From Bacteroidia bacterium (GTDB taxonomy: Bacteria > Bacteroidota > Bacteroidia > UBA7662), in contig JBDNIH010000168.1 in assembly GCA_041688385.1 (NCBI GenBank), forward strand, positions 4,312 to 68,311: a DNA stretch of 64,000 bases. Reading direction: 5' to 3'. Numbering within the stretch: position 1 is the first letter of the stretch; every line of letters begins with the position of its first letter. Shown in pieces: positions 1 through 64,000 of the stretch. Made by a program: the position numbers and the translations under genes. The notes below the pieces were generated by a model, which had not been told where the DNA came from, did no database searches, and saw only the letters and a list, made by a program, of their open reading frames with translations.

Positions 1-68
1 TCAAACCGCAAAAGGTGAAGTTCGAGGATGGGGAATAACAGAGGCGCTGACGCCTCCAGTATCCCCGT

Positions 69-1025
69 CTAGCTCGGCCTGTAGAGTATTTCCCAGCGCT
101 TCGCCATGAGCGCTTCATAGGCCTCCTGCATCTCCAACGACAAAAAGCTGCGTCTCAGTAATGCTTTGGCATCAGGCAGTTTTTTTTCAAAACGGTGAAA
201 GGCTGCTTCGATTTGTTTCGCAGTTAAGCCAAGTTTTTGACCGAATAGTTCGAAATGCGCCCGTTTTAGATTTTTCTTCTTTCCCAATAAGGTAAGCGCC
301 AATTCTTCTTCATCTGCAGGGTTGGCGATGGCCACGTTGAGCAGGTCATAAGCTGGTGCCAAAATCCAGCCCGAAGGCTGCTCAATCATCGAGAAATTTT
401 TCAAATGCATATCATTGTTCCCGGTGATGAAACAGAACAATGTCAGCTCAAAAAGGAGGATGCTATCCAGCAAAGGGTTAGCCGAGTAGGTGAGCAGCGC
501 TTTGCCTACTTTTTCCATGGAGCTTTTGTATTTATCGAAAGCTTCGGTGATTTGATACATATCGAGCATATGTATTTTTTCGCCTCTTGTTATCCGGTCG
601 ATTCTGCGGGTGAGAAAGGCCAATTCGCCCGAAACCAGCCGAATAAGGGTAGAAGGAGCGACACTTATCCCGAAAATTTCGGCCATCCGCATGGTGAGAT
701 GTTCGTTTTGAGGTAGTTCCTGATAATAACTGCTGGGGGGTTTGAGTATAAATAGCCCACCCATAGCTTCTGTCACGGTAAGGCGTTGGTTTGATTTGTC
801 AAGCGTATCTTTTATCGTGCTCAACGATAATTTAGCCTGAACACCCGGTACGGCTACACTACGTTCGATAACACTTTGGGCCAGTTCATTCATCTGGTCG
901 ATGGAGTAAGGGAGTGACGGTGGTTTAGTATGGCCAAAAAAAGTTTTAGAACAGCCAGGATGAAAATCCAGCGATGTCTCGAGGGGTAAGTAGCAGTACA
1001 AACACTTATTCATGGTCGGCTTCAT
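69..1025 (-). CDS. HipA-family Ser/Thr protein kinase, catalytic (HipA C-terminal) module only; HipT-like toxin of a split HipBST-type toxin-antitoxin locus
   Basis: The 318 aa protein carries the catalytic-loop motif GNNDMHLKNFSM (compare HipA GNxDxHxKNFS). It has a Gly-rich P-loop-like segment ERSVAVPGVQAKLSLS with a conserved Ser, aligning with the HipA autophosphorylation loop. There is an N-terminal CLYCYLPLE...HPGC mini-domain. Size matches HipT (about 335 aa) rather than full HipA (about 440 aa). The stop sits at 66-68 and the gene overlaps the upstream gene by 20 nt. Confidence 0.75.
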   Translation of the reverse strand: MKPTMNKCLYCYLPLETSLDFHPGCSKTFFGHTKPPSLPYSIDQMNELAQSVIERSVAVPGVQAKLSLSTIKDTLDKSNQRLTVTEAMGGLFILKPPSSYYQELPQNEHLTMRMAEIFGISVAPSTLIRLVSGELAFLTRRIDRITRGEKIHMLDMYQITEAFDKYKSSMEKVGKALLTYSANPLLDSILLFELTLFCFITGNNDMHLKNFSMIEQPSGWILAPAYDLLNVAIANPADEEELALTLLGKKKNLKRAHFELFGQKLGLTAKQIEAAFHRFEKKLPDAKALLRRSFLSLEMQEAYEALMAKRWEILYRPS

Positions 1026-1341
1026 GAATTGGGATGATACTTACTGCACCTATGCAGTTTTTGCAGCAGGCCAATAACAGTCCCATGGGGTCTTCTCGGT
1101 CTATTTTCCAATGGTTAGAGGCTATATCCAGTAACCAACCTTCGGGTATCAAACCTTCAAAAAAGGGGAAAAGCCGTGTGGACCTGTATTCTGCCTCTTG
1201 TACTGGCATCGCAAAGCTGAGGAAGTCGTTCGGGTGTTCGGCTACATACTTTGCGTCATATTGAAAGCCATATTCACCGTCGTCGGTTTCCCGAAGCAGG
1301 CCGGCCAAATGGTCTTTGTAAAAAACCTGTGCACTTCTCAT
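1006..1341 (-). CDS. HipA N-terminal-domain protein (HipS-like, free-standing Couple_hipA domain)
   Basis: The 111 aa protein has the HipA_N signature FFEGLIPEGW (compare HipA FFxNLLPEG) and the downstream D..GA-type segment CCKNCIGAVS. It is translationally coupled: a 4-nt ATGA overlap with the upstream HTH gene and a 20-nt overlap with the kinase gene. Sizes add up to a full HipA: 111 + 318 aa is about 440 aa. Confidence 0.7.
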   Translation of the reverse strand: MRSAQVFYKDHLAGLLRETDDGEYGFQYDAKYVAEHPNDFLSFAMPVQEAEYRSTRLFPFFEGLIPEGWLLDIASNHWKIDREDPMGLLLACCKNCIGAVSIIPIHEADHE

Positions 1342-1559
1342 GACATGCTCCGTTTGAGTGGCACGGGTGCTAGTTCGTGACCAAACATTTGTAGCACAAG
1401 GTTTACTTTATCGAGCTGCAAATTGGTTTTGCCTTGTTCGAGTTTTCTGATTACGGTCAAAGCCACACCTGCCCGCTCGGCAAATTCTTCCTGGGTTAGC
1501 TTTACGGCTTTGCGACGGGTTTTGATAAATTCCGCTAAATTTGATGTATGTATTTGCAT
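1338..1559 (-). CDS. XRE-family helix-turn-helix transcriptional regulator (HipB-like first gene of the module)
   Basis: The 73 aa protein matches the classic HTH_XRE (Cro/C1) pattern in LTQEEFAERAGVALTVIRKLEQGKTNLQLDKVNLVLQMFG. It is the first gene of a three-gene minus-strand operon and its stop overlaps the next start. Confidence 0.75.
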   Translation of the reverse strand: MQIHTSNLAEFIKTRRKAVKLTQEEFAERAGVALTVIRKLEQGKTNLQLDKVNLVLQMFGHELAPVPLKRSMS

Positions 1560-2187
1560 ATATTTTGTTTCAAATATAATAAATTATATGTTTTTAAATA
1601 TGATTTTGTTATAAAAAATTATTTTATACGTAATTGAATATGGAAACTATCTATAAATTGTTTTGCGCGCTTCATGCTTAAAAAAGGCTGATGGCATACA
1701 ATGGCTTTTCGACAATAAATTTCTTGTATTTGAAAAAGTAATGGTGACCCGCTAAGGTGGACGACCAATTTAGGGAGTTGGGGGAGTTGATTGAGTCCTG
1801 AAAAAGCGAGTTTTCGTTTTTGGGTGATTTGTTCAATGGGTAGTTGGGATAGCAGGATAGTAACAATACTGATGAATAGCGTAAGGGTAGTATAGCACTT
1901 CAACATTAAATGTTGTTAGAACAATTACTTATTTGCCACATCCCAATTGCTCTCTCCGCTTAAAAACTGGACTAGTTAGGCCGCATCTTTTCAGTGATTA
2001 ATCATTTTAGACTGTGGAGGCACAACTTCGAATTTGCGCTAATTGCTTAGCGAAAACCTCGTTTAAACAGGGTTCGATGAACGCACCGGGACGAGTAGTG
2101 GCCGCTTAACCAAAACACCCATCTGTCGAACTCCCTCAACTGCCCCACTGCCTCAACCCCCTCAACTCACTATTTCCCGCAACTATT

Positions 2188-2218
2188 TTTGCAGATATAT
2201 CCAGAATCATTACCTTTG
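2188..2218 (+). promoter_or_regulatory. Bacteroidetes sigma-A type promoter (TTTG-N19-TACCTTTG) for the yceD-rpmF-plsX-fabH operon
   Basis: TTTG sits at 2188-2191, then a 19-nt spacer, then TACCTTTG at 2211-2218, which matches the phylum -33/-7 consensus TTTG / TAnnTTTG. The ATG at 2229 implies a very short leader. Confidence 0.4.
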
Positions 2219-2228
2219 CAGTCCCGAA

Positions 2229-2774
2229 TTGGAAGCACTTCATGCATACAAGCTCCGGTTTTCAAGTCTGAATCTTGGATCCCATACGTTTGAATACAAC
2301 GTTGACGCCTCTTTTTTCGGCCATTTTCCGGGCAGTCTAATCACAGAAGGTGATTTGAAAGTAACGGTTGAGGTCGAGAAAAAAACAAGTGCCCTGCACT
2401 TACAATTCGGTATAAAAGGACAGATTGAACTGCCTTGCGACCGCTGCCTCTCATCTGTAATGGTGCCGGTAGACAGCTCAGCAAAGTTGGTAATCCGCCT
2501 CAGCGGTCAGCCTGGAACAGACGATGACGATCTGATTTGGTTGCCCATGACGGCGTACGAATACAATCTGTCCGCTTATATCTACGAAAACATCCATCTG
2601 AACATACCTTTGCGGGTAAGTTGTGAGATGGGACCGAATAAAGCTTGTCGTGCCGATGTGGAAGCGTTGCTTTCGAAATACAACGGTGAGGCAGCTGAAG
2701 AAGCAGCAGAAGAAGAGAAGACCGACGGTCCGATCGACCCACGCTGGGAGAAACTGAAAAATTTAAAGTTCTAG
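2229..2774 (+). CDS. yceD: YceD/DUF177 family protein (large-subunit rRNA accumulation protein)
   Basis: The 181 aa acidic protein has a Cys pair (CDRC...C) and a Glu/Ala-rich C-terminus. It sits immediately upstream of rpmF-plsX-fabH, the conserved yceD context. Confidence 0.7.
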
Positions 2775-2778
2775 TAAG

Positions 2779-2970
2779 ATGCCAAATCCGAAACACCGCC
2801 ACTCGCGGAGCAGAAGAGACAAACGCCGCACGCATTACAAAGCAGAAGCTGCTACCGTAGCTACTTGCCCTACCACCGGCCAGCCGCACCTTTTCCACCG
2901 CGCCCATTGGTTCGAAGGTAAGATGTACTACAAAGGCAAGGTTGTTATCGACAACGCCGTTGCTGAGTAA
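2779..2970 (+). CDS. rpmF: 50S ribosomal protein L32
   Basis: The 63 aa protein begins [21 protein letters not shown], the typical L32 N-terminus. It sits between yceD and plsX. Confidence 0.85.
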
Positions 2971-2983
2971 GTAAATCAGGTCA

Positions 2984-3922
2984 GTGAATATAGGCATTGA
3001 CATGATGGGGGGCGATTTTGCCCCAGAAACCACCCTCGACGGTGTTGTACGTGCCCTCAAATCGTTGCCTGCCGATGTGCAGCTGACCCTTTTTGGTGAT
3101 CAGCAACAGCTAGCGGCCGGCCTTGAAAAGGCAGGGGTTTCTGCCCATCGACTTACACTGGTACATACCAGTCAAGTCATTGCTATGGGCGAACATCCCA
3201 CCAAAGCCATTCCCAAAAACCCCGACTCCAGTATTGTGGTTGGGTTTTCCTATTTACGCGCGGGTAAAATTGATGCCTTCGCAGGAACCGGAAATACTGG
3301 AGCCATGCTGGTAGGTGCCATGTACACGGTAAAGTCGATACCCGGCGTAATTCGGCCGGCCATCGCCTCCTTGGTGCCTAAAGAAGACGGCAGTCACGGA
3401 CTCATACTCGATGTGGGTGCCAATGCCGATTGCCGGCCAGATAGTTTGCTGCAGTTCGGCATACTTGGTAACCTTTACGCCAAACATATTCTCAAAATCG
3501 AAACCCCGCGGGTGGCATTGATGAATATTGGTGAAGAAGATGAAAAAGGAAATCTTTTAGCTCAGGCTTCCTTCAAAATGATGAAGGACAACGAGTTTTT
3601 CCAGTTTACCGGAAATATCGAAGGTCGCGATTTGTTTAATAACAAGGCGGATGTAATTGTATGTGACGGCTTTACCGGCAATGTACTCATCAAAATGGCG
3701 GAGTCATTTCATGAGTTGGTTACCCACCGCCAGATTGAACATCCTTTTTTCGACCGCTTCAATTATGAGAACTATGGTGGCAGTCCGATACTCGGTTTAA
3801 ATGCCCCTGTGGTCATAGGACATGGCATTTCGAGTGGTGTTGCCATCGAGAATATGATCCGGCATGCGGTAGAGATCGCAGGCTCGGGCTTGACCGATCA
3901 AATTCGGGAAGCGTTTAATTGA
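2984..3922 (+). CDS. plsX: Phosphate acyltransferase PlsX
   Basis: The N-terminus is IGIDMMGGDFAPE, and the GFTGNVLIK and HGIS motifs are present. It precedes fabH. Confidence 0.9.
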   Translation: MNIGIDMMGGDFAPETTLDGVVRALKSLPADVQLTLFGDQQQLAAGLEKAGVSAHRLTLVHTSQVIAMGEHPTKAIPKNPDSSIVVGFSYLRAGKIDAFAGTGNTGAMLVGAMYTVKSIPGVIRPAIASLVPKEDGSHGLILDVGANADCRPDSLLQFGILGNLYAKHILKIETPRVALMNIGEEDEKGNLLAQASFKMMKDNEFFQFTGNIEGRDLFNNKADVIVCDGFTGNVLIKMAESFHELVTHRQIEHPFFDRFNYENYGGSPILGLNAPVVIGHGISSGVAIENMIRHAVEIAGSGLTDQIREAFN

Positions 3923-4011
3923 TTTTGCTTAAAGCTGAAAAGTTCTAATTTGCACGTTCATTCCCGGTGAAGACGGGGAACAGCCGCTTGCTTATTTCCT
4001 GAAAAATAGTA

Positions 4012-5010
4012 ATGACAAAAATGACTGCAGCCATCACCGGCATACATGCCTGGGCGCCCGAAGACGTGGTGACGAACTTCGACCTTATGAAGGTCATGGA
4101 CACCAACGACGAATGGATTCAAACCCGCACCGGCATACGGGAGCGCCGTTTTTTCAAAACCCCCGGTTCTGCTACTTCTGATATAGGTGTTCATGCCGTA
4201 AACGGCCTCATGGCCAAAACCGGCCTGAAACCCGAAGAAATCGAACTCCTCATCTGCTGCACCGCCACACCTGATATGGCTTTTCCGGCTACCGCCAACA
4301 TCATTTGCGATAAAATCGGCGCCAAAAATGCCGCTGGTTACGATTTATCTGCCGCCTGCTCAGGCTTTTTATTCGGACTCACCACCGGTGCCAAGTTTAT
4401 TGAAGCCGGCATGTACAAAAAAGTCGTCATCGTAGGTGCCGATAAAATGACGTCCATCCTCAACCTCGAAGACCGTGCTACCGCCATCATCTTTGGCGAC
4501 GGTGGGGGAGCTGTTTTGCTCGAACCTAATTTCGAAGGCAACGGTGTCATCGATGCCATCATGCGCAGCGATGGTAATGGTCGCCATTATCTACACCAAA
4601 AAGCGGGTGGATCGGCAAAACCCGCTTCTATCGAAACCGTTGAAGCCAAGGAACATTTTGTGTACCAGGAAGGCAAAACCGTCTTCAAATTTGCGGTCAC
4701 CAATATGGCCGATACCGCTGCCGATATTATGGCTCGCAACAACCTAACCCCCGATGACGTAACCTGGCTCGTGCCCCACCAGGCCAACAAACGTATCATC
4801 GATGCCACCCGCGAACGTGTAGGTTTGCCCGAAGAACGCACCATGGTGAACATCGAACGTTACGGCAATACCACCAATGGCACCTTACCGCTTTGTTTGT
4901 GGGAATGGGAAAATAAGCTCAAAAAGGGAGATGTCCTCATACTTGCCGCCTTTGGTGGCGGGTTTACTTGGGGAGCCCTTTATTTAAAATGGGCATACGA
5001 CACGAAATAA
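4012..5010 (+). CDS. fabH: 3-oxoacyl-ACP synthase III (FabH)
   Basis: The 332 aa protein starts AITGIHAWAPEDVVTNFDL, has the active-site Cys in SAACSGF, and shows the HQAN and GNTT motifs of KAS III. Confidence 0.9.
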   Translation: MTKMTAAITGIHAWAPEDVVTNFDLMKVMDTNDEWIQTRTGIRERRFFKTPGSATSDIGVHAVNGLMAKTGLKPEEIELLICCTATPDMAFPATANIICDKIGAKNAAGYDLSAACSGFLFGLTTGAKFIEAGMYKKVVIVGADKMTSILNLEDRATAIIFGDGGGAVLLEPNFEGNGVIDAIMRSDGNGRHYLHQKAGGSAKPASIETVEAKEHFVYQEGKTVFKFAVTNMADTAADIMARNNLTPDDVTWLVPHQANKRIIDATRERVGLPEERTMVNIERYGNTTNGTLPLCLWEWENKLKKGDVLILAAFGGGFTWGALYLKWAYDTK

Positions 5011-5061
5011 TCAGACTTATTTTTGCCGCCGAATACCCGTAAATCATAACTTGCATTCCTT

Positions 5062-5628
5062 ATGGCCAGTACATCCGAATTTCGCAATGGACTATGCATC
5101 AAATTTAACCACGACATCTATAAAGTTGTGGAGTTCCTGCACGTAAAACCAGGTAAAGGGGCCGCTTTTGTGCGGACCAAACTCAAAAGCATGACCACCG
5201 GTCAGGTTTTGGAGAACACCTTTCCTTCAGGCGCTAAAATCGACATCGTCCGCATCGAAACCCGCGAATACCAATACCTCTACAAAGACGATATCGGTTT
5301 CCACTTCATGGACAGTGATACCTTTGAGCAAATCACTATCGAAAAACCACGCATCAATGCACCGGAATTCCTCAAGGAAGGCATTATCTGCCTCGTTTTG
5401 GTAAATACCGACGATGAAACCATATTAGGCTGTGAATTACCACAGCATATTGATTATGAAGTTACCTACACCGAACCCGGTGTGCGTGGCGATACCGCTT
5501 CGGGCAATGCTATGAAACCTGCTACACTCGAAACCGGCAATGCCATCAACGTACCGCTATTCGTGAATACCGGCGACCGTATTAAGGTCGACCCATCCGA
5601 AGGCCGTTATATTGAACGTGTAAAATAA
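5062..5628 (+). CDS. efp: Elongation factor P
   Basis: The 188 aa protein contains the EF-P KOW region with a conserved K (KPGKGAAFVRTKLK) and three OB-like domains. Confidence 0.9.
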   Translation: MASTSEFRNGLCIKFNHDIYKVVEFLHVKPGKGAAFVRTKLKSMTTGQVLENTFPSGAKIDIVRIETREYQYLYKDDIGFHFMDSDTFEQITIEKPRINAPEFLKEGIICLVLVNTDDETILGCELPQHIDYEVTYTEPGVRGDTASGNAMKPATLETGNAINVPLFVNTGDRIKVDPSEGRYIERVK

Positions 5629-5650
5629 AACACCATTAACCAAGAAAACC

Positions 5651-6118
5651 ATGGATCTGAAAGAAATACAGGACCTCATTCGCTTCGTATCGAAGTCGGG
5701 TGTAACTGAAGTAGCATTGGAAAAAGACGGTTTTAAAATCGTGATCAAGTCGGACCGTCCTTCAGAACAAATTGCTTACGTACAGCAGGCACCTATGATG
5801 ATGGCACCACCCGTACATGCCGCCCCAGCTGTTGCCGCCCCGGTAGCTGCCGAAGCTGCTCCAGTAGCTCCGGTCGCCGAAAGTGGTGTGCCCATTAAAT
5901 CACCAATGATTGGTACTTTTTATCGTTCAGCCGGTCCCGACAAAGAATTTTTCGTCAAGGTAGGCGACAGCGTAGAAAAGGGCCAGGTGGTTTGTATTAT
6001 CGAAGCCATGAAGCTGTTCAACGAAATCGAATCGGAGGTCAGTGGTACCATCCTTAAGGTATTGGTTGATAATGCTAATCCGGTTGAATACGACCAGCCT
6101 TTATTCCTGGTAGGATAA
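5651..6118 (+). CDS. accB: Acetyl-CoA carboxylase biotin carboxyl carrier protein
   Basis: It has an Ala/Pro-rich linker followed by the biotinyl-Lys motif EAMKLFNEIE, and it precedes accC. Confidence 0.85.
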   Translation: MDLKEIQDLIRFVSKSGVTEVALEKDGFKIVIKSDRPSEQIAYVQQAPMMMAPPVHAAPAVAAPVAAEAAPVAPVAESGVPIKSPMIGTFYRSAGPDKEFFVKVGDSVEKGQVVCIIEAMKLFNEIESEVSGTILKVLVDNANPVEYDQPLFLVG

Positions 6119-6168
6119 GGCCGGCATTTGCCGCCTAATCCATTGCTGAACGCTTAAAAAAACATATC

Positions 6169-7512
6169 GTGTTCAAAAAAATACTGATAGCCAATAGAGG
6201 CGAAATTGCATTACGCATCATCCGGACTTGCCGGGAGATGGGCATCAAAACGGTGGCGGTATATTCTACAGCCGATCGCGAGAGCCTCCATGTACGTTTT
6301 GCCGATGAAGCGGTGTGTATTGGTCCGCCCAAAAGCATCGATTCTTATCTTAATATCCCGAGTATTTTGGCCGCCGCCGAAATAACCAATGCCGATGCCA
6401 TTCATCCAGGCTATGGTTTTTTGTCGGAGAACGCTAAATTTTCTGAAATCTGCCGCGACTATGGTATCAAATTTATCGGTCCGTCGCCAGAGTCCATTTC
6501 TTCGATGGGTGACAAGGCTACTGCTAAGGAAACCATGAAAGCCGCCGGTGTTCCTGTTGTTCCGGGCAGCGAAGGGTTGATCGCGAGCATCGAATTGGCC
6601 AAAATAGAGGCCGAAAAAATTGGCTATCCGGTCATCATCAAGGCAACAGCCGGTGGTGGTGGTAAAGGCATGCGGGTGATCTGGAAAGCAGAAGATCTCG
6701 ATACCATGTTTGATCAAGCCAAACGGGAGGCAGCCGCTTCCTTTTCGAGCGACGGTTTGTATATGGAGAAATTCATCGAAGAGCCACGTCACATCGAAAT
6801 TCAAATCATCGGCGACCAATACGGTAAAGCTTGTCATTTGTCGGAGCGCGACTGTTCCATTCAGCGCCGTCACCAGAAATTGATTGAAGAAGCACCGTCA
6901 CCATTTATGACCGACGATTTACGTCAGCGTATGGGCGATGCAGCCATTCGCGGTGCGACGGCTGTGGGTTATGAAGGCGCGGGAACCATCGAGTTTTTGG
7001 TCGACAAACACCGTAACTTCTACTTCATGGAGATGAATACCCGTATCCAAGTAGAGCATCCGGTTACCGAGGAAATTATCTCTTATGACCTCATTAAGGA
7101 GCAAATTAAGGTAGCGAGTGGTATTCCCATCAGCGGTAAAAATTATCTTCCGAAGATGCACGCCATCGAGTGTCGTATCAACGCCGAAGATCCATACAAT
7201 GATTTCCGTCCGAGTCCAGGAAAAATCACCACCCTACATGTACCAGGTGGTCACGGGATACGGGTAGATACCCATATTTACAGCGGTTATACCATTCCGC
7301 CGTATTACGACTCGATGATTGCTAAGGTTATCTCTATCGCGCAAACCCGCGATGAAGCCATCGCTACCATGGAGCGCGCTTTGAGTGAGTTTGTGATAGA
7401 GGGCATCAAAACCACCATCCCTTTCCATGTCAAAATGCTGAAAGACGAAAACTTTCGTGCCGGCAACTTCAATACCCAGTATATGAATACCTGGGAGATG
7501 GGCGAGCAGTAA
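6169..7512 (+). CDS. accC: Acetyl-CoA carboxylase biotin carboxylase subunit
   Basis: The 447 aa protein has the ATP-grasp motifs [11 protein letters not shown] and GGGGKGMR and the [14 protein letters not shown] segment. Confidence 0.95.
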
Positions 7513-7536
7513 ATTCAAAATTTCAAATTCAAAATT

Positions 7537-7570
7537 GGGCTTGGTTCGTATTTCGGATCAAGCCCTTTTA
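7537..7570 (+). terminator. Rho-independent terminator after accC
   Basis: GGGCTTGG...CAAGCCC forms a hairpin that is followed by TTTT. Confidence 0.6.
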
Positions 7571-7816
7571 CTTTGTACGGCTTTCTGTTTTAATGGTTCT
7601 AAGGTGCTAAAGTGGTCTCTTTGCGGCTTCCTGAAAAGGTTGCAGTTTTTACGTTAAAACGGTGATTGGCTGACGCCTCAATAGTAGCACATTTCAGCGC
7701 ATCCGTTTTCTTCTGTTGTGAAGCTCGCACAAGCGAGGCCATTAATATTGAACTCGAAATTTTGAACTAAAACAGCTCGAACCTTTTTGAAAAAGAAGCG
7801 TTAACTTTGTAATCCT

Positions 7817-8401
7817 ATGACTATGCAGACCGTACAAAACCTCGTCACCATTTACAGCGAATCAACGCCGAATCCAGAAACGATGAAATTCGTTTCGAAT
7901 CGTTATATATTACCCGACGCTAGCCTCGAATTTACCGACGCTACGAGTGCCGCGGCAGGTTCGCCTTTGGCGGCTAAATTATTTGAATTTCCCTTTGTAC
8001 AGGGGATTTTTATGGCCTCGAACTTCGTTACCGTAACTAAAAAGACTACGGAAGACTGGTTCGAAATCACGCCTATCCTGAAAGATTTCGTGAAATCTTA
8101 TCTCGAATCAGGCATGGCTATTTTAGCTGAAAAGCAGGTCGTAGCAGATACCAGTAACGACAGCGAGACCATCAAACGTATTCGCCAAATTCTCACGGAT
8201 TACATTCAGCCAGCGGTAGAACAAGACGGCGGAGCCATCAGCTACAAACATTTTGACGAAACTACGGGTGTGGTAACGGTGACCCTTCAGGGTTCATGCA
8301 GTGGTTGCCCTTCTTCTATGATTACCCTTAAAGCGGGCATCGAAAACCTCCTGAAACGTATGTTGCCCGAGGTAACCGAAGTAATTGCCGACACGCAATA
8401 A
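7817..8401 (+). CDS. NfuA/Nfu-type Fe-S cluster scaffold (Nfu_N + NifU C-terminal domain)
   Basis: The 194 aa protein has a C-terminal CSGCPSS (CxxC) NifU-like motif and an N-terminal Nfu_N-like segment ESTPNPETMKF. Confidence 0.8.
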   Translation: MTMQTVQNLVTIYSESTPNPETMKFVSNRYILPDASLEFTDATSAAAGSPLAAKLFEFPFVQGIFMASNFVTVTKKTTEDWFEITPILKDFVKSYLESGMAILAEKQVVADTSNDSETIKRIRQILTDYIQPAVEQDGGAISYKHFDETTGVVTVTLQGSCSGCPSSMITLKAGIENLLKRMLPEVTEVIADTQ

Positions 8402-8406
8402 TTACC

Positions 8407-10080
8407 TTAAAATCCGCCTACTTTATCATCTCCTCGGGGATCTGCGCCACCTTCTAGGGTAGCGTCAGGTAAAATACGTATGCCTTCGGCACGCCCGTAA
8501 GGAGAGGATGGTTTGAGTACATAGCCTCTTTCTTTCAAGTCGCGCAACATCCTTTTGTTAAAGCGGCCCAATTCAAATTTGACTTCGTCTGGCAACCACT
8601 GGTGGTGAAAGCGGGGGGATGAAACTGCGGCTTGTATGTTTTTGTCGTAGTCAAGCACGTGCATCAAAACCTGAAAAACAGTCGTAGGTATGGTACTTCC
8701 ACCAGGTGTGCCTGTGATGAGGTAGGGTTTTCCCTTTTGCAGCACAAGGGTAGGGGTCATAGAGCTGAGCATACGTTTGCCGGGGGCGATGGCGTTGGCA
8801 GCGCTGCCAACAAGACCGTAGCTGTTGGGAATGCCTGGTGCGATGCTGAAATCATCCATGGTATTGTTGAGCAGAAAGCCCGCGCCGGAAACAATCACTT
8901 TTGAGCCGTAAGGACCATTCAAGGAGGTGGTAGCCGTCATCAGGTTACCTGCTCCATCTGCCACACAATAATGGGTTGTCTGATCGGACTCTTGATAGAC
9001 TGTGCCAGGGAGGGTTTGGGTAGATTTGCCGGCATATTCCCAGCGGATGTTAGCTATACGTTTAGCGAGATAAACAGAATCAGTTAGTGCAGCAACGGGT
9101 ATAGTCACAAAATCTGGGTCGCCCAAATAGGCAGATCTGTCGGCATACGCTCTGCGTTCCGCTTCAATTACCAACTGCAGGCTACGCATATCGTTAGGGT
9201 CCCAGCGGTCTATAGGGTAGTTGTGTGTCATCTGCCAAATCTGCGACAGCAACACCCCTCCTGAGGAAGGTGGACCCATACTGTGAATGGTATAGTCACC
9301 GTAATCAAAGTGTAGGGTTGGACGCCAAATAGCTTGGTAGTCCGTTAAATCCTGTTGCGTAATGTAACCGCCACCAGCCGACATTTGCGCCACCAGGCTA
9401 TCCGCTACCGGACCGCTGTAAAAGCCTGCTTTTCCGTTTTCGGCTATTAATTCTAAGGTTTTGGCCAGCTGGGGATTGAGGAGGAGCTCTCCAGCTTTGA
9501 CATGGTGCTTATGGGTCAGATAGCTGTGTTTGCCGTTGTATTTTTCTAATTCCTTGTGGTGGCTGTTGAGTAAAGCAGCTTCTTTTTCTGTCAGTGGCCA
9601 GCCATGGCGGGCATAGGTAATGGCAGGTAACAACAGCGAATCCCAAGCCATGCGGCCGTATTGCTGATGCAAGGCATACATGCCAGCCACCGTGCCCGGT
9701 ATGCCAGCAGCTTGTAAACCATGGGTACTTCGTTTGGGGATTGGGTTGCCGGCACTATCAAGATACATGGTGCTACTTGCCGCCGCCGGGGCTTGTTCGC
9801 GGTAGTCCAAACTATTAATTTCTCCGTCGGCAGTATGGATGATGGCAAAGCCACCACCGCCTATATTGCCGGCGACCGGGAAAACTACAGCCAAGGCAAA
9901 TTCGGTAGCTACACCCGCGTCGAAAGCGTTGCCACCTGCCCGGAGCACAGCTAATCCAGCCTCGGTGGCCAAGGGGTGGGCACTAACCACCATGCCCTCA
10001 CAAGCATAATAGGGAGTAAGCGGATTGCCATTGCGCAAAAGCGGAACCAGCAAGAGGGCAATGATGAGGGAAGTTACCAT
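8407..10080 (-). CDS. ggt: Gamma-glutamyltranspeptidase
   Basis: The 557 aa protein has a signal peptide, the GGGGFAIIH motif, the autoprocessing/catalytic Thr in TTHYCVADGAGN, and the GSxIxTT motif. Confidence 0.9.
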   Translation of the reverse strand: MVTSLIIALLLVPLLRNGNPLTPYYACEGMVVSAHPLATEAGLAVLRAGGNAFDAGVATEFALAVVFPVAGNIGGGGFAIIHTADGEINSLDYREQAPAAASSTMYLDSAGNPIPKRSTHGLQAAGIPGTVAGMYALHQQYGRMAWDSLLLPAITYARHGWPLTEKEAALLNSHHKELEKYNGKHSYLTHKHHVKAGELLLNPQLAKTLELIAENGKAGFYSGPVADSLVAQMSAGGGYITQQDLTDYQAIWRPTLHFDYGDYTIHSMGPPSSGGVLLSQIWQMTHNYPIDRWDPNDMRSLQLVIEAERRAYADRSAYLGDPDFVTIPVAALTDSVYLAKRIANIRWEYAGKSTQTLPGTVYQESDQTTHYCVADGAGNLMTATTSLNGPYGSKVIVSGAGFLLNNTMDDFSIAPGIPNSYGLVGSAANAIAPGKRMLSSMTPTLVLQKGKPYLITGTPGGSTIPTTVFQVLMHVLDYDKNIQAAVSSPRFHHQWLPDEVKFELGRFNKRMLRDLKERGYVLKPSSPYGRAEGIRILPDATLEGGADPRGDDKVGGF

Positions 10081-10141
10081 AGGTTTAACGGCTGAAAAAT
10101 AAGGTATTCAAGTCGCTTGTGCATCCGTGCTGGCGGGCATT

Positions 10142-11557
10142 TTATTTACCCCTGGCCTCAAGTATGGTGAGTATGGTGTAAATCATAATTTTGAAGTCGA
10201 CCAACAACGACATATTCTCAATATACAAAATGTCGAATTTCAGCCTTTCCACCATTTGGTCGATGTTTTCGGCATAACCGTATTTTACCTGACCCCAGGA
10301 GGTAATGCCCGGTTTTACTTTGAGCAGGTGTTTATAATGGGGTGCTACTTTCATGATTTGATCGATAAAAAACTGTCTTTCGGGCCGTGGACCGACCAAT
10401 GACATCTCACCTATCAAAACATTGTAGAATTGCGGGATTTCATCGAGCCGCATTTTACGCATAAACGTACCCCATCGGGTTACACGTGGGTCGTTGTCGC
10501 TAGAGAGCGCCGGGCCGTTTTGTTCGGCATCCACCAACATCGACCTGAACTTATAAATGGTGAACGGAACGCCTTTATAGCCAATGCGCTCCTGGCTATA
10601 AAAAATGGCTCCTTTCGAAGACATTTTTACTCGAATTGCGATATAAATTAAGAGCGGTAATAAAATCAGCAAGGCAAAAAGTGAGGCAGCGATATCAAAG
10701 ATCCGTTTGAGTGTTCGTTGCCAAGCAGGCATTATAGCCGGATAAATTTCGATGAGGATGGCACCAAATATCTGCTGCATTTTAACGTGCCCCAGCATTA
10801 TATCGTACATATCCGGTATAATTTTGATGATAACACCTTCGTCCTTGACCATATTAACCACCTTGTTGAACTTTTTGTGCTGGTGGTCGTCGAGTGCAAT
10901 AATTACCTCCTCGATTTTATGTTCGCGTATGAGTTCAGGTAGCTGTTCTATTTCGCCTAATTTGATCAAATGATCACTTAATGGTGTTTTTTCTTTGGCG
11001 TAAAGGGATACAAAGCCAATGAAGTTGTTGCCTAAAGGTTTTGAACGACTGTGAATCTCCTGATACAACTCCAATGCACTTTGATTACCGCCAACCATGA
11101 TGGTATTGAATCTAATTTTTCCAGCATTAAAACGATACGAAATGCGCGTAAGCTGCATGAAGCGCATCAAAAAGGTGATGCCCAGTTGTAGGAAAAAGAG
11201 GGTACTGAACGAACGGTAGTACCCGTCGATGGAGAAGATAATGTCATCGAGTATAATGATGAAAAACAAAATCGTTACCCCAATCAGCGTTGCCAAAAGG
11301 GTGCGTCCCAATTCATTTAAACGCGATTTACGATAAACATCGCTGTAAGTACCCATGAGGGCGTACAATATCAACCAGCAGGCGGGAAGCGTGAGCAGAC
11401 CACCAACCAAGTTTTTATCGAAGTCGAAATAGTTGTTTTCACCGAAAAAGTGAGAGGCAATGTAAAATTTGCGGTAATAGAAGAATAGAAACCACGCCAA
11501 TGCTGCCGACAGCCAATCGCCCAAGATGTATTGAAAGGTGTCGAAGCGCTTTTGCAT
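10142..11557 (-). CDS. Polyprenyl-phosphate sugar-phosphate transferase (WbaP/WcaJ-like initiating glycosyltransferase)
   Basis: The 471 aa protein has N-terminal transmembrane segments and a C-terminal bacterial sugar transferase domain (KRIFDIAASLFALLIL...YKFRSM...DEIPQF...SLVGPRPE). Confidence 0.85.
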   Translation of the reverse strand: MQKRFDTFQYILGDWLSAALAWFLFFYYRKFYIASHFFGENNYFDFDKNLVGGLLTLPACWLILYALMGTYSDVYRKSRLNELGRTLLATLIGVTILFFIIILDDIIFSIDGYYRSFSTLFFLQLGITFLMRFMQLTRISYRFNAGKIRFNTIMVGGNQSALELYQEIHSRSKPLGNNFIGFVSLYAKEKTPLSDHLIKLGEIEQLPELIREHKIEEVIIALDDHQHKKFNKVVNMVKDEGVIIKIIPDMYDIMLGHVKMQQIFGAILIEIYPAIMPAWQRTLKRIFDIAASLFALLILLPLLIYIAIRVKMSSKGAIFYSQERIGYKGVPFTIYKFRSMLVDAEQNGPALSSDNDPRVTRWGTFMRKMRLDEIPQFYNVLIGEMSLVGPRPERQFFIDQIMKVAPHYKHLLKVKPGITSWGQVKYGYAENIDQMVERLKFDILYIENMSLLVDFKIMIYTILTILEARGK

Positions 11558-12414
11558 CAGCGGATGAGCTTCAGGTTATCGACTTGTATCTGACCAGTTA
11601 CGCCATCGGTTCGGTTGTAGATACCTGCTAAAATGATGCGGTACGTATAACCAGAGTTTCCACCAATAAATGGCGTCAGATTGATGTATTGTTTTTTCCA
11701 AACAGCACTGGTATTGAGCACCACAATGGGCTGCTCAAAGCTAGAACCATCTGGTGCAAACGCAAGATAACCAACAGACAAAGGCACATTGTTGCGGTAG
11801 TTTATTTCGATAAATTGATTTGAGCCATCCCGAATAAGCGAAAAGGCCGTATTGGTTTCGCATATAAAAAAGGGTCTTTCGGCATTCACATAGGCCAGTA
11901 AGCTGTTGTTGCCCTCGAAGACCAAAGAACTATCAGCAGTACGAATGAGGGTGGTATCGCTTTGTTGACTGCGGCGTAAAGTAAAACCTTGTAGTTCAAA
12001 ATCTTCCTTCCACACAAACTCAATGGCCGTATTGTAACGTAATGCAGGCACGATGGTGTCTGTTTCTCCCCGAACAAGGTTGATGAGGGTGTCAAATCCG
12101 GCGTAATGCGGATAAGACGCCCGAGTGTTAGAAACGCCATTGAGCAGTATACCCCCATTGAGACGCATTTTCACCAGACCTTCTTTCAGAATTGGAATAC
12201 GCGCTGGCAATTGATATATGCCCTGTACTTCATCGTCGATATACACCCAAATGTCTTGCACGTTGTGTGATGCTGAGCCTTCCACTGCATACTCTGTGCT
12301 TAGGGTTATGCTAGGCACAAAAATATAGGCAGGTATACCTCCGTCGGGTTCGTAGAGGTATCGACAACTTTGGGTACTCAGCAGAAGTAGAAGAAGGAGT
12401 ATTTTGTTTTTCAA
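11557..12414 (-). CDS. Hypothetical lipoprotein (signal peptide + lipobox ...STQSC)
   Basis: The 285 aa protein begins MKNKILLLLLLLSTQSC. Its start overlaps the oxidoreductase stop (ATGA) and its own stop abuts the sugar transferase start, so it is translationally coupled within the operon. No recognisable catalytic motif. Confidence 0.5.
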   Translation of the reverse strand: MKNKILLLLLLLSTQSCRYLYEPDGGIPAYIFVPSITLSTEYAVEGSASHNVQDIWVYIDDEVQGIYQLPARIPILKEGLVKMRLNGGILLNGVSNTRASYPHYAGFDTLINLVRGETDTIVPALRYNTAIEFVWKEDFELQGFTLRRSQQSDTTLIRTADSSLVFEGNNSLLAYVNAERPFFICETNTAFSLIRDGSNQFIEINYRNNVPLSVGYLAFAPDGSSFEQPIVVLNTSAVWKKQYINLTPFIGGNSGYTYRIILAGIYNRTDGVTGQIQVDNLKLIR

Positions 12415-13397
12415 TGCAACTGGTTCTTTTCGATTTGTTCCAAAATGCGGTGAGCGGTCTCCAGTGCCTTATAACCGTCTTCGATGGTTACCGCGGGCCT
12501 ACTGTTTTCACGTATTGCCCGGGCAAATTCGGTTAGTTCGGTTTGGATTGCGTTAATCTCCGCCACTTTTGGTTTTTCGAAGCCGATGACTTTTTTGCCG
12601 CGCTCCGGACCAAGGTCGATTTCCATGGTTTGCGGCAGTTGGTTATCGTTCGAGTCAGTTAAACGCAAAACTTCTGTCTCTTTGTCTAAGAAATCGATAG
12701 AAATATAGGCATCATGCTGAAACAATCTCATTTTACGCATATTTTTTATCGAAAGGCGGCTTGCGGTGAGATTGGCCACACAACCATTTTCAAATTCGAT
12801 GCGAGCATTGGCGATATCGGGTGTTGATGACACCACACAAACGCCGCTTGCACTAATGTTTTTGATACTGCTTTTCACCAAGCTCAGCACGATGTCGATA
12901 TCGTGAATCATCAAGTCGAGCACAATACTCACATCGGTTCCGCGCGGATTAAACAAGCTCAGGCGGTGGGCTTCGATGAACATCGGTGAAGTGACATAGG
13001 GGCGTGCCGTGAGAAATGCCGGATTAAAACGTTCTACATGGCCCACTTGTACTTTTACGTTGGCCTCACTGGCCATACTCAGCAAATGGCGCGCTTCTTC
13101 AACTGTATTGGTGATTGGTTTTTCAATGAAGACGTGCTTTAATTTCCGCAGCGCCAACAGCGCACAATCGTAATGTGAAAGCGTAGGGGTAACGATGTCG
13201 ACGATATCAACAGCTGCTACTAAATCCTCTAGATTTTTAAAGCGTGGGATGGCAAAAATATCCTCGACCTTGGCAGCATTTTCGTCGTTTGGGTCGTAAA
13301 AACCCACCAGTTCAAAAATTTCGGGCGATAAGCCGATACAACGCAAATGGACTTTCCCTAGGTGACCAGCACCCAGTACCCCGATCTTCAACTTCAT
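12411..13397 (-). CDS. Gfo/Idh/MocA-family NAD(P)-dependent oxidoreductase (sugar dehydrogenase-like)
   Basis: The ORF track gives 12411..13532, but the Rossmann motif MKLKIGVLGAGHLGK places the probable ATG start at 13397. The EKP motif is present. Confidence 0.8.
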   Translation of the reverse strand: MKLKIGVLGAGHLGKVHLRCIGLSPEIFELVGFYDPNDENAAKVEDIFAIPRFKNLEDLVAAVDIVDIVTPTLSHYDCALLALRKLKHVFIEKPITNTVEEARHLLSMASEANVKVQVGHVERFNPAFLTARPYVTSPMFIEAHRLSLFNPRGTDVSIVLDLMIHDIDIVLSLVKSSIKNISASGVCVVSSTPDIANARIEFENGCVANLTASRLSIKNMRKMRLFQHDAYISIDFLDKETEVLRLTDSNDNQLPQTMEIDLGPERGKKVIGFEKPKVAEINAIQTELTEFARAIRENSRPAVTIEDGYKALETAHRILEQIEKNQLH

Positions 13398-13516
13398 GCG
13401 GCAGTTTTGGTTGCTACGAAAATAGGGTGATTCCTCGGTAAAATGGCAAAAGGCGGGTAGAAAAAGCGTAAAAGTGGGAAAGTCGTCGCCTTTTCTGTCG
13501 CTTTCCTTGCGTATGT

Positions 13517-14194
13517 TTGCAGACCATGACATCCGCTGCTGGCTCTGCCTTTCCCGATACCTTCAAACACAAAGGCCTGCGTAAAAAGTTGGTCGAAACC
13601 CTACGCCAAAAAGGCATCAACGACCAAAGCGTACTGGAAGCCATCAACAGCGTGCCACGCCATTTATTCCTCGAAACCGCCTTCCTGGAACTGGCCTACG
13701 ACGACCGCGCCATGCCAATAGGCGAGGGGCAGACCATCAGCCAGCCGTTTACCGTTGCTTTTCAAAGTCAGTTACTCGAGCTTAAAAAACGAGACAAAGT
13801 GCTGGAAATCGGTACCGGTTCAGGTTATCAGGCCTGCGTGTTAGAGAAATTGGGTGCAAAAGTGTACAGCATCGAACGCCAACGCAAACTCTACGAAAAA
13901 ACGAAGAAGCTGTTGACTGCCATGGGCTACAAAATCAACTGCTATTTTGGCGATGGAACACTCGGTTTGCCTTCCTTCGCACCTTTCGATAAAATTATTG
14001 TCACCGCCGGCGCACCGGTAGTGCCTCAGTCGCTCACCGACCAACTTAAACCCGGTGGCATACTTGTTATTCCCGTTGGTGACGAAGCCAACCAACAAAT
14101 GCTCCGGCTCCGCAAAATGCCTGACGGTGACATCGTTTCTGAAGAATTTGACAGCTTTAAGTTTGTGCCTTTACTTGGGAAGCAAGGGTGGTAG
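13517..14194 (+). CDS. pcm: Protein-L-isoaspartate O-methyltransferase
   Basis: The SAM-binding motif LEIGTGSGYQACVL is present and the rest matches the PCMT family. Confidence 0.9.
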   Translation: MQTMTSAAGSAFPDTFKHKGLRKKLVETLRQKGINDQSVLEAINSVPRHLFLETAFLELAYDDRAMPIGEGQTISQPFTVAFQSQLLELKKRDKVLEIGTGSGYQACVLEKLGAKVYSIERQRKLYEKTKKLLTAMGYKINCYFGDGTLGLPSFAPFDKIIVTAGAPVVPQSLTDQLKPGGILVIPVGDEANQQMLRLRKMPDGDIVSEEFDSFKFVPLLGKQGW

Positions 14195-14248
14195 GCTTGG
14201 CGGTTTAATAGCCAATTTTTTTAGGCGTTTTTATTGGCTGGGTGGTCT

Positions 14249-14378
14249 TTTATTTCGCTGTCTATAGTCTACGGTTGATGGCCGATGGTTCATTTTTGCG
14301 CTGTTCTTTGCTTCGCTATCCATAGTTTATGGTCATCCTACGCGGTGTACGGTATTTCGCTGTGTATAGTCCATTTGT
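14249..14378. repeat. Three degenerate direct repeats (core TTCGCTGTNTATAGTYYA, extended about 47 nt unit) in the pcm/smpB convergent intergenic region
   Basis: TATTTCGCTGTCTATAGTCTACGG is at about 14251. CTTCGCTATCCATAGTTTATGG is at about 14310. TATTTCGCTGTGTATAGTCCATTTG is at about 14353. The flanking TTGATGGYSG tails are also repeated. Confidence 0.45.
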
Positions 14379-14558
14379 TTTTGATGGTGGTTATTTCAGA
14401 TGGCTGATTTAATTAATCAGTGAACCTTTTTCAGGAAGAGACAAAGAGACCGCCCTAGATATTTATAACCTTAGAACCGTATAACCAGCAATTTACTTTA
14501 CGACGTATAACGATGTAATCTTAGCTGAATTCCAAATTTCGAACTTTGAATTTGAAAA

Positions 14559-15005
14559 TTACTCCCCTCGCGCCATTTCGCGTTTGACGTCTTTTTCTTT
14601 GGTAGCATCGCGCTTATCGTGGTTTTTTTTACCGCGTGCCAAAGCGATGTGTAGTTTCGCAAAACCCCGCTCATTAAAGGCCAGTTTTACAGGAATTATA
14701 GACAATCCTTTTTCTTTTACCCGGTGTTCTAGCTTGCGCAATTCCTGCTTGTTGAGTAAAAGAATACGGTCGCGCAGCGGTTCGTGGTTGAGGTAAGACG
14801 CTTCTTTATAAGTAGAAACATGCAAGTTGCGCACCACCAGTTTGCCCGATTGAAAAACACAATAGGCGTCAGCGATATTGGCCTTGCCTGCGCGTATCGA
14901 CTTAATTTCACTGCCCATCAATACCATACCCGCTTCGAATTGCTGTAAAAGCTCATATTCGAAGGAAGCGCGTCGGTTTGTGATATGGATATGCACAATG
15001 GCCAT
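14559..15005 (-). CDS. smpB: SsrA-binding protein SmpB
   Basis: The 148 aa protein has the SmpB family pattern ...NRRASFEYE...GSEIKS.R and a basic C-terminal tail. Confidence 0.9.
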   Translation of the reverse strand: MAIVHIHITNRRASFEYELLQQFEAGMVLMGSEIKSIRAGKANIADAYCVFQSGKLVVRNLHVSTYKEASYLNHEPLRDRILLLNKQELRKLEHRVKEKGLSIIPVKLAFNERGFAKLHIALARGKKNHDKRDATKEKDVKREMARGE

Positions 15006-15053
15006 GGGGTCGCAAAAATAAGAAATTAAAGCGTGTAAAGGGCTTCGCCAATC

Positions 15054-15446
15054 TTAACGTATGCTGTCGAAAAGCTGGAGTATACGTTCTTTTTTCAGGA
15101 TTTTTTGTCCCTGCCTGCCGCTTGCAATGAGCCGGTTACCCACCTTCGCCTCGTAGGTGCAAATCACATGGTTACCGGTAATACTTTCCAAAGTAGCCGT
15201 AAATACCACTTCTTGCCCAATTAATGCCGGGCTCCGATGTTCCACAGTTACAAAGGTGCCAATGCCTTCTTCATCCACTTCGCGCATCTCAAGTACAAAT
15301 TGTCGACATGCCCATTCCGCTTCACGCGACACTGCAAAGGTGGCATAAACGGGATGCACATTGCCCGTGGTAAAGGTGGCTGCATCCGCCTCGGTTACCA
15401 GATGCTGGATTTGTTTAAGAGCGCCTAGGTGAAAGGGGGTAATCAT
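15054..15446 (-). CDS. Hotdog-fold thioesterase family protein (FlK-like)
   Basis: The 130 aa protein shows a pattern parallel to fluoroacetyl-CoA thioesterase-type hotdog proteins (HPVYATFAVSREAEWACRQ...GIGTFVTVEHRSPALIGQEVVFTATL). It is coupled by ATGA to the upstream DtxR gene. Confidence 0.55.
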   Translation of the reverse strand: MITPFHLGALKQIQHLVTEADAATFTTGNVHPVYATFAVSREAEWACRQFVLEMREVDEEGIGTFVTVEHRSPALIGQEVVFTATLESITGNHVICTYEAKVGNRLIASGRQGQKILKKERILQLFDSIR

Positions 15447-16114
15447 AGGTTTTTTTGTACAAAAATGCTGCTACTGACTTGTTTTGAAACGACTAGCTCT
15501 CTGCCATCTGCAAATCCAATCGTCATGGAGCCATCAAAATCCACGCGTTTAAGCACCTTTATTTGTTTGCCTAAATTGAGGTTTACTTCGTCGAGATACT
15601 GGAGAAATTTGGGATCATGCTCAAAAACTGCGATGACCATACCTCTGTCGCCAATGCCTAATTTGTTTAGTAGTATCTGATTGGTTTGTGGTAGTTCACC
15701 ACTGGCACTTGGAATAAGGTCGCCATGTGGGTCGCTTGTAGGATTACCTAGATAATCATCTAGCCTTTGTATCAGCTTGGGTTCGCTCACATGTTCCAGT
15801 TCTTCTGCGATTTCATGTATTTCGTCCCAACCAAAATTCAGCTTTTGTACTAAAAATACTTCCCAAAGTCTATGACGGCGGATAATAGAAAGCGCTGTTA
15901 ACCGTCCTACCGGTGTAAGTGTTACACCTTGGTATTTTTTATAGTCTATCAGCAGTTTTGCCGCAAGTTTTTTAAGCATGTCCGTCACCGAAGCTGCACG
16001 TGTTTGCAACTGCTCTGCGATAGCGTTGGTGCTCGCTCCTTGCAAATCGTGCTCAGTAAGTTTGTATATCGCTTTGAGGTAATTTTCCTCGGTACTACTC
16101 AATCGGGCCTGCAT
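15443..16114 (-). CDS. DtxR/MntR-family metal-dependent transcriptional repressor with C-terminal FeoA/SH3-like domain
   Basis: The N-terminal HTH reads ENYLKAIYKL...ASTNAIAEQLQTRAASVTDMLKKL. The metal-binding and dimerisation regions follow, and a C-terminal FeoA-like domain completes it. 223 aa. Confidence 0.8.
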   Translation of the reverse strand: MQARLSSTEENYLKAIYKLTEHDLQGASTNAIAEQLQTRAASVTDMLKKLAAKLLIDYKKYQGVTLTPVGRLTALSIIRRHRLWEVFLVQKLNFGWDEIHEIAEELEHVSEPKLIQRLDDYLGNPTSDPHGDLIPSASGELPQTNQILLNKLGIGDRGMVIAVFEHDPKFLQYLDEVNLNLGKQIKVLKRVDFDGSMTIGFADGRELVVSKQVSSSIFVQKNL

Positions 16115-16407
16115 CCGACAAAACTAAAACACATCCCCCCGCAATCAAAGTAAAAGTTGAGCACTGCTTTGGCGCGGGCACAAAGGAGCTGAAATTTGGC
16201 ATTTCTCAATACAATCAAGTCGCAAAACTGCCCGACGCACAAAAGCCTCTGTGCCTTTGCACCGCTGCGAGCAATAAAAAGCCGCACTTAAAACAGCCTT
16301 GAACCATCAAAAGGGCATATTTATAAATATTAACAAAAATATTTCACATAGTACCTTGCATAAACCAGTACCATTTATACCTTTGTACCATACATAGCAA
16401 GTAAGTA

Positions 16408-16758
16408 ATGCAAACAGAAAACACATCCATCCAAATGCGCAAGGGCACCCTAGAGTACTGCATACTCCTGGTGATCTCCCGCGGGGAGGTGTATACATCC
16501 GACCTGATCGACGAGCTCAAATCTGCTCGTTTTATCGTGGTAGAAGGTACCCTCTATCCCTTGCTGAACCGGCTCCAGAAATCGGGCTACCTCGATTACA
16601 CCTGGAAAGAATCTCCCGCCGGCCCGCCTCGTAAATACTACCGCCTCACGCAGGCCGGTACGTCTTTCCTCAAAGCGCTCCACGCTACTTGGAAAGAGCT
16701 GAGTGACTCTATCAACCTCATTATCGCCAACACAAAAAAAACCACTGGCCATGAATAA
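16408..16758 (+). CDS. PadR-family transcriptional regulator
   Basis: The 116 aa winged HTH has the PadR hallmarks LEYCILLVISRGEVYTSDLIDELK...GTLYPLLNRLQKSGYL...KYYRLT. Confidence 0.85.
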   Translation: MQTENTSIQMRKGTLEYCILLVISRGEVYTSDLIDELKSARFIVVEGTLYPLLNRLQKSGYLDYTWKESPAGPPRKYYRLTQAGTSFLKALHATWKELSDSINLIIANTKKTTGHE

Positions 16759-18559
16759 AACCGTCACATTTAACCTCAACGGATTGGTATTTACCATCGA
16801 GGAGGACGGCTACGCCCTGCTGAAACAGTATCTAGATACGGTAAAGGCCTACTTCGGTCGACAAGCCGACGGACTGGAAATAGTAAGTGAAATCGAAGCC
16901 CGCATTGCCGAAAAATTCCGTCTTGCTCTTGATGCAGCTGGCCGTCAAGTGCTCTATGCTGCTGATGTGAATCAGCTTATCACCGAAATGGGTACAGTGG
17001 ATGATTTTGAAGCCTTTGAAGCCGACGATGAAACACAAAATAATAACTATGAATCGACGTATACGGCCAGCTCAAGACCTAAGCGATTTTATCGCACCAG
17101 CCACAGCCGTATATTGGCCGGTGTTGCGAATGGTTTGGCGGTGTATTTAAAGGCAGATGTGAGTCTCGTTCGGCTGCTCTTTATTCTCAGCACAATTTTC
17201 CTCGCTGGTTTTGGTCTTATCCTCTACCTGGTATTGTGGATAGCTACACCTGAATCGGATGAAGTGGTGGCCCCAAGGCCTACCTCAAATGATAAAGGCC
17301 GTAAAAATACCCGATTATACCGCGATGCCGAAGATAAAGTGCTTGGTGGTGTTTCTGCAGGATTAGCAGCCTATCTCAGTATCGACCCACTGGCGGTGCG
17401 GATACTCTTTATTATCGCAACCTTTTGGGGTGGATTTGGCATACTCTCTTATCTCTTGCTCTGGATTGTGATGCCCGCGGCACGCAGCCTCTCTCAAAAA
17501 ATTGAGATGCGCGGACAGGAAGCCAATCTCGCGAATATGAAAGATGCCCGCCAGCCGAAAGGGGAGGTCAGGCCCAAAACAGGTCTAAATCGACTTCTCG
17601 CTCTTCCGGTAGATATTATCCGCTTTTTTGCCCATCTAATCAAAAAGATAGTCACGAGTTTTTCAGGGTTACTGCGGGTTTTTGGAGGCGGATTTTTAAT
17701 CTTCTTTAGCGCTGTTATTCTCTTCTCAATGATCGCGGTATTGAGCGTTATGATTGCCTATTTCACTGGCTATCTGTCTACCACCGAAATACCCTTCCCG
17801 CTCGAAACCATAAGTGGATCGGTTGTTTCAGACATAATCATCTCGATACTGCTGTTTTTGTTGATCATCATTCCAGTTCTCTACCTCCTCTATTTAGGCG
17901 TGCGTTTACTACTGAATCGGAAGCTATTTCGTCGTCCTGTTCTCGTGATTGGCGCTTGGAGCTGGCTGGCGGTAGTGGTGCTCTGTTTGGTAATGGCTAC
18001 ACGTACAGCACTTGAGTTTCAAAGTGAGGGCAGTATTACCCTGGATCAAAAAATTGTTTTGGGGCAAAATGAAATGCTCGAATTCCGACCTGAAGCTGAT
18101 AATGAGCAAGAACATTATGACTGGGTTAAGATTGAATGGAAAATCAGTGAAACAGATTCTGTCGTAACCCTTAAAAAGCGTCAGTTGGCAAGGGGGTCAT
18201 CGGTAGAGGTTGCACGCCAAAATGCAATGATGATCGACTACGTTATTGTAAAGACGGATACGCTAGTGGAGTTAGCGCGAGGTATTAACTTCAAGCCAGG
18301 TGCTCGTTTTCGGGCCCAGCAGGTCGAACTCGAGATTTATATCCCTAAAAATCGTCCGGTCCGTATTGATAATCGCTACTACTCGGACAGCGAGATTATC
18401 AACTATCACAATCTTGAGTTTAGCACCATAGAAACTTTTATCCTCACCGATGAAGGCCTAGCCTGCTTGAGTTGTAAACCCAGATCCACCAATACAGAAG
18501 AGGCCGACGAAGCGCTAGCACCTTTGCCAACAGCTCCGGATGCACCGGCAACCTTATAG
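16751..18559 (+). CDS. PspC-domain membrane protein (two PspC domains, large C-terminal extracytoplasmic region)
   Basis: The track ORF is 16703..18559. The likely start is ATG 16751 (MNKTVTFNL), which overlaps the PadR stop by 8 nt. Two PspC motifs are present (ILAGVANGLAVYL...LFILSTIFLAGFGLILYLVLWIATP and VLGGVSAGLAAYL...ILFIIATFWGGFGILSYLLLWIVMP). Confidence 0.75.
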   Translation: MNKTVTFNLNGLVFTIEEDGYALLKQYLDTVKAYFGRQADGLEIVSEIEARIAEKFRLALDAAGRQVLYAADVNQLITEMGTVDDFEAFEADDETQNNNYESTYTASSRPKRFYRTSHSRILAGVANGLAVYLKADVSLVRLLFILSTIFLAGFGLILYLVLWIATPESDEVVAPRPTSNDKGRKNTRLYRDAEDKVLGGVSAGLAAYLSIDPLAVRILFIIATFWGGFGILSYLLLWIVMPAARSLSQKIEMRGQEANLANMKDARQPKGEVRPKTGLNRLLALPVDIIRFFAHLIKKIVTSFSGLLRVFGGGFLIFFSAVILFSMIAVLSVMIAYFTGYLSTTEIPFPLETISGSVVSDIIISILLFLLIIIPVLYLLYLGVRLLLNRKLFRRPVLVIGAWSWLAVVVLCLVMATRTALEFQSEGSITLDQKIVLGQNEMLEFRPEADNEQEHYDWVKIEWKISETDSVVTLKKRQLARGSSVEVARQNAMMIDYVIVKTDTLVELARGINFKPGARFRAQQVELEIYIPKNRPVRIDNRYYSDSEIINYHNLEFSTIETFILTDEGLACLSCKPRSTNTEEADEALAPLPTAPDAPATL

Positions 18560-18649
18560 ACGAAACGCAACTAACGGCTGAAAATTAGGCGTTGGTATGC
18601 GAAAGAATACAGACAGGTTTATTCCTGTTGGTATTGACCAGATTTCGCT

Positions 18650-19044
18650 TCAAAACCCTGTCGTCGCGAGATGGCAGGGTTTGTTTTTACCCTCGATTTT
18701 TCCTTGCAGCATACCATTTAGCTGGGTTTTATTAATATACCGGGTGATATTATCTATTTGTTCCTGTTTAAAAATAACCTTGAAATAATACGAGCGCTGC
18801 CATTTAAACAGGGCACAGCCTGCCAAATGAATCCATTTGCTGGAGGGGGTCTTGTAGGCGCCTATTAGTTGTGATACAAAATGATTTTTGATGGTGGGAG
18901 AAGGGTTTTGTCGTATGGAATGTGAATTAATGCGCGCGTATGATCCGGCATAATTACAAAGGCAACCACCGTAACGTAGGGATATTGTTTTTCCAACCAC
19001 AACCATTGTTGGTGTGCAATCTGGCCATTGGCATTCAGTTGCAT
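18650..19044 (-). pseudogene. IS200/IS605-like (REP-associated tyrosine transposase-like) transposase remnant, frameshifted and with degenerate HUH motif
   Basis: The N-terminal fragment (18865..19044, 59 aa, below track cutoff) reads ...YVTVVAFVIMPDHTRALIHIP, which aligns to the RAYT VVLPEHMHCIWTLP region (HUH becomes HTR). The C-terminal fragment in another frame (track ORF 18650..19006) contains LFKWQRSYYFKVIFKQEQIDNITRYINKTQ (compare RAYT WQPRFWEHAIRN...YIYINP). The two frames overlap, so there is at least one frameshift. Confidence 0.5.
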
Positions 19045-19316
19045 GCCCTTGCTATTCAGCTCGCCAAATAGAAGAAATCGATCCTATATGCCTGTTGTAA
19101 CCTAATACAACCCATCCGACCGGTAATTAAACCCGGGATGCCGCAGGCGTTTTTGGTATTGCTCCATGTTTCCGTTCCCTACGTTCCCGAAACCGGATTG
19201 CCATACCGGCAATTCCGATTTGGTATTCATAATGCTGCGGCACAGCGCCCATATTGTGGTTTTTTAATGCCACGCGGCACCGTCATGGCATATCGTGGCA
19301 ACGGCGTTTTTTCAAA

Positions 19317-20426
19317 TCACCATTTCCCAAACCAACCGCGGCGCCAAAACAATAACAATAAACCTACAGCGGCAAAAAACATAAAAGCCAAAACAGATAC
19401 ATAGCCATGAGGACTATACAATTCTGGCATATTCCAAGGAAGGGGGCTGCCGTCTTTGGCCTCCCGGGCGAAATTCATGCCGTACAAACCAGCGATAAAA
19501 CTGAGCGGTATAAATATGGCCGATAACATCGTGAGCACCTTCATGATTTCATTCATGCGGTTACTAACATTGGCCATATACAAATCCATTAAATTGGCGG
19601 CGACTTCTCGGTAGTTCTCAACGAGGTCCATCAAGGTGCCGAGGTGGTCGTATAAATCGTGGAGGTATATCTCGAGATTGTCCTGTTTGTTGAGGTGGTT
19701 GTGCCGGATGAGAGTATTAATTTTTTCGCGTTCTGGCCACACGATGCGCCGCACATCCATGAGCTCATGCTTTAGCTCAAGTATCAGGTTGCGGTGTTTG
19801 CGTTGCGCAGTGTCAAGTAGCTGATTTTCGAGTTTTTCAAGTTGCTGGTCGATGTCGGAGACGACCGAAAAGTAATTATCAACCACCGCATCAAATATCG
19901 CGTAAAGTAGGTATTCCGATTTCCGCGTACGCATGGGCATCCGTTCGTCGCGTATGCGGTTGCGAACCGGTTCTAGCACATCGTCGTAGGTGTGTTGTAT
20001 GGTAAGGAGTACGTTATCGCATAGAAAAAGACTAAGCTGTTCGTTATACAATTTACGGCCATCGGGACTGTACAACATCCGACTGATAGCATAGAGGTGG
20101 CCAAAATTATACTCCACCTTGGGTTGCTGCTGACTGCCAATGTCTTCAAGTTCCAGTGGGTGAATGTTGAATTTTTTTTCGAGCCAGACATACAATTCTG
20201 GGTCTTTGATCCCTCGAATATCTACCCAAATAGTATGTTCGGGGTGAAGACTGATAATTTCTTCGACACGACCATAGTTGATGTCCTTTTCTTCGAGGTG
20301 GTAGCCAGGTTGGTGGGCATGGACAAAAATGCGGGTGGCAAGCGCATTGGTAGGTATAAAAATGGTACCCGGCTTAGCGCCAATTTTAGCTTTGTTGTAC
20401 CGGAAACGGCTGCGGCGCTGACTCAT
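19317..20426 (-). CDS. corA: Magnesium/cobalt transporter CorA
   Basis: The 369 aa protein has the GMN signature (LYGMNFAREA) before two C-terminal transmembrane helices. Confidence 0.9.
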   Translation of the reverse strand: MSQRRSRFRYNKAKIGAKPGTIFIPTNALATRIFVHAHQPGYHLEEKDINYGRVEEIISLHPEHTIWVDIRGIKDPELYVWLEKKFNIHPLELEDIGSQQQPKVEYNFGHLYAISRMLYSPDGRKLYNEQLSLFLCDNVLLTIQHTYDDVLEPVRNRIRDERMPMRTRKSEYLLYAIFDAVVDNYFSVVSDIDQQLEKLENQLLDTAQRKHRNLILELKHELMDVRRIVWPEREKINTLIRHNHLNKQDNLEIYLHDLYDHLGTLMDLVENYREVAANLMDLYMANVSNRMNEIMKVLTMLSAIFIPLSFIAGLYGMNFAREAKDGSPLPWNMPELYSPHGYVSVLAFMFFAAVGLLLLFWRRGWFGKW

Positions 20427-20470
20427 ATCCCTAAAGATAGGAAAGCCGCTTCATACGTGCTTAGCCCCTT

Positions 20471-21745
20471 TTGCGTTATCTTCGTCTTATGCGTTTTTAT
20501 CTCACTTTATTGTTTTTGTTACTGGCCATTCATGGCTCTGCCAGTCAGTTGTTGATTTCTATGGATCAGGCGCAAAAAAACCATCTCAAGGCCTATGGAA
20601 TCGCGTATTGGTGTCTTGAGCGGGATTTGGAGGTGAACTGGATGCTCAATTACCGCGGGGGCAGTTTCAGCATGGCGCATACCATTACCTTAGAACAAGA
20701 ATGCCGCATTCGAGGGGTAAGCTTTGAAATTTTACCGGATGTAAGCTATCAGCAAATTGTAGCACGAATGGCCGATCCAGAGGTGAATATGGACCTAGTG
20801 AAGCTCGAAAAAGCACCTAAAATTGCTGTCTATTCCCCAAAAACCAAACAACCCTGGGACGATGCCGTAACCCTCGCCCTGACCTATGCCGAAATCCCCT
20901 ATGATGTCATCTTCGACGAAGAAATGATGGACGGCAAGCTGCCACTCTATGACTGGTTGCACCTTCATCACGAAGATTTTACCGGTCAGTTTGGTCGTTT
21001 TTATGCCTCCTTCAAAGATGCCCCCTGGTACCAAGCCGAGGTAAAATCAAACAACGAAACCGCCCGAAAATATGGCTTTAGCAAAGTATCACAACTTAAA
21101 CTGGCCGTTGCTCACCGCATCCGAGATTTTGTAACCGGCGGCGGATTTTTATTTGCCATGTGCTCAGCTACCGACACCTATGACATTGCCCTCTCTGCCG
21201 AGGGCGTAGACATCTGCGAAAGTATGTACGATGGTGACCCCATCGATCCGCAAGCCCAGCGGAAGCTAGATTTTAGCAAAACATTCGCCTTTCAGAACTA
21301 CCGACTCACCCGCAACCCCTTCGAATACGAATACTCCGATATCGATGCCACCCAAACACGTGGATTTATACCTGAACAAAATGATATGTTTAGCCTATTT
21401 GAGTTTTCTGCCAAATGGGACCCGATTCCTACCATGTTGTGCCAAAATCACACCCAAGTCATCAAAGGTTTTATGGGGCAAACCACCGCCTTCCGCACAG
21501 AAGTGATGAAATCGAACGTGCTCATCCTCGGTGAAAGCAAAGCCCTAGGTGAGGCTAGATATATCCACGGGGAATACGGCAAAGGCACCTGGACATTTTA
21601 CGGTGGCCACGACCCAGAAGATTACCAACACCTGGTAGGCGAACCACCAACAGACTTAAACCTGCACCCCAACAGCCCCGGCTACCGCCTGATTCTGAAC
21701 AACATTCTGTTCCCAGCTGCAAAAAAGAAAAAGCAGAAAACCTGA
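20471..21745 (+). CDS. Secreted hypothetical protein with class-I glutamine-amidotransferase-like (DJ-1/PfpI/ThuA-like) core
   Basis: The 424 aa protein has a signal peptide. A GGGFLFAMCSATD segment resembles the nucleophile-elbow Cys of GATase1-like folds, and there is an HHEDF motif. It ends in a Lys-rich tail. Assignment is tentative. Confidence 0.4.
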   Translation: MRYLRLMRFYLTLLFLLLAIHGSASQLLISMDQAQKNHLKAYGIAYWCLERDLEVNWMLNYRGGSFSMAHTITLEQECRIRGVSFEILPDVSYQQIVARMADPEVNMDLVKLEKAPKIAVYSPKTKQPWDDAVTLALTYAEIPYDVIFDEEMMDGKLPLYDWLHLHHEDFTGQFGRFYASFKDAPWYQAEVKSNNETARKYGFSKVSQLKLAVAHRIRDFVTGGGFLFAMCSATDTYDIALSAEGVDICESMYDGDPIDPQAQRKLDFSKTFAFQNYRLTRNPFEYEYSDIDATQTRGFIPEQNDMFSLFEFSAKWDPIPTMLCQNHTQVIKGFMGQTTAFRTEVMKSNVLILGESKALGEARYIHGEYGKGTWTFYGGHDPEDYQHLVGEPPTDLNLHPNSPGYRLILNNILFPAAKKKKQKT

Positions 21746-22315
21746 GCGAAATCGAAATCACCATCTAAGCGGCAGTTGAGCGAAGCCGAAACCATCGTTT
21801 TGTAGGCACACGCCACCGCGTCCTACTATTAATATCCTGCTACAGCAAACCAGCCTTAACCTGTTCCGCAGCCTTGTCCTTCAACGAGCTGATATCTATT
21901 TCCTGCAGACCCGCAGGGGTAGTCAATTTGAGCACAAAAGATATAGAGCTGATATCCGTTACAGCTGAGCGCTCAACGGTATGAATGGATTTTATGCTTG
22001 GTAATTACCAGCTAATGTTTTGACTGTCCCAGCTAACGAAAAATTGAGGTTGAAAGCCGTGTTCATAAATAACACGGAGCCAAGGTATAAAAGTGATTGT
22101 TGCGTTTTTCAAGATATGCTTCGCCAATTCAGCACCATTCCTTGTTGTGCTACAGCCAATCCATCTTGCGTAAGTAGGTATATGCCAACCAACAACAATA
22201 CCGATTTAAGTGCGGTATTCCACAAAGACGGTATGGGGATTTCAATGCGTTCCATTCAATCCATTTGAGGCTAAAATACCACAGTCGAAGAAAGGTGTAA
22301 ACGGTATTGCAGTAC

Positions 22316-24199
22316 TCAATTGTAAAACCCCCAACTCACCCCAAAACGAAAGGCCCTGCCATACATCGGGTACAATGGGGTAGCAAATACGTTCGGCCTC
22401 GGAAACCCTTGATTGGCATGCTCAAAACGGGCAAACAAACGGGTGCGTTTTACTTTGATGGCGGCAAATACATCAATTATGGGGTAATTCCCAATTCGTA
22501 AACTGTCCTGTAATACAAATTGCCCCGTTTCGGGTCGGAAGGCTTCGGCGCGGTAGCTGGTGTTAAAACGGATTTCTGTACCTACTTGAATCATCCAGCC
22601 GGTTTTAAAATGGTGCTCAAAATGCAACATGTCGTGGCTCGCAAAAGTGGGTATGCGCACCAAGCCATTGTTGGTTTGTTGCAGACTGTGGTTGATGTTC
22701 AGATGCATTTTCCAAATTTTCAAGTGGGTGCCATAACGCAACTGAAGCACATTGATGTTGCCATTTTGTTGAAAGGGACGACCGTCGCTCGCATAAAAAA
22801 TACCATTTTCGAGCTGGTTGGCGGTTATACTCGTCCAAAGTATCGGAAGATCAATCCGTATCCCAAGTTGTTGCTGGCGTATGCTGCCAAAGGTTTGGTT
22901 CCAGGCGTGGTGGTTGCTCAGAAAACGCAGGCTGATCAAATCAGGGTTTTGTAAGCGGCTATCGATGGTAAAGCTGAGCTTGACTTGGCTGAAGGTAAGC
23001 TTACTTTCAAAATTGGCGGCGTAAGTTGCTGCTTGCAGACTGTGATAGGGCGTTGCTGTGAATAACAACACATTTTTAAAACGACCCAACTGGTGCCGAA
23101 TTTCACCATCAAAACCTGCCAGGGTGTAGTTTTCGCGACCATAGCCTAAATCAGCAGCACCATGTCCAAAACGGCCGTTTAGCTGCCATTGTAGGTGCGC
23201 AAACGGACTTTCGCTGCCAATACCTAGAATGTGGCTAAAAGTTTCGAGGCCGGTGGTGTCGAAAGTGGTTGTGCTGTCACGTAAAATACCTGGATAATAG
23301 GCGATACCTTGGAGTGGGCTGAGGTCGGTATAGCGGTAGTATTCGCGGCTAAAGTCGAAACGATGGAAAAGCCGCAGTCCTTGAAAACTGCTATCAGCAC
23401 CACTCAGGCGGTAATATTGGCTAATTTGTATCGTCCGCTGGTTATGTCGTGAAGTGGCGGCGGTTAGGTTTGTAGGTACACTTAGCGGATTAAATGCAAC
23501 GGTGGTATCAAACAAAGTGCCCAACCGAATGCCTCCATTTTGCTCATCGAGCCGGTTGTTGTTGCTGTAATTTATAAAAGCAGCGTAACGGTGGCCCGGC
23601 AATTTAAATGAGGCAAATAAGCGCAGACTTTTATTGTTTGTGGCCTGGTTGAGATAAAATCCTTCCGACGACAATAGCCTATATTCTGCACCAACATTAA
23701 AGCTTTCACCTATGTTTTGGGTATGAAACGCCTTAAAATGTTGCTGTACGGTACCTCCTGTCATGAAGTCGATCACCGTTAGTGGTTTATTTACCTGCCA
23801 GTATTCATTGGTAGCTGGAGTGAAGCCCACATCATAAATTTCGTATTGCCTAAAACCGAGTCGGATAGGAGCGTAATTGCCGAGTTCATAAGTCAGCGGT
23901 TGAGCAAAACTGCCTAATATTCCGCCGGTTTGTATCATTTTCAACGCCTTTTGTGAAGGGTCGTACCACTGTGCGCCCAATAAGGTAGTGTCTGGACTTC
24001 GTGAAAAAGTGGTGTCGAAACCAAAATCGGTTACTAAAAAACGCCGAAGAATCAGGTCTTTTTCATCTACATCCAAAGTGTCGGTTTGGGTGGTATTGCC
24101 CATACTCTGAGCAGCAGCATTTGCGCTGAGTATAATCAGCCCTAACAAGCCAAATAAAACTACTGAAATAACTGAAAGACGAAAAAATCCCAAGCTCAT
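22316..24199 (-). CDS. Putative outer-membrane beta-barrel porin (Bacteroidetes putative-porin family-like)
   Basis: The 627 aa protein has a signal peptide and alternating amphipathic beta-strand character throughout. Its C-terminus ends FRFGVSWGFYN, an aromatic-rich terminal strand. Confidence 0.55.
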   Translation of the reverse strand: MSLGFFRLSVISVVLFGLLGLIILSANAAAQSMGNTTQTDTLDVDEKDLILRRFLVTDFGFDTTFSRSPDTTLLGAQWYDPSQKALKMIQTGGILGSFAQPLTYELGNYAPIRLGFRQYEIYDVGFTPATNEYWQVNKPLTVIDFMTGGTVQQHFKAFHTQNIGESFNVGAEYRLLSSEGFYLNQATNNKSLRLFASFKLPGHRYAAFINYSNNNRLDEQNGGIRLGTLFDTTVAFNPLSVPTNLTAATSRHNQRTIQISQYYRLSGADSSFQGLRLFHRFDFSREYYRYTDLSPLQGIAYYPGILRDSTTTFDTTGLETFSHILGIGSESPFAHLQWQLNGRFGHGAADLGYGRENYTLAGFDGEIRHQLGRFKNVLLFTATPYHSLQAATYAANFESKLTFSQVKLSFTIDSRLQNPDLISLRFLSNHHAWNQTFGSIRQQQLGIRIDLPILWTSITANQLENGIFYASDGRPFQQNGNINVLQLRYGTHLKIWKMHLNINHSLQQTNNGLVRIPTFASHDMLHFEHHFKTGWMIQVGTEIRFNTSYRAEAFRPETGQFVLQDSLRIGNYPIIDVFAAIKVKRTRLFARFEHANQGFPRPNVFATPLYPMYGRAFRFGVSWGFYN

Positions 24200-24201
24200 G
24201 C

Positions 24202-25059
24202 TTATAAATCTGCAATCAATGCTTTGATGATGAGCGACATATTGGGTTCCGCCTTTTTTGCGGCATCGATGATACTGGCAATGGTTACTTCCTCAGCTGA
24301 GGTCGGGAAACCTTGATCTGTGATTACCGAAAGGGCAAAACAAGGAATGCCCATTTGACGGGCTACTATTACTTCAGGCACCGTGCTCATACCCACTGCA
24401 TCGGCTCCCAAACGGTGGAGGTAGCGGTATTCGGCCGGCGTTTCGAGCGCTGGCCCTTGCACAGCGGCATACACACCTGGTATAAGTTTGATGCCGTTTT
24501 TGGCGGCTATACCCATGGCTTTGTCGATGAGTTTGCGGTCATAGGGCTCCGACATCTGCGGAAAACGCGGGCCATATTCTGGCAGATGTAATCCCCGCAA
24601 CGGATGTTCAGGTAACAGATTGATGTGGTCGTTGATGACCATCAGGTCCGAGACTTTCAATGCCGGATTCAGACCGCCAGATGCATTCGAAACTATCAAG
24701 GTTTCTACCCCCAGATACTTCATCACCCGCACTGGGAAGGTGACCTGCTGCATGCTGTACCCTTCGTAATAATGAAAACGACCCGACATGACGATCACCT
24801 CCTTACCTGCCAATTTGCCAAGGAGCAAACGGCCGCGGTGACTTTCGGTGGTAGAGATGGGGAAGTTCGGGATCTGCGAATAGGATATACTATGCGACAC
24901 TTCAACTTCATCGGCCAAAGAGCCGAGGCCAGTGCCTAATATGATGCCAATACGGGGTTTGATACCAATGCGCTCTTGCAGGTAATCAACGGTTTCTTTG
25001 ATGGTACTTAACATAAGCTTCGATTTTAGCGATGAAAGCCGCTCTATCGGCCTCATCAA
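24202..25059 (-). CDS. Purine nucleoside phosphorylase (PNP/MTAP family I)
   Basis: The 285 aa ORF may start later, at MLSTIKE (25014). The motifs GIILGTGLG, VMSGRFHYYEGY and STVPEV are typical of trimeric PNP. Confidence 0.85.
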   Translation of the reverse strand: MMRPIERLSSLKSKLMLSTIKETVDYLQERIGIKPRIGIILGTGLGSLADEVEVSHSISYSQIPNFPISTTESHRGRLLLGKLAGKEVIVMSGRFHYYEGYSMQQVTFPVRVMKYLGVETLIVSNASGGLNPALKVSDLMVINDHINLLPEHPLRGLHLPEYGPRFPQMSEPYDRKLIDKAMGIAAKNGIKLIPGVYAAVQGPALETPAEYRYLHRLGADAVGMSTVPEVIVARQMGIPCFALSVITDQGFPTSAEEVTIASIIDAAKKAEPNMSLIIKALIADL

Positions 25060-26050
25060 AGCCGATTTCTATCGGCAGGCTGGCCAGTGGAATCTGGTTA
25101 GTGACAAACCAGTCGCCAAAATCGCGAAGTTTTACGAAATCTTTCTCCGTTGTGAGCACTACTTTTTTTTCCGACTCAATTTCTTGCCATGCTTTGGCGA
25201 TTTGTTTGAGCTGTTTTTTCCCATAATGCTGGTGATCGGCATAAGCAAGATGGGTATAGTTGATGTTCTTCGATTTTAACTTTTCGGTGAGCGAATGAGG
25301 GTTGGCAATGCCGGTTACCAATAATACATGGGTGTTTTTGTCGATGTTGAAGGTTTCAAATGGCTCCATAAATACCGGGTCGGTATAACGGATATGCGAA
25401 AAAATAACCAGCTGATGTGCGGCGGCGCCCACTTTGGTGAAGATGAATTTTTTGTCGTATACATTGATACGCGTAGGCGCTTTCGTGAATATAATGATAT
25501 CAGCGCGCCGGAAGCCCGAACGGAATTCTCTCAGCTTACCCACCGGTAAGAGCTGGTCGTTGTAATAGGGCTCGTTATAATCGCTAAGCAGAATGTTGAG
25601 GTCGGCTTTCACCCGGCGGTGTTGGAAACCATCATCGAGAACCACAGCGGATAAAAGCGGATTCAGCGCATTGAGCTGTTCGATACCCGTTTTACGGTCT
25701 TCACATACCGCCACCTGCACATCCGGCAGCTTAAGAAACATTTGAAAGGGCTCGTCACCCAAGGTATCGGCGTTGTCATCCGGACCGGCGAGGCGAAAAC
25801 CACGGGTTTTGCGCTTATAACCCCGACTTAAAATAGCCACTGCTGGGAAACTCTCGGCCAGCATAGCGGCGATAAGTTCGGTATGCGGGGTTTTGCCAGT
25901 TCCGCCTACACTGAGATTTCCGATTTTGACGATTGCCTGGTCAAAACTAAAGGATTTTTTGATGCCAGCATCATAAAGTGAATGGCGTAGCCAGATTCCA
26001 AACCCATACAAAAGGGCAAAGGGGTACAATAAAAATTGGACTGGTCGCAT
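24986..26050 (-). CDS. lpxK: Tetraacyldisaccharide 4'-kinase
   Basis: The P-loop NLSVGGTGKTP and the SRGYKRK motif are present. 354 aa. Confidence 0.85.
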   Translation of the reverse strand: MRPVQFLLYPFALLYGFGIWLRHSLYDAGIKKSFSFDQAIVKIGNLSVGGTGKTPHTELIAAMLAESFPAVAILSRGYKRKTRGFRLAGPDDNADTLGDEPFQMFLKLPDVQVAVCEDRKTGIEQLNALNPLLSAVVLDDGFQHRRVKADLNILLSDYNEPYYNDQLLPVGKLREFRSGFRRADIIIFTKAPTRINVYDKKFIFTKVGAAAHQLVIFSHIRYTDPVFMEPFETFNIDKNTHVLLVTGIANPHSLTEKLKSKNINYTHLAYADHQHYGKKQLKQIAKAWQEIESEKKVVLTTEKDFVKLRDFGDWFVTNQIPLASLPIEIGFDEADRAAFIAKIEAYVKYHQRNR

Positions 26051-26173
26051 GATTGAACTCGAAGCTACACATTAGCAACAAAAAACCCAAAAGTAGGCAA
26101 ACCTTATCCGTATTTGTGGGTAGATAAACGTTTTATCGGCGGGGAGAAGCAGGGCATTTAGTATGTTTGCCGC

Positions 26174-27289
26174 ATGAATTCCTCCACTCAGTCTGCGGTT
26201 TCTGTTGGCGATGTAGCCGCAAGTCTCGAAAAACTAGCACCGCTAGCTTGGCAAGAGCCCTACGACAACTGCGGACTCCTCGCTGGTGAAGCGTCAACCC
26301 AACTTACAGGTATATTGGTTTCACTCGATGTGACCGAAGCAGTAGTAGAGGAGGCCATTGAAAAGGGGTGCAACCTCATTGTGAGCCATCATCCGCTGAT
26401 TTTTAGCGGACTGAAGTCAATTACAGGTAAAAACTGGGTAGAACGCACCCTCCTCAAAGCCCTGCGGAACAACATCTGCCTCTACGCTATTCATACCAAC
26501 CTGGATAATTTGTCGGCAGGCGTCAACCAAATTTTTGCTGACAAAATCGGACTCGAAAAAACAAGCATACTCGCTCCAAAAAAGGGAACACTTAAAAAAC
26601 TGGTCACTTTTGTGCCCAATACCGCCCTTGAAGAAGTCCGTGCAGCTTTGTTTTCTGCTGGCGCTGGTCAAATTGGTTTGTATGACCAAGCCAGTTTTAA
26701 TACCTTAGGTACGGGTACTTTCCGGCCACTGGCGGGCTCAAATCCTCACATAGGCGAAAAAAATCAGTTTACCCAAGTCGCGGAGACACGCATCGAACTG
26801 CTGTTTGAAAGTCACCTACAATCCGCCTTGTTGAAAGCTCTTTTTGCGAGCCATCCCTACGAAGAAGTCGCCTACGACCTCTATGCTCTAGAAAATAAAC
26901 AGCAAGATTTAGGTAGTGGTCGCATCGGTTTACTGCCTCATCCGATGGAGAGCAACGCCTTTTTGCAATTGCTCAAAGCGACTTTTGGCGGTGGCTTGCG
27001 GTATACCCCCCTTGTCAAAAAAAAGGTGCAGAAAATAGCAGTTTGCGGGGGCTCAGGCTCCTTTTTATTGGAAGCGGCGGTAGCCGCTGGGGCAGATGTT
27101 TTAGTAACGGCAGACTTCAAATACCACCAATTTTTGGAGGCCGATAATCGCCTGCTGATAGCTGATATCGGACACTTTGAAAGCGAGCAGTTTACGATTA
27201 CGCTATTGACTAACTACCTAAGGGAAAATTTCACTAATTTTGCAACCCTGTCAATCGAAACGAAGACGAATCCAGTCAATTATTTATAA
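26174..27289 (+). CDS. Nif3-family dinuclear metal centre protein (YqfO/GTP cyclohydrolase 1 type 2 homolog)
   Basis: The 371 aa protein has the Nif3 motifs (LIVSHHPLIF, IHTNLD) and a central inserted domain. Confidence 0.85.
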   Translation: MNSSTQSAVSVGDVAASLEKLAPLAWQEPYDNCGLLAGEASTQLTGILVSLDVTEAVVEEAIEKGCNLIVSHHPLIFSGLKSITGKNWVERTLLKALRNNICLYAIHTNLDNLSAGVNQIFADKIGLEKTSILAPKKGTLKKLVTFVPNTALEEVRAALFSAGAGQIGLYDQASFNTLGTGTFRPLAGSNPHIGEKNQFTQVAETRIELLFESHLQSALLKALFASHPYEEVAYDLYALENKQQDLGSGRIGLLPHPMESNAFLQLLKATFGGGLRYTPLVKKKVQKIAVCGGSGSFLLEAAVAAGADVLVTADFKYHQFLEADNRLLIADIGHFESEQFTITLLTNYLRENFTNFATLSIETKTNPVNYL

Positions 27290-27295
27290 GCAAGC

Positions 27296-28033
27296 ATGGA
27301 AACCACTGTAGAACAAAAACTGCGGGCCCTTTACGAACTCCAGAGAATCGACACCAAAATCGACGGCATCCGCAAAATGCGAGGCGAGTTACCGATGGAA
27401 GTGAAAGATCTGGAAGACGATATCATTGGTCTGGAGACCCGTTTGAGTAAGTTCAACGACGATATCGCTGGCCTGAAAAAGCTGATCGCGGAAAAACAAG
27501 CCTTCATCAAGGACGCCGTAGCCCTCAAAGCGAAATACGAAACCCAGTTGATGACGGTAAAAAATAGCCGTGAATACGATGCCCTCTCGAAAGAAATTGA
27601 GATTCAAGGCCTCGAGGTTCAAATCGCTGAGAAAAAAATCCGCGAGTTCACCGTGCAGCTTGAGCAGCGCACAGGCGACTTACAAATCCTCACCGATGAA
27701 CACGCAGGCCGTTTAAAAGACCTCGCCGCAAAAAAAGGTGAGCTCGACGAAATCATCGCCGAAACCGAAAAAGACGAGCAGCAATTGCAGGTTCGTTCAA
27801 CCAAAGCCGAAGCAGCAATCGAAGATCGTTTGTTGACGGCTTACAAGCGGATTCGCAATAATGCACGCAACGGTCTGGCCGTAGTAAGCGTACAGCGTGA
27901 TGCATGCGGTGGTTGTTTTAACCAAATCCCACCACAACGTCAGATGGACATTCGCACACGGAAAAAAATTGCCATTTGCGAACATTGCGGACGCATTTTG
28001 GTAGATGCCGAAATCGACGTTGTAGAAGCCTAA
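27296..28033 (+). CDS. Coiled-coil C4 zinc-ribbon protein (COG1579 family, conserved Nif3 partner)
   Basis: The 245 aa protein is mostly long coiled coil and ends with a CGGC...CEHCGRIL zinc ribbon. Confidence 0.75.
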   Translation: METTVEQKLRALYELQRIDTKIDGIRKMRGELPMEVKDLEDDIIGLETRLSKFNDDIAGLKKLIAEKQAFIKDAVALKAKYETQLMTVKNSREYDALSKEIEIQGLEVQIAEKKIREFTVQLEQRTGDLQILTDEHAGRLKDLAAKKGELDEIIAETEKDEQQLQVRSTKAEAAIEDRLLTAYKRIRNNARNGLAVVSVQRDACGGCFNQIPPQRQMDIRTRKKIAICEHCGRILVDAEIDVVEA

Positions 28034-28047
28034 GCCATCCCTTACGG

Positions 28048-29529
28048 ATGAAAATGAAGCTGATGCTAGCTGTCGGCCTTGCAGTCCTCACCTCGGTGCG
28101 GCCTTGCAAGGCCGATTTTATTTTTTCGACCAATATCAGTCGAGGCATCGATGCGGCCATCCGCATGGAAACGGGTTTGGCCGAACAGCTGTTGGCCGCC
28201 GAAAAAAGTAGTGCCCCAAAAAACACTCTGGTGGTACTACTCGAGAATTATATTGATTTCTATAGCCTGATTTTATACGACAATCCTGCTGCCTTCGAAA
28301 AGCGGGAAACAAAAGCCGCCGCGCGCTTCAGTCGGCTCGAAGCCGACCAAACGGCTTCGCCCTGGAAAGGGTACGTCCATGCTGAAATGCAGTTGCAATG
28401 GACTTTGATGCATGCGGCGCAGAAAAATTACCTGAGCGCCATCAGGGCTATGAATAAGGCAAAAAACGCAGCTGCCGAGAATGAAAAAGCCTATCCAAAA
28501 TTTTTGCTCAACGCCAAAACTAGCGGCTTGCTCGATGCTGTTTTTGGTTCGGTACCTAATAATTATAAGTGGATGACCGATTTGGCTGGCTTTAAAGGCA
28601 ACCAAGAAACTGGTCTCAGACAATACCAAGCCTTGCTCGGCCAAATCAGCAGTGGTGCCTATGCGTGTTTTAGCACCGAAATCCGATTGATACTGGCTTA
28701 TATGTATATGTACATACGAGAAGACAAAAAAACGGCCTGGACGATGATGAGCAATCCTGCTAACAGCCCAGAAACCAATTTGCTGACGTGTTTTTTCATC
28801 GGAAATTTGTCGCGCCAACTGGGTAATAATGATTTGGGCATTTCCACCTTGCTCAAAAGACCTACCGGTAAAAGTTATTTGCAGCTACCTTATTTTGATT
28901 ATCAACTGGGTAGTTTGTTGGTGTACAAAGGCGACGCCCGTGCAGTGATTTATCTCAATCGTTACCTGCAACAAAAAGAGGTTGAAGATTTTAAAAAAGA
29001 TGCCGCAATGCGTTTGTCGTGGTATTATTTGATGGAAGATGAGGCCGAAAAATTTGCGGACTACCAGAAGTTGGTGAAGACAATCGGTCGGGAGCACAAC
29101 GACAAAGACAAACAAGCTTTAAAAGAGGTCAGCCGGAATACCGCCTACAACCCGCGTTTGCTTGAAGCACGTATGCGTTACGATGGCGGTTATTTTGAAC
29201 GGGCCCATTCCCTTTTAGAAAAAATAGATTTTGAAAGCCTATCTACCGAAGATCGTATTGAGTTTTACTACCGGCAAGGCCGAGTTTTGCACGATTCGGG
29301 CAAAAGTTTCGAGGCGCTGTCGCCTTACACGGCATGTGTGAAACTGGGCAGTAATGATGGCAATTATCTCCCAGCAAACGCTTGTTTACTTTTAGGGAGC
29401 ATTTACGAAGACCGCAAGGATGTGGTTCGTGCACGCTTTTATTATCAGAAGTGCCTGAGTTACGACAAACATTCCTACACCAGCAGTATGCACATGCGGG
29501 CTAGAGCAGGTTTAAAACGGCTGAAATAG
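28048..29529 (+). CDS. Secreted TPR-like repeat protein, hypothetical
   Basis: The track ORF is 27976..29529. The likely start is MKMKLMLAVGLAVLTS (a signal peptide) at 28048. The body is helical-repeat rich. Confidence 0.45.
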   Translation: MKMKLMLAVGLAVLTSVRPCKADFIFSTNISRGIDAAIRMETGLAEQLLAAEKSSAPKNTLVVLLENYIDFYSLILYDNPAAFEKRETKAAARFSRLEADQTASPWKGYVHAEMQLQWTLMHAAQKNYLSAIRAMNKAKNAAAENEKAYPKFLLNAKTSGLLDAVFGSVPNNYKWMTDLAGFKGNQETGLRQYQALLGQISSGAYACFSTEIRLILAYMYMYIREDKKTAWTMMSNPANSPETNLLTCFFIGNLSRQLGNNDLGISTLLKRPTGKSYLQLPYFDYQLGSLLVYKGDARAVIYLNRYLQQKEVEDFKKDAAMRLSWYYLMEDEAEKFADYQKLVKTIGREHNDKDKQALKEVSRNTAYNPRLLEARMRYDGGYFERAHSLLEKIDFESLSTEDRIEFYYRQGRVLHDSGKSFEALSPYTACVKLGSNDGNYLPANACLLLGSIYEDRKDVVRARFYYQKCLSYDKHSYTSSMHMRARAGLKRLK

Positions 29530-29530
29530 G

Positions 29531-29566
29531 CAAAAAAACCGGTTCTCAACAGAACCGGTTTTTTTA
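29531..29566. terminator. Bidirectional rho-independent terminator
   Basis: AAAAAAACCGGTTCT-CAACA-GAACCGGTTTTTTT is a perfect 8-bp stem flanked by an A-run and a T-run. It lies between convergent genes. Confidence 0.75.
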
Positions 29567-29579
29567 TGCGCTGATCAGG

Positions 29580-30074
29580 CTATTTGAAACGGAAACGTAT
29601 CGACAAGCCAAAACCGCCCCCATCAAAATAGCTGCCACCATAGAGGTTCATACTTGGCTTCCAGTCAAGCGACATATTCAATGGAGCACTTGGGAAATTA
29701 TACTGCATACCCAATGCACCATCGATGCCAATGCCTGTAGAGCCATTGTAGTAGCGGTTATCAAAATGGCGGTTGTTGGTGTTGTAAAACCAAATGTGCC
29801 CGCCGGCACCTACAAACCAGTCCAAGCCAGGTGCGATACCTGTTGGTGCATGGAAAAAATGGTAGAGAACGGTTAGATTGGTCGACCAGCCGCGAGTGGC
29901 CAATATACCTTCGATGGCAGCACTGCCAAAGTGATGTTTAAGGGTAAGCCCTTGTTCGTTGCCTAAACGGGCGCCGATGCTGGTACCTCCTGAACTTGAG
30001 TAGCCTTTTTGTGCCTGGCTTTCAAGGGTGAACATCAATGCGCAAATCGTGCTGAGTAAAAGTAGTTTTTTCAT
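29580..30074 (-). CDS. Small outer-membrane beta-barrel protein
   Basis: The 164 aa protein has a signal peptide (MKKLLLLSTICALMFTLESQA), Gly/aromatic-rich beta-strand repeats and a C-terminal RFRFK. Confidence 0.6.
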   Translation of the reverse strand: MKKLLLLSTICALMFTLESQAQKGYSSSGGTSIGARLGNEQGLTLKHHFGSAAIEGILATRGWSTNLTVLYHFFHAPTGIAPGLDWFVGAGGHIWFYNTNNRHFDNRYYNGSTGIGIDGALGMQYNFPSAPLNMSLDWKPSMNLYGGSYFDGGGFGLSIRFRFK

Positions 30075-30250
30075 CTTGTGGTTTTATGAGGTAAAGCTAT
30101 GTGATTATTGCTTCAACCAAGCTTAATGTGGGTTTTATGTAACTTTTTGTGCCTCTCGGGAGATAAAAGCTGTTGTGCGGCTGTGCTGTCTGCACTTGGG
30201 CAAAGCGCGACTATTTTATCCTAATCCTGCAAAAAAAATGGTTCAGCCTT

Positions 30251-31650
30251 TAGCTGGAAAAATGGAGAAATACCTTAAAGCGTTTCCCTACCCACATACC
30301 GAGGATTGACGCCCCAAAACCCAGCAAAAGTGCAGGGAAGGATGCTTGGGCGGCGTATTCAAAATAGCACCAAACCATACCCCCGAAAATCACCGAAAAG
30401 ATTGCACCCCAAGCTGCGGCCTTTTGGTGTACAAGGCGCTAAAAAGCGGCACGAGCAAGGCGACCAAACCAAGCACACTCGACTCGCCCACCAAGGCATA
30501 GATGTTATTGCGTAAAAGGGCCATTCAGCAGTCAAAACAGGCTATTGCTATCACCGACAAACGCAGCAACAGCAATAGCTATTTGTCTTCAAGTTTGCAT
30601 TTACACAGTGGCTTGATGATGTTTCCGGTGCGTATAGCGGCAGGTGCCAGTAATGAACCTGAACAGGTGCTAAAAATAGCCGAAATGACTGCGCCGAAAA
30701 ACAAAACCTGTAACCAGAATGGACTATGCGCCAAAATCAGTCGTGGAAGTAGCTGCTGCACATCTCCCGTCAGCCAATCGGGGTACATCTGCCTGGCGAT
30801 AAGGACAATGCACAACGGAAATGCCGCAATGAGCAGGTACAAAAACGCGCCAATGTAAAAGGAATACACAGCTGTATTTTCGTTTTTGTTGGCGTTCATA
30901 CGCTGGAAGATGTCTTGTGAGGGTAGGCTGCCTAATCCGATGGTCACCCAGCCTGCCAGATACACCAACCAAGCCTGTGGATTGGGCTCGGGCGTCATCC
31001 GGAAAAAAACCGACTTCCGTGTGGGTCAACACTTGATCTAAACCACCCACCTCACTGCTCAGCTGCCACAATGCTGCTCCTAAACCAGCAACAACGAGTA
31101 TGCTCTACACAAAATCTGTCAAGGATATGGCCCACATCCCGCCGGCAATGGTATACGCCGCAACGATGCAACAGCTTATGCTGATACCTTGTGTCAGGCT
31201 CAGGTCTGTAACCAACTCCAACAACAATCCTAGGGCCACCAATTGGGCGGCGACATAGCCGAAAAAAGTCAATAACATGGCCACAGAAGCGAGCAACTCC
31301 TCCTTTTGACCATAACGATTACGGTACAAATCGCCCAAGGTGAGCAGATTCATCCGATAAAGTTTCCGGCTAAAAATGAGTCCAAATAAAAGCAGACAAA
31401 GTGCGCCGCCAGAAGGGTCCTCGATCATGCCGATTAGGCCATATGTTGCAAACTCACCGCTGGCACCAAAAAGAGTTTCAGAGCCAAACCAAAGTGCAAA
31501 AAGAGCGGTGGAGCTCATGAAAAGTGGTATTCTCCGACCTGCATTGATGTAGTCGCCGCTGTTTTTAACACGTCGAGCAGCCCAAAATCCCACCAAAAGA
31601 GGGAGTGCTATGTAGGCGATGATCTATGGCAACAACACGCCGACAGCAAC
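30251..31650 (-). pseudogene. Sodium:solute symporter family (SSF, PutP/OpuE-like) gene, decayed: 2 in-frame TAG codons plus at least 3 frameshifts
   Basis: SSF hallmark segments (GRRIPLFMSSTALFALWFGSETLFGASGEF; GSLPSQDIFQRMNANKNE; C-terminal ...AAAWGAIFSVIFGGMVWCYFEY...) are spread over four reading frames and pieces. There is a TAG inside TM1 at 31624-31626 and a TAG at 31105-31107 where SSF proteins have TDFVQ. One frameshift falls in an A7/T7 run (31003-31009) and another near 30440-30450. The stop is at about 30251. Confidence 0.65.
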
Positions 31651-32453
31651 TAAGCAGGAAACTGTTTGCGGAGGATATCGAGCAATTCGGTATAAACAGG
31701 AGGTGTGCCGGCTAAAATTTCGAGTCCATAGAGGTATTTATTGCCGCCATGAAAATCAGTGACGATACCGCCCGCTTCTTGAACCAGCAGGGCTCCCGCA
31801 GCTACATCCCAGGGTTTGAGATTGTATTCAAAATAAGCTTCAAAACGCCCGGCAGCAACATAAGCCAGATCGAGCGCTGCAGAACCGAGTCGGCGCATGC
31901 CCTGACTGCCTTGCATACATTGCCGCAGCACCTCGAGATAAGCGGGCATTTTATCGAAATTGTAGTAAGGGAAGCCGGTTGCGAGCAGACTTTCGTTCAT
32001 CGTAGGCACCTTGCTTACGTGTATAGGTTGGCCGTTTAGAAACGCGCCGCCATTTTTTACGGCACTAAAACATTCGCCACGACTGACCTCATACACCACG
32101 CCGAGCTGTAGCGTATCTCCATAAATCAAGGCAATACTTATCGAGAAAAATGGGAGGCCGTGGATGAAGTTAGTGGTGCCATCCAGCGGATCGATAATCC
32201 AGCGCCAAGCTTTGTCTTCTTGGATAACGGTACCCTCTTCGGTAAGAAAACCGGCATCGGGGAGGAGAACCTCTAGACTAGCGACCAGGGCTTGCTCCGA
32301 TTCGCGGTCGACATAACTCACCAAATCATGCAATCCTTTGTATTCAATACGTTCACGCCCAAAACCCTGTAATTCGTTGAGTTGAAACTTTCCTACCTTA
32401 CGGCAGAGTTCGATAACTTCCTGAGCGAGTTGTTGAAGGGCAGCTGTGGTCAT
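31650..32453 (-). CDS. suhB: Inositol monophosphatase family protein (SuhB-like)
   Basis: The track ORF extends to 32612, but the likely start is MTTAALQQLA (32453), which overlaps the lnt stop (ATGA). The motifs WIIDPLDGTTNF and the metal-binding residues are present. Confidence 0.85.
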   Translation of the reverse strand: MTTAALQQLAQEVIELCRKVGKFQLNELQGFGRERIEYKGLHDLVSYVDRESEQALVASLEVLLPDAGFLTEEGTVIQEDKAWRWIIDPLDGTTNFIHGLPFFSISIALIYGDTLQLGVVYEVSRGECFSAVKNGGAFLNGQPIHVSKVPTMNESLLATGFPYYNFDKMPAYLEVLRQCMQGSQGMRRLGSAALDLAYVAAGRFEAYFEYNLKPWDVAAGALLVQEAGGIVTDFHGGNKYLYGLEILAGTPPVYTELLDILRKQFPA

Positions 32454-34114
32454 GGTCGAAGAGATTTTTTGGTACGGGAGCGCGCCAGACTGATAAGGTA
32501 GATTAAAACCGCCAGAAAAGCAGCTGTACGGGGGATATAATCGCCGTAACGGGTATAAAAGCTGAGCTCTTCGTTCAGATGCACTTTTGCGGTAAGCGTG
32601 GTTTGTTCCCACCAGCCGGTTTGCCCCACAATATCACCGCGCTGATTGATAAAGCCGGAGATACCTGTATTGGCCGAACGGGCAACATCCCGACGGTTTT
32701 CGATGGCCCGAAGTCTTGCAAAAGCCATATGCTGGCGGTAGCCATCGGTATCGCCCCACCAGCCGTCGTTGGTGATGATAGCAATGAGGTTGGCACCATC
32801 GCGGATGTAGCTGGTAACAAAACCTCCAAAAATTGATTCATAACAAATCACCGGCGCTGCAGCAATGCCGGCGTGTTGGAAGACGGCTCTTTCGGTTTGT
32901 GTGCCCAGCGTGCCGGACATGCCCCCTAAATTCAAGGCAAAAGCATCGAGTAAACCCATGACTTTGGGGTAGGGCATTTTCTCGACGCCGACTACCAATT
33001 TGCTTTTGTGGTAAACGAGCGGCTCAGCACCATTGCGGTAGAGTAAGGCGCTATTGTGTGGGAGATAATAACCGCCATTGGGGTGTTGACGGGCAAAATC
33101 AGGAAGTTTTGCCCCTTGTTCGTAGCCGGTAACCGCACTGGCACCGACTAAAAAAGCAGGGCCTTCATAATTGGATAAAAAACTTTTAATAGCACCCTGT
33201 TGCCAGTTTTCATCTCCCCGGTTCAGCCACAAACTACCCGGAATAGAGGTTTCAGGCCACAAAACCAGTCGGGTTTCGGGTGTCATAGAGCGGTCGCTGA
33301 GCAGCAAAAGGGTGTCGAGCTGCAAACCATATAATTCCTGATCGAATTTACCCGCATAAGGATCAAAATTGGGCTGCACCACCGACACCTCGGCGGTTAG
33401 ACCCTTGGCTTGGTAACCCGAATAGGTGGCGTACGACCACACCGCAGGGACAGCCAACAGGACAGCGAAGCGCACATAATAACGCAAAGCACTCCAGCCA
33501 AACCAACGTTTTTCATCTGCATCCACGGCTGGGTTTAAGCGCAGTAAGCTATGTTTGATGGCATAGAATAGGGCAATATTCAACAGCAAAACCCATAAAC
33601 TGCCCCCAAAAGCTCCAGTTTTATCGTACCACTGCACCAGTTCAGGGGTATTGGCAAAAGTATTTCCGATAGTTAGCCAAGGAAATTCTAAATCCCACTG
33701 GTAATGCAGGTATTCATAGCTTATCCAGAAGCAAATTAAGCCGACGAGCGCAATACGTTCGCCCATCCGCTTTTTCAGTTGATGGAAGAGGTAAAATGCC
33801 ATACTCATCAAGAGGGTATTCGTTAGAATGGATGAAATAGCCCCAATCCAAGCGGCATTTTTAATCCACCACAAGCAAAGGGTGTTGAGTAGCAGAAATT
33901 GCAAGGAGCTCCATAAAAACAGCTGTTTGCCACTGTCGGCCCTGCCGCTGAAAAACAAGTCGTCTTCAATCAGAAGCATAGGCACCAAGAAAAAAAACGC
34001 GAGGTATATTTGGTTGTTGGGTGGAAAAGCCAACCAAAAGAATAAGGCGCCCAATAGCGCATAGAACAACTTAGCGGATCGGGGCTGCGCCAGCCAAAAC
34101 AAGTACGAATTCAC
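32450..34114 (-). CDS. lnt: Apolipoprotein N-acyltransferase
   Basis: The 554 aa protein has N-terminal polytopic transmembrane segments and a C-N hydrolase domain with the catalytic Cys in VICYESIF. Confidence 0.85.
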   Translation of the reverse strand: MNSYLFWLAQPRSAKLFYALLGALFFWLAFPPNNQIYLAFFFLVPMLLIEDDLFFSGRADSGKQLFLWSSLQFLLLNTLCLWWIKNAAWIGAISSILTNTLLMSMAFYLFHQLKKRMGERIALVGLICFWISYEYLHYQWDLEFPWLTIGNTFANTPELVQWYDKTGAFGGSLWVLLLNIALFYAIKHSLLRLNPAVDADEKRWFGWSALRYYVRFAVLLAVPAVWSYATYSGYQAKGLTAEVSVVQPNFDPYAGKFDQELYGLQLDTLLLLSDRSMTPETRLVLWPETSIPGSLWLNRGDENWQQGAIKSFLSNYEGPAFLVGASAVTGYEQGAKLPDFARQHPNGGYYLPHNSALLYRNGAEPLVYHKSKLVVGVEKMPYPKVMGLLDAFALNLGGMSGTLGTQTERAVFQHAGIAAAPVICYESIFGGFVTSYIRDGANLIAIITNDGWWGDTDGYRQHMAFARLRAIENRRDVARSANTGISGFINQRGDIVGQTGWWEQTTLTAKVHLNEELSFYTRYGDYIPRTAAFLAVLIYLISLARSRTKKSLRP

Positions 34115-34781
34115 CTTTTGGAGTGGTTTTTTTAAAGTGAGCGGCCAATTCAGTCAAACTGCCACGTCGGGTTTCTTCAAACTTTTTGCTGATTTCACGC
34201 GAAACCGAGGCCTGACGGTCGCCGCAATACACGGCCAACTCTTCTAAGGTTTTGACGATACGGTAGGGCGATTCGTAAAAAACTAAGCTGCGGGTTTCGG
34301 TGGACAGCTCTTTGAGTCGCGTTTGACGCCCTTTTTTCTGGGGTAAAAAGCCTTCAAATACAAAACGGTCGCAGGGCAAGCCTGAAACAACTAATGCGGG
34401 CACAAAAGCGGTGGCCCCCGGTAAACATTCCATGGGTAATCCAGCTTCGGAACAGGCACGGGCCAACAAAAAACCAGGGTCGGAGATACCGGGCGTGCCG
34501 GCATCGGAGATGAGTGCGATGGTTTTGCCAGCAGCGATGAGCTCTACCAGTCGTTGGGTTTGGTGGTGTTCGTTGAATTTGTGGTACGACTGCAGCGGAT
34601 TCTTTATGCCGTAATGTTTGAGCAGCACCCCACTAGTACGGGTATCTTCACACAAAATCAAATCAGCCTCGCCCAGCAGCCGCAAAGCACGTGCGGTGAT
34701 GTCTTCGAGGTTGCCAATTGGGGTTGGGATAAAAATGAGACTGCCAGTATCCTTATTCACGGCCTTGAAGATAAGTGGCAA
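34071..34781 (-). CDS. rsmI: 16S rRNA (cytidine1402-2'-O)-methyltransferase
   Basis: The tetrapyrrole-methylase-like fold carries LIFIPTPIGN and DTR motifs (LCEDTRTSGVLL). 236 aa. Confidence 0.85.
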   Translation of the reverse strand: MPLIFKAVNKDTGSLIFIPTPIGNLEDITARALRLLGEADLILCEDTRTSGVLLKHYGIKNPLQSYHKFNEHHQTQRLVELIAAGKTIALISDAGTPGISDPGFLLARACSEAGLPMECLPGATAFVPALVVSGLPCDRFVFEGFLPQKKGRQTRLKELSTETRSLVFYESPYRIVKTLEELAVYCGDRQASVSREISKKFEETRRGSLTELAAHFKKTTPKGEFVLVLAGAAPIR

Positions 34782-35949
34782 AATCGGCTATCAAACCAAA
34801 AATGGCTTCATAATGCGAAAATGGAAGTGCCTCGGCTACGTCAAAAACATTGTGGTAGGCGGTAACGTCACCAAGGGTGTAGATGAAAAAGGCAGGGACT
34901 TTCCGGCGACTAAAGGGATAATGGTCACTATTGCGGGTGTTCTCGCGGGCTACAACTTTGGCAAGCTGATAGGTACTTGCATTACGATCGACTAAATATT
35001 GGTAGGCTTCCCGGTGACTAGTAGCATTCACCACAGTGATGCCTTCGCTGCCACCACCCATCAAATCGAGGTTAATGACAAAGCGGATGGAAGAGAGGGG
35101 AACCAGTGGGTCTTCCTCTACAAAATAAGAACTGCCAACTAATCCAGCTTCTTCGGCACCAAAAGCAATGAAAAGGAGGGAGTAGGCCGGACGGTTTTGT
35201 GGCTGACTAAAATGCCGGGCTAAGTCAAGCAGCATGGCCGTACCCGAGGCATTGTCGTGAGCACCGGGGAAGGTGGTTTGTGTACCCATCTGTCCAAGAT
35301 GATCGTAATGTGCGCATATCACCACAAAGGAATCGGGGCGTGAACTGCCGCGCAGCAAACCTACTACATTGGCTTGACGTTGTTCCTTAAACTGACTGTT
35401 GACGATATAATCGACCCGCTTCAGTTTGACGGGCAGCACGCTGTCTTGCACCAAAAAGCGTAGCTGCGGTTGCACATCTCGCCCTACCGCCCATATTAAG
35501 GGGTTGGAGGTCGTTTCAATGAGAACAGGCTTAGTAGGCCCAGCGGCTAAACGCGGGGCGGCTTGACTTTGTGCATGTACTTCCACTTCTTTACCAGGTC
35601 TGGCTTTTTGACCACTACCTGCCCGACTTTGTGGATGTACGAGGTAGTGGATGCCAGGCGTGAGCAACCGGCCATTGAGGCGTAACCCTACCGTGTCGGG
35701 GAAGGTGTTGACTTCGAGCGAAAACCATTGCCGGTAATCGGTGCCAATGCTTTCGAGCCCAAGGCGGTTAAACTCCCTAGCGATGGCTTCGGCAGCGAGC
35801 TGTTGCCCATCGGCTACATAACCGCGACCCGAAAAAGTGCTACTCGACAGGGTATCTACCCATTTTTGGGCATAAAGCCGGTTTTGCCCGTACAAAAGTG
35901 CCGGGCAGAGGAGAAATAAAAGGAGGATGTTAGCCCGACACCAATTCAA
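34753..35949 (-). CDS. M28-family zinc aminopeptidase (secreted)
   Basis: It has a signal peptide. The metal ligands fall in the segments HYDHLG, AHDNASG and GAEEAGLVGS, all typical of M28. Confidence 0.75.
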   Translation of the reverse strand: MNWCRANILLLFLLCPALLYGQNRLYAQKWVDTLSSSTFSGRGYVADGQQLAAEAIAREFNRLGLESIGTDYRQWFSLEVNTFPDTVGLRLNGRLLTPGIHYLVHPQSRAGSGQKARPGKEVEVHAQSQAAPRLAAGPTKPVLIETTSNPLIWAVGRDVQPQLRFLVQDSVLPVKLKRVDYIVNSQFKEQRQANVVGLLRGSSRPDSFVVICAHYDHLGQMGTQTTFPGAHDNASGTAMLLDLARHFSQPQNRPAYSLLFIAFGAEEAGLVGSSYFVEEDPLVPLSSIRFVINLDLMGGGSEGITVVNATSHREAYQYLVDRNASTYQLAKVVARENTRNSDHYPFSRRKVPAFFIYTLGDVTAYHNVFDVAEALPFSHYEAIFGLIADFATYLQGRE

Positions 35950-36181
35950 AACGGTACGACTCCATGATGAGGTTGGCTAGCAATTTTTTGCAAGCAGCAT
36001 CTACTTCGGCATGTGCTTCAACCTCTGTAGCTGCTTCGAGCTGTAAGGTGATGTGTTTACCCACACGGACCGAGCTGATATTGTTAAGTCCGAGGTTGCG
36101 TAGGCCAGCGTTAACGGCTTTACCCTGAGGATCTAACAAAGCTTCGAGGGGCATGATGTCGATTTCGGCGCGGAATTTCAT
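35930..36181 (-). CDS. purS: Phosphoribosylformylglycinamidine synthase subunit PurS
   Basis: The 83 aa protein follows the PurS pattern (DPQGKAV...GLRNLG...VRVGK). Confidence 0.8.
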   Translation of the reverse strand: MKFRAEIDIMPLEALLDPQGKAVNAGLRNLGLNNISSVRVGKHITLQLEAATEVEAHAEVDAACKKLLANLIMESYRFELVSG

Positions 36182-36876
36182 CTGATATTGGGCTTAAATA
36201 GTGCCAGCACAGCCGACACTAAAATGTACGCCAAAATTACAAAAGCCAAGCCGAGGTAGGACAGGGAAATAATGAGAATTAACGAAAAAATCAGAAATAC
36301 ATAGACGAGTTCGTTTCCTTTCCATCCAAAGTGTTTGAATTTGAGAGCAAATAGCTCAAAAGGAGCATTCAGTAATAGGGCTAAGCCAAAGGAAAAACCA
36401 GCGACCATCGTTTTATTTAGCTCTGGTAAGCGGGATTGTGGACTGCTGAACAACCAAATGAGCAAAGAGGCTACTAAAATGGCGCTGGCAGGGGTTGGCA
36501 GGCCGATGAACTTATCGCTCTGGCGGGTATCGTGGTTAAATCGCGCCAGCCGCAAAGCCGATAACAACGGTAAGAGGAGTGCGGTATACTCCAGACCAAT
36601 GAATCCCGGTACCGAAGCAGACAATTGGTATAACAGCAGGCCTGGCAAAACGCCAAAACTAACCACGTCCGCCAAAGAATCGAGGTCCTTGCCGATAGGA
36701 GAGCTGGCCTTCAAAGCTCGGGCAGCAAATCCATCGAAAAAATCGAGCGCAGCTGCGATATAAATACAACGTGCAGCGCTGATTAAATCGCCCCAGCCGG
36801 CGAAAATGATGCCTAAACAGCCCAACAGCAGATTGGACAGGGTAATGATATTGGGGATATGTCGGAGTAAAGCCAT
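36178..36876 (-). CDS. pssA: CDP-alcohol phosphatidyltransferase (phosphatidylserine synthase-like)
   Basis: The CDP-OH_P_transf motif D(x)2DG(x)2AR...G(x)3D(x)3D appears as DFFDGFAARAL...GKDLDSLAD. Multiple transmembrane helices. Confidence 0.75.
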   Translation of the reverse strand: MALLRHIPNIITLSNLLLGCLGIIFAGWGDLISAARCIYIAAALDFFDGFAARALKASSPIGKDLDSLADVVSFGVLPGLLLYQLSASVPGFIGLEYTALLLPLLSALRLARFNHDTRQSDKFIGLPTPASAILVASLLIWLFSSPQSRLPELNKTMVAGFSFGLALLLNAPFELFALKFKHFGWKGNELVYVFLIFSLILIISLSYLGLAFVILAYILVSAVLALFKPNIR

Positions 36877-36921
36877 AAGATTGACTGAATTTGGCTAAAT
36901 TACAGCATTGAATTAGCTCCT

Positions 36922-37881
36922 ATGCGTATTGTCTTCTTTTTTCTGTTATCGCTGTTGTGTTTTACCAGTCTTGCTGTGGCTCAGCCCATCGCTTTTGCCG
37001 TTCATGGTGGCGCTGGTGCAGCAGATTCAATGAAGATGTCGCCGGCTTTGCGGTCTGCTATCTCGGCTGCCCTCACAGAAGCCGTTCAGGCGGGTTACTC
37101 CATACTCGAAAAGGGAGGAACTAGCCTCGAAGCGGTTGAAGCGGCCATCATCTTACTCGAAAACTCACCCCTATTTAATGCCGGAAAGGGGGCGGTTACC
37201 ACTTCTACAGGTATTTGCGAATTGGATGCTGCAATTATGGATGGTAAAACGGGTATGGCCGGCGCTGTAGCGGGTTTACATCACATCAAGAACCCAATTA
37301 GTCTCGCACGTTTGGTGAAAGACAGCACCCAGCACGTGATGCTGATTGGCGAGGGAGCAGAAGCTTTTGCTAAAACCCAAACAGTAGAATGGGTGAGTCC
37401 TTTGTATTTTCTAGAAAAATCGGAACTCAAAGGTGTGGGCCCTGAAGTTGTACAGCTCCACGACACTAAATTTGGCACCGTAGGCGCTGTGGCCCTCGAC
37501 AAAGCCGGAAATCTAGCTGCCGGAACTTCCACGGGGGGCATGCAAGGCAAAAAATTCGGACGGGTAGGGGATGTGCCCATTATTGGAGCAGGAACGTATG
37601 CCAACAATGCCTCGGTGGCTGTGAGCTGCACTGGTCATGGCGAATATTTTATACGTGAAGTGGTAGGTCATGAACTGTCGGCCTTGGTCATGTACAAAGG
37701 ACTTACCCTCCAAGAAGCTGGAGATGAGTTAGTTATGGATCGATTGGCAAAAAGCGGCGGAAAGGGCGGTTTAATTGCCATCGACAAAGCCGGCAACATT
37801 CACATGCCCTTCAATACGCCTGCTATGCTGCGCGCCAGCAAAGATGCCCGGGGTCATTTATATGTCCGCCTCTGGAAATAG
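36922..37881 (+). CDS. iaaA: Isoaspartyl peptidase / L-asparaginase (Ntn hydrolase, Asparaginase_2 family)
   Basis: It has a signal peptide and the autoproteolytic site GTVGAVALD (nucleophile Thr), plus the GxGG region. Confidence 0.85.
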   Translation: MRIVFFFLLSLLCFTSLAVAQPIAFAVHGGAGAADSMKMSPALRSAISAALTEAVQAGYSILEKGGTSLEAVEAAIILLENSPLFNAGKGAVTTSTGICELDAAIMDGKTGMAGAVAGLHHIKNPISLARLVKDSTQHVMLIGEGAEAFAKTQTVEWVSPLYFLEKSELKGVGPEVVQLHDTKFGTVGAVALDKAGNLAAGTSTGGMQGKKFGRVGDVPIIGAGTYANNASVAVSCTGHGEYFIREVVGHELSALVMYKGLTLQEAGDELVMDRLAKSGGKGGLIAIDKAGNIHMPFNTPAMLRASKDARGHLYVRLWK

Positions 37882-38018
37882 CTTAAAACAAGCAAAGCAG
37901 GGTTTAACATATACTATGCTTTAAAATGTGAACGCGAGCGCATTAGCGTACAAAATTCGTGTTATCTTTGTACCAGCATGTCCAAAATTATAATGGCGTG
38001 TGTTAGTTAACTTAACCT

Positions 38019-39089
38019 ATGATTACACCTGCAATTCGCTTTCAGCGCAAGGATGACACCGGTTTTGCCCGGGAACTAAAAAACCGCATTGATAACTATT
38101 TCCAAGAGAATAAACTTAACAAAACCGGCGGTAGTCGGATGGTTTGGAAAGCAGTTGGCATGATGAGTATGTATTTGCTTCCTTACGGCTTGATTTTATC
38201 AGGCATGTTTGGCCCTTGGACCATGCTCTTACTCTGCATCTGGATGGGCGCAGGCCTCGCCGGTGTAGGAATGTCGGTGATGCACGATGCTTGTCACGGT
38301 GCTTTTTCTGAAAAACGTTGGGTAAACAAATTATTTGCCCGTTCTATGTATCTAGTTGGCGGTAACGTATACAACTGGAAAATCCAGCACAATACACTAC
38401 ACCATACCTTTACCAATGTGCACCATGCCGATGAGGATATTGCTGGTAAAGCTTTTCTTCGCCTCGACCGTAACGACGAGCTGAAACCAAGTCATCGCTT
38501 CCAGCATTATTATGCCTTCGGACTTTACACCCTCATGACCATGGCTTTCCACGTGAAAGACTTTCGTCAGGTATGGAATTGGGGCAAACAAACGTCGAGC
38601 AAGGTATTTGCGAAAGAATTTGTCCTGCTCGTATTAGGCAAATTATTCTTCTTTGCTTTTGTGTTGGTTCCGCCAATGTTGGTATTGGATGTGGCTTTTT
38701 GGCAGGTATTAATCGGCTTTATGGCCGTGAACCTGACTTCAGGTTTTGTGCTTTCGGTGGTTTTTCAACTCGCTCACATTGTTGAAGAGGCCGAACAAAT
38801 CAAAGCCGAAGAAGGTGAAATCAACCATGTTTTTGCGGTTCACCAACTCAAAACCACAGCTAACTTCTCACCCCGCAGTAAATTCCTTACTTGGTATTTG
38901 GGCGGTCTGAACTTCCAAGTGGAGCACCATTTGTTTCCGAACATCTGTCACCTTCACTACAAACATTTAGCACCTATCGTTGAAAAAACGGCACGTGAGT
39001 ATGATGTGTCTTATCACATGCATCAAACGTTTGGAAGTGCGCTGAGTTCGCACATGCGATTGCTCAAACGACTTGGCACACAACCTTAA
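38019..39089 (+). CDS. Membrane fatty acid desaturase with front-end-type His boxes (DesD/delta-6-like), no cytochrome b5 domain
   Basis: The three His boxes are HDACHGAF (HxxxH), HNTLHH (HxxHH) and QVEHHLFP. The QxxHH third box is typical of front-end desaturases. 356 aa with four predicted transmembrane segments. Confidence 0.8.
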   Translation: MITPAIRFQRKDDTGFARELKNRIDNYFQENKLNKTGGSRMVWKAVGMMSMYLLPYGLILSGMFGPWTMLLLCIWMGAGLAGVGMSVMHDACHGAFSEKRWVNKLFARSMYLVGGNVYNWKIQHNTLHHTFTNVHHADEDIAGKAFLRLDRNDELKPSHRFQHYYAFGLYTLMTMAFHVKDFRQVWNWGKQTSSKVFAKEFVLLVLGKLFFFAFVLVPPMLVLDVAFWQVLIGFMAVNLTSGFVLSVVFQLAHIVEEAEQIKAEEGEINHVFAVHQLKTTANFSPRSKFLTWYLGGLNFQVEHHLFPNICHLHYKHLAPIVEKTAREYDVSYHMHQTFGSALSSHMRLLKRLGTQP

Positions 39090-39159
39090 ACCTGGTTTAC
39101 AGTGACAATTTTTTGCCACAAACATTGAATTAAAAAACGTCAAGTCTAAAGCTTAAAGA

Positions 39160-39187
39160 GAGTCCCGCACCGCGGGACTTTTTTTAT
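39160..39187 (+). terminator. Rho-independent terminator after desaturase
   Basis: GTCCCGC-ACC-GCGGGAC is followed by TTTTTTTT. Confidence 0.7.
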
Positions 39188-39429
39188 TCATACGGTTTTG
39201 CTCCTTGAAAAACGAGTAGGTTTTGCGCCTGTCTCCATACCCTAACCGCTTGAAAAGAGAGTTAGCGCATATTTTAGGGTGCTCCTATTTAAACGAATGA
39301 CTATAGATTCAAGAAACGTTTTGGGATTTATATTGCAGTCTGCCGGTAGACCTCCTTTACTTTAGGAAATTTATGAACACGTACAAATTCCGTTAAACAA
39401 CAAGAGCACCGTTGCGTTAACTTTGTATC

Positions 39430-40506
39430 ATGGCTGTACAACCTACCGAAGCTGCTGTTTTAGCCGCACTGAGCCGAGTAATCGAGCCGGATTTGCGCAA
39501 AGATCTAGTAAGCCTGAAGATGATTAAAACGCTGGAAACAGCACCAAATCTTATTCGTTTTTCCATCGAACTAACCACACCGGCTTGTCCGCTGAAAGAT
39601 CAGATCGAAGCTGACTGCCGCCGTGAACTAGCGGTTGATTTTGGAGAAACACCTGTTGAGATCAAAATGACTGCCAGGGTAATTGGTCAGGGCAGTGCCC
39701 GCGACTTGATACCCAACGTTAAAAACGTGGTACTCGTTGCTTCCGGCAAAGGTGGCGTAGGGAAGAGCACGGTCTCTGCCAACCTTGCCATCGCTTTGGC
39801 GCAAACGGGTGCAAAAGTAGGTTTGATGGATGCTGATATTCACGGCCCGAGTCTCCCGATGATGTTTGGACTGCAAGGGCAGCGTCCCGAAATGGAGGGC
39901 GACACCATACTGCCTATCGAAAAATACGGCATCCGCACGATGTCTATTGGTTTGTTGGTCGATGCCAAACAAGCTATCGTGTGGCGTGGCCCCATGGTGA
40001 GCAAGGCCCTGCGCCAGTTTTTTACCGATGTGCAATGGGGTGAACTGGATTATTTGCTCATCGATTTGCCACCCGGTACCGGCGACATCCACCTCACACT
40101 GGCTCAATTACTTAAGGTAGCAGGAGCGGTAATCGTTACTACACCCCAACAAATCGCCTTGGCCGATGCCCGAAAAGCTGCAGGCATGTTCCGCATGCAA
40201 GGCATTGAGATACCAGTTTTGGGTGTAATTGAAAATATGTCGTGGTTTACGCCTATCGCCCACCCCGACGAAAAATACTATCTGTTCGGTCGCGGCGGCG
40301 GTACCAGTCTGGGTGAAGAGCTGAATGTCCCACTCCTTGGTCAAATTCCGCTCGTTCAAGGCATAGCAGAAGCCGCTGATAGTGGTCGCCCAATTGTACT
40401 TGACGAAGGCAATCCTGCGGCTTTGTACTATAACCAACTTGCTGGCGTGCTGGCACAACAACTTTCCTTGGGTAACCTCGCAGCCTTAAACCCGGTGGAG
40501 GGGTAA
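39430..40506 (+). CDS. apbC: Fe-S cluster carrier ATPase ApbC/Mrp (with N-terminal DUF59 domain)
   Basis: The Walker A motif is SGKGGVGKSTVSANLA. A conserved CxxC-type region and an N-terminal MIP18/DUF59-like domain are present. 358 aa. Confidence 0.9.
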   Translation: MAVQPTEAAVLAALSRVIEPDLRKDLVSLKMIKTLETAPNLIRFSIELTTPACPLKDQIEADCRRELAVDFGETPVEIKMTARVIGQGSARDLIPNVKNVVLVASGKGGVGKSTVSANLAIALAQTGAKVGLMDADIHGPSLPMMFGLQGQRPEMEGDTILPIEKYGIRTMSIGLLVDAKQAIVWRGPMVSKALRQFFTDVQWGELDYLLIDLPPGTGDIHLTLAQLLKVAGAVIVTTPQQIALADARKAAGMFRMQGIEIPVLGVIENMSWFTPIAHPDEKYYLFGRGGGTSLGEELNVPLLGQIPLVQGIAEAADSGRPIVLDEGNPAALYYNQLAGVLAQQLSLGNLAALNPVEG

Positions 40507-40539
40507 GCTGTTGGTAAATAGCCTATTTTTGTAAACATT

Positions 40540-40800
40540 ATGGTGAATGCCGATTTGATAAAGAGAGTAGAAGAAGCCCTAGAAAATATCCGGCCGTATT
40601 TACAAACCGATGGTGGAGATGTCGAAATTATCGATATCACACCGGAAATGGTGGTGAGATTGCGTTTATTGGGCAGTTGCGAAAGCTGCAGCATGAGTGC
40701 AATGACCATGAAAGCCGGCATCGAAAAAACCATACGTAAAAGTATACCCGAAATCACAGGCGTAGAAGCCATTAGCGGTACCCAAATTCACCAGGAATGA
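40540..40800 (+). CDS. NifU-like C-terminal-domain Fe-S assembly protein
   Basis: The 86 aa protein has the CESCSMS (CxxC) motif in the canonical NifU C-terminal domain context. Confidence 0.8.
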   Translation: MVNADLIKRVEEALENIRPYLQTDGGDVEIIDITPEMVVRLRLLGSCESCSMSAMTMKAGIEKTIRKSIPEITGVEAISGTQIHQE

Positions 40801-41600
40801 CGCGTGGGGAGCTATATGCGCAGATGTTGGTGAAAAAATCCTTCCTCTGCGTAGGCCTCGATACCGATCCGACCAAATTACCTGCCATCCTCAAAAACGA
40901 AAAAAACCCTGTTTTGGTCTTTAATAAAGCCATTATAGATGCTACCCAGGATTTGGCGGTAAGCTATAAGCCTAATCTCGCCTTTTACGAAGCCCTCGGC
41001 CCCGCTGGTTGGGATACGCTCCAAGCAACAATGGAGGAGATACCCGACGAAATTTTCACCATCGCAGACGCCAAAAGAGGAGATATCGGCAATACAGCCG
41101 ATGCTTACGCACGCACTTTTTTTCACCGGTATCACTTTGATAGCGTTACCGTTAACCCCTATATGGGTAGCGATTCCGTTACACCGTTTTTACAATATCC
41201 CGGCAAATGGGCCATCGTTTTGGGTCTTACCTCCAATCCTGGTGCTGCCGATATTCAATACCTTCAAGTGGGGAAGGAGAAGGTGTACGAAGCCACCATG
41301 CGGCAAGTCGCGGCATGGGGAACGGCCGATAATACCATGTTTGTCGTTGGCGCTACCCGCCCTGAAGAACTCAAAAAAATCCGCCAAACGTACCCTGAAC
41401 ACTTTCTTTTGGTGCCTGGCGTAGGTGCCCAAGGGGGGAGTTTAGCGGCGGTGTATAAAAATGGCACGAATCCATTGTGCGGAATGCTTGTGAATGCTTC
41501 GCGGAGCGTATTGTATGCTTCGTCAGGAGCCGATTTTGCGGAAGCGGCGCGGGCAGAGGCCTTGCGGATACAGGGGGAGATGGCGGAGCTACTTGCTTAG
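40797..41600 (+). CDS. pyrF: Orotidine 5'-phosphate decarboxylase (type 2, long form)
   Basis: The segments LCVGLDTDP and the catalytic IADAKRGDIGNT are present. 267 aa. Confidence 0.85.
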   Translation: MTRGELYAQMLVKKSFLCVGLDTDPTKLPAILKNEKNPVLVFNKAIIDATQDLAVSYKPNLAFYEALGPAGWDTLQATMEEIPDEIFTIADAKRGDIGNTADAYARTFFHRYHFDSVTVNPYMGSDSVTPFLQYPGKWAIVLGLTSNPGAADIQYLQVGKEKVYEATMRQVAAWGTADNTMFVVGATRPEELKKIRQTYPEHFLLVPGVGAQGGSLAAVYKNGTNPLCGMLVNASRSVLYASSGADFAEAARAEALRIQGEMAELLA

Positions 41601-41763
41601 TAGATGGGCCACTGGTTTTTGAAATTTTACTGATTTTCGTAGATTTTTAAGCGAAGCAGCCGACGGTCTGAGTCGAAAGGGGTGAGCCTATGCATTTCGT
41701 TTTTGGCCGACCCGAGCCAGGACCGGCCGCGCGCAAGCTCGAGATTTGCGGACGCCGTATTGA

Positions 41764-41800
41764 ACAAAAAAACCCGGCGACATTAGCCCACCGGGTTTAA
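41764..41800 (-). terminator. Rho-independent terminator downstream of tRNA-Pro (minus strand)
   Basis: On the minus strand the sequence reads AAACCCGG-TGGGCTAATGTCG-CCGGGTTTTTTTGTT. Confidence 0.5.
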
Positions 41801-41806
41801 AAACTG

Positions 41807-41881
41807 TCGGGGTGACTGGATTCGAACCAGCGACCTCACGCCCCCCAGACGTGTACGCTAACCGGACTGCGCTACACCCCG
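41807..41881 (-). tRNA. tRNA-Pro (anticodon GGG)
   Basis: The reverse complement folds as a cloverleaf. The acceptor stem is CGGGGTG/CACCCCG with the C1:G72 pair typical of bacterial tRNA-Pro. The anticodon arm is CACGT-CTGGGGG-GCGTG, the T-loop is TTCGAAT, and the discriminator is A. No CCA is encoded. Confidence 0.85.
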
Positions 41882-42005
41882 AATACAGTGGGTGTAAATA
41901 TAAGTTGACGCAGCGAATTGTCAAGTATCACGCAACTTTTATCCCAAACGGCGCAAAGTTATTCCAAGCGCTTGGAAGCCAGCTTTTCAAGTTTTAGCTT
42001 GATGC

Positions 42006-43271
42006 ATGAATGAGTATTTTTTGCATTATTTATGGCGGCACCGGCTCTTCGAAATGAGCCAGATGACATGCGAAAGTGGCGAAGACTTGGCTATACTTCA
42101 CCCCGGTTTTTATAACCGCGACGCCGGGCCTGATTTTCAAGAAGCCCTACTGCGGATAGGCGATACGCGCTGGATGGGTAGTGTAGAACTTCATGTAAAA
42201 AGCAGCGAGTGGAAGGTACACGGGCACAGCAGCGATCCGGCCTACAACAATGTGATTTTACATGTGGTGTGGGAGCACGACGCGGAAGTAAGCCGCAATG
42301 ACGACAGCCTTTTGCCAGTCTTTACCCTGCAAAAACGGGTGGAACCTGCTCTAGTTAAACGGTACAGTCAGCTTAGCTACAGCCATGAGCCCATTCCTTG
42401 TGCCCGACAGTGGAAAGGCCATTTCCCCAGAGCTGCTTTACAAATGTTGGAACGTGCAGCCGTGGAAAGACTCGAAAAACGCACCGCGCACATCCTAAAA
42501 CTTGTAGCGGAGCGGCAAGGCGACTGGGAAGCAGCCTGCTGGCTGTGGCTGGCCCGGGCCTTCGGACAACGGGTAAATGCCGATGCTTTTGAACGTTTGG
42601 CTGGCAGCTTGCCGTGGAAGTTGGTACAGCGCCTCGCCATCCAACCTTTTCAACTCGAAGCAGCGCTTTTTGGACAGGCGGGTTTTTTGCACAGCCCAAC
42701 CAATGCCCACCAACAAAAACTCCAGAAAGAATACCGCTACCTGACCGTAAAATACGGCATGCAACCCGCGCTCGGCCTGCAATGGAAACGATTGCGCATG
42801 TATCCGGCCGCTTTCCCCCAGAGCCGTTTGGAGCAGCTTTACCGACTCTTGAAGCAACATCCCCGTTTGCTCGCCGATTTGTTGGATGCCCAAGATGTAA
42901 AGGCACTCCGTCACCTTTTTGCAGCGCTCACCAGTGCGGATGAAGGGGTGCTTAATTCCCCTAAATCCCGCAAACATAGCCCAGCCAAAGCCACACTGGA
43001 TCGATGGCTGATTAATGCCGCAGTACCCTTGGTGTTCGCTTACGGACATTTCCATCAATTGCCCGAGCTGACCGAAAAGGCAGTGCGTTGGCTCGAAAGT
43101 CTGGCCGCCGAAACCAACCATGTCACCCGGCAATACAATCAGTTCGGTTTAACGCCATTAAATGCGTTACACAGTCAGGGGCTTTTAGAGTTAAACGCGG
43201 TATATTGCAACGCCAAACGCTGTCTGGACTGCCTCATTGGTAACCATTGGTTATTGAAAACACCCCCATGA
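42006..43271 (+). CDS. DUF2851-family protein (Bacteroidetes-conserved hypothetical)
   Basis: The 421 aa protein has the N-terminal FLHYLWRHRLF signature of DUF2851 proteins. Confidence 0.65.
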   Translation: MNEYFLHYLWRHRLFEMSQMTCESGEDLAILHPGFYNRDAGPDFQEALLRIGDTRWMGSVELHVKSSEWKVHGHSSDPAYNNVILHVVWEHDAEVSRNDDSLLPVFTLQKRVEPALVKRYSQLSYSHEPIPCARQWKGHFPRAALQMLERAAVERLEKRTAHILKLVAERQGDWEAACWLWLARAFGQRVNADAFERLAGSLPWKLVQRLAIQPFQLEAALFGQAGFLHSPTNAHQQKLQKEYRYLTVKYGMQPALGLQWKRLRMYPAAFPQSRLEQLYRLLKQHPRLLADLLDAQDVKALRHLFAALTSADEGVLNSPKSRKHSPAKATLDRWLINAAVPLVFAYGHFHQLPELTEKAVRWLESLAAETNHVTRQYNQFGLTPLNALHSQGLLELNAVYCNAKRCLDCLIGNHWLLKTPP

Positions 43272-43501
43272 AAAAAATAGAAGGACTCACCAACGACTTT
43301 AAAGACTACTCGCAGGCACAATTTTTTGGCGTTTGCAGTTACGTGGCCGATCGGTTTGATCTTTCGTTGACACGGGTCCGCAACGTCTTTATTTATCTCT
43401 CATTTTTGTCGTTTGGTTCACCGTTGGTGCTTTATTTGATTGTGGCTTTCTGGCTCGACATAAAATCATATATCAAACGTAAAAGCATCATCTGGGATTG
43501 A
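43268..43501 (+). CDS. Small PspC-domain membrane protein
   Basis: The likely start is ATG 43268 (MKKIEGL), which overlaps the upstream stop (ATGA). The PspC motif is GVCSYVADRFDLSLTRVRNVFIYLSFLSFGSPLVLYLIVAFWL. Confidence 0.7.
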   Translation: MKKIEGLTNDFKDYSQAQFFGVCSYVADRFDLSLTRVRNVFIYLSFLSFGSPLVLYLIVAFWLDIKSYIKRKSIIWD

Positions 43502-43515
43502 TTAAACAATAATTT

Positions 43516-44424
43516 TTGATGAAAATTTTGATCTCCGGTAGCAATGGCCTGCTTGGGCAAAAATTGGTACACGCCCTGCATGCCGATGCAAGTGTAGAAC
43601 TTATTGCCACCGCAAGAGGAGCCAACCGCCTTCAAGCAGTGCGGGGTTTTACCTATGTCGCAATGGATATTTTGGATGATGTTGAGGTCCAACGCATTGT
43701 TGGTCAATACAAGCCCGATGTGGTGATTCATACGGCCGCCATGACCCAGGTAGATGATTGCGAAGACCGGCAAGACCTGTGCTGGGCAATGAATGTAACG
43801 GCTGTTGCGCACTTGATTAAAGCGTGTGGTAGTGTTGGTGCTCACTTGGTGCAACTCTCCACCGATTTTATTTTCGATGGTGTTTCGGGGCCTTATCTTG
43901 AAACCGCCTCGCCTAATCCCCTCAGTTTTTATGGCAAAAGCAAATTGGCTGCGGAAAAATTGATACAGGAAAGCACTATCAGTTGGAGTATTTTAAGGAC
44001 GGTACTTGTTTTTGGGGTGGTGGAAGATATGAGCCGGAGCAATATTGTATTGTGGGCTAAAGCTGCCTTGGAAAAAAAGCAGCAACTCAACATTGTCAAC
44101 GACCAATTCCGCACACCAACTTTGGCAGAAGATTTGGCCCAGGGTTGTATACTCGCTGCCAAACAAAAGGCCAAAGGCGTTTACAACATCAGCGGCGCCG
44201 ATTATATGTCGGTAGAGGAGCTGGTACGCCGTGTAGCTCGTTATTTCGGCCTCGACGAAAGTCATATCACCCCGGTGAGTTCAAGCACGCTGAATCAGAA
44301 GGCCGCCAGACCGTTGATTTCTGGCTTCATCATCGACAAAGCACGTGCCGAATTGGGGTTCAAGCCCCATAGTTTTGAGGACGGAATTGGCCTAGTCATG
44401 CAACAATTTATTCAGCCGAATTAA
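43516..44424 (+). CDS. rfbD: dTDP-4-dehydrorhamnose reductase
   Basis: The RmlD substrate-binding family Rossmann start KILISGSNGLLG and the YxxxK catalytic pair (YGKSK) are present. 302 aa. Confidence 0.8.
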   Translation: MMKILISGSNGLLGQKLVHALHADASVELIATARGANRLQAVRGFTYVAMDILDDVEVQRIVGQYKPDVVIHTAAMTQVDDCEDRQDLCWAMNVTAVAHLIKACGSVGAHLVQLSTDFIFDGVSGPYLETASPNPLSFYGKSKLAAEKLIQESTISWSILRTVLVFGVVEDMSRSNIVLWAKAALEKKQQLNIVNDQFRTPTLAEDLAQGCILAAKQKAKGVYNISGADYMSVEELVRRVARYFGLDESHITPVSSSTLNQKAARPLISGFIIDKARAELGFKPHSFEDGIGLVMQQFIQPN

Positions 44425-44492
44425 GTAGAGCATTTGGCTTTACGACTTCGGCACTGTACTTTCAACGCTTCGTTTATCTGCAAACTACATCT

Positions 44493-46322
44493 ATGTCGAA
44501 TACATCAGATTCCTGGGGATCGAGAGTAGGTTTAATTTTGGCCATGGCAGGCAATGCCGTGGGCCTTGGAAACTTTCTTCGTTTTCCGGTTCAAGCTGTT
44601 CAAAATGGGGGAGGGGCCTTCATCATTCCTTACCTCGTTTGTTTTTTATTGATGGGTATACCGCTGCTTTGGATTGAGTGGTCGGTAGGTCGTTTTGGAG
44701 GCCGTTTTGGCAATCACTCTACACCATTTATACTCGATAACATGACCAAACGTAAGTTTTGGAAGTATTTCGGGGTATTTGGCATCTTTACCAATATTGC
44801 GGTCGCAGCGTATTACTGCTATATCGAATCATGGACCCTGTCGTATATGTACCATTCGTTGATGCAAACCTTTAGTGGTATGAGTCAGACGGGTATCGCC
44901 AGTTTCTTCGATTCTTACACGGATATCGGGCATTCAACGACCGGTATTCCTTACGAAGCGGTCGTTTTTTACATCATCTGTCTGGTTTTGAATACCTGGA
45001 TTTTATCTAAGGGGCTCAGCGGGGGTGTAGAAAAGGTCGCGAAAATCGGTATGCCACTGCTCATCGCATTTGGCTTTTTGCTGGCACTCAAGGGCTGGAC
45101 ATTAGGCGACAGCGGTGCAACAGCTGGTTGTACAGATTGTAATAGCTTCCTCGGCCTCGACTTCCTCTGGAAACCGGAGTTTAAATCGTTGTACGACCCT
45201 AAAGTATGGCTGGCCGCTGCTGGTCAGATTTTTTTCACCCTATCGGTGGGTATGGGCACCATTCAGTGTTATGCCGCCTATGTGAAAAAAAATGATGACA
45301 TCGCCTTGAATGCCATGTCGGCAGGATGGATGAATGGATTTGTGGAGATTGTACTCGGCGCTTCTATCGTGATTCCCATTGCCGTGGGTTACCTCGGTCT
45401 CGATTGGGTGAAAGAAAATGCAGGCTTCTCCATGGCCTTTCAGACGATGCCCTACCTTTTTCAGAAATGGGGACTTTATTTGGGTACTGCTGCTGGTTTT
45501 ATGTGGTTTGGTTTGTTATTTTTTGCAGGCATCACCTCCTCGCTGGCTATGGGTACGCCTTGGATGGGCTTCATGCGCGACGAATTCGGCTGGAACTTAA
45601 AAAAAGGCGCCTGGTCGTTTGGTTTAATTGTATTAATGATGGGTTTACCCACGGTATTGTTTTACCAAGAAGGTGTATTCGGCGAATATGACTATTGGGC
45701 GGGGACGGTATCCCTGGTAGTTTTTGCTTTGGCTGAAACTATTTTATTTTCTTGGGTTTTTGGCATCAAACGAGGTTGGGAAGAGATCAATCTTGGTGCT
45801 GACATGCGGGTGCCAGGCATCTATAAGCCTATCATCAAGTACGTGACGCCGCTGTTGCTGTTGATTGTGTTCCTAGCTGCTCTGTTTACGCCCAAGGACA
45901 ATGACTGGAAACGTGCGTTTAGTGAAGGTTGGGAACTAGATGCCAGCTCAATCATTGGTAATATCACCCACATGGGCATTGATGTGAACCGAGATTATTT
46001 TGCTGAACATTATGAGTCGGGCGTGAGTGGTCAGGTTAAACGGGTTTATACAGAACGCAGCAAGGTGAAAGTAGAAATCAGTCATGCCGATTCGGATACC
46101 AAAACAACGACTTACGAATTCCATCCTGCCGAACACAAATTGCAGGTTCAGGAAGGCGACCAAGTGAACCGGCTGGATAAGTTGGCTACTGGCTCTTTTG
46201 TTAACAATATTTTTTATACGGATATGGCCCGTTTGTGGCTGATGTGTCTTTTCGGCTTTTTGGCTTATTTGGTACACCGGGCCACCAAACAACGTAAACT
46301 AAGCGGAAGGGAAGCCTCATGA
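44493..46322 (+). CDS. Sodium-dependent transporter, neurotransmitter:sodium symporter (NSS/SNF) family
   Basis: The canonical NSS TM1 region is GNAVGLGNFLRFP...GGGAFIIPY, and there are 12 predicted transmembrane segments. 609 aa. Confidence 0.9.
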   Translation: MSNTSDSWGSRVGLILAMAGNAVGLGNFLRFPVQAVQNGGGAFIIPYLVCFLLMGIPLLWIEWSVGRFGGRFGNHSTPFILDNMTKRKFWKYFGVFGIFTNIAVAAYYCYIESWTLSYMYHSLMQTFSGMSQTGIASFFDSYTDIGHSTTGIPYEAVVFYIICLVLNTWILSKGLSGGVEKVAKIGMPLLIAFGFLLALKGWTLGDSGATAGCTDCNSFLGLDFLWKPEFKSLYDPKVWLAAAGQIFFTLSVGMGTIQCYAAYVKKNDDIALNAMSAGWMNGFVEIVLGASIVIPIAVGYLGLDWVKENAGFSMAFQTMPYLFQKWGLYLGTAAGFMWFGLLFFAGITSSLAMGTPWMGFMRDEFGWNLKKGAWSFGLIVLMMGLPTVLFYQEGVFGEYDYWAGTVSLVVFALAETILFSWVFGIKRGWEEINLGADMRVPGIYKPIIKYVTPLLLLIVFLAALFTPKDNDWKRAFSEGWELDASSIIGNITHMGIDVNRDYFAEHYESGVSGQVKRVYTERSKVKVEISHADSDTKTTTYEFHPAEHKLQVQEGDQVNRLDKLATGSFVNNIFYTDMARLWLMCLFGFLAYLVHRATKQRKLSGREAS

Positions 46323-46462
46323 GCAATAGTGCATTTATTACGATGATTGTCGTTCAAGTAACGGTAACCATTATCACCGGCTACTTTTTTTATAAGGTAC
46401 TCACCACGCCACCACGGCAGGAGCCGGATTCTTATTCCGAAAATGACGACGAACTCCGTTAA
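46319..46462 (+). CDS. MetS-like NSS transporter small subunit (47 aa single-TM protein), not in the ORF track
   Basis: The ATG at 46319 overlaps the NSS stop (ATGA coupling). It encodes MSNSAFITMIVVQVTVTIITGYFFYKVLTTPPRQEPDSYSENDDELR: one hydrophobic helix followed by an acidic tail. This is the arrangement of MetP/MetS-type two-component NSS transporters. Confidence 0.55.
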   Translation: MSNSAFITMIVVQVTVTIITGYFFYKVLTTPPRQEPDSYSENDDELR

Positions 46463-46479
46463 GCGCTAAACGATGGGAG

Positions 46480-47355
46480 ATGGGCTACTGGCAGAATTTC
46501 TGGGTATTAGGCAAAACCGAACGGCAGGGCATACTATTTCTGCTCGTTTGTATATTGCTGAGTCTCTGGCTGCCATCCTGGCTCAGTCCCGACCGTAAGC
46601 TCACCGATCAACCCGACGCGGCCTTCCTCGCCGTACTCGATAGCCTCCAAGCTGCCGAAGTTGAAAAGACAGATGCAGCAGAAAAGGCGGATGAGAAAGT
46701 TGTGGGCGGTCGTTTGCAAAATTTCGACCCAAACACTGTCGACAAAACAGGTCTATTGGCCCTTGGCTTAAGCGAAAAAACTGCCGTAAGCTGGTTGCGT
46801 TTTCGCGAAAAAGGGGGGCAGTTTAAAAAAGCCGAGGATATCCGAAAGTTGTACGCCTTGCGCCCTGCCGATGCGGATAGGCTATTGCCGTATGTGCAAA
46901 TCGAGAGAAAAGAGCAAGTTGAAAAGAGCGACTTTTCGGAGCGACCTGCAAAAGTGATCACGCCTATCGACTTGAATTCGGCCGATTCATTGCAGCTACT
47001 GACCGTGCCGGGAATCGGCCCAGGTTTTGCCAGCCGCATCTTAAAAGCGAGGGAAAGATGGGGTGGCTGGTTTGATACGCAACAGCTTTTGCAGATTTAC
47101 GGCGTAGATAGTGCACGTTTGGCCAGCTGGAAACCCTATATTTTGCTCAACCCAGTTCAGGTAGTAAAACTCGATATCAACCGGGCCGATGTGAGCCTAC
47201 TAGGTAGGCATCCGCTATTGGGTTTTTCAAAGGCCAAAAGGGTTGTGGCTTACCGGGAGCAACACGGACCGTTTAAAAATTCGGCCGATTTATCTGCAGT
47301 ATACGGAATTGACAGTCTCGCCGTTCAGTTAATTGCGCCCTACCTCCAGTGGTAA
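46480..47355 (+). CDS. ComEA-like helix-hairpin-helix DNA-binding protein
   Basis: It has an N-terminal transmembrane segment and two HhH regions (LNSADSLQLLTVPGIGPGFASRIL; LDINRADVSLLGRHPLLGFSKAKRVV). Confidence 0.7.
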   Translation: MGYWQNFWVLGKTERQGILFLLVCILLSLWLPSWLSPDRKLTDQPDAAFLAVLDSLQAAEVEKTDAAEKADEKVVGGRLQNFDPNTVDKTGLLALGLSEKTAVSWLRFREKGGQFKKAEDIRKLYALRPADADRLLPYVQIERKEQVEKSDFSERPAKVITPIDLNSADSLQLLTVPGIGPGFASRILKARERWGGWFDTQQLLQIYGVDSARLASWKPYILLNPVQVVKLDINRADVSLLGRHPLLGFSKAKRVVAYREQHGPFKNSADLSAVYGIDSLAVQLIAPYLQW

Positions 47356-47445
47356 CAGGCGCAACTCAAGCCTTTATCCTTAATTTTGGCGACCTAAAAA
47401 CAAAAGAGGGTGAAATGACCTTTTTACCTTTATAAACTCATCTGT

Positions 47446-48585
47446 ATGAATTTTGCGCAAAACGAAAACCAACAAATGATCGCCGATATGATTCGTAGTT
47501 TTGGCGAAAAACATATCAAACCTCATATGATGGAGTGGGATGAAAGTCAGGAGTTTCCGGTGCATTTGTTTAAAGAGTTGGGTAAATTAGGTTTAATGGG
47601 TGTATTGGTGCCCGAAGAATACGGTGGTGCCGGTTTCGGTTATTTCGAATACGTAACTGCTATCACAGAACTTTCTAAAATTGATGGATCGATCGGCCTA
47701 TCCATGGCTGCACACAATTCGTTGTGTACAGGTCACATCCTCTCCTTTGGAAATGAGGAGCAGAAAAAACGTTGGCTGCCAAAACTCGCAACGGCCGAAT
47801 GGATAGGCGCTTGGGGTTTGACCGAACCAAATACCGGTTCAGATGCCATGCGTATGATGACTACTGCTGTTGAAGACGGCGATTACTGGGTGATTAATGG
47901 TGCCAAATGCTGGATTACCCATGGTAAATCAAGTCAGGTAGCTGTAGTGATGGTTCGCACAGGCGAATTGCTCGATTCCCACGGTATGACGGCCTTTGTC
48001 ATTGAAAAAGGTACGCCGGGCTTTACCCATGGTCGCAAAGAAAATAAATTAGGCATGCGTGCCTCTGAAACCACGGAACTTTTGTTCGATAATTGCCGGG
48101 TACACAAAGACAATGTTTTAGGAAAAGCCGGCGACGGCTTCGTCCAGGCGATGAAGATTCTTGACGGTGGCCGCATTAGCATTGCGTCTTTGTCGTTGGG
48201 CATTGCCAAGGGTGCCTACGAGGCTGCACTTAAATATTCCAAAGAGCGCGAACAATTCGGGAAACCTATCAGTGAGTTCCAAGGTATTTCTTTTAAGTTG
48301 GCAGACATAGCCACTGAAATCGCTGCTGCCGAGCTGCTGACTTTCCGTGCGGCTGATTTAAAGAACCAAGGCAAGCCCGTGACTACTGAGTCGGCTATGG
48401 CCAAGTATTACGCATCAGAAGTGGCTGTACGGGCCTCTGTAGAAGGCGTACAGATATTCGGAGGCTATGGTTACACGAAAGATTTTCCAGCCGAGAAATA
48501 TTACCGCGATTCTAAACTATGTACCATCGGGGAGGGTACTTCAGAAATACAAAAAGTAGTAATTGCCAGGAACATCCTCAAGTAA
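47446..48585 (+). CDS. Acyl-CoA dehydrogenase
   Basis: The 379 aa protein has the ACAD signatures (GLTEPNTGSDA and the C-terminal QIFGGYGYTKDFPAEKYYRD). Confidence 0.9.
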   Translation: MNFAQNENQQMIADMIRSFGEKHIKPHMMEWDESQEFPVHLFKELGKLGLMGVLVPEEYGGAGFGYFEYVTAITELSKIDGSIGLSMAAHNSLCTGHILSFGNEEQKKRWLPKLATAEWIGAWGLTEPNTGSDAMRMMTTAVEDGDYWVINGAKCWITHGKSSQVAVVMVRTGELLDSHGMTAFVIEKGTPGFTHGRKENKLGMRASETTELLFDNCRVHKDNVLGKAGDGFVQAMKILDGGRISIASLSLGIAKGAYEAALKYSKEREQFGKPISEFQGISFKLADIATEIAAAELLTFRAADLKNQGKPVTTESAMAKYYASEVAVRASVEGVQIFGGYGYTKDFPAEKYYRDSKLCTIGEGTSEIQKVVIARNILK

Positions 48586-48634
48586 TTGTATTTTTCATTT
48601 TTATCACTACCTTTGCCCCTCTCAAAAAAGCAAC

Positions 48635-48829
48635 ATGATCAAAATTGAGGTTAAAGAGAACGAGTCGATTGACAAAGCGCTGAAGCGCTTCAAAAAGAAG
48701 TTTGAAAAGACAGGTGTTTTAAAAGAACTCCGTGGTCGTCAGGCCTTTGAAAAGCCATCTATCGTCCGCCGCCAACAGGTACTCCGCGCTGCTTATCGCC
48801 AGATGATGCAGCAGAGCGAGGAAATTTAA
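48635..48829 (+). CDS. rpsU: 30S ribosomal protein S21
   Basis: The track ORF begins at 48563, but the conserved S21 start is MIKIEVKENESIDKALKRFKKKFEKTGVLKELR at 48635. TACCTTTG is 21 nt upstream. Confidence 0.85.
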   Translation: MIKIEVKENESIDKALKRFKKKFEKTGVLKELRGRQAFEKPSIVRRQQVLRAAYRQMMQQSEEI

Positions 48830-48856
48830 GCTACATCTTCGTATCTTTCTGCTGAG

Positions 48857-49747
48857 ATGGCAGTAAGCGAATTTGAAAGTTTTTTGAATTACCTGCGCTT
48901 TGAAAAGCGCGCGTCGGGCCATACAGTTGCCGCTTATACGGGCGACTTGAACGATTTTTACGGTTACCTAGCGGTGACCTACGAAATAACTACCATCCAG
49001 GAAGTAGTGCACCCGCACATTCGCTCTTGGATGGTTTTTTTATTGTCGTCTGGCTTGGTGGCGCGTTCGATCAACCGTAAGGTGTCCACGCTCAAAGCGT
49101 ACTATAAGTTCATGCAGCGGCAGGGCCATATCCAACACGACCCTACAGTGCGCATTGTACGGCCCAAGGTACCCAAACGTTTGCCTATGGTAATAGACGG
49201 CCCCAGTATGGACCGTTTGCTCGACGACGTTGTTTTCCCAGAAGGATATGCCGGTTTGCGCGACAAGACCATACTCGAGTTGTTTTATGGCTGTGGCATA
49301 AGGGCTTCCGAATTACAAGGGCTCAAACTGGGTGATTTGGATTTGCACCAACAGCAAATTAAAGTGCTTGGCAAAAGAAATAAAGAGCGAATTATCCCTT
49401 TCCATACTTTGCTGCGCGATCAATTAAGGCTATATTTACAGGGCAGGGCAACAGCATTTAGTGAAACCCCTGAATGGCTATTTTTGACGGAGAAAGGCGA
49501 AAAAATGTATCCGACGCTCATCTATAAAACAGTGCACCATTACCTCAGTATGGTAAGCACATTGTCGCAAAGGAGCCCGCATGTTTTACGTCACACCTTC
49601 GCCACACATTTGCTCGATCAGGGTGCCGATTTAAATGCAGTCAAGGAACTACTGGGTCATACCAGTCTCGCTGCAACTCAGGTTTATACGCACAATAGCG
49701 TTGAAAAGCTGAAAGAAGTTTATCGTAAGTCTCACCCAAAAGCCTAA
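48857..49747 (+). CDS. xerD: Tyrosine site-specific recombinase XerC/XerD family
   Basis: The catalytic R...HxxR...Y residues are present (LRHTFATHLL, and the YTH motif near the C-terminus). The rpsU-xer-hpf arrangement is common in Bacteroidetes. Confidence 0.8.
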   Translation: MAVSEFESFLNYLRFEKRASGHTVAAYTGDLNDFYGYLAVTYEITTIQEVVHPHIRSWMVFLLSSGLVARSINRKVSTLKAYYKFMQRQGHIQHDPTVRIVRPKVPKRLPMVIDGPSMDRLLDDVVFPEGYAGLRDKTILELFYGCGIRASELQGLKLGDLDLHQQQIKVLGKRNKERIIPFHTLLRDQLRLYLQGRATAFSETPEWLFLTEKGEKMYPTLIYKTVHHYLSMVSTLSQRSPHVLRHTFATHLLDQGADLNAVKELLGHTSLAATQVYTHNSVEKLKEVYRKSHPKA

Positions 49748-49760
49748 AAAAGGAGGAAAC

Positions 49761-50045
49761 ATGGATATTAACATCCAATCTATTCACTTCGATGCCGATG
49801 TGAAGCTCACCGAATTCGTTAAAAAGAAAGTCGCCAAACTCGAAACCTACAACAACAAGGTGGTGAGTTCCGATATATTTCTCCGGGTTGAAAACGCTGG
49901 AGATAGTGCCAACAAAATAACGGAGATCAAAATGAATCTCCCTGGCAAAACACTTTTTGCCAAAGAACAATGCAAAACCTTCGAAGAAGCTACCGATCTC
50001 GCCGTAGAATCATTGCGCAAGCAGATTGGAAAGCTGAAAGATTAA
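49761..50045 (+). CDS. hpf: Ribosome hibernation promoting factor (HPF/RaiA, short form)
   Basis: The 94 aa protein matches the S30AE family pattern. Confidence 0.85.
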   Translation: MDINIQSIHFDADVKLTEFVKKKVAKLETYNNKVVSSDIFLRVENAGDSANKITEIKMNLPGKTLFAKEQCKTFEEATDLAVESLRKQIGKLKD

Positions 50046-50173
50046 GTCAGCGATTTCCTGTATTTTTTTTCAAAGGGCTATTGACTAGTCCAATTTATTA
50101 GTACATTTGCATTCCTTTTTGGCGGATACCCCTGGGTGGAAGCCGGAAAGGAATGTTCTTTTAGTGGGCGTTT

Positions 50174-50246
50174 GCCTCCTTAGCTCAGTTGGTAGAGCAA
50201 CTGATTTGTAATCAGTAGGTCGCTGGTTCGAATCCGGCAGGAGGCT
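50174..50246 (+). tRNA. tRNA-Thr (anticodon TGT)
   Basis: The acceptor stem is GCCTCCT/AGGAGGC, the anticodon arm is ACTGA-TTTGTAA-TCAGT and the T-loop is TTCGAAT. Confidence 0.85.
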
Positions 50247-50253
50247 CATTGAT

Positions 50254-50337
50254 GGGGAGATACCAGAGTGGCCAAATGGGACCGACTGTAACTCGGTTGC
50301 GAAAGCTTCGGAGGTTCGAATCCTCCTCTCCCCACCA
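50254..50337 (+). tRNA. tRNA-Tyr (anticodon GTA), type II with long variable arm, CCA encoded
   Basis: The acceptor stem is GGGGAGA/TCTCCCC, the anticodon arm is ACCGA-CTGTAAC-TCGGT, and there is a long extra arm. The 3' end is ACCA. Confidence 0.85.
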
Positions 50338-50372
50338 ATTTGCTGAATGCAAATGCGATACCAGTCGCAAAA

Positions 50373-50445
50373 GCGGGAGTAGCTCAGTTGGTAGAGCGAT
50401 AGCCTTCCAAGCTATAGGTCGCGAGTTCGAGCCTCGTCTCCCGCT
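50373..50445 (+). tRNA. tRNA-Gly (anticodon TCC)
   Basis: The acceptor stem is GCGGGAG/CTCCCGC and the anticodon arm is ATAGC-CTTCCAA-GCTAT. Confidence 0.85.
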
Positions 50446-50529
50446 CAAAAACCTTCGGGCCAACCCGAAAACGAATACACCGGATCACACCGGGACCAGA
50501 CTCCAGACGGGAGAAAAGTCAGAAAGATT

Positions 50530-50601
<72 letters not shown>

Positions 50602-50701
50602 CAAGCAGTTAACGGAATTGAAACTGATAAACTACCAGTAACGCTACCGGCAACAGTGAAAATGAATTTTACATTACAGAACAAACTAAATAAGACTACA
50701 A

Positions 50702-51889
50702 ATGGCAAAGGAAAAATTTGACCGCTCCAAACCGCACTTAAACATCGGTACCATCGGTCACGTTGACCACGGTAAGACAACCCTCACCGCAGCCATCACC
50801 AAGGTGCTGGCAGAAAAAGGTTGGTCAGAAGTTCGTTCTTTCGAATCGATTGACTCGGCTCCGGAAGAAAAAGAGCGTGGTATTACTATTAATACCGCCC
50901 ACGTTGAATATCAGACCCTAGAGCGTCACTACGCACACGTAGACTGTCCGGGCCACGCTGACTATGTGAAAAACATGGTTACTGGTGCAGCCCAAATGGA
51001 TGGTGCTATCATTGTTGTAGCTGCTACCGACGGTCCGATGCCACAAACACGTGAGCACATTCTGCTCGCTCGCCAGGTAGGTGTTCCTACATTGGTTGTA
51101 TTCATGAACAAAGTTGACATGGTTGACGATCCAGAATTGCTTGACCTCGTTGAAATGGAAATTCGTGAACTCCTCTCATTCTACGAATACCCAGGTGATG
51201 AAATCCCTGTAATCCGTGGTTCTGCACTCGGTGCCTTGAACGGCGAGCCGAAGTGGGTTGAAACCGTGCTTGAGTTGATGGCTGCTGTAGATGAGCACAT
51301 TCCAATCCCTCCGCGCATGGTTGACCTTCCATTTTTGATGCCAGTAGAGGACGTATTCTCGATCACAGGTCGTGGTACTGTTGCTACGGGTCGTATTGAG
51401 CGTGGGGTAATTAACTCGGGTGATCCAGTTGACATCATCGGTATGGGCGCAGAAAACCTCAAATCAACCGTAACAGGTGTTGAGATGTTCCGCAAAATCC
51501 TTGACCGCGGTGAAGCTGGTGACAACACCGGTCTCCTCCTCCGTGGTATTGAGAAAACCGATATCCGTCGTGGTATGGTAATCTGTAAGCCAGGTTCGGT
51601 GAAGCCGCACCATGATTTTAAGGCTGAAGTTTACGTATTGTCGAAAGAAGAAGGTGGTCGTCACACGCCATTCTTCAACAAATACCGTCCACAGTTCTAT
51701 TTCCGTACCACTGACGTTACAGGCGAAATCAGCTTGCCAGATGGTGTTGAAATGATTATGCCTGGCGATAACATCACCATCACTGTGAAATTGATCTCTC
51801 CAATCGCTATGGAAAAAGGTCTTCGTTTCGCAATCCGTGAAGGTGGCCGTACCGTGGGTGCTGGTCAGGTGACTGAGATACTCGCTTAA
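50702..51889 (+). CDS. tuf: Elongation factor Tu
   Basis: The G1 to G4 motifs are [18 protein letters not shown] and SAL. 395 aa. Confidence 0.97.
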
Positions 51890-51916
51890 TTAAGCGTAAA
51901 ACTGATAGCGGAAAAC

Positions 51917-51940
51917 TCTCCCCGACCGGGGAGAATTTTC
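51917..51940 (+). terminator. Weak hairpin/attenuator after tuf
   Basis: TCTCCCC-GACC-GGGGAGA is followed by ATTTTCC. Confidence 0.4.
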
Positions 51941-51949
51941 CCTGTCTAT

Positions 51950-52022
<73 letters not shown>

Positions 52023-52107
52023 CCGAAAGAAAAAAAGAACAGGCACAGCCTGACGTAAGAGCTACAGCGCTCTGCCGAAGGTTTCACTTGTACAGCTGAA
52101 AAGAAAC

Positions 52108-52302
52108 ATGAATAAGATTCGTATTTACGTCAAAGAAGCCACCAACGAACTCCTGCATAAGGTAAGTTGGCCGACTTGGGAAGAACTTCAGAGTAGTTTG
52201 GTCGTTGTCCTCGTGGCTTCGCTCATTTTTTCTATTGTCATTTATCTCATGGACGTTGCTTTTTCGAACATCTTGAGTGCTTTTTATCATCTCTTCCAAT
52301 AA
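52108..52302 (+). CDS. secE: Preprotein translocase subunit SecE
   Basis: The 64 aa protein has a single C-terminal transmembrane segment and the motif KVSWPTWEEL. Confidence 0.85.
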   Translation: MNKIRIYVKEATNELLHKVSWPTWEELQSSLVVVLVASLIFSIVIYLMDVAFSNILSAFYHLFQ

Positions 52303-52305
52303 GGC

Positions 52306-52848
52306 ATGGCCGGTATGGAGTGTAAGTGGTATGTAGTTCGCGCCATAAGTGGCAAAGAGCGTAAATCGAAAGAGTACTTGGAGTACGAAATTAACCGTTT
52401 GGGTTTGGCCGATCTGATTCCTCAGATCCTCATCCCGATGGAGAAAGTGCTCCAGTTACGTAATGGCAAAAAGGTGGTGAAAGAACGTAATTTCTTTCCT
52501 GGCTACATCCTCATTGAGGCAGCGATGAATCCCGATCTGGTATCGACGATCATCGGTATTCCCAATGTAATCGGCTTTTTAGGTGGTGACAATCCAACAC
52601 CACTTCGCGAGTCGGAAGTGAACAAAATCCTCGGTAAGGTCGATGAAATGACCGATGCCGGTGAAGTAATGGCAAATCCGTTTACCATTGGTGAGTCGGT
52701 GAAAGTGATGGACGGTCCGTTCAACGAGTTCACCGGTGTAATCGAAGAAGTGAACGAAGAGAAGAAGAAGCTTAAAGTGATGGTGAAGATTTTTGGTCGA
52801 CGCACTCCCATTGAGTTGAATTATATGCAAGTAGAGAAAATATCCTAA
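52306..52848 (+). CDS. nusG: Transcription termination/antitermination factor NusG
   Basis: The NGN domain starts KWYVVRAISGKE and the C-terminal KOW is GESVKVMDGPF. Confidence 0.9.
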   Translation: MAGMECKWYVVRAISGKERKSKEYLEYEINRLGLADLIPQILIPMEKVLQLRNGKKVVKERNFFPGYILIEAAMNPDLVSTIIGIPNVIGFLGGDNPTPLRESEVNKILGKVDEMTDAGEVMANPFTIGESVKVMDGPFNEFTGVIEEVNEEKKKLKVMVKIFGRRTPIELNYMQVEKIS

Positions 52849-52860
52849 TCAGATACAAAA

Positions 52861-53301
52861 ATGGCAAAGGAAATCAGCGCGTTTATTAAGCTCCAAATCA
52901 AGGGCGGCGCAGCGAACCCGGCACCTCCGGTAGGACCAGCACTAGGTTCTAAAGGGGTGAACATCATGGAATTCTGTAAGCAGTTTAATGCTAGAACCCA
53001 AGAGAAGGCGGGAAAAATATTACCAGTGGTGATCACGGTATATTCAGACAAGTCGTTCGACTTCATCGTTAAAACCCCTCCAGTGGCTATCCAGCTAATG
53101 GAAGCTTCTAAAATCACGAAGGGTTCGACTCAACCTAACCGCCTCAAAGTAGGGTCGGTGAGCTGGGAACAGGTGAAAATGATCGCCGAAGACAAAATGC
53201 AAGACATGAATGCGTTTAAAGTAGAGTCGGCCATGAAAATGGTTGCCGGTACTGCACGCAGCATGGGCTTGAATGTAACAGGGGCAGCACCCTGGGAATA
53301 A
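52861..53301 (+). CDS. rplK: 50S ribosomal protein L11
   Basis: The conserved segments are [20 protein letters not shown] and [12 protein letters not shown]. Confidence 0.95.
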
Positions 53302-53326
53302 GTAGAAAACACTATTAATTTATAGA

Positions 53327-54025
53327 GTGGCTAGATTGACAAAAAATCAAAAGTTGGCGAACGCGAAGTTCGACCGTACCAAGGCGTACAAGCTTACCGA
53401 AGCAACGAGCTTGGTGAAGGAAATTACCTTTACTAAGTTTGACCCGTCGGTAGATTTGAATGTGAGGCTCGGTGTGGACCCACGCAAAGCTAACCAGATG
53501 GTTAGGGGTACGGTAACCCTTCCTCATGGGACCGGAAAAGTAGCACGAGTACTCGTGTTATGCACCCCAGACAAGGAAGCCGAGGCCAAAGCGGCCGGAG
53601 CTGACTTCGTAGGACTGGACGAGTTCATCCAAAAAATAGAGGGTGGATGGACTGACGTCGATGTAATCATTACTCAACCAAGCGTTATGGCGAAAGTCGG
53701 TCGTTTGGGTCGTGTATTAGGCCCCCGCGGTCTGATGCCTAACCCGAAGACAGGTACTGTAACGGATAATGTTGGGCAAGCGGTTACCGATGTAAAGGGT
53801 GGCAAAATCGACTTCAAAGTAGACAAGTTCGGTATTGTACATTCTGCTATAGGCAAGGCATCTTTCTCGCCTGCACAATTGGAAGAAAACGCTTTAGAGC
53901 TGCTTCAGACCATAGTGCGCTTGAAGCCTTCAGCTGCAAAAGGAACTTATGTAAAGAGCGTCTTCATGAGCTCAACCATGAGTCCTGGTATCAACATTGA
54001 CACAAAATCAATTGCGGGGATCTGA
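53327..54025 (+). CDS. rplA: 50S ribosomal protein L1
   Basis: The 232 aa protein matches the L1 family throughout. Confidence 0.95.
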
Positions 54026-54027
54026 TC

Positions 54028-54549
54028 ATGACTAGAGAAGAAAAAGCAGTAGTTATTCAGGAACTGGCCGAAAAGTTGTCCAACAGTCCGTTTTTCTACA
54101 TTACCGACGCTAGCAATTTGCCAGTGCAAACCATCAACCGTTTCCGCGGTCTGTGCTACAAGCGTGGTGTAGAATTCAAAGTAGTAAAGAATACCTTGCT
54201 ACAAAAGGCTATGGAAAGCTTGAACGAGGGTTACACTCCGTTGTTTCCAGCATTAAAAGGACCAACCTCCATCATGTTTGCCGAGCAGGGTAATATCCCA
54301 GCCCGTCTGTTGAAGGAGTTCCGTCAGGGTGGTGTCGACAAGCCAATATTGAAAGCTGCCTATATTGACAGCGCGATATATACGGGTGACGACCAACTCG
54401 ACGCACTAACCAGCATCAAGTCTAAAGAAGAATTGATCGCAGGTATCATCTTTACACTCCAGTCACCAGCACGTAATGTGATTTCGGCTTTGCAGTCGAG
54501 CGGTGGTAAACTGGCGGGTATCGTTAAAACACTACAAGAGAGAAATTAA
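54028..54549 (+). CDS. rplJ: 50S ribosomal protein L10
   Basis: The 173 aa protein is in the L10 family and sits in the conserved position. Confidence 0.9.
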   Translation: MTREEKAVVIQELAEKLSNSPFFYITDASNLPVQTINRFRGLCYKRGVEFKVVKNTLLQKAMESLNEGYTPLFPALKGPTSIMFAEQGNIPARLLKEFRQGGVDKPILKAAYIDSAIYTGDDQLDALTSIKSKEELIAGIIFTLQSPARNVISALQSSGGKLAGIVKTLQERN

Positions 54550-54580
54550 CTAAAACAAAAACAATTAAATTATTAATACA

Positions 54581-54958
54581 ATGGCAGATATTAAAGCGTT
54601 CGCGGACCAGTTGGTTAACCTAACTGTGAAAGAAGTAAACGAACTTGCCCAAATCCTGAAAGACGAGTATGGCATCGAGCCAGCTGCTGCAGCTGTTGCT
54701 GTTGCGGGTCCTGCTGCTGCTGCTGCTGCTCCTGCAGTTGCAGAGCAAACCGAGTTTGATGTAATCCTGAAAAGCGCCGGTGCTCAGAAACTCCAGATCG
54801 TTAAATTGGTGAAAGACCTTACCGGTCTTGGCCTGAAAGAGGCAAAAGAACTCGTTGATGCTGCTCCTAAAGCATTAAAAGAGAAATGTCCTAAAGACGA
54901 AGCGGAAGCTTTGAAAGCTAAGCTTGAAGAAGCAGGTGCTGAGGTAGAGATTAAGTAA
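54581..54958 (+). CDS. rplL: 50S ribosomal protein L7/L12
   Basis: It has an Ala-rich hinge and the C-terminal segment [19 protein letters not shown]. Confidence 0.95.
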
Positions 54959-54966
54959 TTTGAATT

Positions 54967-55036
54967 ACGGCTCCTCAGCCTTTAAAGCTGTAGGCCTGCA
55001 ATCCTTGTTGATTGCCAGGCCTACGGCTATTTGTGT
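54967..55036 (+). promoter_or_regulatory. Tandem hairpins between rplL and rpoB (classical rplL-rpoB attenuator)
   Basis: GGCT-CCTC-AGCC+TTT is at 54969-54983. A second hairpin, GTAGGCCTG...CAGGCCTAC at 54990-55024, is followed by a T-rich stretch. Confidence 0.5.
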
Positions 55037-55071
55037 TCGTGATAACGGTTGTATAACTAAACATCAATTCT

Positions 55072-58000
55072 TTGGCTGCCAACATCACACCAGAGGGTAG
55101 GATCAACTTCGCGTCTATCGCGTCGGCGATCGAATATCCCGACTTTCTGGAAATCCAGATCAAGTCGTTTAAAGACTTTTTCCAGCTTGATACCTTGCAG
55201 GAAAATCGTCGCAACGAAGGTTTGTTCAAGGTTTTTGCGGAAAATTTCCCCATAACCGATGCGCGAAATAACTTCGTTTTGGAGTTCCTCGATTATTTCG
55301 TGGACCCACCTCGATACACGATAGAAGAGTGTATCGAAAGAGGCCTGACCTATTCAGTGCCTTTGAAGGCTAAACTGCGCCTGTCGTGTAACGACGTGGA
55401 GCATGAGGACTTCGAAACCATCGTTCAGGACGTGTATTTGGGAACTATCCCGTACATGACTCCTAAAGGTACCTTCGTGATCAACGGAGCTGAGCGCGTT
55501 ATTGTGTCTCAGTTGCACCGTTCACCGGGCGTATTCTTTGGTCAAACGGTGCATACCAACGGTTCGAAATTGTATTCGGCCCGTATCATTCCGTTCAAAG
55601 GCTCGTGGATTGAATTCGCGACCGACGTGAACAATGTGATGTATGCCTATATTGACCGTAAGAAGAAGTTTCCGGTAACGACGCTGTTGCGTGCGATTGG
55701 GTACGATTCGGACAAGGACATCCTTAACATCTTTGACCTCGCCGACGAGATCAAGGTAAGCAAAGCAGGCCTCAAGAAAGTTGTTGGTCGCCGCCTAGCT
55801 GCCCGGGTTTTGAAGACATGGGTTGAAGACTTTGTAGATGAAGATACTGGTGAGGTGGTTTCCATCAACCGGAATGAAATCATTTTGGAGCGCGATACAC
55901 TGCTCGAAGACGAGATGATCGATATGATTGTTGACGCCGGTGTGAAAAGCATCATCCTGCACAAGGATGAAAACCTTCATGGTGATTATTCTATCATTTA
56001 CAATACCCTCCAAAAAGATACTTCCAATTCGGAAAAGGAGGCCCTCGAGCACATCTACCGTCAATTACGGAATGCCGAGCCACCAGATGAAGATTCGGCA
56101 CGTCAGATTATCGATAAGCTGTTCTTCTCCGACAAACGTTATGACTTGGGTGAAGTGGGCCGTTACCGTATCAACCGCAAGCTGGGGTTAAACTCTGCTT
56201 CTGAAGTACGTGTATTGACCCGTGAAGACATCATTGAAATCGTAAAATACCTCATCCAGCTGTCGAACTCAAAAGCCGATGTGGATGATATTGACCACCT
56301 CAGTAACCGTCGTGTGCGGACTGTTGGTGAGCAGTTGTATTCGCAGTTCGGTGTGGGACTGGCCCGTATGGCCCGTACCATTCGTGAGCGGATGAACATT
56401 CGCGATAACGAGGTGTTTACCCCAGCCGATTTGATTAATGCCCGTACGTTGAGTTCGGTTATTAACAGTTTCTTCGGAACCAATCAGCTGAGTCAGTTTA
56501 TGGACCAAACCAATCCGTTGGCGGAGATTACGCACAAGCGTCGTCTTTCTGCACTCGGGCCTGGTGGTCTTTCGCGTGAACGTGCTGGTTTTGAGGTGCG
56601 TGACGTACACTACACCCACTACGGTCGTTTGTGCACCATTGAAACACCGGAAGGACCGAACATCGGTTTGATTTCGTCGCTTTGCGTACATGCCAAAATC
56701 AACGCCATGGGCTTCATTGAAACCCCATACCGTCAGGTTGAAAATGGCCGTGTACAAATTGAGAAAAACGTCATCTTCCTAAGTGCAGAAGACGAAGACG
56801 AGCGTATGATTGCCCAGGCCAATGCGCCATTCGACGTCAAGGGTAACTTTGAACGCGACTTGGTGAAATGCCGTTTGATGGGTGATTTCCCTATTGTGGT
56901 GCCGGGTGAAGTTCAGTTTATGGACGTTGCCCCTAACCAGATTGTAGGTATCGCTGCTTCGTTGATTCCATTCCTTGAGCATGATGATGCTAACCGGGCT
57001 CTGATGGGTTCGAATATGCAACGTCAGGCTGTTCCTTTGCTCCGTCCCGAGTCGCCAATCGTGGGTACTGGTCTTGAAGGCCGTGTTGCCCGTGATTCAC
57101 GCGCACTGTTGACAGCTGAAGGTGCGGGTATAGTGGAATACGTTGATGCTAAAATGATTACTATTCGTTACGATCGTAACGAAGATGACCGTTTGATAAG
57201 CTTCAACGGCGACGCGAAATCTTATTATCTCACCAAATTCCGAAAAACCAACCAATATACTTCAATCAACCACAAACCTATCGTTAAGAAGGGACAGCGT
57301 GTTGTTAAAGACGAAGTATTGGTAGAAGGTTATGGTACGCAGAAAGGCGAGCTGGCACTCGGTCGTAATTTAAAAGTGGCCTTCATGCCATGGCAGGGTT
57401 ACAATTTTGAGGATGCCATCGTAATTTCTGAGCGTGTGGTTCGTGAAGACTTGTATACCTCCATCCACATCGAAGAGTTTGAACTCCAGGTGCGCGATAC
57501 CAAAAGAGGTGAAGAAGAATTAACAGCCGATATCCCGAATGTGAGTGAAGAAGCCACCAAGGACCTCGACGAGCACGGTATCATCCGCGTTGGTGCCCAT
57601 GTAAAAGAAGGCGATATCCTCATAGGTAAAATCACACCAAAAGGCGAGAGTGATCCTTCTCCGGAAGAAAAACTGCTTCGCGCCATCTTTGGCGACAAAG
57701 CAGGTGACGTGAAAGACGCTTCATTGCGTGTTCCACCGTCTATGACCGGTGTGGTAATCGATAAAAAACTCTTCTCTCGTGTGAAGAAGGACAAAATGGC
57801 CAAGCAGGAAGAAAAGGTACTGGTTGAAAAACTGGATGCTGAGTACAACCGTGAGGTGGATGTTGTTCGGAATATCCTCATCGAAAAATTGCTTTCACTT
57901 GTTGAAGGCAAGGTTTCTCAGGGCGTTACCAATACCTACCGCGATGAAGTGGTACCTAAGGGCACCAAATTCACCAAAAAGAGCCTGGTTGAAATCGACT

Positions 58001-58884
58001 ACAGCATCGTTAATCCCGATGGCTGGTTAACCGACAAGGACAAAAGCGAACAGGTAAAAGAACTCCTGAAAAATTATCTGGTACGTATATCTGAGATACT
58101 CGGCGAGATGAAACGCAAAAAATTCGCCATACAAGTGGGTGATGAGCTGCCTTCGGGCATTCTCCAACTCGCAAAAGTTTCTGTTGCACAAAAACGTAAG
58201 CTGCGTGTGGGCGATAAAATGGCCGGTCGTCACGGTAATAAGGGTATTGTTGCGCGAATCGTGCGCGACGAGGATATGCCTTTCTTAGCCGACGGCACCA
58301 TTGTCGACATCGTATTGAACCCACTTGGCGTACCATCGCGTATGAACTTGGGTCAGATCTATGAGTCGGTATTGGGCTGGGCAGGTATGGAGCTCGGATT
58401 GAAGTTTGCCACCCCGATTTTCGACGGTGCGAGTCTTGAAGAGGTGCTTTCTTATACCGAAAAAGCCGGTGTACCAGACTTAGGTGCAACCTATCTTCAC
58501 GATGGCCAGACCGGTCGTCGTTTTGACCAAAAAACCACAGTGGGCGTGATTTACATGCTTAAGCTGGGTCACATGGTAGATGATAAGATGCACGCCCGTT
58601 CAATCGGACCATACTCGCTCATTACCCAGCAGCCGTTGGGTGGTAAAGCACAGTTTGGTGGTCAGCGTTTTGGTGAGATGGAAGTATGGGCACTCGAAGC
58701 ATTTGGTGCTGCCAACATCCTCCAGGAAGTACTTACAGTTAAGTCGGACGATATCATCGGCCGTGCGAAAACCTATGAGGCTATCGTGAAAGGCGACAAT
58801 CTGCCGGTTCCGAGCGTACCAGAATCGTTCAATGTATTGCTGCACGAACTTCGTGGTTTGTGCTTAGATGTATCACTTGATTAA
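55072..58884 (+). CDS. rpoB: DNA-directed RNA polymerase subunit beta
   Basis: The 1270 aa protein appears to start at TTG 55072. No in-frame ATG lies upstream of the conserved RINFASI / [10 protein letters not shown]-terminal motifs, and there is a stop at 55054-55056. Confidence 0.97.
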
Positions 58885-58901
58885 TCAGGAGGCATCCCCA
58901 T

Positions 58902-61900
58902 ATGTCGTATAAAAAAGAGTTTAAACTCAAAAGTAATTTCACCAAAATCCGTATCGGCCTGGCTTCGCCAGAGTCGATATTGGACCGTTCGTTCGGTGAA
59001 GTTGTTAAGCCGGAAACCATCAACTACCGGACCTACAAGCCGGAGATGGGTGGATTGTTCTGCGAACGCATTTTTGGTCCGGTAAAAGACTACGAATGTC
59101 ATTGCGGTAAATACAAACGTATCCGTTATAAGGGTATCGTATGTGACCGTTGTGGTGTAGAAGTTACCGAGAAAAAGGTGCGTCGTGAGCGTATGGGTCA
59201 CATCAAATTGGTGGTACCTGTAGCACATATCTGGTATTTCCGTTCGCTTCCGAATAAAATCGGATATCTGTTGGGCTTGCCGAGCAAAAAACTCGACACC
59301 ATCATTTATTATGAGCGATATGTAGTGATTCAAGCGGGTATCAAAGAAGCCGACGGTATCAAACGGATGGATTTCCTCACCGAGGAAGAATATCTGGATA
59401 TCGTGGATTCATTGCCGCGCGAAAACCACATGCTTGATGACCAGGATCCAAACAAATTCATCGCGAAGATGGGTGCGGATGCCCTGCATGATTTGTTATC
59501 ACGTATCAACCTCGACGACCTGAGCTATGCTTTGCGTCACCAGGCGGCTACCGAGACATCGCAGCAGCGTAAAACCGAAGCCCTCAAACGTTTGAAAATT
59601 GTAGAAGCCTTCCGTGGTGCCAACGAGACCGGTGTAAACCGTCCTGAGTGGATGATCGTGAAGATGGTTCCTGTGATTCCACCTGAATTGCGCCCGCTTG
59701 TGCCTTTGGAAGGGGGTCGTTTCGCGACTTCCGATTTGAACGATCTCTATCGCCGCGTGATCATCCGGAACAACCGTTTGAAGCGGCTGATGGAAATCAA
59801 AGCGCCGGATGTAATCCTCCGCAATGAGAAACGTATGTTGCAAGAAGCGGTTGATTCGCTCTTCGACAACAGCCGTAAAATCAATGCTGTTAAAGCCGAA
59901 GGTAACCGTGCCCTTAAATCGTTGAGCGATATGCTCAAAGGTAAACAGGGTCGTTTCCGTCAGAACTTGTTGGGTAAGCGTGTCGACTATTCTGGTCGTT
60001 CGGTTATCGTAGTAGGTCCTGAGATGAAACTCCACGAATGTGGATTACCAAAAGACATGGCTGCGGAGCTTTTCAAACCGTTTGTTATTCGCAAGATGAT
60101 CGAACGCGGTATTGTTAAGACCGTAAAATCTGCCAAAAAAATCGTCGACCGCAAGGATCCTGTGGTTTGGGATATACTCGAGAACGTCCTCAAAGGACAT
60201 CCGGTATTGCTCAACCGTGCCCCTACACTACACCGTTTGGGTATTCAGGCTTTCCAACCGAAGATGATCGAAGGTAAAGCTATACAGTTGCACCCGCTCG
60301 TATGTACGGCCTTCAACGCCGACTTTGACGGTGACCAAATGGCGGTACACGTACCGTTGGGTCATGCAGCTATATTGGAAGCACAGTTGTTGATGCTCGC
60401 ATCACACAATATCCTCAACCCGGCCAATGGAAGTCCAATCACCGTTCCTTCACAGGATATGGTATTGGGTCTCTACTACATCACCAAAGGCCGCAAGAGC
60501 ACCGACCAGGAAACTGTTATCGGTGAAGGTTTGAAGTTCTACTCAACCGAAGAAGCGATTATCGCCTATAACGAAGGACGTGTAGCCCTCCATGCTTGGG
60601 TAAAAGTGCGCAATAACGTACGTAATATCGAAACCGATACCTTGGAGATGAAGTTGGTCGATACCACTATGGGCCGTATCCTCTTTAACCAAGTGATACC
60701 GGAGCGTGTGGGTTATATCAATGAACTGTTGACTAAGAAGTCGCTTCGTGACCTCATTGGCACGATTGTTCGTTTCACCGACCTGCCTACCACCGCCGCA
60801 TTCTTGGACGAAATCAAGTCGTTAGGATTCCGCATGGCGTTCCAGGGTGGCTTGTCGTTTAACCTCAACGACGTCAAAATCCCGGATAACAAAGTGACTT
60901 TGTTGGCCGAAGCGCAGAAAGAAGTGAATGAAGTGACCAACAATTACGAGATGGGCTTCATCACCAATAACGAGCGCTATAACCAGGTAATCGATATTTG
61001 GACGCGTATCAACTCCCGTATTACGGATACGTTGATGCGTGAGATTTCGACCGATAACCAAGGCTTTAACTCGGTTTATATGATGCTCGACTCCGGAGCA
61101 CGTGGTTCCAAAGAGCAGATTCGTCAGCTCGGTGGTATGCGTGGTTTGATGGCCAAGCCTCAGAAATCAGGTGGAGCAGGGGAGATTATCGAAAACCCAA
61201 TTTTATCGAACTTTAAAGAAGGTTTGTCGGTATTAGAGTACTTTATCTCTACCCACGGTGCCCGTAAGGGTCTTGCCGATACGGCCTTGAAAACGGCCGA
61301 TGCCGGTTACCTAACCCGTCGTTTGCATGACGTTGCACAGGACGTGGTTATTAGCGAGGAAGATTGCGGTACCCTTCGCGGTATTGAAACTTCAGCGTTA
61401 AAAGACAACGAGGATATCGTTGAGTCATTGATTGAGCGTATCGTAGGCCGTGTAGCGGTAAGCAATGTTGTTGATCCGTTGACCAAAGAACTTCTTGTTG
61501 CCGGTGGCGAAGAAATCACCGAAGATATTGCGATCAAAATCGACAATTCCCCGCTCGATAGCGTTGAAATCCGCTCGGTATTGACTTGCGAATCTAAAGT
61601 GGGTGTATGCGTAAGGTGTTATGGCCGTAACTTGGCTACCAACCGCATGGTTCAAATCGGTGAGTCGGTGGGCGTAATTGCTGCACAGTCAATCGGTGAG
61701 CCAGGCACGCAGCTTACCCTCCGTACCTTCCACGTGGGTGGTGTTGCGGGTAACATCGCTACAGAATCACAGCTCATGTCGAAATTTGATGGTCTCATTG
61801 AATTTGACGAAGTGCGTACTGTTGTTTTCAAAGGCGGCGAAAACCCGACAGAAATTGTTGTATCACGTTCAGGTGAGGTGAAAATCGTTCATCCTGATAC

Positions 61901-63197
61901 CAAACAGCCGTTGATGACCAACAACCTGCCCTACGGTTCGGTATTGAGCATTAAGCAGGGGGATATGATTAAAAAAGGCGACAAAATTTGTGCTTGGGAT
62001 CCTTACAACGCGGTTATCATCTCCGAGTTTGAAGGTAAAGCCGATTTCGAACACATTGTAGAAGGCATGACCTTCCGCGAAGAGTCGGATGAACAAACCG
62101 GTCACAAAGAAAAAGTAATCATCGAAACCAAAGATAAAACCCGTAACCCGTCAATACGTGTGATGAATAGCAAGAGTGAGCTGCTTCGCGGCTACAACTT
62201 GCCAGTTGGTGCACACATTGCGGTAGATGCAGGCGATAAAATTATCCCAGGTATGGTTCTTTCGAAAATACCGCGCTCTACGTCAAAAACACGTGATATT
62301 ACAGGTGGTCTGCCACGGGTAACCGAGCTTTTCGAAGCACGAAACCCATCAAACCCGGCTATCGTAACTGAAATCGACGGTGTTGCATCGTTTGGTGGTG
62401 TGAAACGTGGTAACCGCGAGATTATCATTGAATCACGCGATGGACAGGTAAAAAAATACCTGGTGCCTTTGAGCAAACATATCTTGGTACAGGACAACGA
62501 CTTTGTAAAAGCCGGTGATCCTTTGTCGGATGGTGCCATCACGCCTGCTGCTATCCTTTCTATCAAAGGTCCTGGTGCAGTGCAACAGTATTTGGTGAAT
62601 AACATCCAGGAGGTTTACCGCCTTCAGGGCGTGAAAATCAACGACAAACACTTCGAAGTGATTGTCCGCCAGATGATGCAGAAAGTATTGATCATCGATC
62701 CGGGTGATACCAGCTTCCTCGAGCAGGAAGTAGCGGATAAGATTGAGTTTACCGAAATGAACAACTGGATTTACGACAAGGTAATCGTTACAGATTCTGC
62801 CGATTCGTCGAATCTGAAAGTTGGTCAGGTAGTTAATCTCCGCAAGGTACGCGACGAAAACTCGATGCTAAAGCGCAAAGATTTGAAGCCGGTGCAATAC
62901 CGCGAAGCCATACCAGCAACGTCACAATCGATGTTACAGGGTATCACTAGGGCATCGTTGGGTACCCGTAGCTTCTTGAGTGCGGCTTCCTTCCAGGAAA
63001 CCACTAAAGTGTTGAACGAAGCTGCCATCGCAGGTAAAGTCGACGAATTGGTTGGTCTGAAAGAGAACGTACTCGTAGGTCACCTCATCCCGGCCGGTAC
63101 AGGCTGGCGCTCTTATGAGAAAATTGTAGTCGGTTCGATGGAAGAGTACGAGAAGCTAATGGCTTCGAAGCACGCCGAGGACATGACTGTCAATTGA
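58902..63197 (+). CDS. rpoC: DNA-directed RNA polymerase subunit beta'
   Basis: The 1431 aa protein has the NADFDGD catalytic motif and an N-terminal Zn finger CHCGKYKR...CDRCG. Confidence 0.97.
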
Positions 63198-63261
63198 TCG
63201 TTGCACATGTTTACCAAAAGGGAGCCGATCAACGGCTCCCTTTCTATTTAAAGCAATTTTT

Positions 63262-63582
63262 ATGCAAGACGATATTCAAAACCAGAACCAAATAAACATC
63301 GAACTGAGCGAAGAGATGGCCGAAGGAACCTACTCGAACCTCGCTATAATCACCCACAGCAATGCGGAGTTTGTGGTAGACTTTGTGCGTTTGATGCCGG
63401 GCGTACCAAAAGCTAAAGTGAAATCACGCATTATACTTACCCCACACCATGCCAAACGTTTGTTGCATGCGTTAGCCGATAACATCGAGAAGTTTGAGCA
63501 GGTGTATGGCGAAATAGATATGAATGATCATGGGCAAGGTGGCGTACCTATGACCTTTGGAGGTCCAACTGCCCAGGCCTGA
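63262..63582 (+). CDS. DUF3467-family protein (conserved downstream of rpoC in Bacteroidetes)
   Basis: The 106 aa protein carries the motif YSNLAIITHSNAEFVVDF. Confidence 0.6.
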   Translation: MQDDIQNQNQINIELSEEMAEGTYSNLAIITHSNAEFVVDFVRLMPGVPKAKVKSRIILTPHHAKRLLHALADNIEKFEQVYGEIDMNDHGQGGVPMTFGGPTAQA

Positions 63583-63956
63583 TGCTAAATGATTTTGATG
63601 CCGCAACTTTACCCGAGTTGAAACAATATGTTGCCCGGGTTTTGGCGCTTACCGAATGGTACAGCCGCGAGCAATATGAAGAAATTGAGTTGATACGTTT
63701 AGCTGACCCCTTGTATGCCCTGCTCGATGAGATGCGCATACGGGATTTTATCTATGATTTCGATTGGATCAGTTGGGGTAAAGAAGCCGAAAAACTGATA
63801 GAAAAGCCTGAATTACTTGAAAAAGCCGATTTGATTGGTCTCCAAAAGCTCATGACGGCGCATAGCCGCAATGAAGCGTTGCGGGATGGACATCTGGCAG
63901 AGATGATCGATAGCGGTCATTTACGTTTATTATTCCAGCGATTAATGGTGCTCTGA
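63582..63956 (+). CDS. Hypothetical protein
   Basis: The 124 aa ORF overlaps the previous stop by 1 nt (TGATG). No recognisable motif. Confidence 0.4.
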   Translation: MLNDFDAATLPELKQYVARVLALTEWYSREQYEEIELIRLADPLYALLDEMRIRDFIYDFDWISWGKEAEKLIEKPELLEKADLIGLQKLMTAHSRNEALRDGHLAEMIDSGHLRLLFQRLMVL

Positions 63957-64000
63957 AAAGACCTGCTTTGTATATTGGGGGATGAAACAACTGTGTTGGG

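Follow-up and report, generated by a model that had tools for sequence, protein, structure and literature searches.

[quoted passage not shown]

Near one end of a 64,000-nucleotide stretch of DNA from a Bacteroidia bacterium (the window; contig JBDNIH010000168.1 of assembly GCA_041688385.1), three consecutive minus-strand ORFs encode a small HTH protein, a free-standing N-terminal part of HipA, and a HipA-type kinase. Is this a working HipBST toxin-antitoxin operon, to which of the known systems is it closest, and what in it has been overlooked? A sequence-only reading of the window had proposed a split-HipA module of the HipBST type. The core of that proposal is right; the three genes are hipB, hipS, and hipT (Table 1), the three minus-strand ORFs were described correctly, and all the quoted motifs (FFEGLIPEGW, GNNDMHLKNFSM, SVAVPGVQAKLSL, CLYC...HPGC, and CCKNC) were found. 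The locus is very probably an intact and functional tricistronic type II toxin-antitoxin operon belonging to the Legionella-type HipBST subclade.

Table 1. Genes, protein motifs, and predicted promoter elements of the hipBST locus (positions in the window).
Feature	Position	Strand	Remarks
hipB	1338..1559	-	73-aa XRE/Cro-type HTH protein, presumed operator-binding autoregulator
hipS	1006..1341	-	free-standing HipA N-subdomain-1 protein, 111 aa, presumed antitoxin
hipT	69..1013	-	toxin, Ser/Thr kinase of the HipA_C type; 314 aa when counted from the conserved ATG (1013)
HipT N-terminal mini-domain, residues 1-37	903..1013	-	putative zinc ligands C4, C7, H18, C21 (CxxC-x10-HxxC)
HipT Gly-rich (P-) loop, S52-V-A-V-P-G-V-Q-A-K61	831..860	-	alignment to homologues
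HipT catalytic loop, G198-N-N-D201-M-H-L-K-N206	396..422	-	read from sequence
HipT Mg2+-binding motif, Y222-D223-L-L-N226	336..350	-	D223 invariant in 88 relatives
HipS E67-G68-W69	1135..1143	-	alignment to 7ab4_B; E67 and W69 equal E. coli HipS Glu63 and Trp65
HipS C92-C93-K-N-C96	1054..1068	-	clade-specific Cys-rich form of the canonical G-x-D-C-x-G-A motif
Predicted operator O3, TATATG-CAAATA-CATACA (minus strand)	1545..1562		1 mismatch; left half-site contains the hipB ATG
Predicted operator O2	1585..1602		2 mismatches; 40 nt upstream of O3
Predicted operator O1	1625..1642		3 mismatches here, 2 in contig L001 (near-identical); 40 nt upstream of O2
Promoter box TATATTTG	1571..1578	-	match to the Bacteroidota -7 consensus TAnnTTTG, between O2 and O3

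In its longest form, the kinase ORF (69..1025, minus strand) starts at an upstream in-frame ATG at position 1025 and has 318 codons for amino acids. The hipT start is most likely the second in-frame ATG, at position 1013. A database gene call (P0001) that is 100% identical begins with MNKCLYC, which corresponds to this second ATG, and the N-termini of the homologues agree with it. In most of 80 genome loci, the end of hipS lies 5 nt beyond the start of the HipT match, which fits an 8-nt overlap of hipT with hipS (ATGAATAA, across the hipS stop codon). Thus, of the two overlaps reported earlier, that of 4 nt between hipB and hipS on the same strand holds, while that of 20 nt is reduced to 8 nt by the choice of the second ATG.

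The kinase has a Pfam HipA_C domain (PF07804, the match that had been predicted; E 6e-41, residues 59-285), and no Couple_hipA domain was found in it with Pfam. When HipT was compared with PDB sequences, Legionella HipT (8ezr/7vkb) matched with an E value of 4e-47, E. coli HipT with 1e-15, and the HipA structures with 1.7e-8 to 3e-3. A profile search gave 4e-61, 1e-23, and 8e-8 for Legionella HipT, E. coli HipT, and HipA, respectively. An AF2 model made from an 88-sequence alignment has a pLDDT of 94.5 and a pTM of 0.92; an earlier model from 22 close homologues was poor (pLDDT 62) and was set aside. With the better model, Foldseek returned TM scores of 0.90 to 7vkc, 0.84 to 7ab3, and about 0.7 to HipA. 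The sequence, profile, and Foldseek comparisons all agree with the expectation that the kinase is nearer to HipT than to HipA. By its closeness to Lpg2370 in sequence, profile, and predicted fold, this HipT is a member of the Legionella-type HipBST subclade.

The kinase motifs of HipT are intact, namely the Gly-rich loop, K91, the DxHxxN catalytic loop, and D223, and the catalytic Asp and Lys that the sequence-only reading had regarded as decisive are both in the kinase. Residue conservation was assessed in a 22-sequence alignment and in 88 relatives with identities down to 33%. It was found that K61, K91, and D223 are invariant, and that G57, Q59, D201, H203, K205, and N206 are at least 90% conserved. 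The catalytic loop aligns with GNEDMHLKN of Legionella HipT. The Mg2+-binding motif aligns with PAYDLLN, in which D219 is the Mg2+-binding Asp of Legionella HipT (PMC10653801).

The 111-aa HipS protein gave the predicted PF13657 match (Couple_hipA; E 1.7e-25, residues 5-102) and also matched TIGR03071 (E 7.6e-28). Its best matches in the PDB, all of them solved HipS proteins, are H. influenzae HI_0666 (6e-14), Legionella HipS (3e-12), and E. coli HipS (1.5e-11), and the match to the N-subdomain 1 of HipA has an E value of 6.5e-6. E67, G68, and W69 do not vary among 81 HipS sequences. In E. coli HipS, Trp65 is the wedge that blocks the Gly-rich loop (PMC10627512). The CCKNC sequence had been taken for a Cys-rich tail. 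It is not a tail; it comprises residues 92-96 of the 111, lies inside the Couple_hipA match, and occupies the position of a canonical motif. C92 is present in 80/81 HipS sequences, and C93 and C96 are present in all 81, while the same columns hold V, G, and V in Legionella HipS and N, G, and L in E. coli HipS. Fused relatives, in which the two proteins form one chain, have at most the second and third Cys, and there are several with the N-terminal knuckle of the kinase but without these Cys.

HipB was identified by HTH_3 (E 2.5e-10) and by couple_hipB TIGR03070 (72.3 bits against a cut-off of 71.65), and it matches Legionella HipB (8ezt) with an E value of 1.2e-4. Does the hipB promoter bear the mark of an autoregulator? 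It was revealed that three palindromes of the type TATATG-N6-CATATA, spaced by 40 nt, lie upstream of hipB on either side of a Bacteroidota-type promoter box. TAnnTTTG is the -7 promoter consensus of Bacteroidota. Of 76 related upstream regions, 58 contain it, most often between -35 and -31 relative to the hipB ATG. The operator consensus across the related promoters is ATTATATnTAAAAGCATATAAT. Three sites are present in 54 of the 76 promoters and two in another 18, at about -100, -60, and -20, and most of the 76 have the site at about -20, the position of O3; 94% of the shuffled controls are without any site. In the window alone, the four matches against 1.65 expected are not significant, as 7 of 100 shuffles reach four. 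The case for operators is therefore made by their clustering and cross-genome conservation. On this sequence evidence, the hipBST promoter has conserved triple predicted operators for autoregulation.

A scan for sigma-70 promoters and terminators, which is unsuited to Bacteroidota promoters, gave no excess over shuffles. An Rfam search of the whole window at the gathering threshold returned tRNAs only, and a relaxed search of positions 1500-2300 returned nothing. The spacer upstream of hipB, which had been described as a 670-nt AT-rich stretch, is 669 nt long (1560-2228) and is AT-rich only in the hipB-proximal ~300 nt (GC 0.31-0.38), which hold the promoter and the predicted operators; the GC of the rest is 0.40-0.46. 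In the same spacer, a JGI pipeline calls orf95 (1619-1906, minus strand) a gene. It was ruled out as a fourth gene of the operon; it has no Pfam match, none of 80 related loci has a homologue of it, and it runs across operator O1.

Is the cassette common in other genomes? The order hipB-hipS-hipT is kept in 80 of 81 related loci, so that the expected co-conservation of the three genes in relatives was borne out. In all 81 loci, hipS lies directly upstream of hipT; hipB is missing from one locus only, where a contig end truncates the cassette. Purifying selection on each of the three genes is strong. In comparison with a syntenic relative (L002), the dN/dS of hipB and hipT is about 0.06, and the pN of hipS is 0.118 with saturated synonymous sites. 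A relative was found in at least 594 species genomes, almost all of them Bacteroidota, with Chlorobiota and Balneolia also represented. These are MAGs and isolates by the hundreds, from sediment, soil, freshwater, digesters, and gut samples. According to Lin et al. 2023 (PMC10653801), homologues of the Legionella-type HipBST are widespread across the Fibrobacterota-Chlorobiota-Bacteroidota superphylum. The family had been said to be characterised almost only in Proteobacteria, which is true of experiments but not of the homologues, since those of Bacteroidota were already published. Because of that paper and the large number of species genomes with a relative, the taxonomic novelty is small; this hipBST locus is an ordinary member of a type that was already known to be common in Bacteroidota.

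The surroundings of the cassette do not suit an accessory island, which had been suggested. The neighbours are pdxA on one side and yceD-rpmF-plsX-fabH-efp-accBC on the other, and the GC of the cassette resembles theirs. The IS200/RAYT relic, at a distance of 17 kb, matches Y1_Tnp only weakly (E 0.002), and the sampled genes between it and the cassette are those of an ordinary chromosome (the block of fatty-acid, efp, and acc genes; regulators and transporters). A phage origin was considered and rejected; there was no INPHARED match, and a relative was found on only 5 of 2.9 million IMG/VR contigs.

The one under-described feature of the cassette is the conserved zinc-knuckle-like motif at the kinase start. 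The CxxC-x10-HxxC motif was found in 119 of 120 close homologues. C4, C7, H18, and C21 are invariant in the 22-sequence alignment; among the 88 relatives, C4 is invariant and the other three are each at least 90% conserved. Thus, the cluster noticed in the sequence-only reading is present, but it is not an extra of this protein; it is lineage-wide and as conserved as the catalytic residues. In the model, where the knuckle has a pLDDT of 94-96, residues 3 and 10 form a bridge and residues 19-26 a helix, with H18 and C21 at the helix start. From the ligand pattern and the modelled secondary structure, the knuckle probably binds zinc. A PDB search with the N-terminal 70 residues gave chance matches only, and the Legionella N-terminus was aligned by profile search instead. 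In that alignment, Legionella HipT keeps just the first Cys of the four ligands (C-P-I-T...Y-S-x-x-G); the profile alignment of E. coli HipT begins at column 31, which places the knuckle region outside the comparison. The mini-domain of E. coli HipT has been termed "of unknown significance", and a literature search found no paper on the CxxC...HxxC cluster of HipT. It was also considered whether the HipS cysteines are co-ligands of the knuckle. This is unlikely because HipT has four ligands of its own and the fused relatives keep the knuckle without those cysteines.

The Gly-rich loop is also of note in this kinase. At the two canonical autophosphorylation positions, -3 and -1 from the Gly, it has Ala and Pro (A-V-P from -3 to -1), and there is no Ser or Thr next to the loop like Ser57 and Ser59 of E. 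coli or Ser54 of Legionella, the latter of which aligns with the loop Ala. Thus, autophosphorylation of a canonical serine is impossible here. The pattern in 120 homologues is R-S-[VI]-[A/S/T]-[VI]-P-G-V-Q, the variable residue being A in 62 of them, S in 42, and T in 14, and the loop Ala is common to about half of the close clade. Loop motif classes have been published for 48 HipT orthologues (PMC10627512), and A-V-P departs from every class. Ser52, at -5, is conserved; it might be a substitute phosphosite. Judging from the loop residues, the control of HipT probably rests on HipS alone or on Ser52.

The following mechanism can be proposed by homology, with mechanistic precedents in the HipBST literature (PMC10627512, PMC9325769, PMC10653801). 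Free HipT would phosphorylate an essential protein and arrest growth. The best guess for the target is an aminoacyl-tRNA synthetase. TrpS had been named, which is right for E. coli HipT but is not supported for the Legionella-type clade, in which TrpS and GltX both failed to relieve the toxicity (PMC10653801). HipS would bind the kinase N-lobe, place Glu67 and Trp69 beside the Gly-rich loop, and hold the loop ejected and unable to bind ATP; by keeping it in this state, HipS would be the antitoxin. HipB dimers, probably in HipBST complexes, would bind the three palindromes, which bracket the -7 box and the hipB start codon, and would thereby repress the operon. The knuckle, probably with zinc bound, would give stability to the mini-domain, from which the chain runs into the Gly-rich-loop helix.

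Could the knuckle have a regulatory function instead of serving passively as a structural zinc site? I consider this improbable. In one version, it may be a zinc or redox switch, in which oxidation or metal loss unfolds the mini-domain; the Gly-rich loop may then be freed from HipS and the toxin activated under stress. Such a switch may replace the autophosphorylation control that is closed to an Ala/Pro-loop kinase. In another version, the knuckle may recognise a substrate or tRNA. If it is regulatory, C92, C93, and C96 of HipS may form a second redox-sensitive patch, on the antitoxin.

The assignment of roles can also be questioned. HipB may be the true antitoxin as in classical HipBA, with HipS as a detached N-subdomain that serves kinase activity or folding; HipS and HipT do reconstitute one HipA, single-chain relatives with the same knuckle exist, and TIGR03070, which HipB matches, is named an antitoxin family by NCBI. 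However, in both HipBST systems that have been tested, it is HipS and not HipB that neutralises HipT, and the Glu and Trp that form the wedge in E. coli HipS have invariant equivalents in this family. In E. coli K-12, HipB inserts a C-terminal Trp into HipA (PMC10627512), while the 73-aa HipB of this locus has neither a C-terminal extension nor a C-terminal Trp. An antitoxin role of HipB is thus very unlikely, and HipS is retained as the presumed antitoxin. It is similarly hard to believe that HipT is a secreted effector kinase and not a self-directed toxin, as has been proposed for Legionella Lpg2370. The closest solved homologue is reported to be a substrate of Dot/Icm, and a homologue on a plasmid bears the RefSeq name "lpg2370 family Dot/Icm T4SS effector". 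Nevertheless, no secretion-system genes were found in the examined parts of the window and flank, the family is spread over hundreds of Bacteroidota from sediment, soil, freshwater, digesters, and gut, and the tight coupling to a cognate inhibitor and a repressor is TA-like. The effector reading has almost no chance of being correct.

Another question is whether the main role of the operon is anti-phage abortive infection, not persistence or addiction. A phage would free or activate HipT, and translation would stop. Many TA modules work in defence. The cassette acts as a mobile unit, as 51 of 80 loci have no flanking gene in common with other loci, and homologues occur on Bacteroidota plasmids. 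The PADLOC candidate PDC-M03A/B was matched with E values of 2.5e-6 and 1.7e-5, although these matches are weak and partial. Moreover, the neighbours here are housekeeping genes with no defence genes beside the cassette, and the HipBST papers examined contain no experimental link between HipBST and phage defence. The anti-phage role is a minority possibility, which is compatible with the TA mechanism and concerns the biological role only.

The cassette is carried by hundreds of Bacteroidota genomes, and as one more copy the locus adds little. It is useful as a clean example of the form that most of the Legionella-type HipBST lineage takes. This form differs from the two crystallised systems in having a probable zinc knuckle in the unexplained mini-domain, in the loss of both canonical autophosphorylation sites, in the combination of a Trp-wedge HipS with a Legionella-like kinase, and in a well-defined three-operator promoter, which is ready for a DNA-binding assay. 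A genetically tractable Bacteroidota member could help to find the target of the clade.

Among the known systems, HipBST of Legionella pneumophila (Lpg2368-2369-2370; PDB 7vkb, 7vkc, 8ezr, 8ezt) has the same gene order with short overlaps, and its HipB (72-76 aa) is as short as that found here. Its HipT is the closest kinase, with 36-39% identity, a TM score of 0.90 along its whole length, N-terminal mini-domain included, and identical catalytic (DMHLKN) and Mg (PAYDLLN) motifs. In contrast, Legionella HipT has one of the four knuckle ligands and autophosphorylates Ser54, where this HipT has Ala, while Legionella HipS has Ile65/Met66 in place of the Trp and none of the three cysteines. HipBST of E. 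coli O127:H6 (PDB 7ab3, 7ab4, 7ab5) is likewise tripartite with an HTH regulator as HipB. The Glu63/Trp65 wedge of its HipS is kept here as E67 and W69, and its HipT also has an N-terminal mini-domain. However, this HipT is far more distant (E 1e-15, 23-24% identity, TM 0.84) and has the dual phospho-site S57-I-S59 instead of A-V-P, its HipB is longer by a disordered N-terminal extension of about 35 residues, and its target, TrpS, cannot be assumed for the present HipT.

HipA of the HipBA system belongs to the same kinase superfamily and shares the catalytic motifs, and HipS corresponds to its N-subdomain 1. HipBA also uses palindromic operators with an HTH partner, as predicted here; the E. 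coli operators, TATCC-N8-GGATA, are analogous in design. Unlike the present system, HipA is a single chain without the N-terminal knuckle mini-domain, and HipB is the antitoxin. Unsplit, knuckle-containing HipA-like proteins (P0156, P0186, P0195, and others; 427-538 aa) belong to the same lineage as this HipT, with 34-42% identity to it. They have the colinear order of HipS-like domain, variable linker, CLxC...YHxxC knuckle, Gly-rich loop, and kinase, and differ in that the HipS-like part and the kinase are fused in one polypeptide.

Three coupled minus-strand ORFs were found within positions 69-1559 of the window, as the sequence-only reading had claimed, together with every motif that it quoted. 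Matches to the Couple_hipA and HipA_C profiles confirmed its assignment of HipA N- and C-domains. The start first given for hipT (1025, 318 aa) was corrected to 1013 (314 aa), since P0001, a 100% identical database gene call of 314 aa, begins at the second in-frame ATG at 1013, and the homologue N-termini (MxNKCLYC) agree with this start. With this start, hipT overlaps hipS at its stop codon by 8 nt (ATGAATAA); most of the 80 related genomes have hipS ending 5 nt past the point where the HipT match begins, consistent with such an overlap.

Coordinates of the hipBST genes, predicted regulatory sites and other features of the window
Feature	Position	Strand or location	Remarks
hipB ORF, 73 aa	1338-1559	minus	HTH_3 E 2.5e-10; TIGR03070 couple_hipB 72.3 bits, above its cut-off
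hipS ORF, 111 aa	1006-1341	minus	Couple_hipA E 1.7e-25; TIGR03071 E 7.6e-28
hipT ORF, 318 aa from first ATG	69-1025	minus	HipA_C E 6.1e-41
Predicted O3	1545-1562		palindrome; hipB ATG inside
Promoter box TATATTTG	1571-1578	between O2 and O3	matches TAnnTTTG
Predicted O2	1585-1602		palindrome
Predicted O1	1625-1642		palindrome
95-aa ORF, probably spurious	1619-1906	minus	overlaps O1
C-rich short direct repeats AACTCCCTCAACT / AACCCCCTCAACT	2120-2167		26 nt spacing; upstream of yceD-rpmF-plsX
DtxR-type iron-dependent repressor fused to FeoA domain	15443-16114	minus	
PadR regulator overlapping 618-aa PspC-domain membrane protein gene	16408-18559	plus	adjoins DtxR-FeoA gene
IS200/RAYT-like relic	18650-19230	minus	frameshifted; Y1_Tnp E 0.002, below gathering score; fragments (e.g. 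VIMPDHTRALIHI) split across several frames
tRNA gene	41807-41881	minus	
Four tRNA genes	50174-50601	plus	within 430 nt
tRNA gene	51950-52022	plus	

The kinase is nearer to HipT than to HipA, as had been expected from the sequence. Among solved structures, it matched Legionella pneumophila HipT (E 4e-47) and E. coli O127 HipT (E 1e-15) far better than Shewanella HipA (E 1.7e-8) and E. coli HipA (E 3e-3), and a family profile widened the gap (4e-61, 1e-23, 1e-12 and 8e-8, respectively). TM scores agree: an AlphaFold2 model built from an alignment of 88 diverse relatives (mean pLDDT 94.5, pTM 0.92) gave a TM of 0.90 over the full length to apo Legionella HipT (7vkc), 0.84 to E. coli HipT and about 0.7 to HipA. 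In relatives down to 33% identity, K61, K91 (I-L-K-P-P) and D223 (Y-D-L-L-N) are invariant, while G57 and Q59 of the Gly-rich loop G-V-Q-x-K and D201, H203, K205 and N206 of the catalytic loop D-M-H-L-K-N are at least 90% conserved; the catalytic Asp and Lys are present.

The best PDB matches of the 111-aa protein are the three solved HipS structures, namely H. influenzae HI_0666 (6e-14), Legionella (3e-12) and E. coli (1.5e-11), and the HTH protein matches Legionella HipB. In E. coli, the HipS Trp wedges beside the Gly-rich loop of the kinase and is needed for neutralisation (PMC10627512). The Glu63/Trp65 pair of E. coli HipS is kept in the window HipS as E67 and W69, which are invariant in 81 HipS sequences. 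Thus, the window HipS has an E. coli-type Trp wedge, whereas Legionella HipS has Ile/Met there.

Are the three genes conserved together? When one genome was scanned for each GTDB species, at least 594 genomes had a relative, and the best 80 of these are spread over many Bacteroidota families, Chlorobiota and Balneolia. hipT is immediately preceded by hipB and hipS, all on one strand, in 80 of 81 loci; the lone exception is cut by a contig end. Against L002, a syntenic relative whose HipT is 81% identical, dN/dS was 0.058 for hipB and 0.061 for hipT; for hipS, pN was 0.118 with synonymous sites saturated. Taken together, the domain matches, conserved catalytic residues, co-conservation and selection uphold the reading of the locus as a HipBST module.

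The Gly-rich loop of the window HipT is S52-V-A-V-P-G-V-Q-A-K. Counting from the Gly, autophosphorylation occurs at -3 and -1 in E. coli HipT (Ser57, Ser59) and at -3 in Legionella HipT (Ser54), whereas the window HipT has Ala at -3 and Pro at -1. A comparison of 120 close homologues gave Ala (62), Ser (42) and Thr (14) at -3, almost always Pro at -1, and a nearly invariant Ser at -5. None of the published loop motif classes (PMC10627512) covers A-psi-P. It is likeliest that the kinase is controlled by HipS alone; the activity of Legionella HipT does not need autophosphorylation (PMC10653801). Ser52, at the nearly invariant -5 position, is a possible alternative autophosphorylation site.

The N-terminus of HipT bears a CxxC-x10-HxxC cluster, or knuckle (C4, C7, H18, C21, numbered from the ATG at 1013), which 119 of the 120 close homologues share. 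Its conservation equals that of the catalytic residues: among the 88 relatives, whose identity goes as low as 33%, C4 never varies, and C7, H18 and C21 are each kept in at least 90%. In the model, the segment (pLDDT 94-96) is a short hairpin with its bridge at residues 3 and 10, then a helix spanning 19-26, at whose start H18 and C21 lie. This layout is treble-clef-like, and I infer from the ligand pattern and the modelled secondary structure that the knuckle may bind zinc. At these columns of the profile alignment, Legionella HipT reads C-P-I-T...Y-S-x-x-G, so that only one ligand survives there; the E. coli HipT alignment stops short of the region. The E. coli structure paper describes HipT residues 1-41 as a mini-domain "of unknown significance", and no mention of zinc or cysteines in HipT was found in the published HipBST literature searched.

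Also in the representative library are single-chain proteins of 427-538 aa (P0156, P0186, P0188, P0195, P0198, P0199, P0203, P0206, P0207, P0221, P0233, P0236 and P0256), in which the HipS-like domain comes first, then a linker varying between 20 and 50 aa, a CxxC...HxxC knuckle and a HipT-like kinase. These are unsplit versions of the knuckle-bearing HipT lineage, indicating that the knuckle is an old feature of it, at the position of HipA's inter-subdomain linker. The CCKNC of HipS had been taken for a tail, but C92, C93 and C96, invariant in the close clade, fall inside the Couple_hipA domain at its usual G-x-D-C-x-G-A motif. Since the HipS-type cysteines are missing from several fused relatives that do have the knuckle, I doubt that the two clusters form one site.

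When the 130 nt upstream of hipB were aligned for 76 loci, a conserved palindrome, TATATG-N6-CATATA (22-nt consensus ATTATATnTAAAAGCATATAAT), was seen to recur near -100, -60 and -20 relative to the start codon. Three sites are present in 54 loci, two in 18 and four in 4, while 94% of shuffled controls lack any palindrome. In the window, the spacing is exactly 40 nt. The palindrome count in the window alone is not significant; the case for operators is one of clustering and cross-genome conservation. The Bacteroidota -7 promoter consensus is TAnnTTTG, and a box of this type occurs in 58 of the 76 loci. The three-site layout is the arrangement expected for autorepression by HipB or HipBST, which would bind these predicted operators. 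JGI contig Ga0105053_10000353 (sample 3300007522) is 99.73%, not 100%, identical to window positions 1-11003, and two of the differences fall in O1 and O2. The 95-aa ORF, called by JGI in that contig, has neither a Pfam match nor a homologue in 80 related loci.

The near-identical contig (99.7% over 11 kb) shows the other flank of the cassette. pdxA converges on hipT, with a leucyl aminopeptidase gene and then ksgA beyond it, and hipB is divergent from yceD-rpmF-plsX-fabH-efp-accB-accC. With these housekeeping flanks and a GC of 0.44-0.49, close to that of the neighbours, the proposed accessory island was not borne out, and the IS200/RAYT relic is irrelevant to the module. The L002 cassette also adjoins pdxA-pepA-ksgA; thus, the insertion is older than the split between the two. 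The flanks of the remaining loci are unrelated, 51 of 80 having no flanking gene in common with another locus. Bacteroidota plasmids carry homologues (43-50% identity), and phage collections have almost no relatives. The varied flanks, plasmid homologues and housekeeping neighbours identify the cassette as a small mobile unit that has entered between housekeeping genes. Four related loci (L005, L009, L066, L071) have a second HipT-like ORF near the cassette; Lin et al. reported HipBA adjoining a HipBST homologue in Bacteroides uniformis (PMC10653801).

Features for follow-up are the zinc-knuckle-like motif (conserved and undescribed), the lost canonical phospho-sites and the clear layout of the operators. 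The finding itself correctly identifies a system of a known kind. HipBST is already known as common in the Bacteroidota phylum: Lin et al. (2023) defined a Legionella-type subclade, apart from the E. coli type, and reported it as widely distributed in the Fibrobacterota-Chlorobiota-Bacteroidota superphylum (PMC10653801). In the same study, neither TrpS nor GltX rescued Legionella HipT toxicity. As judged by kinase similarity and the short HipB, the window module belongs to this Legionella-type subclade.
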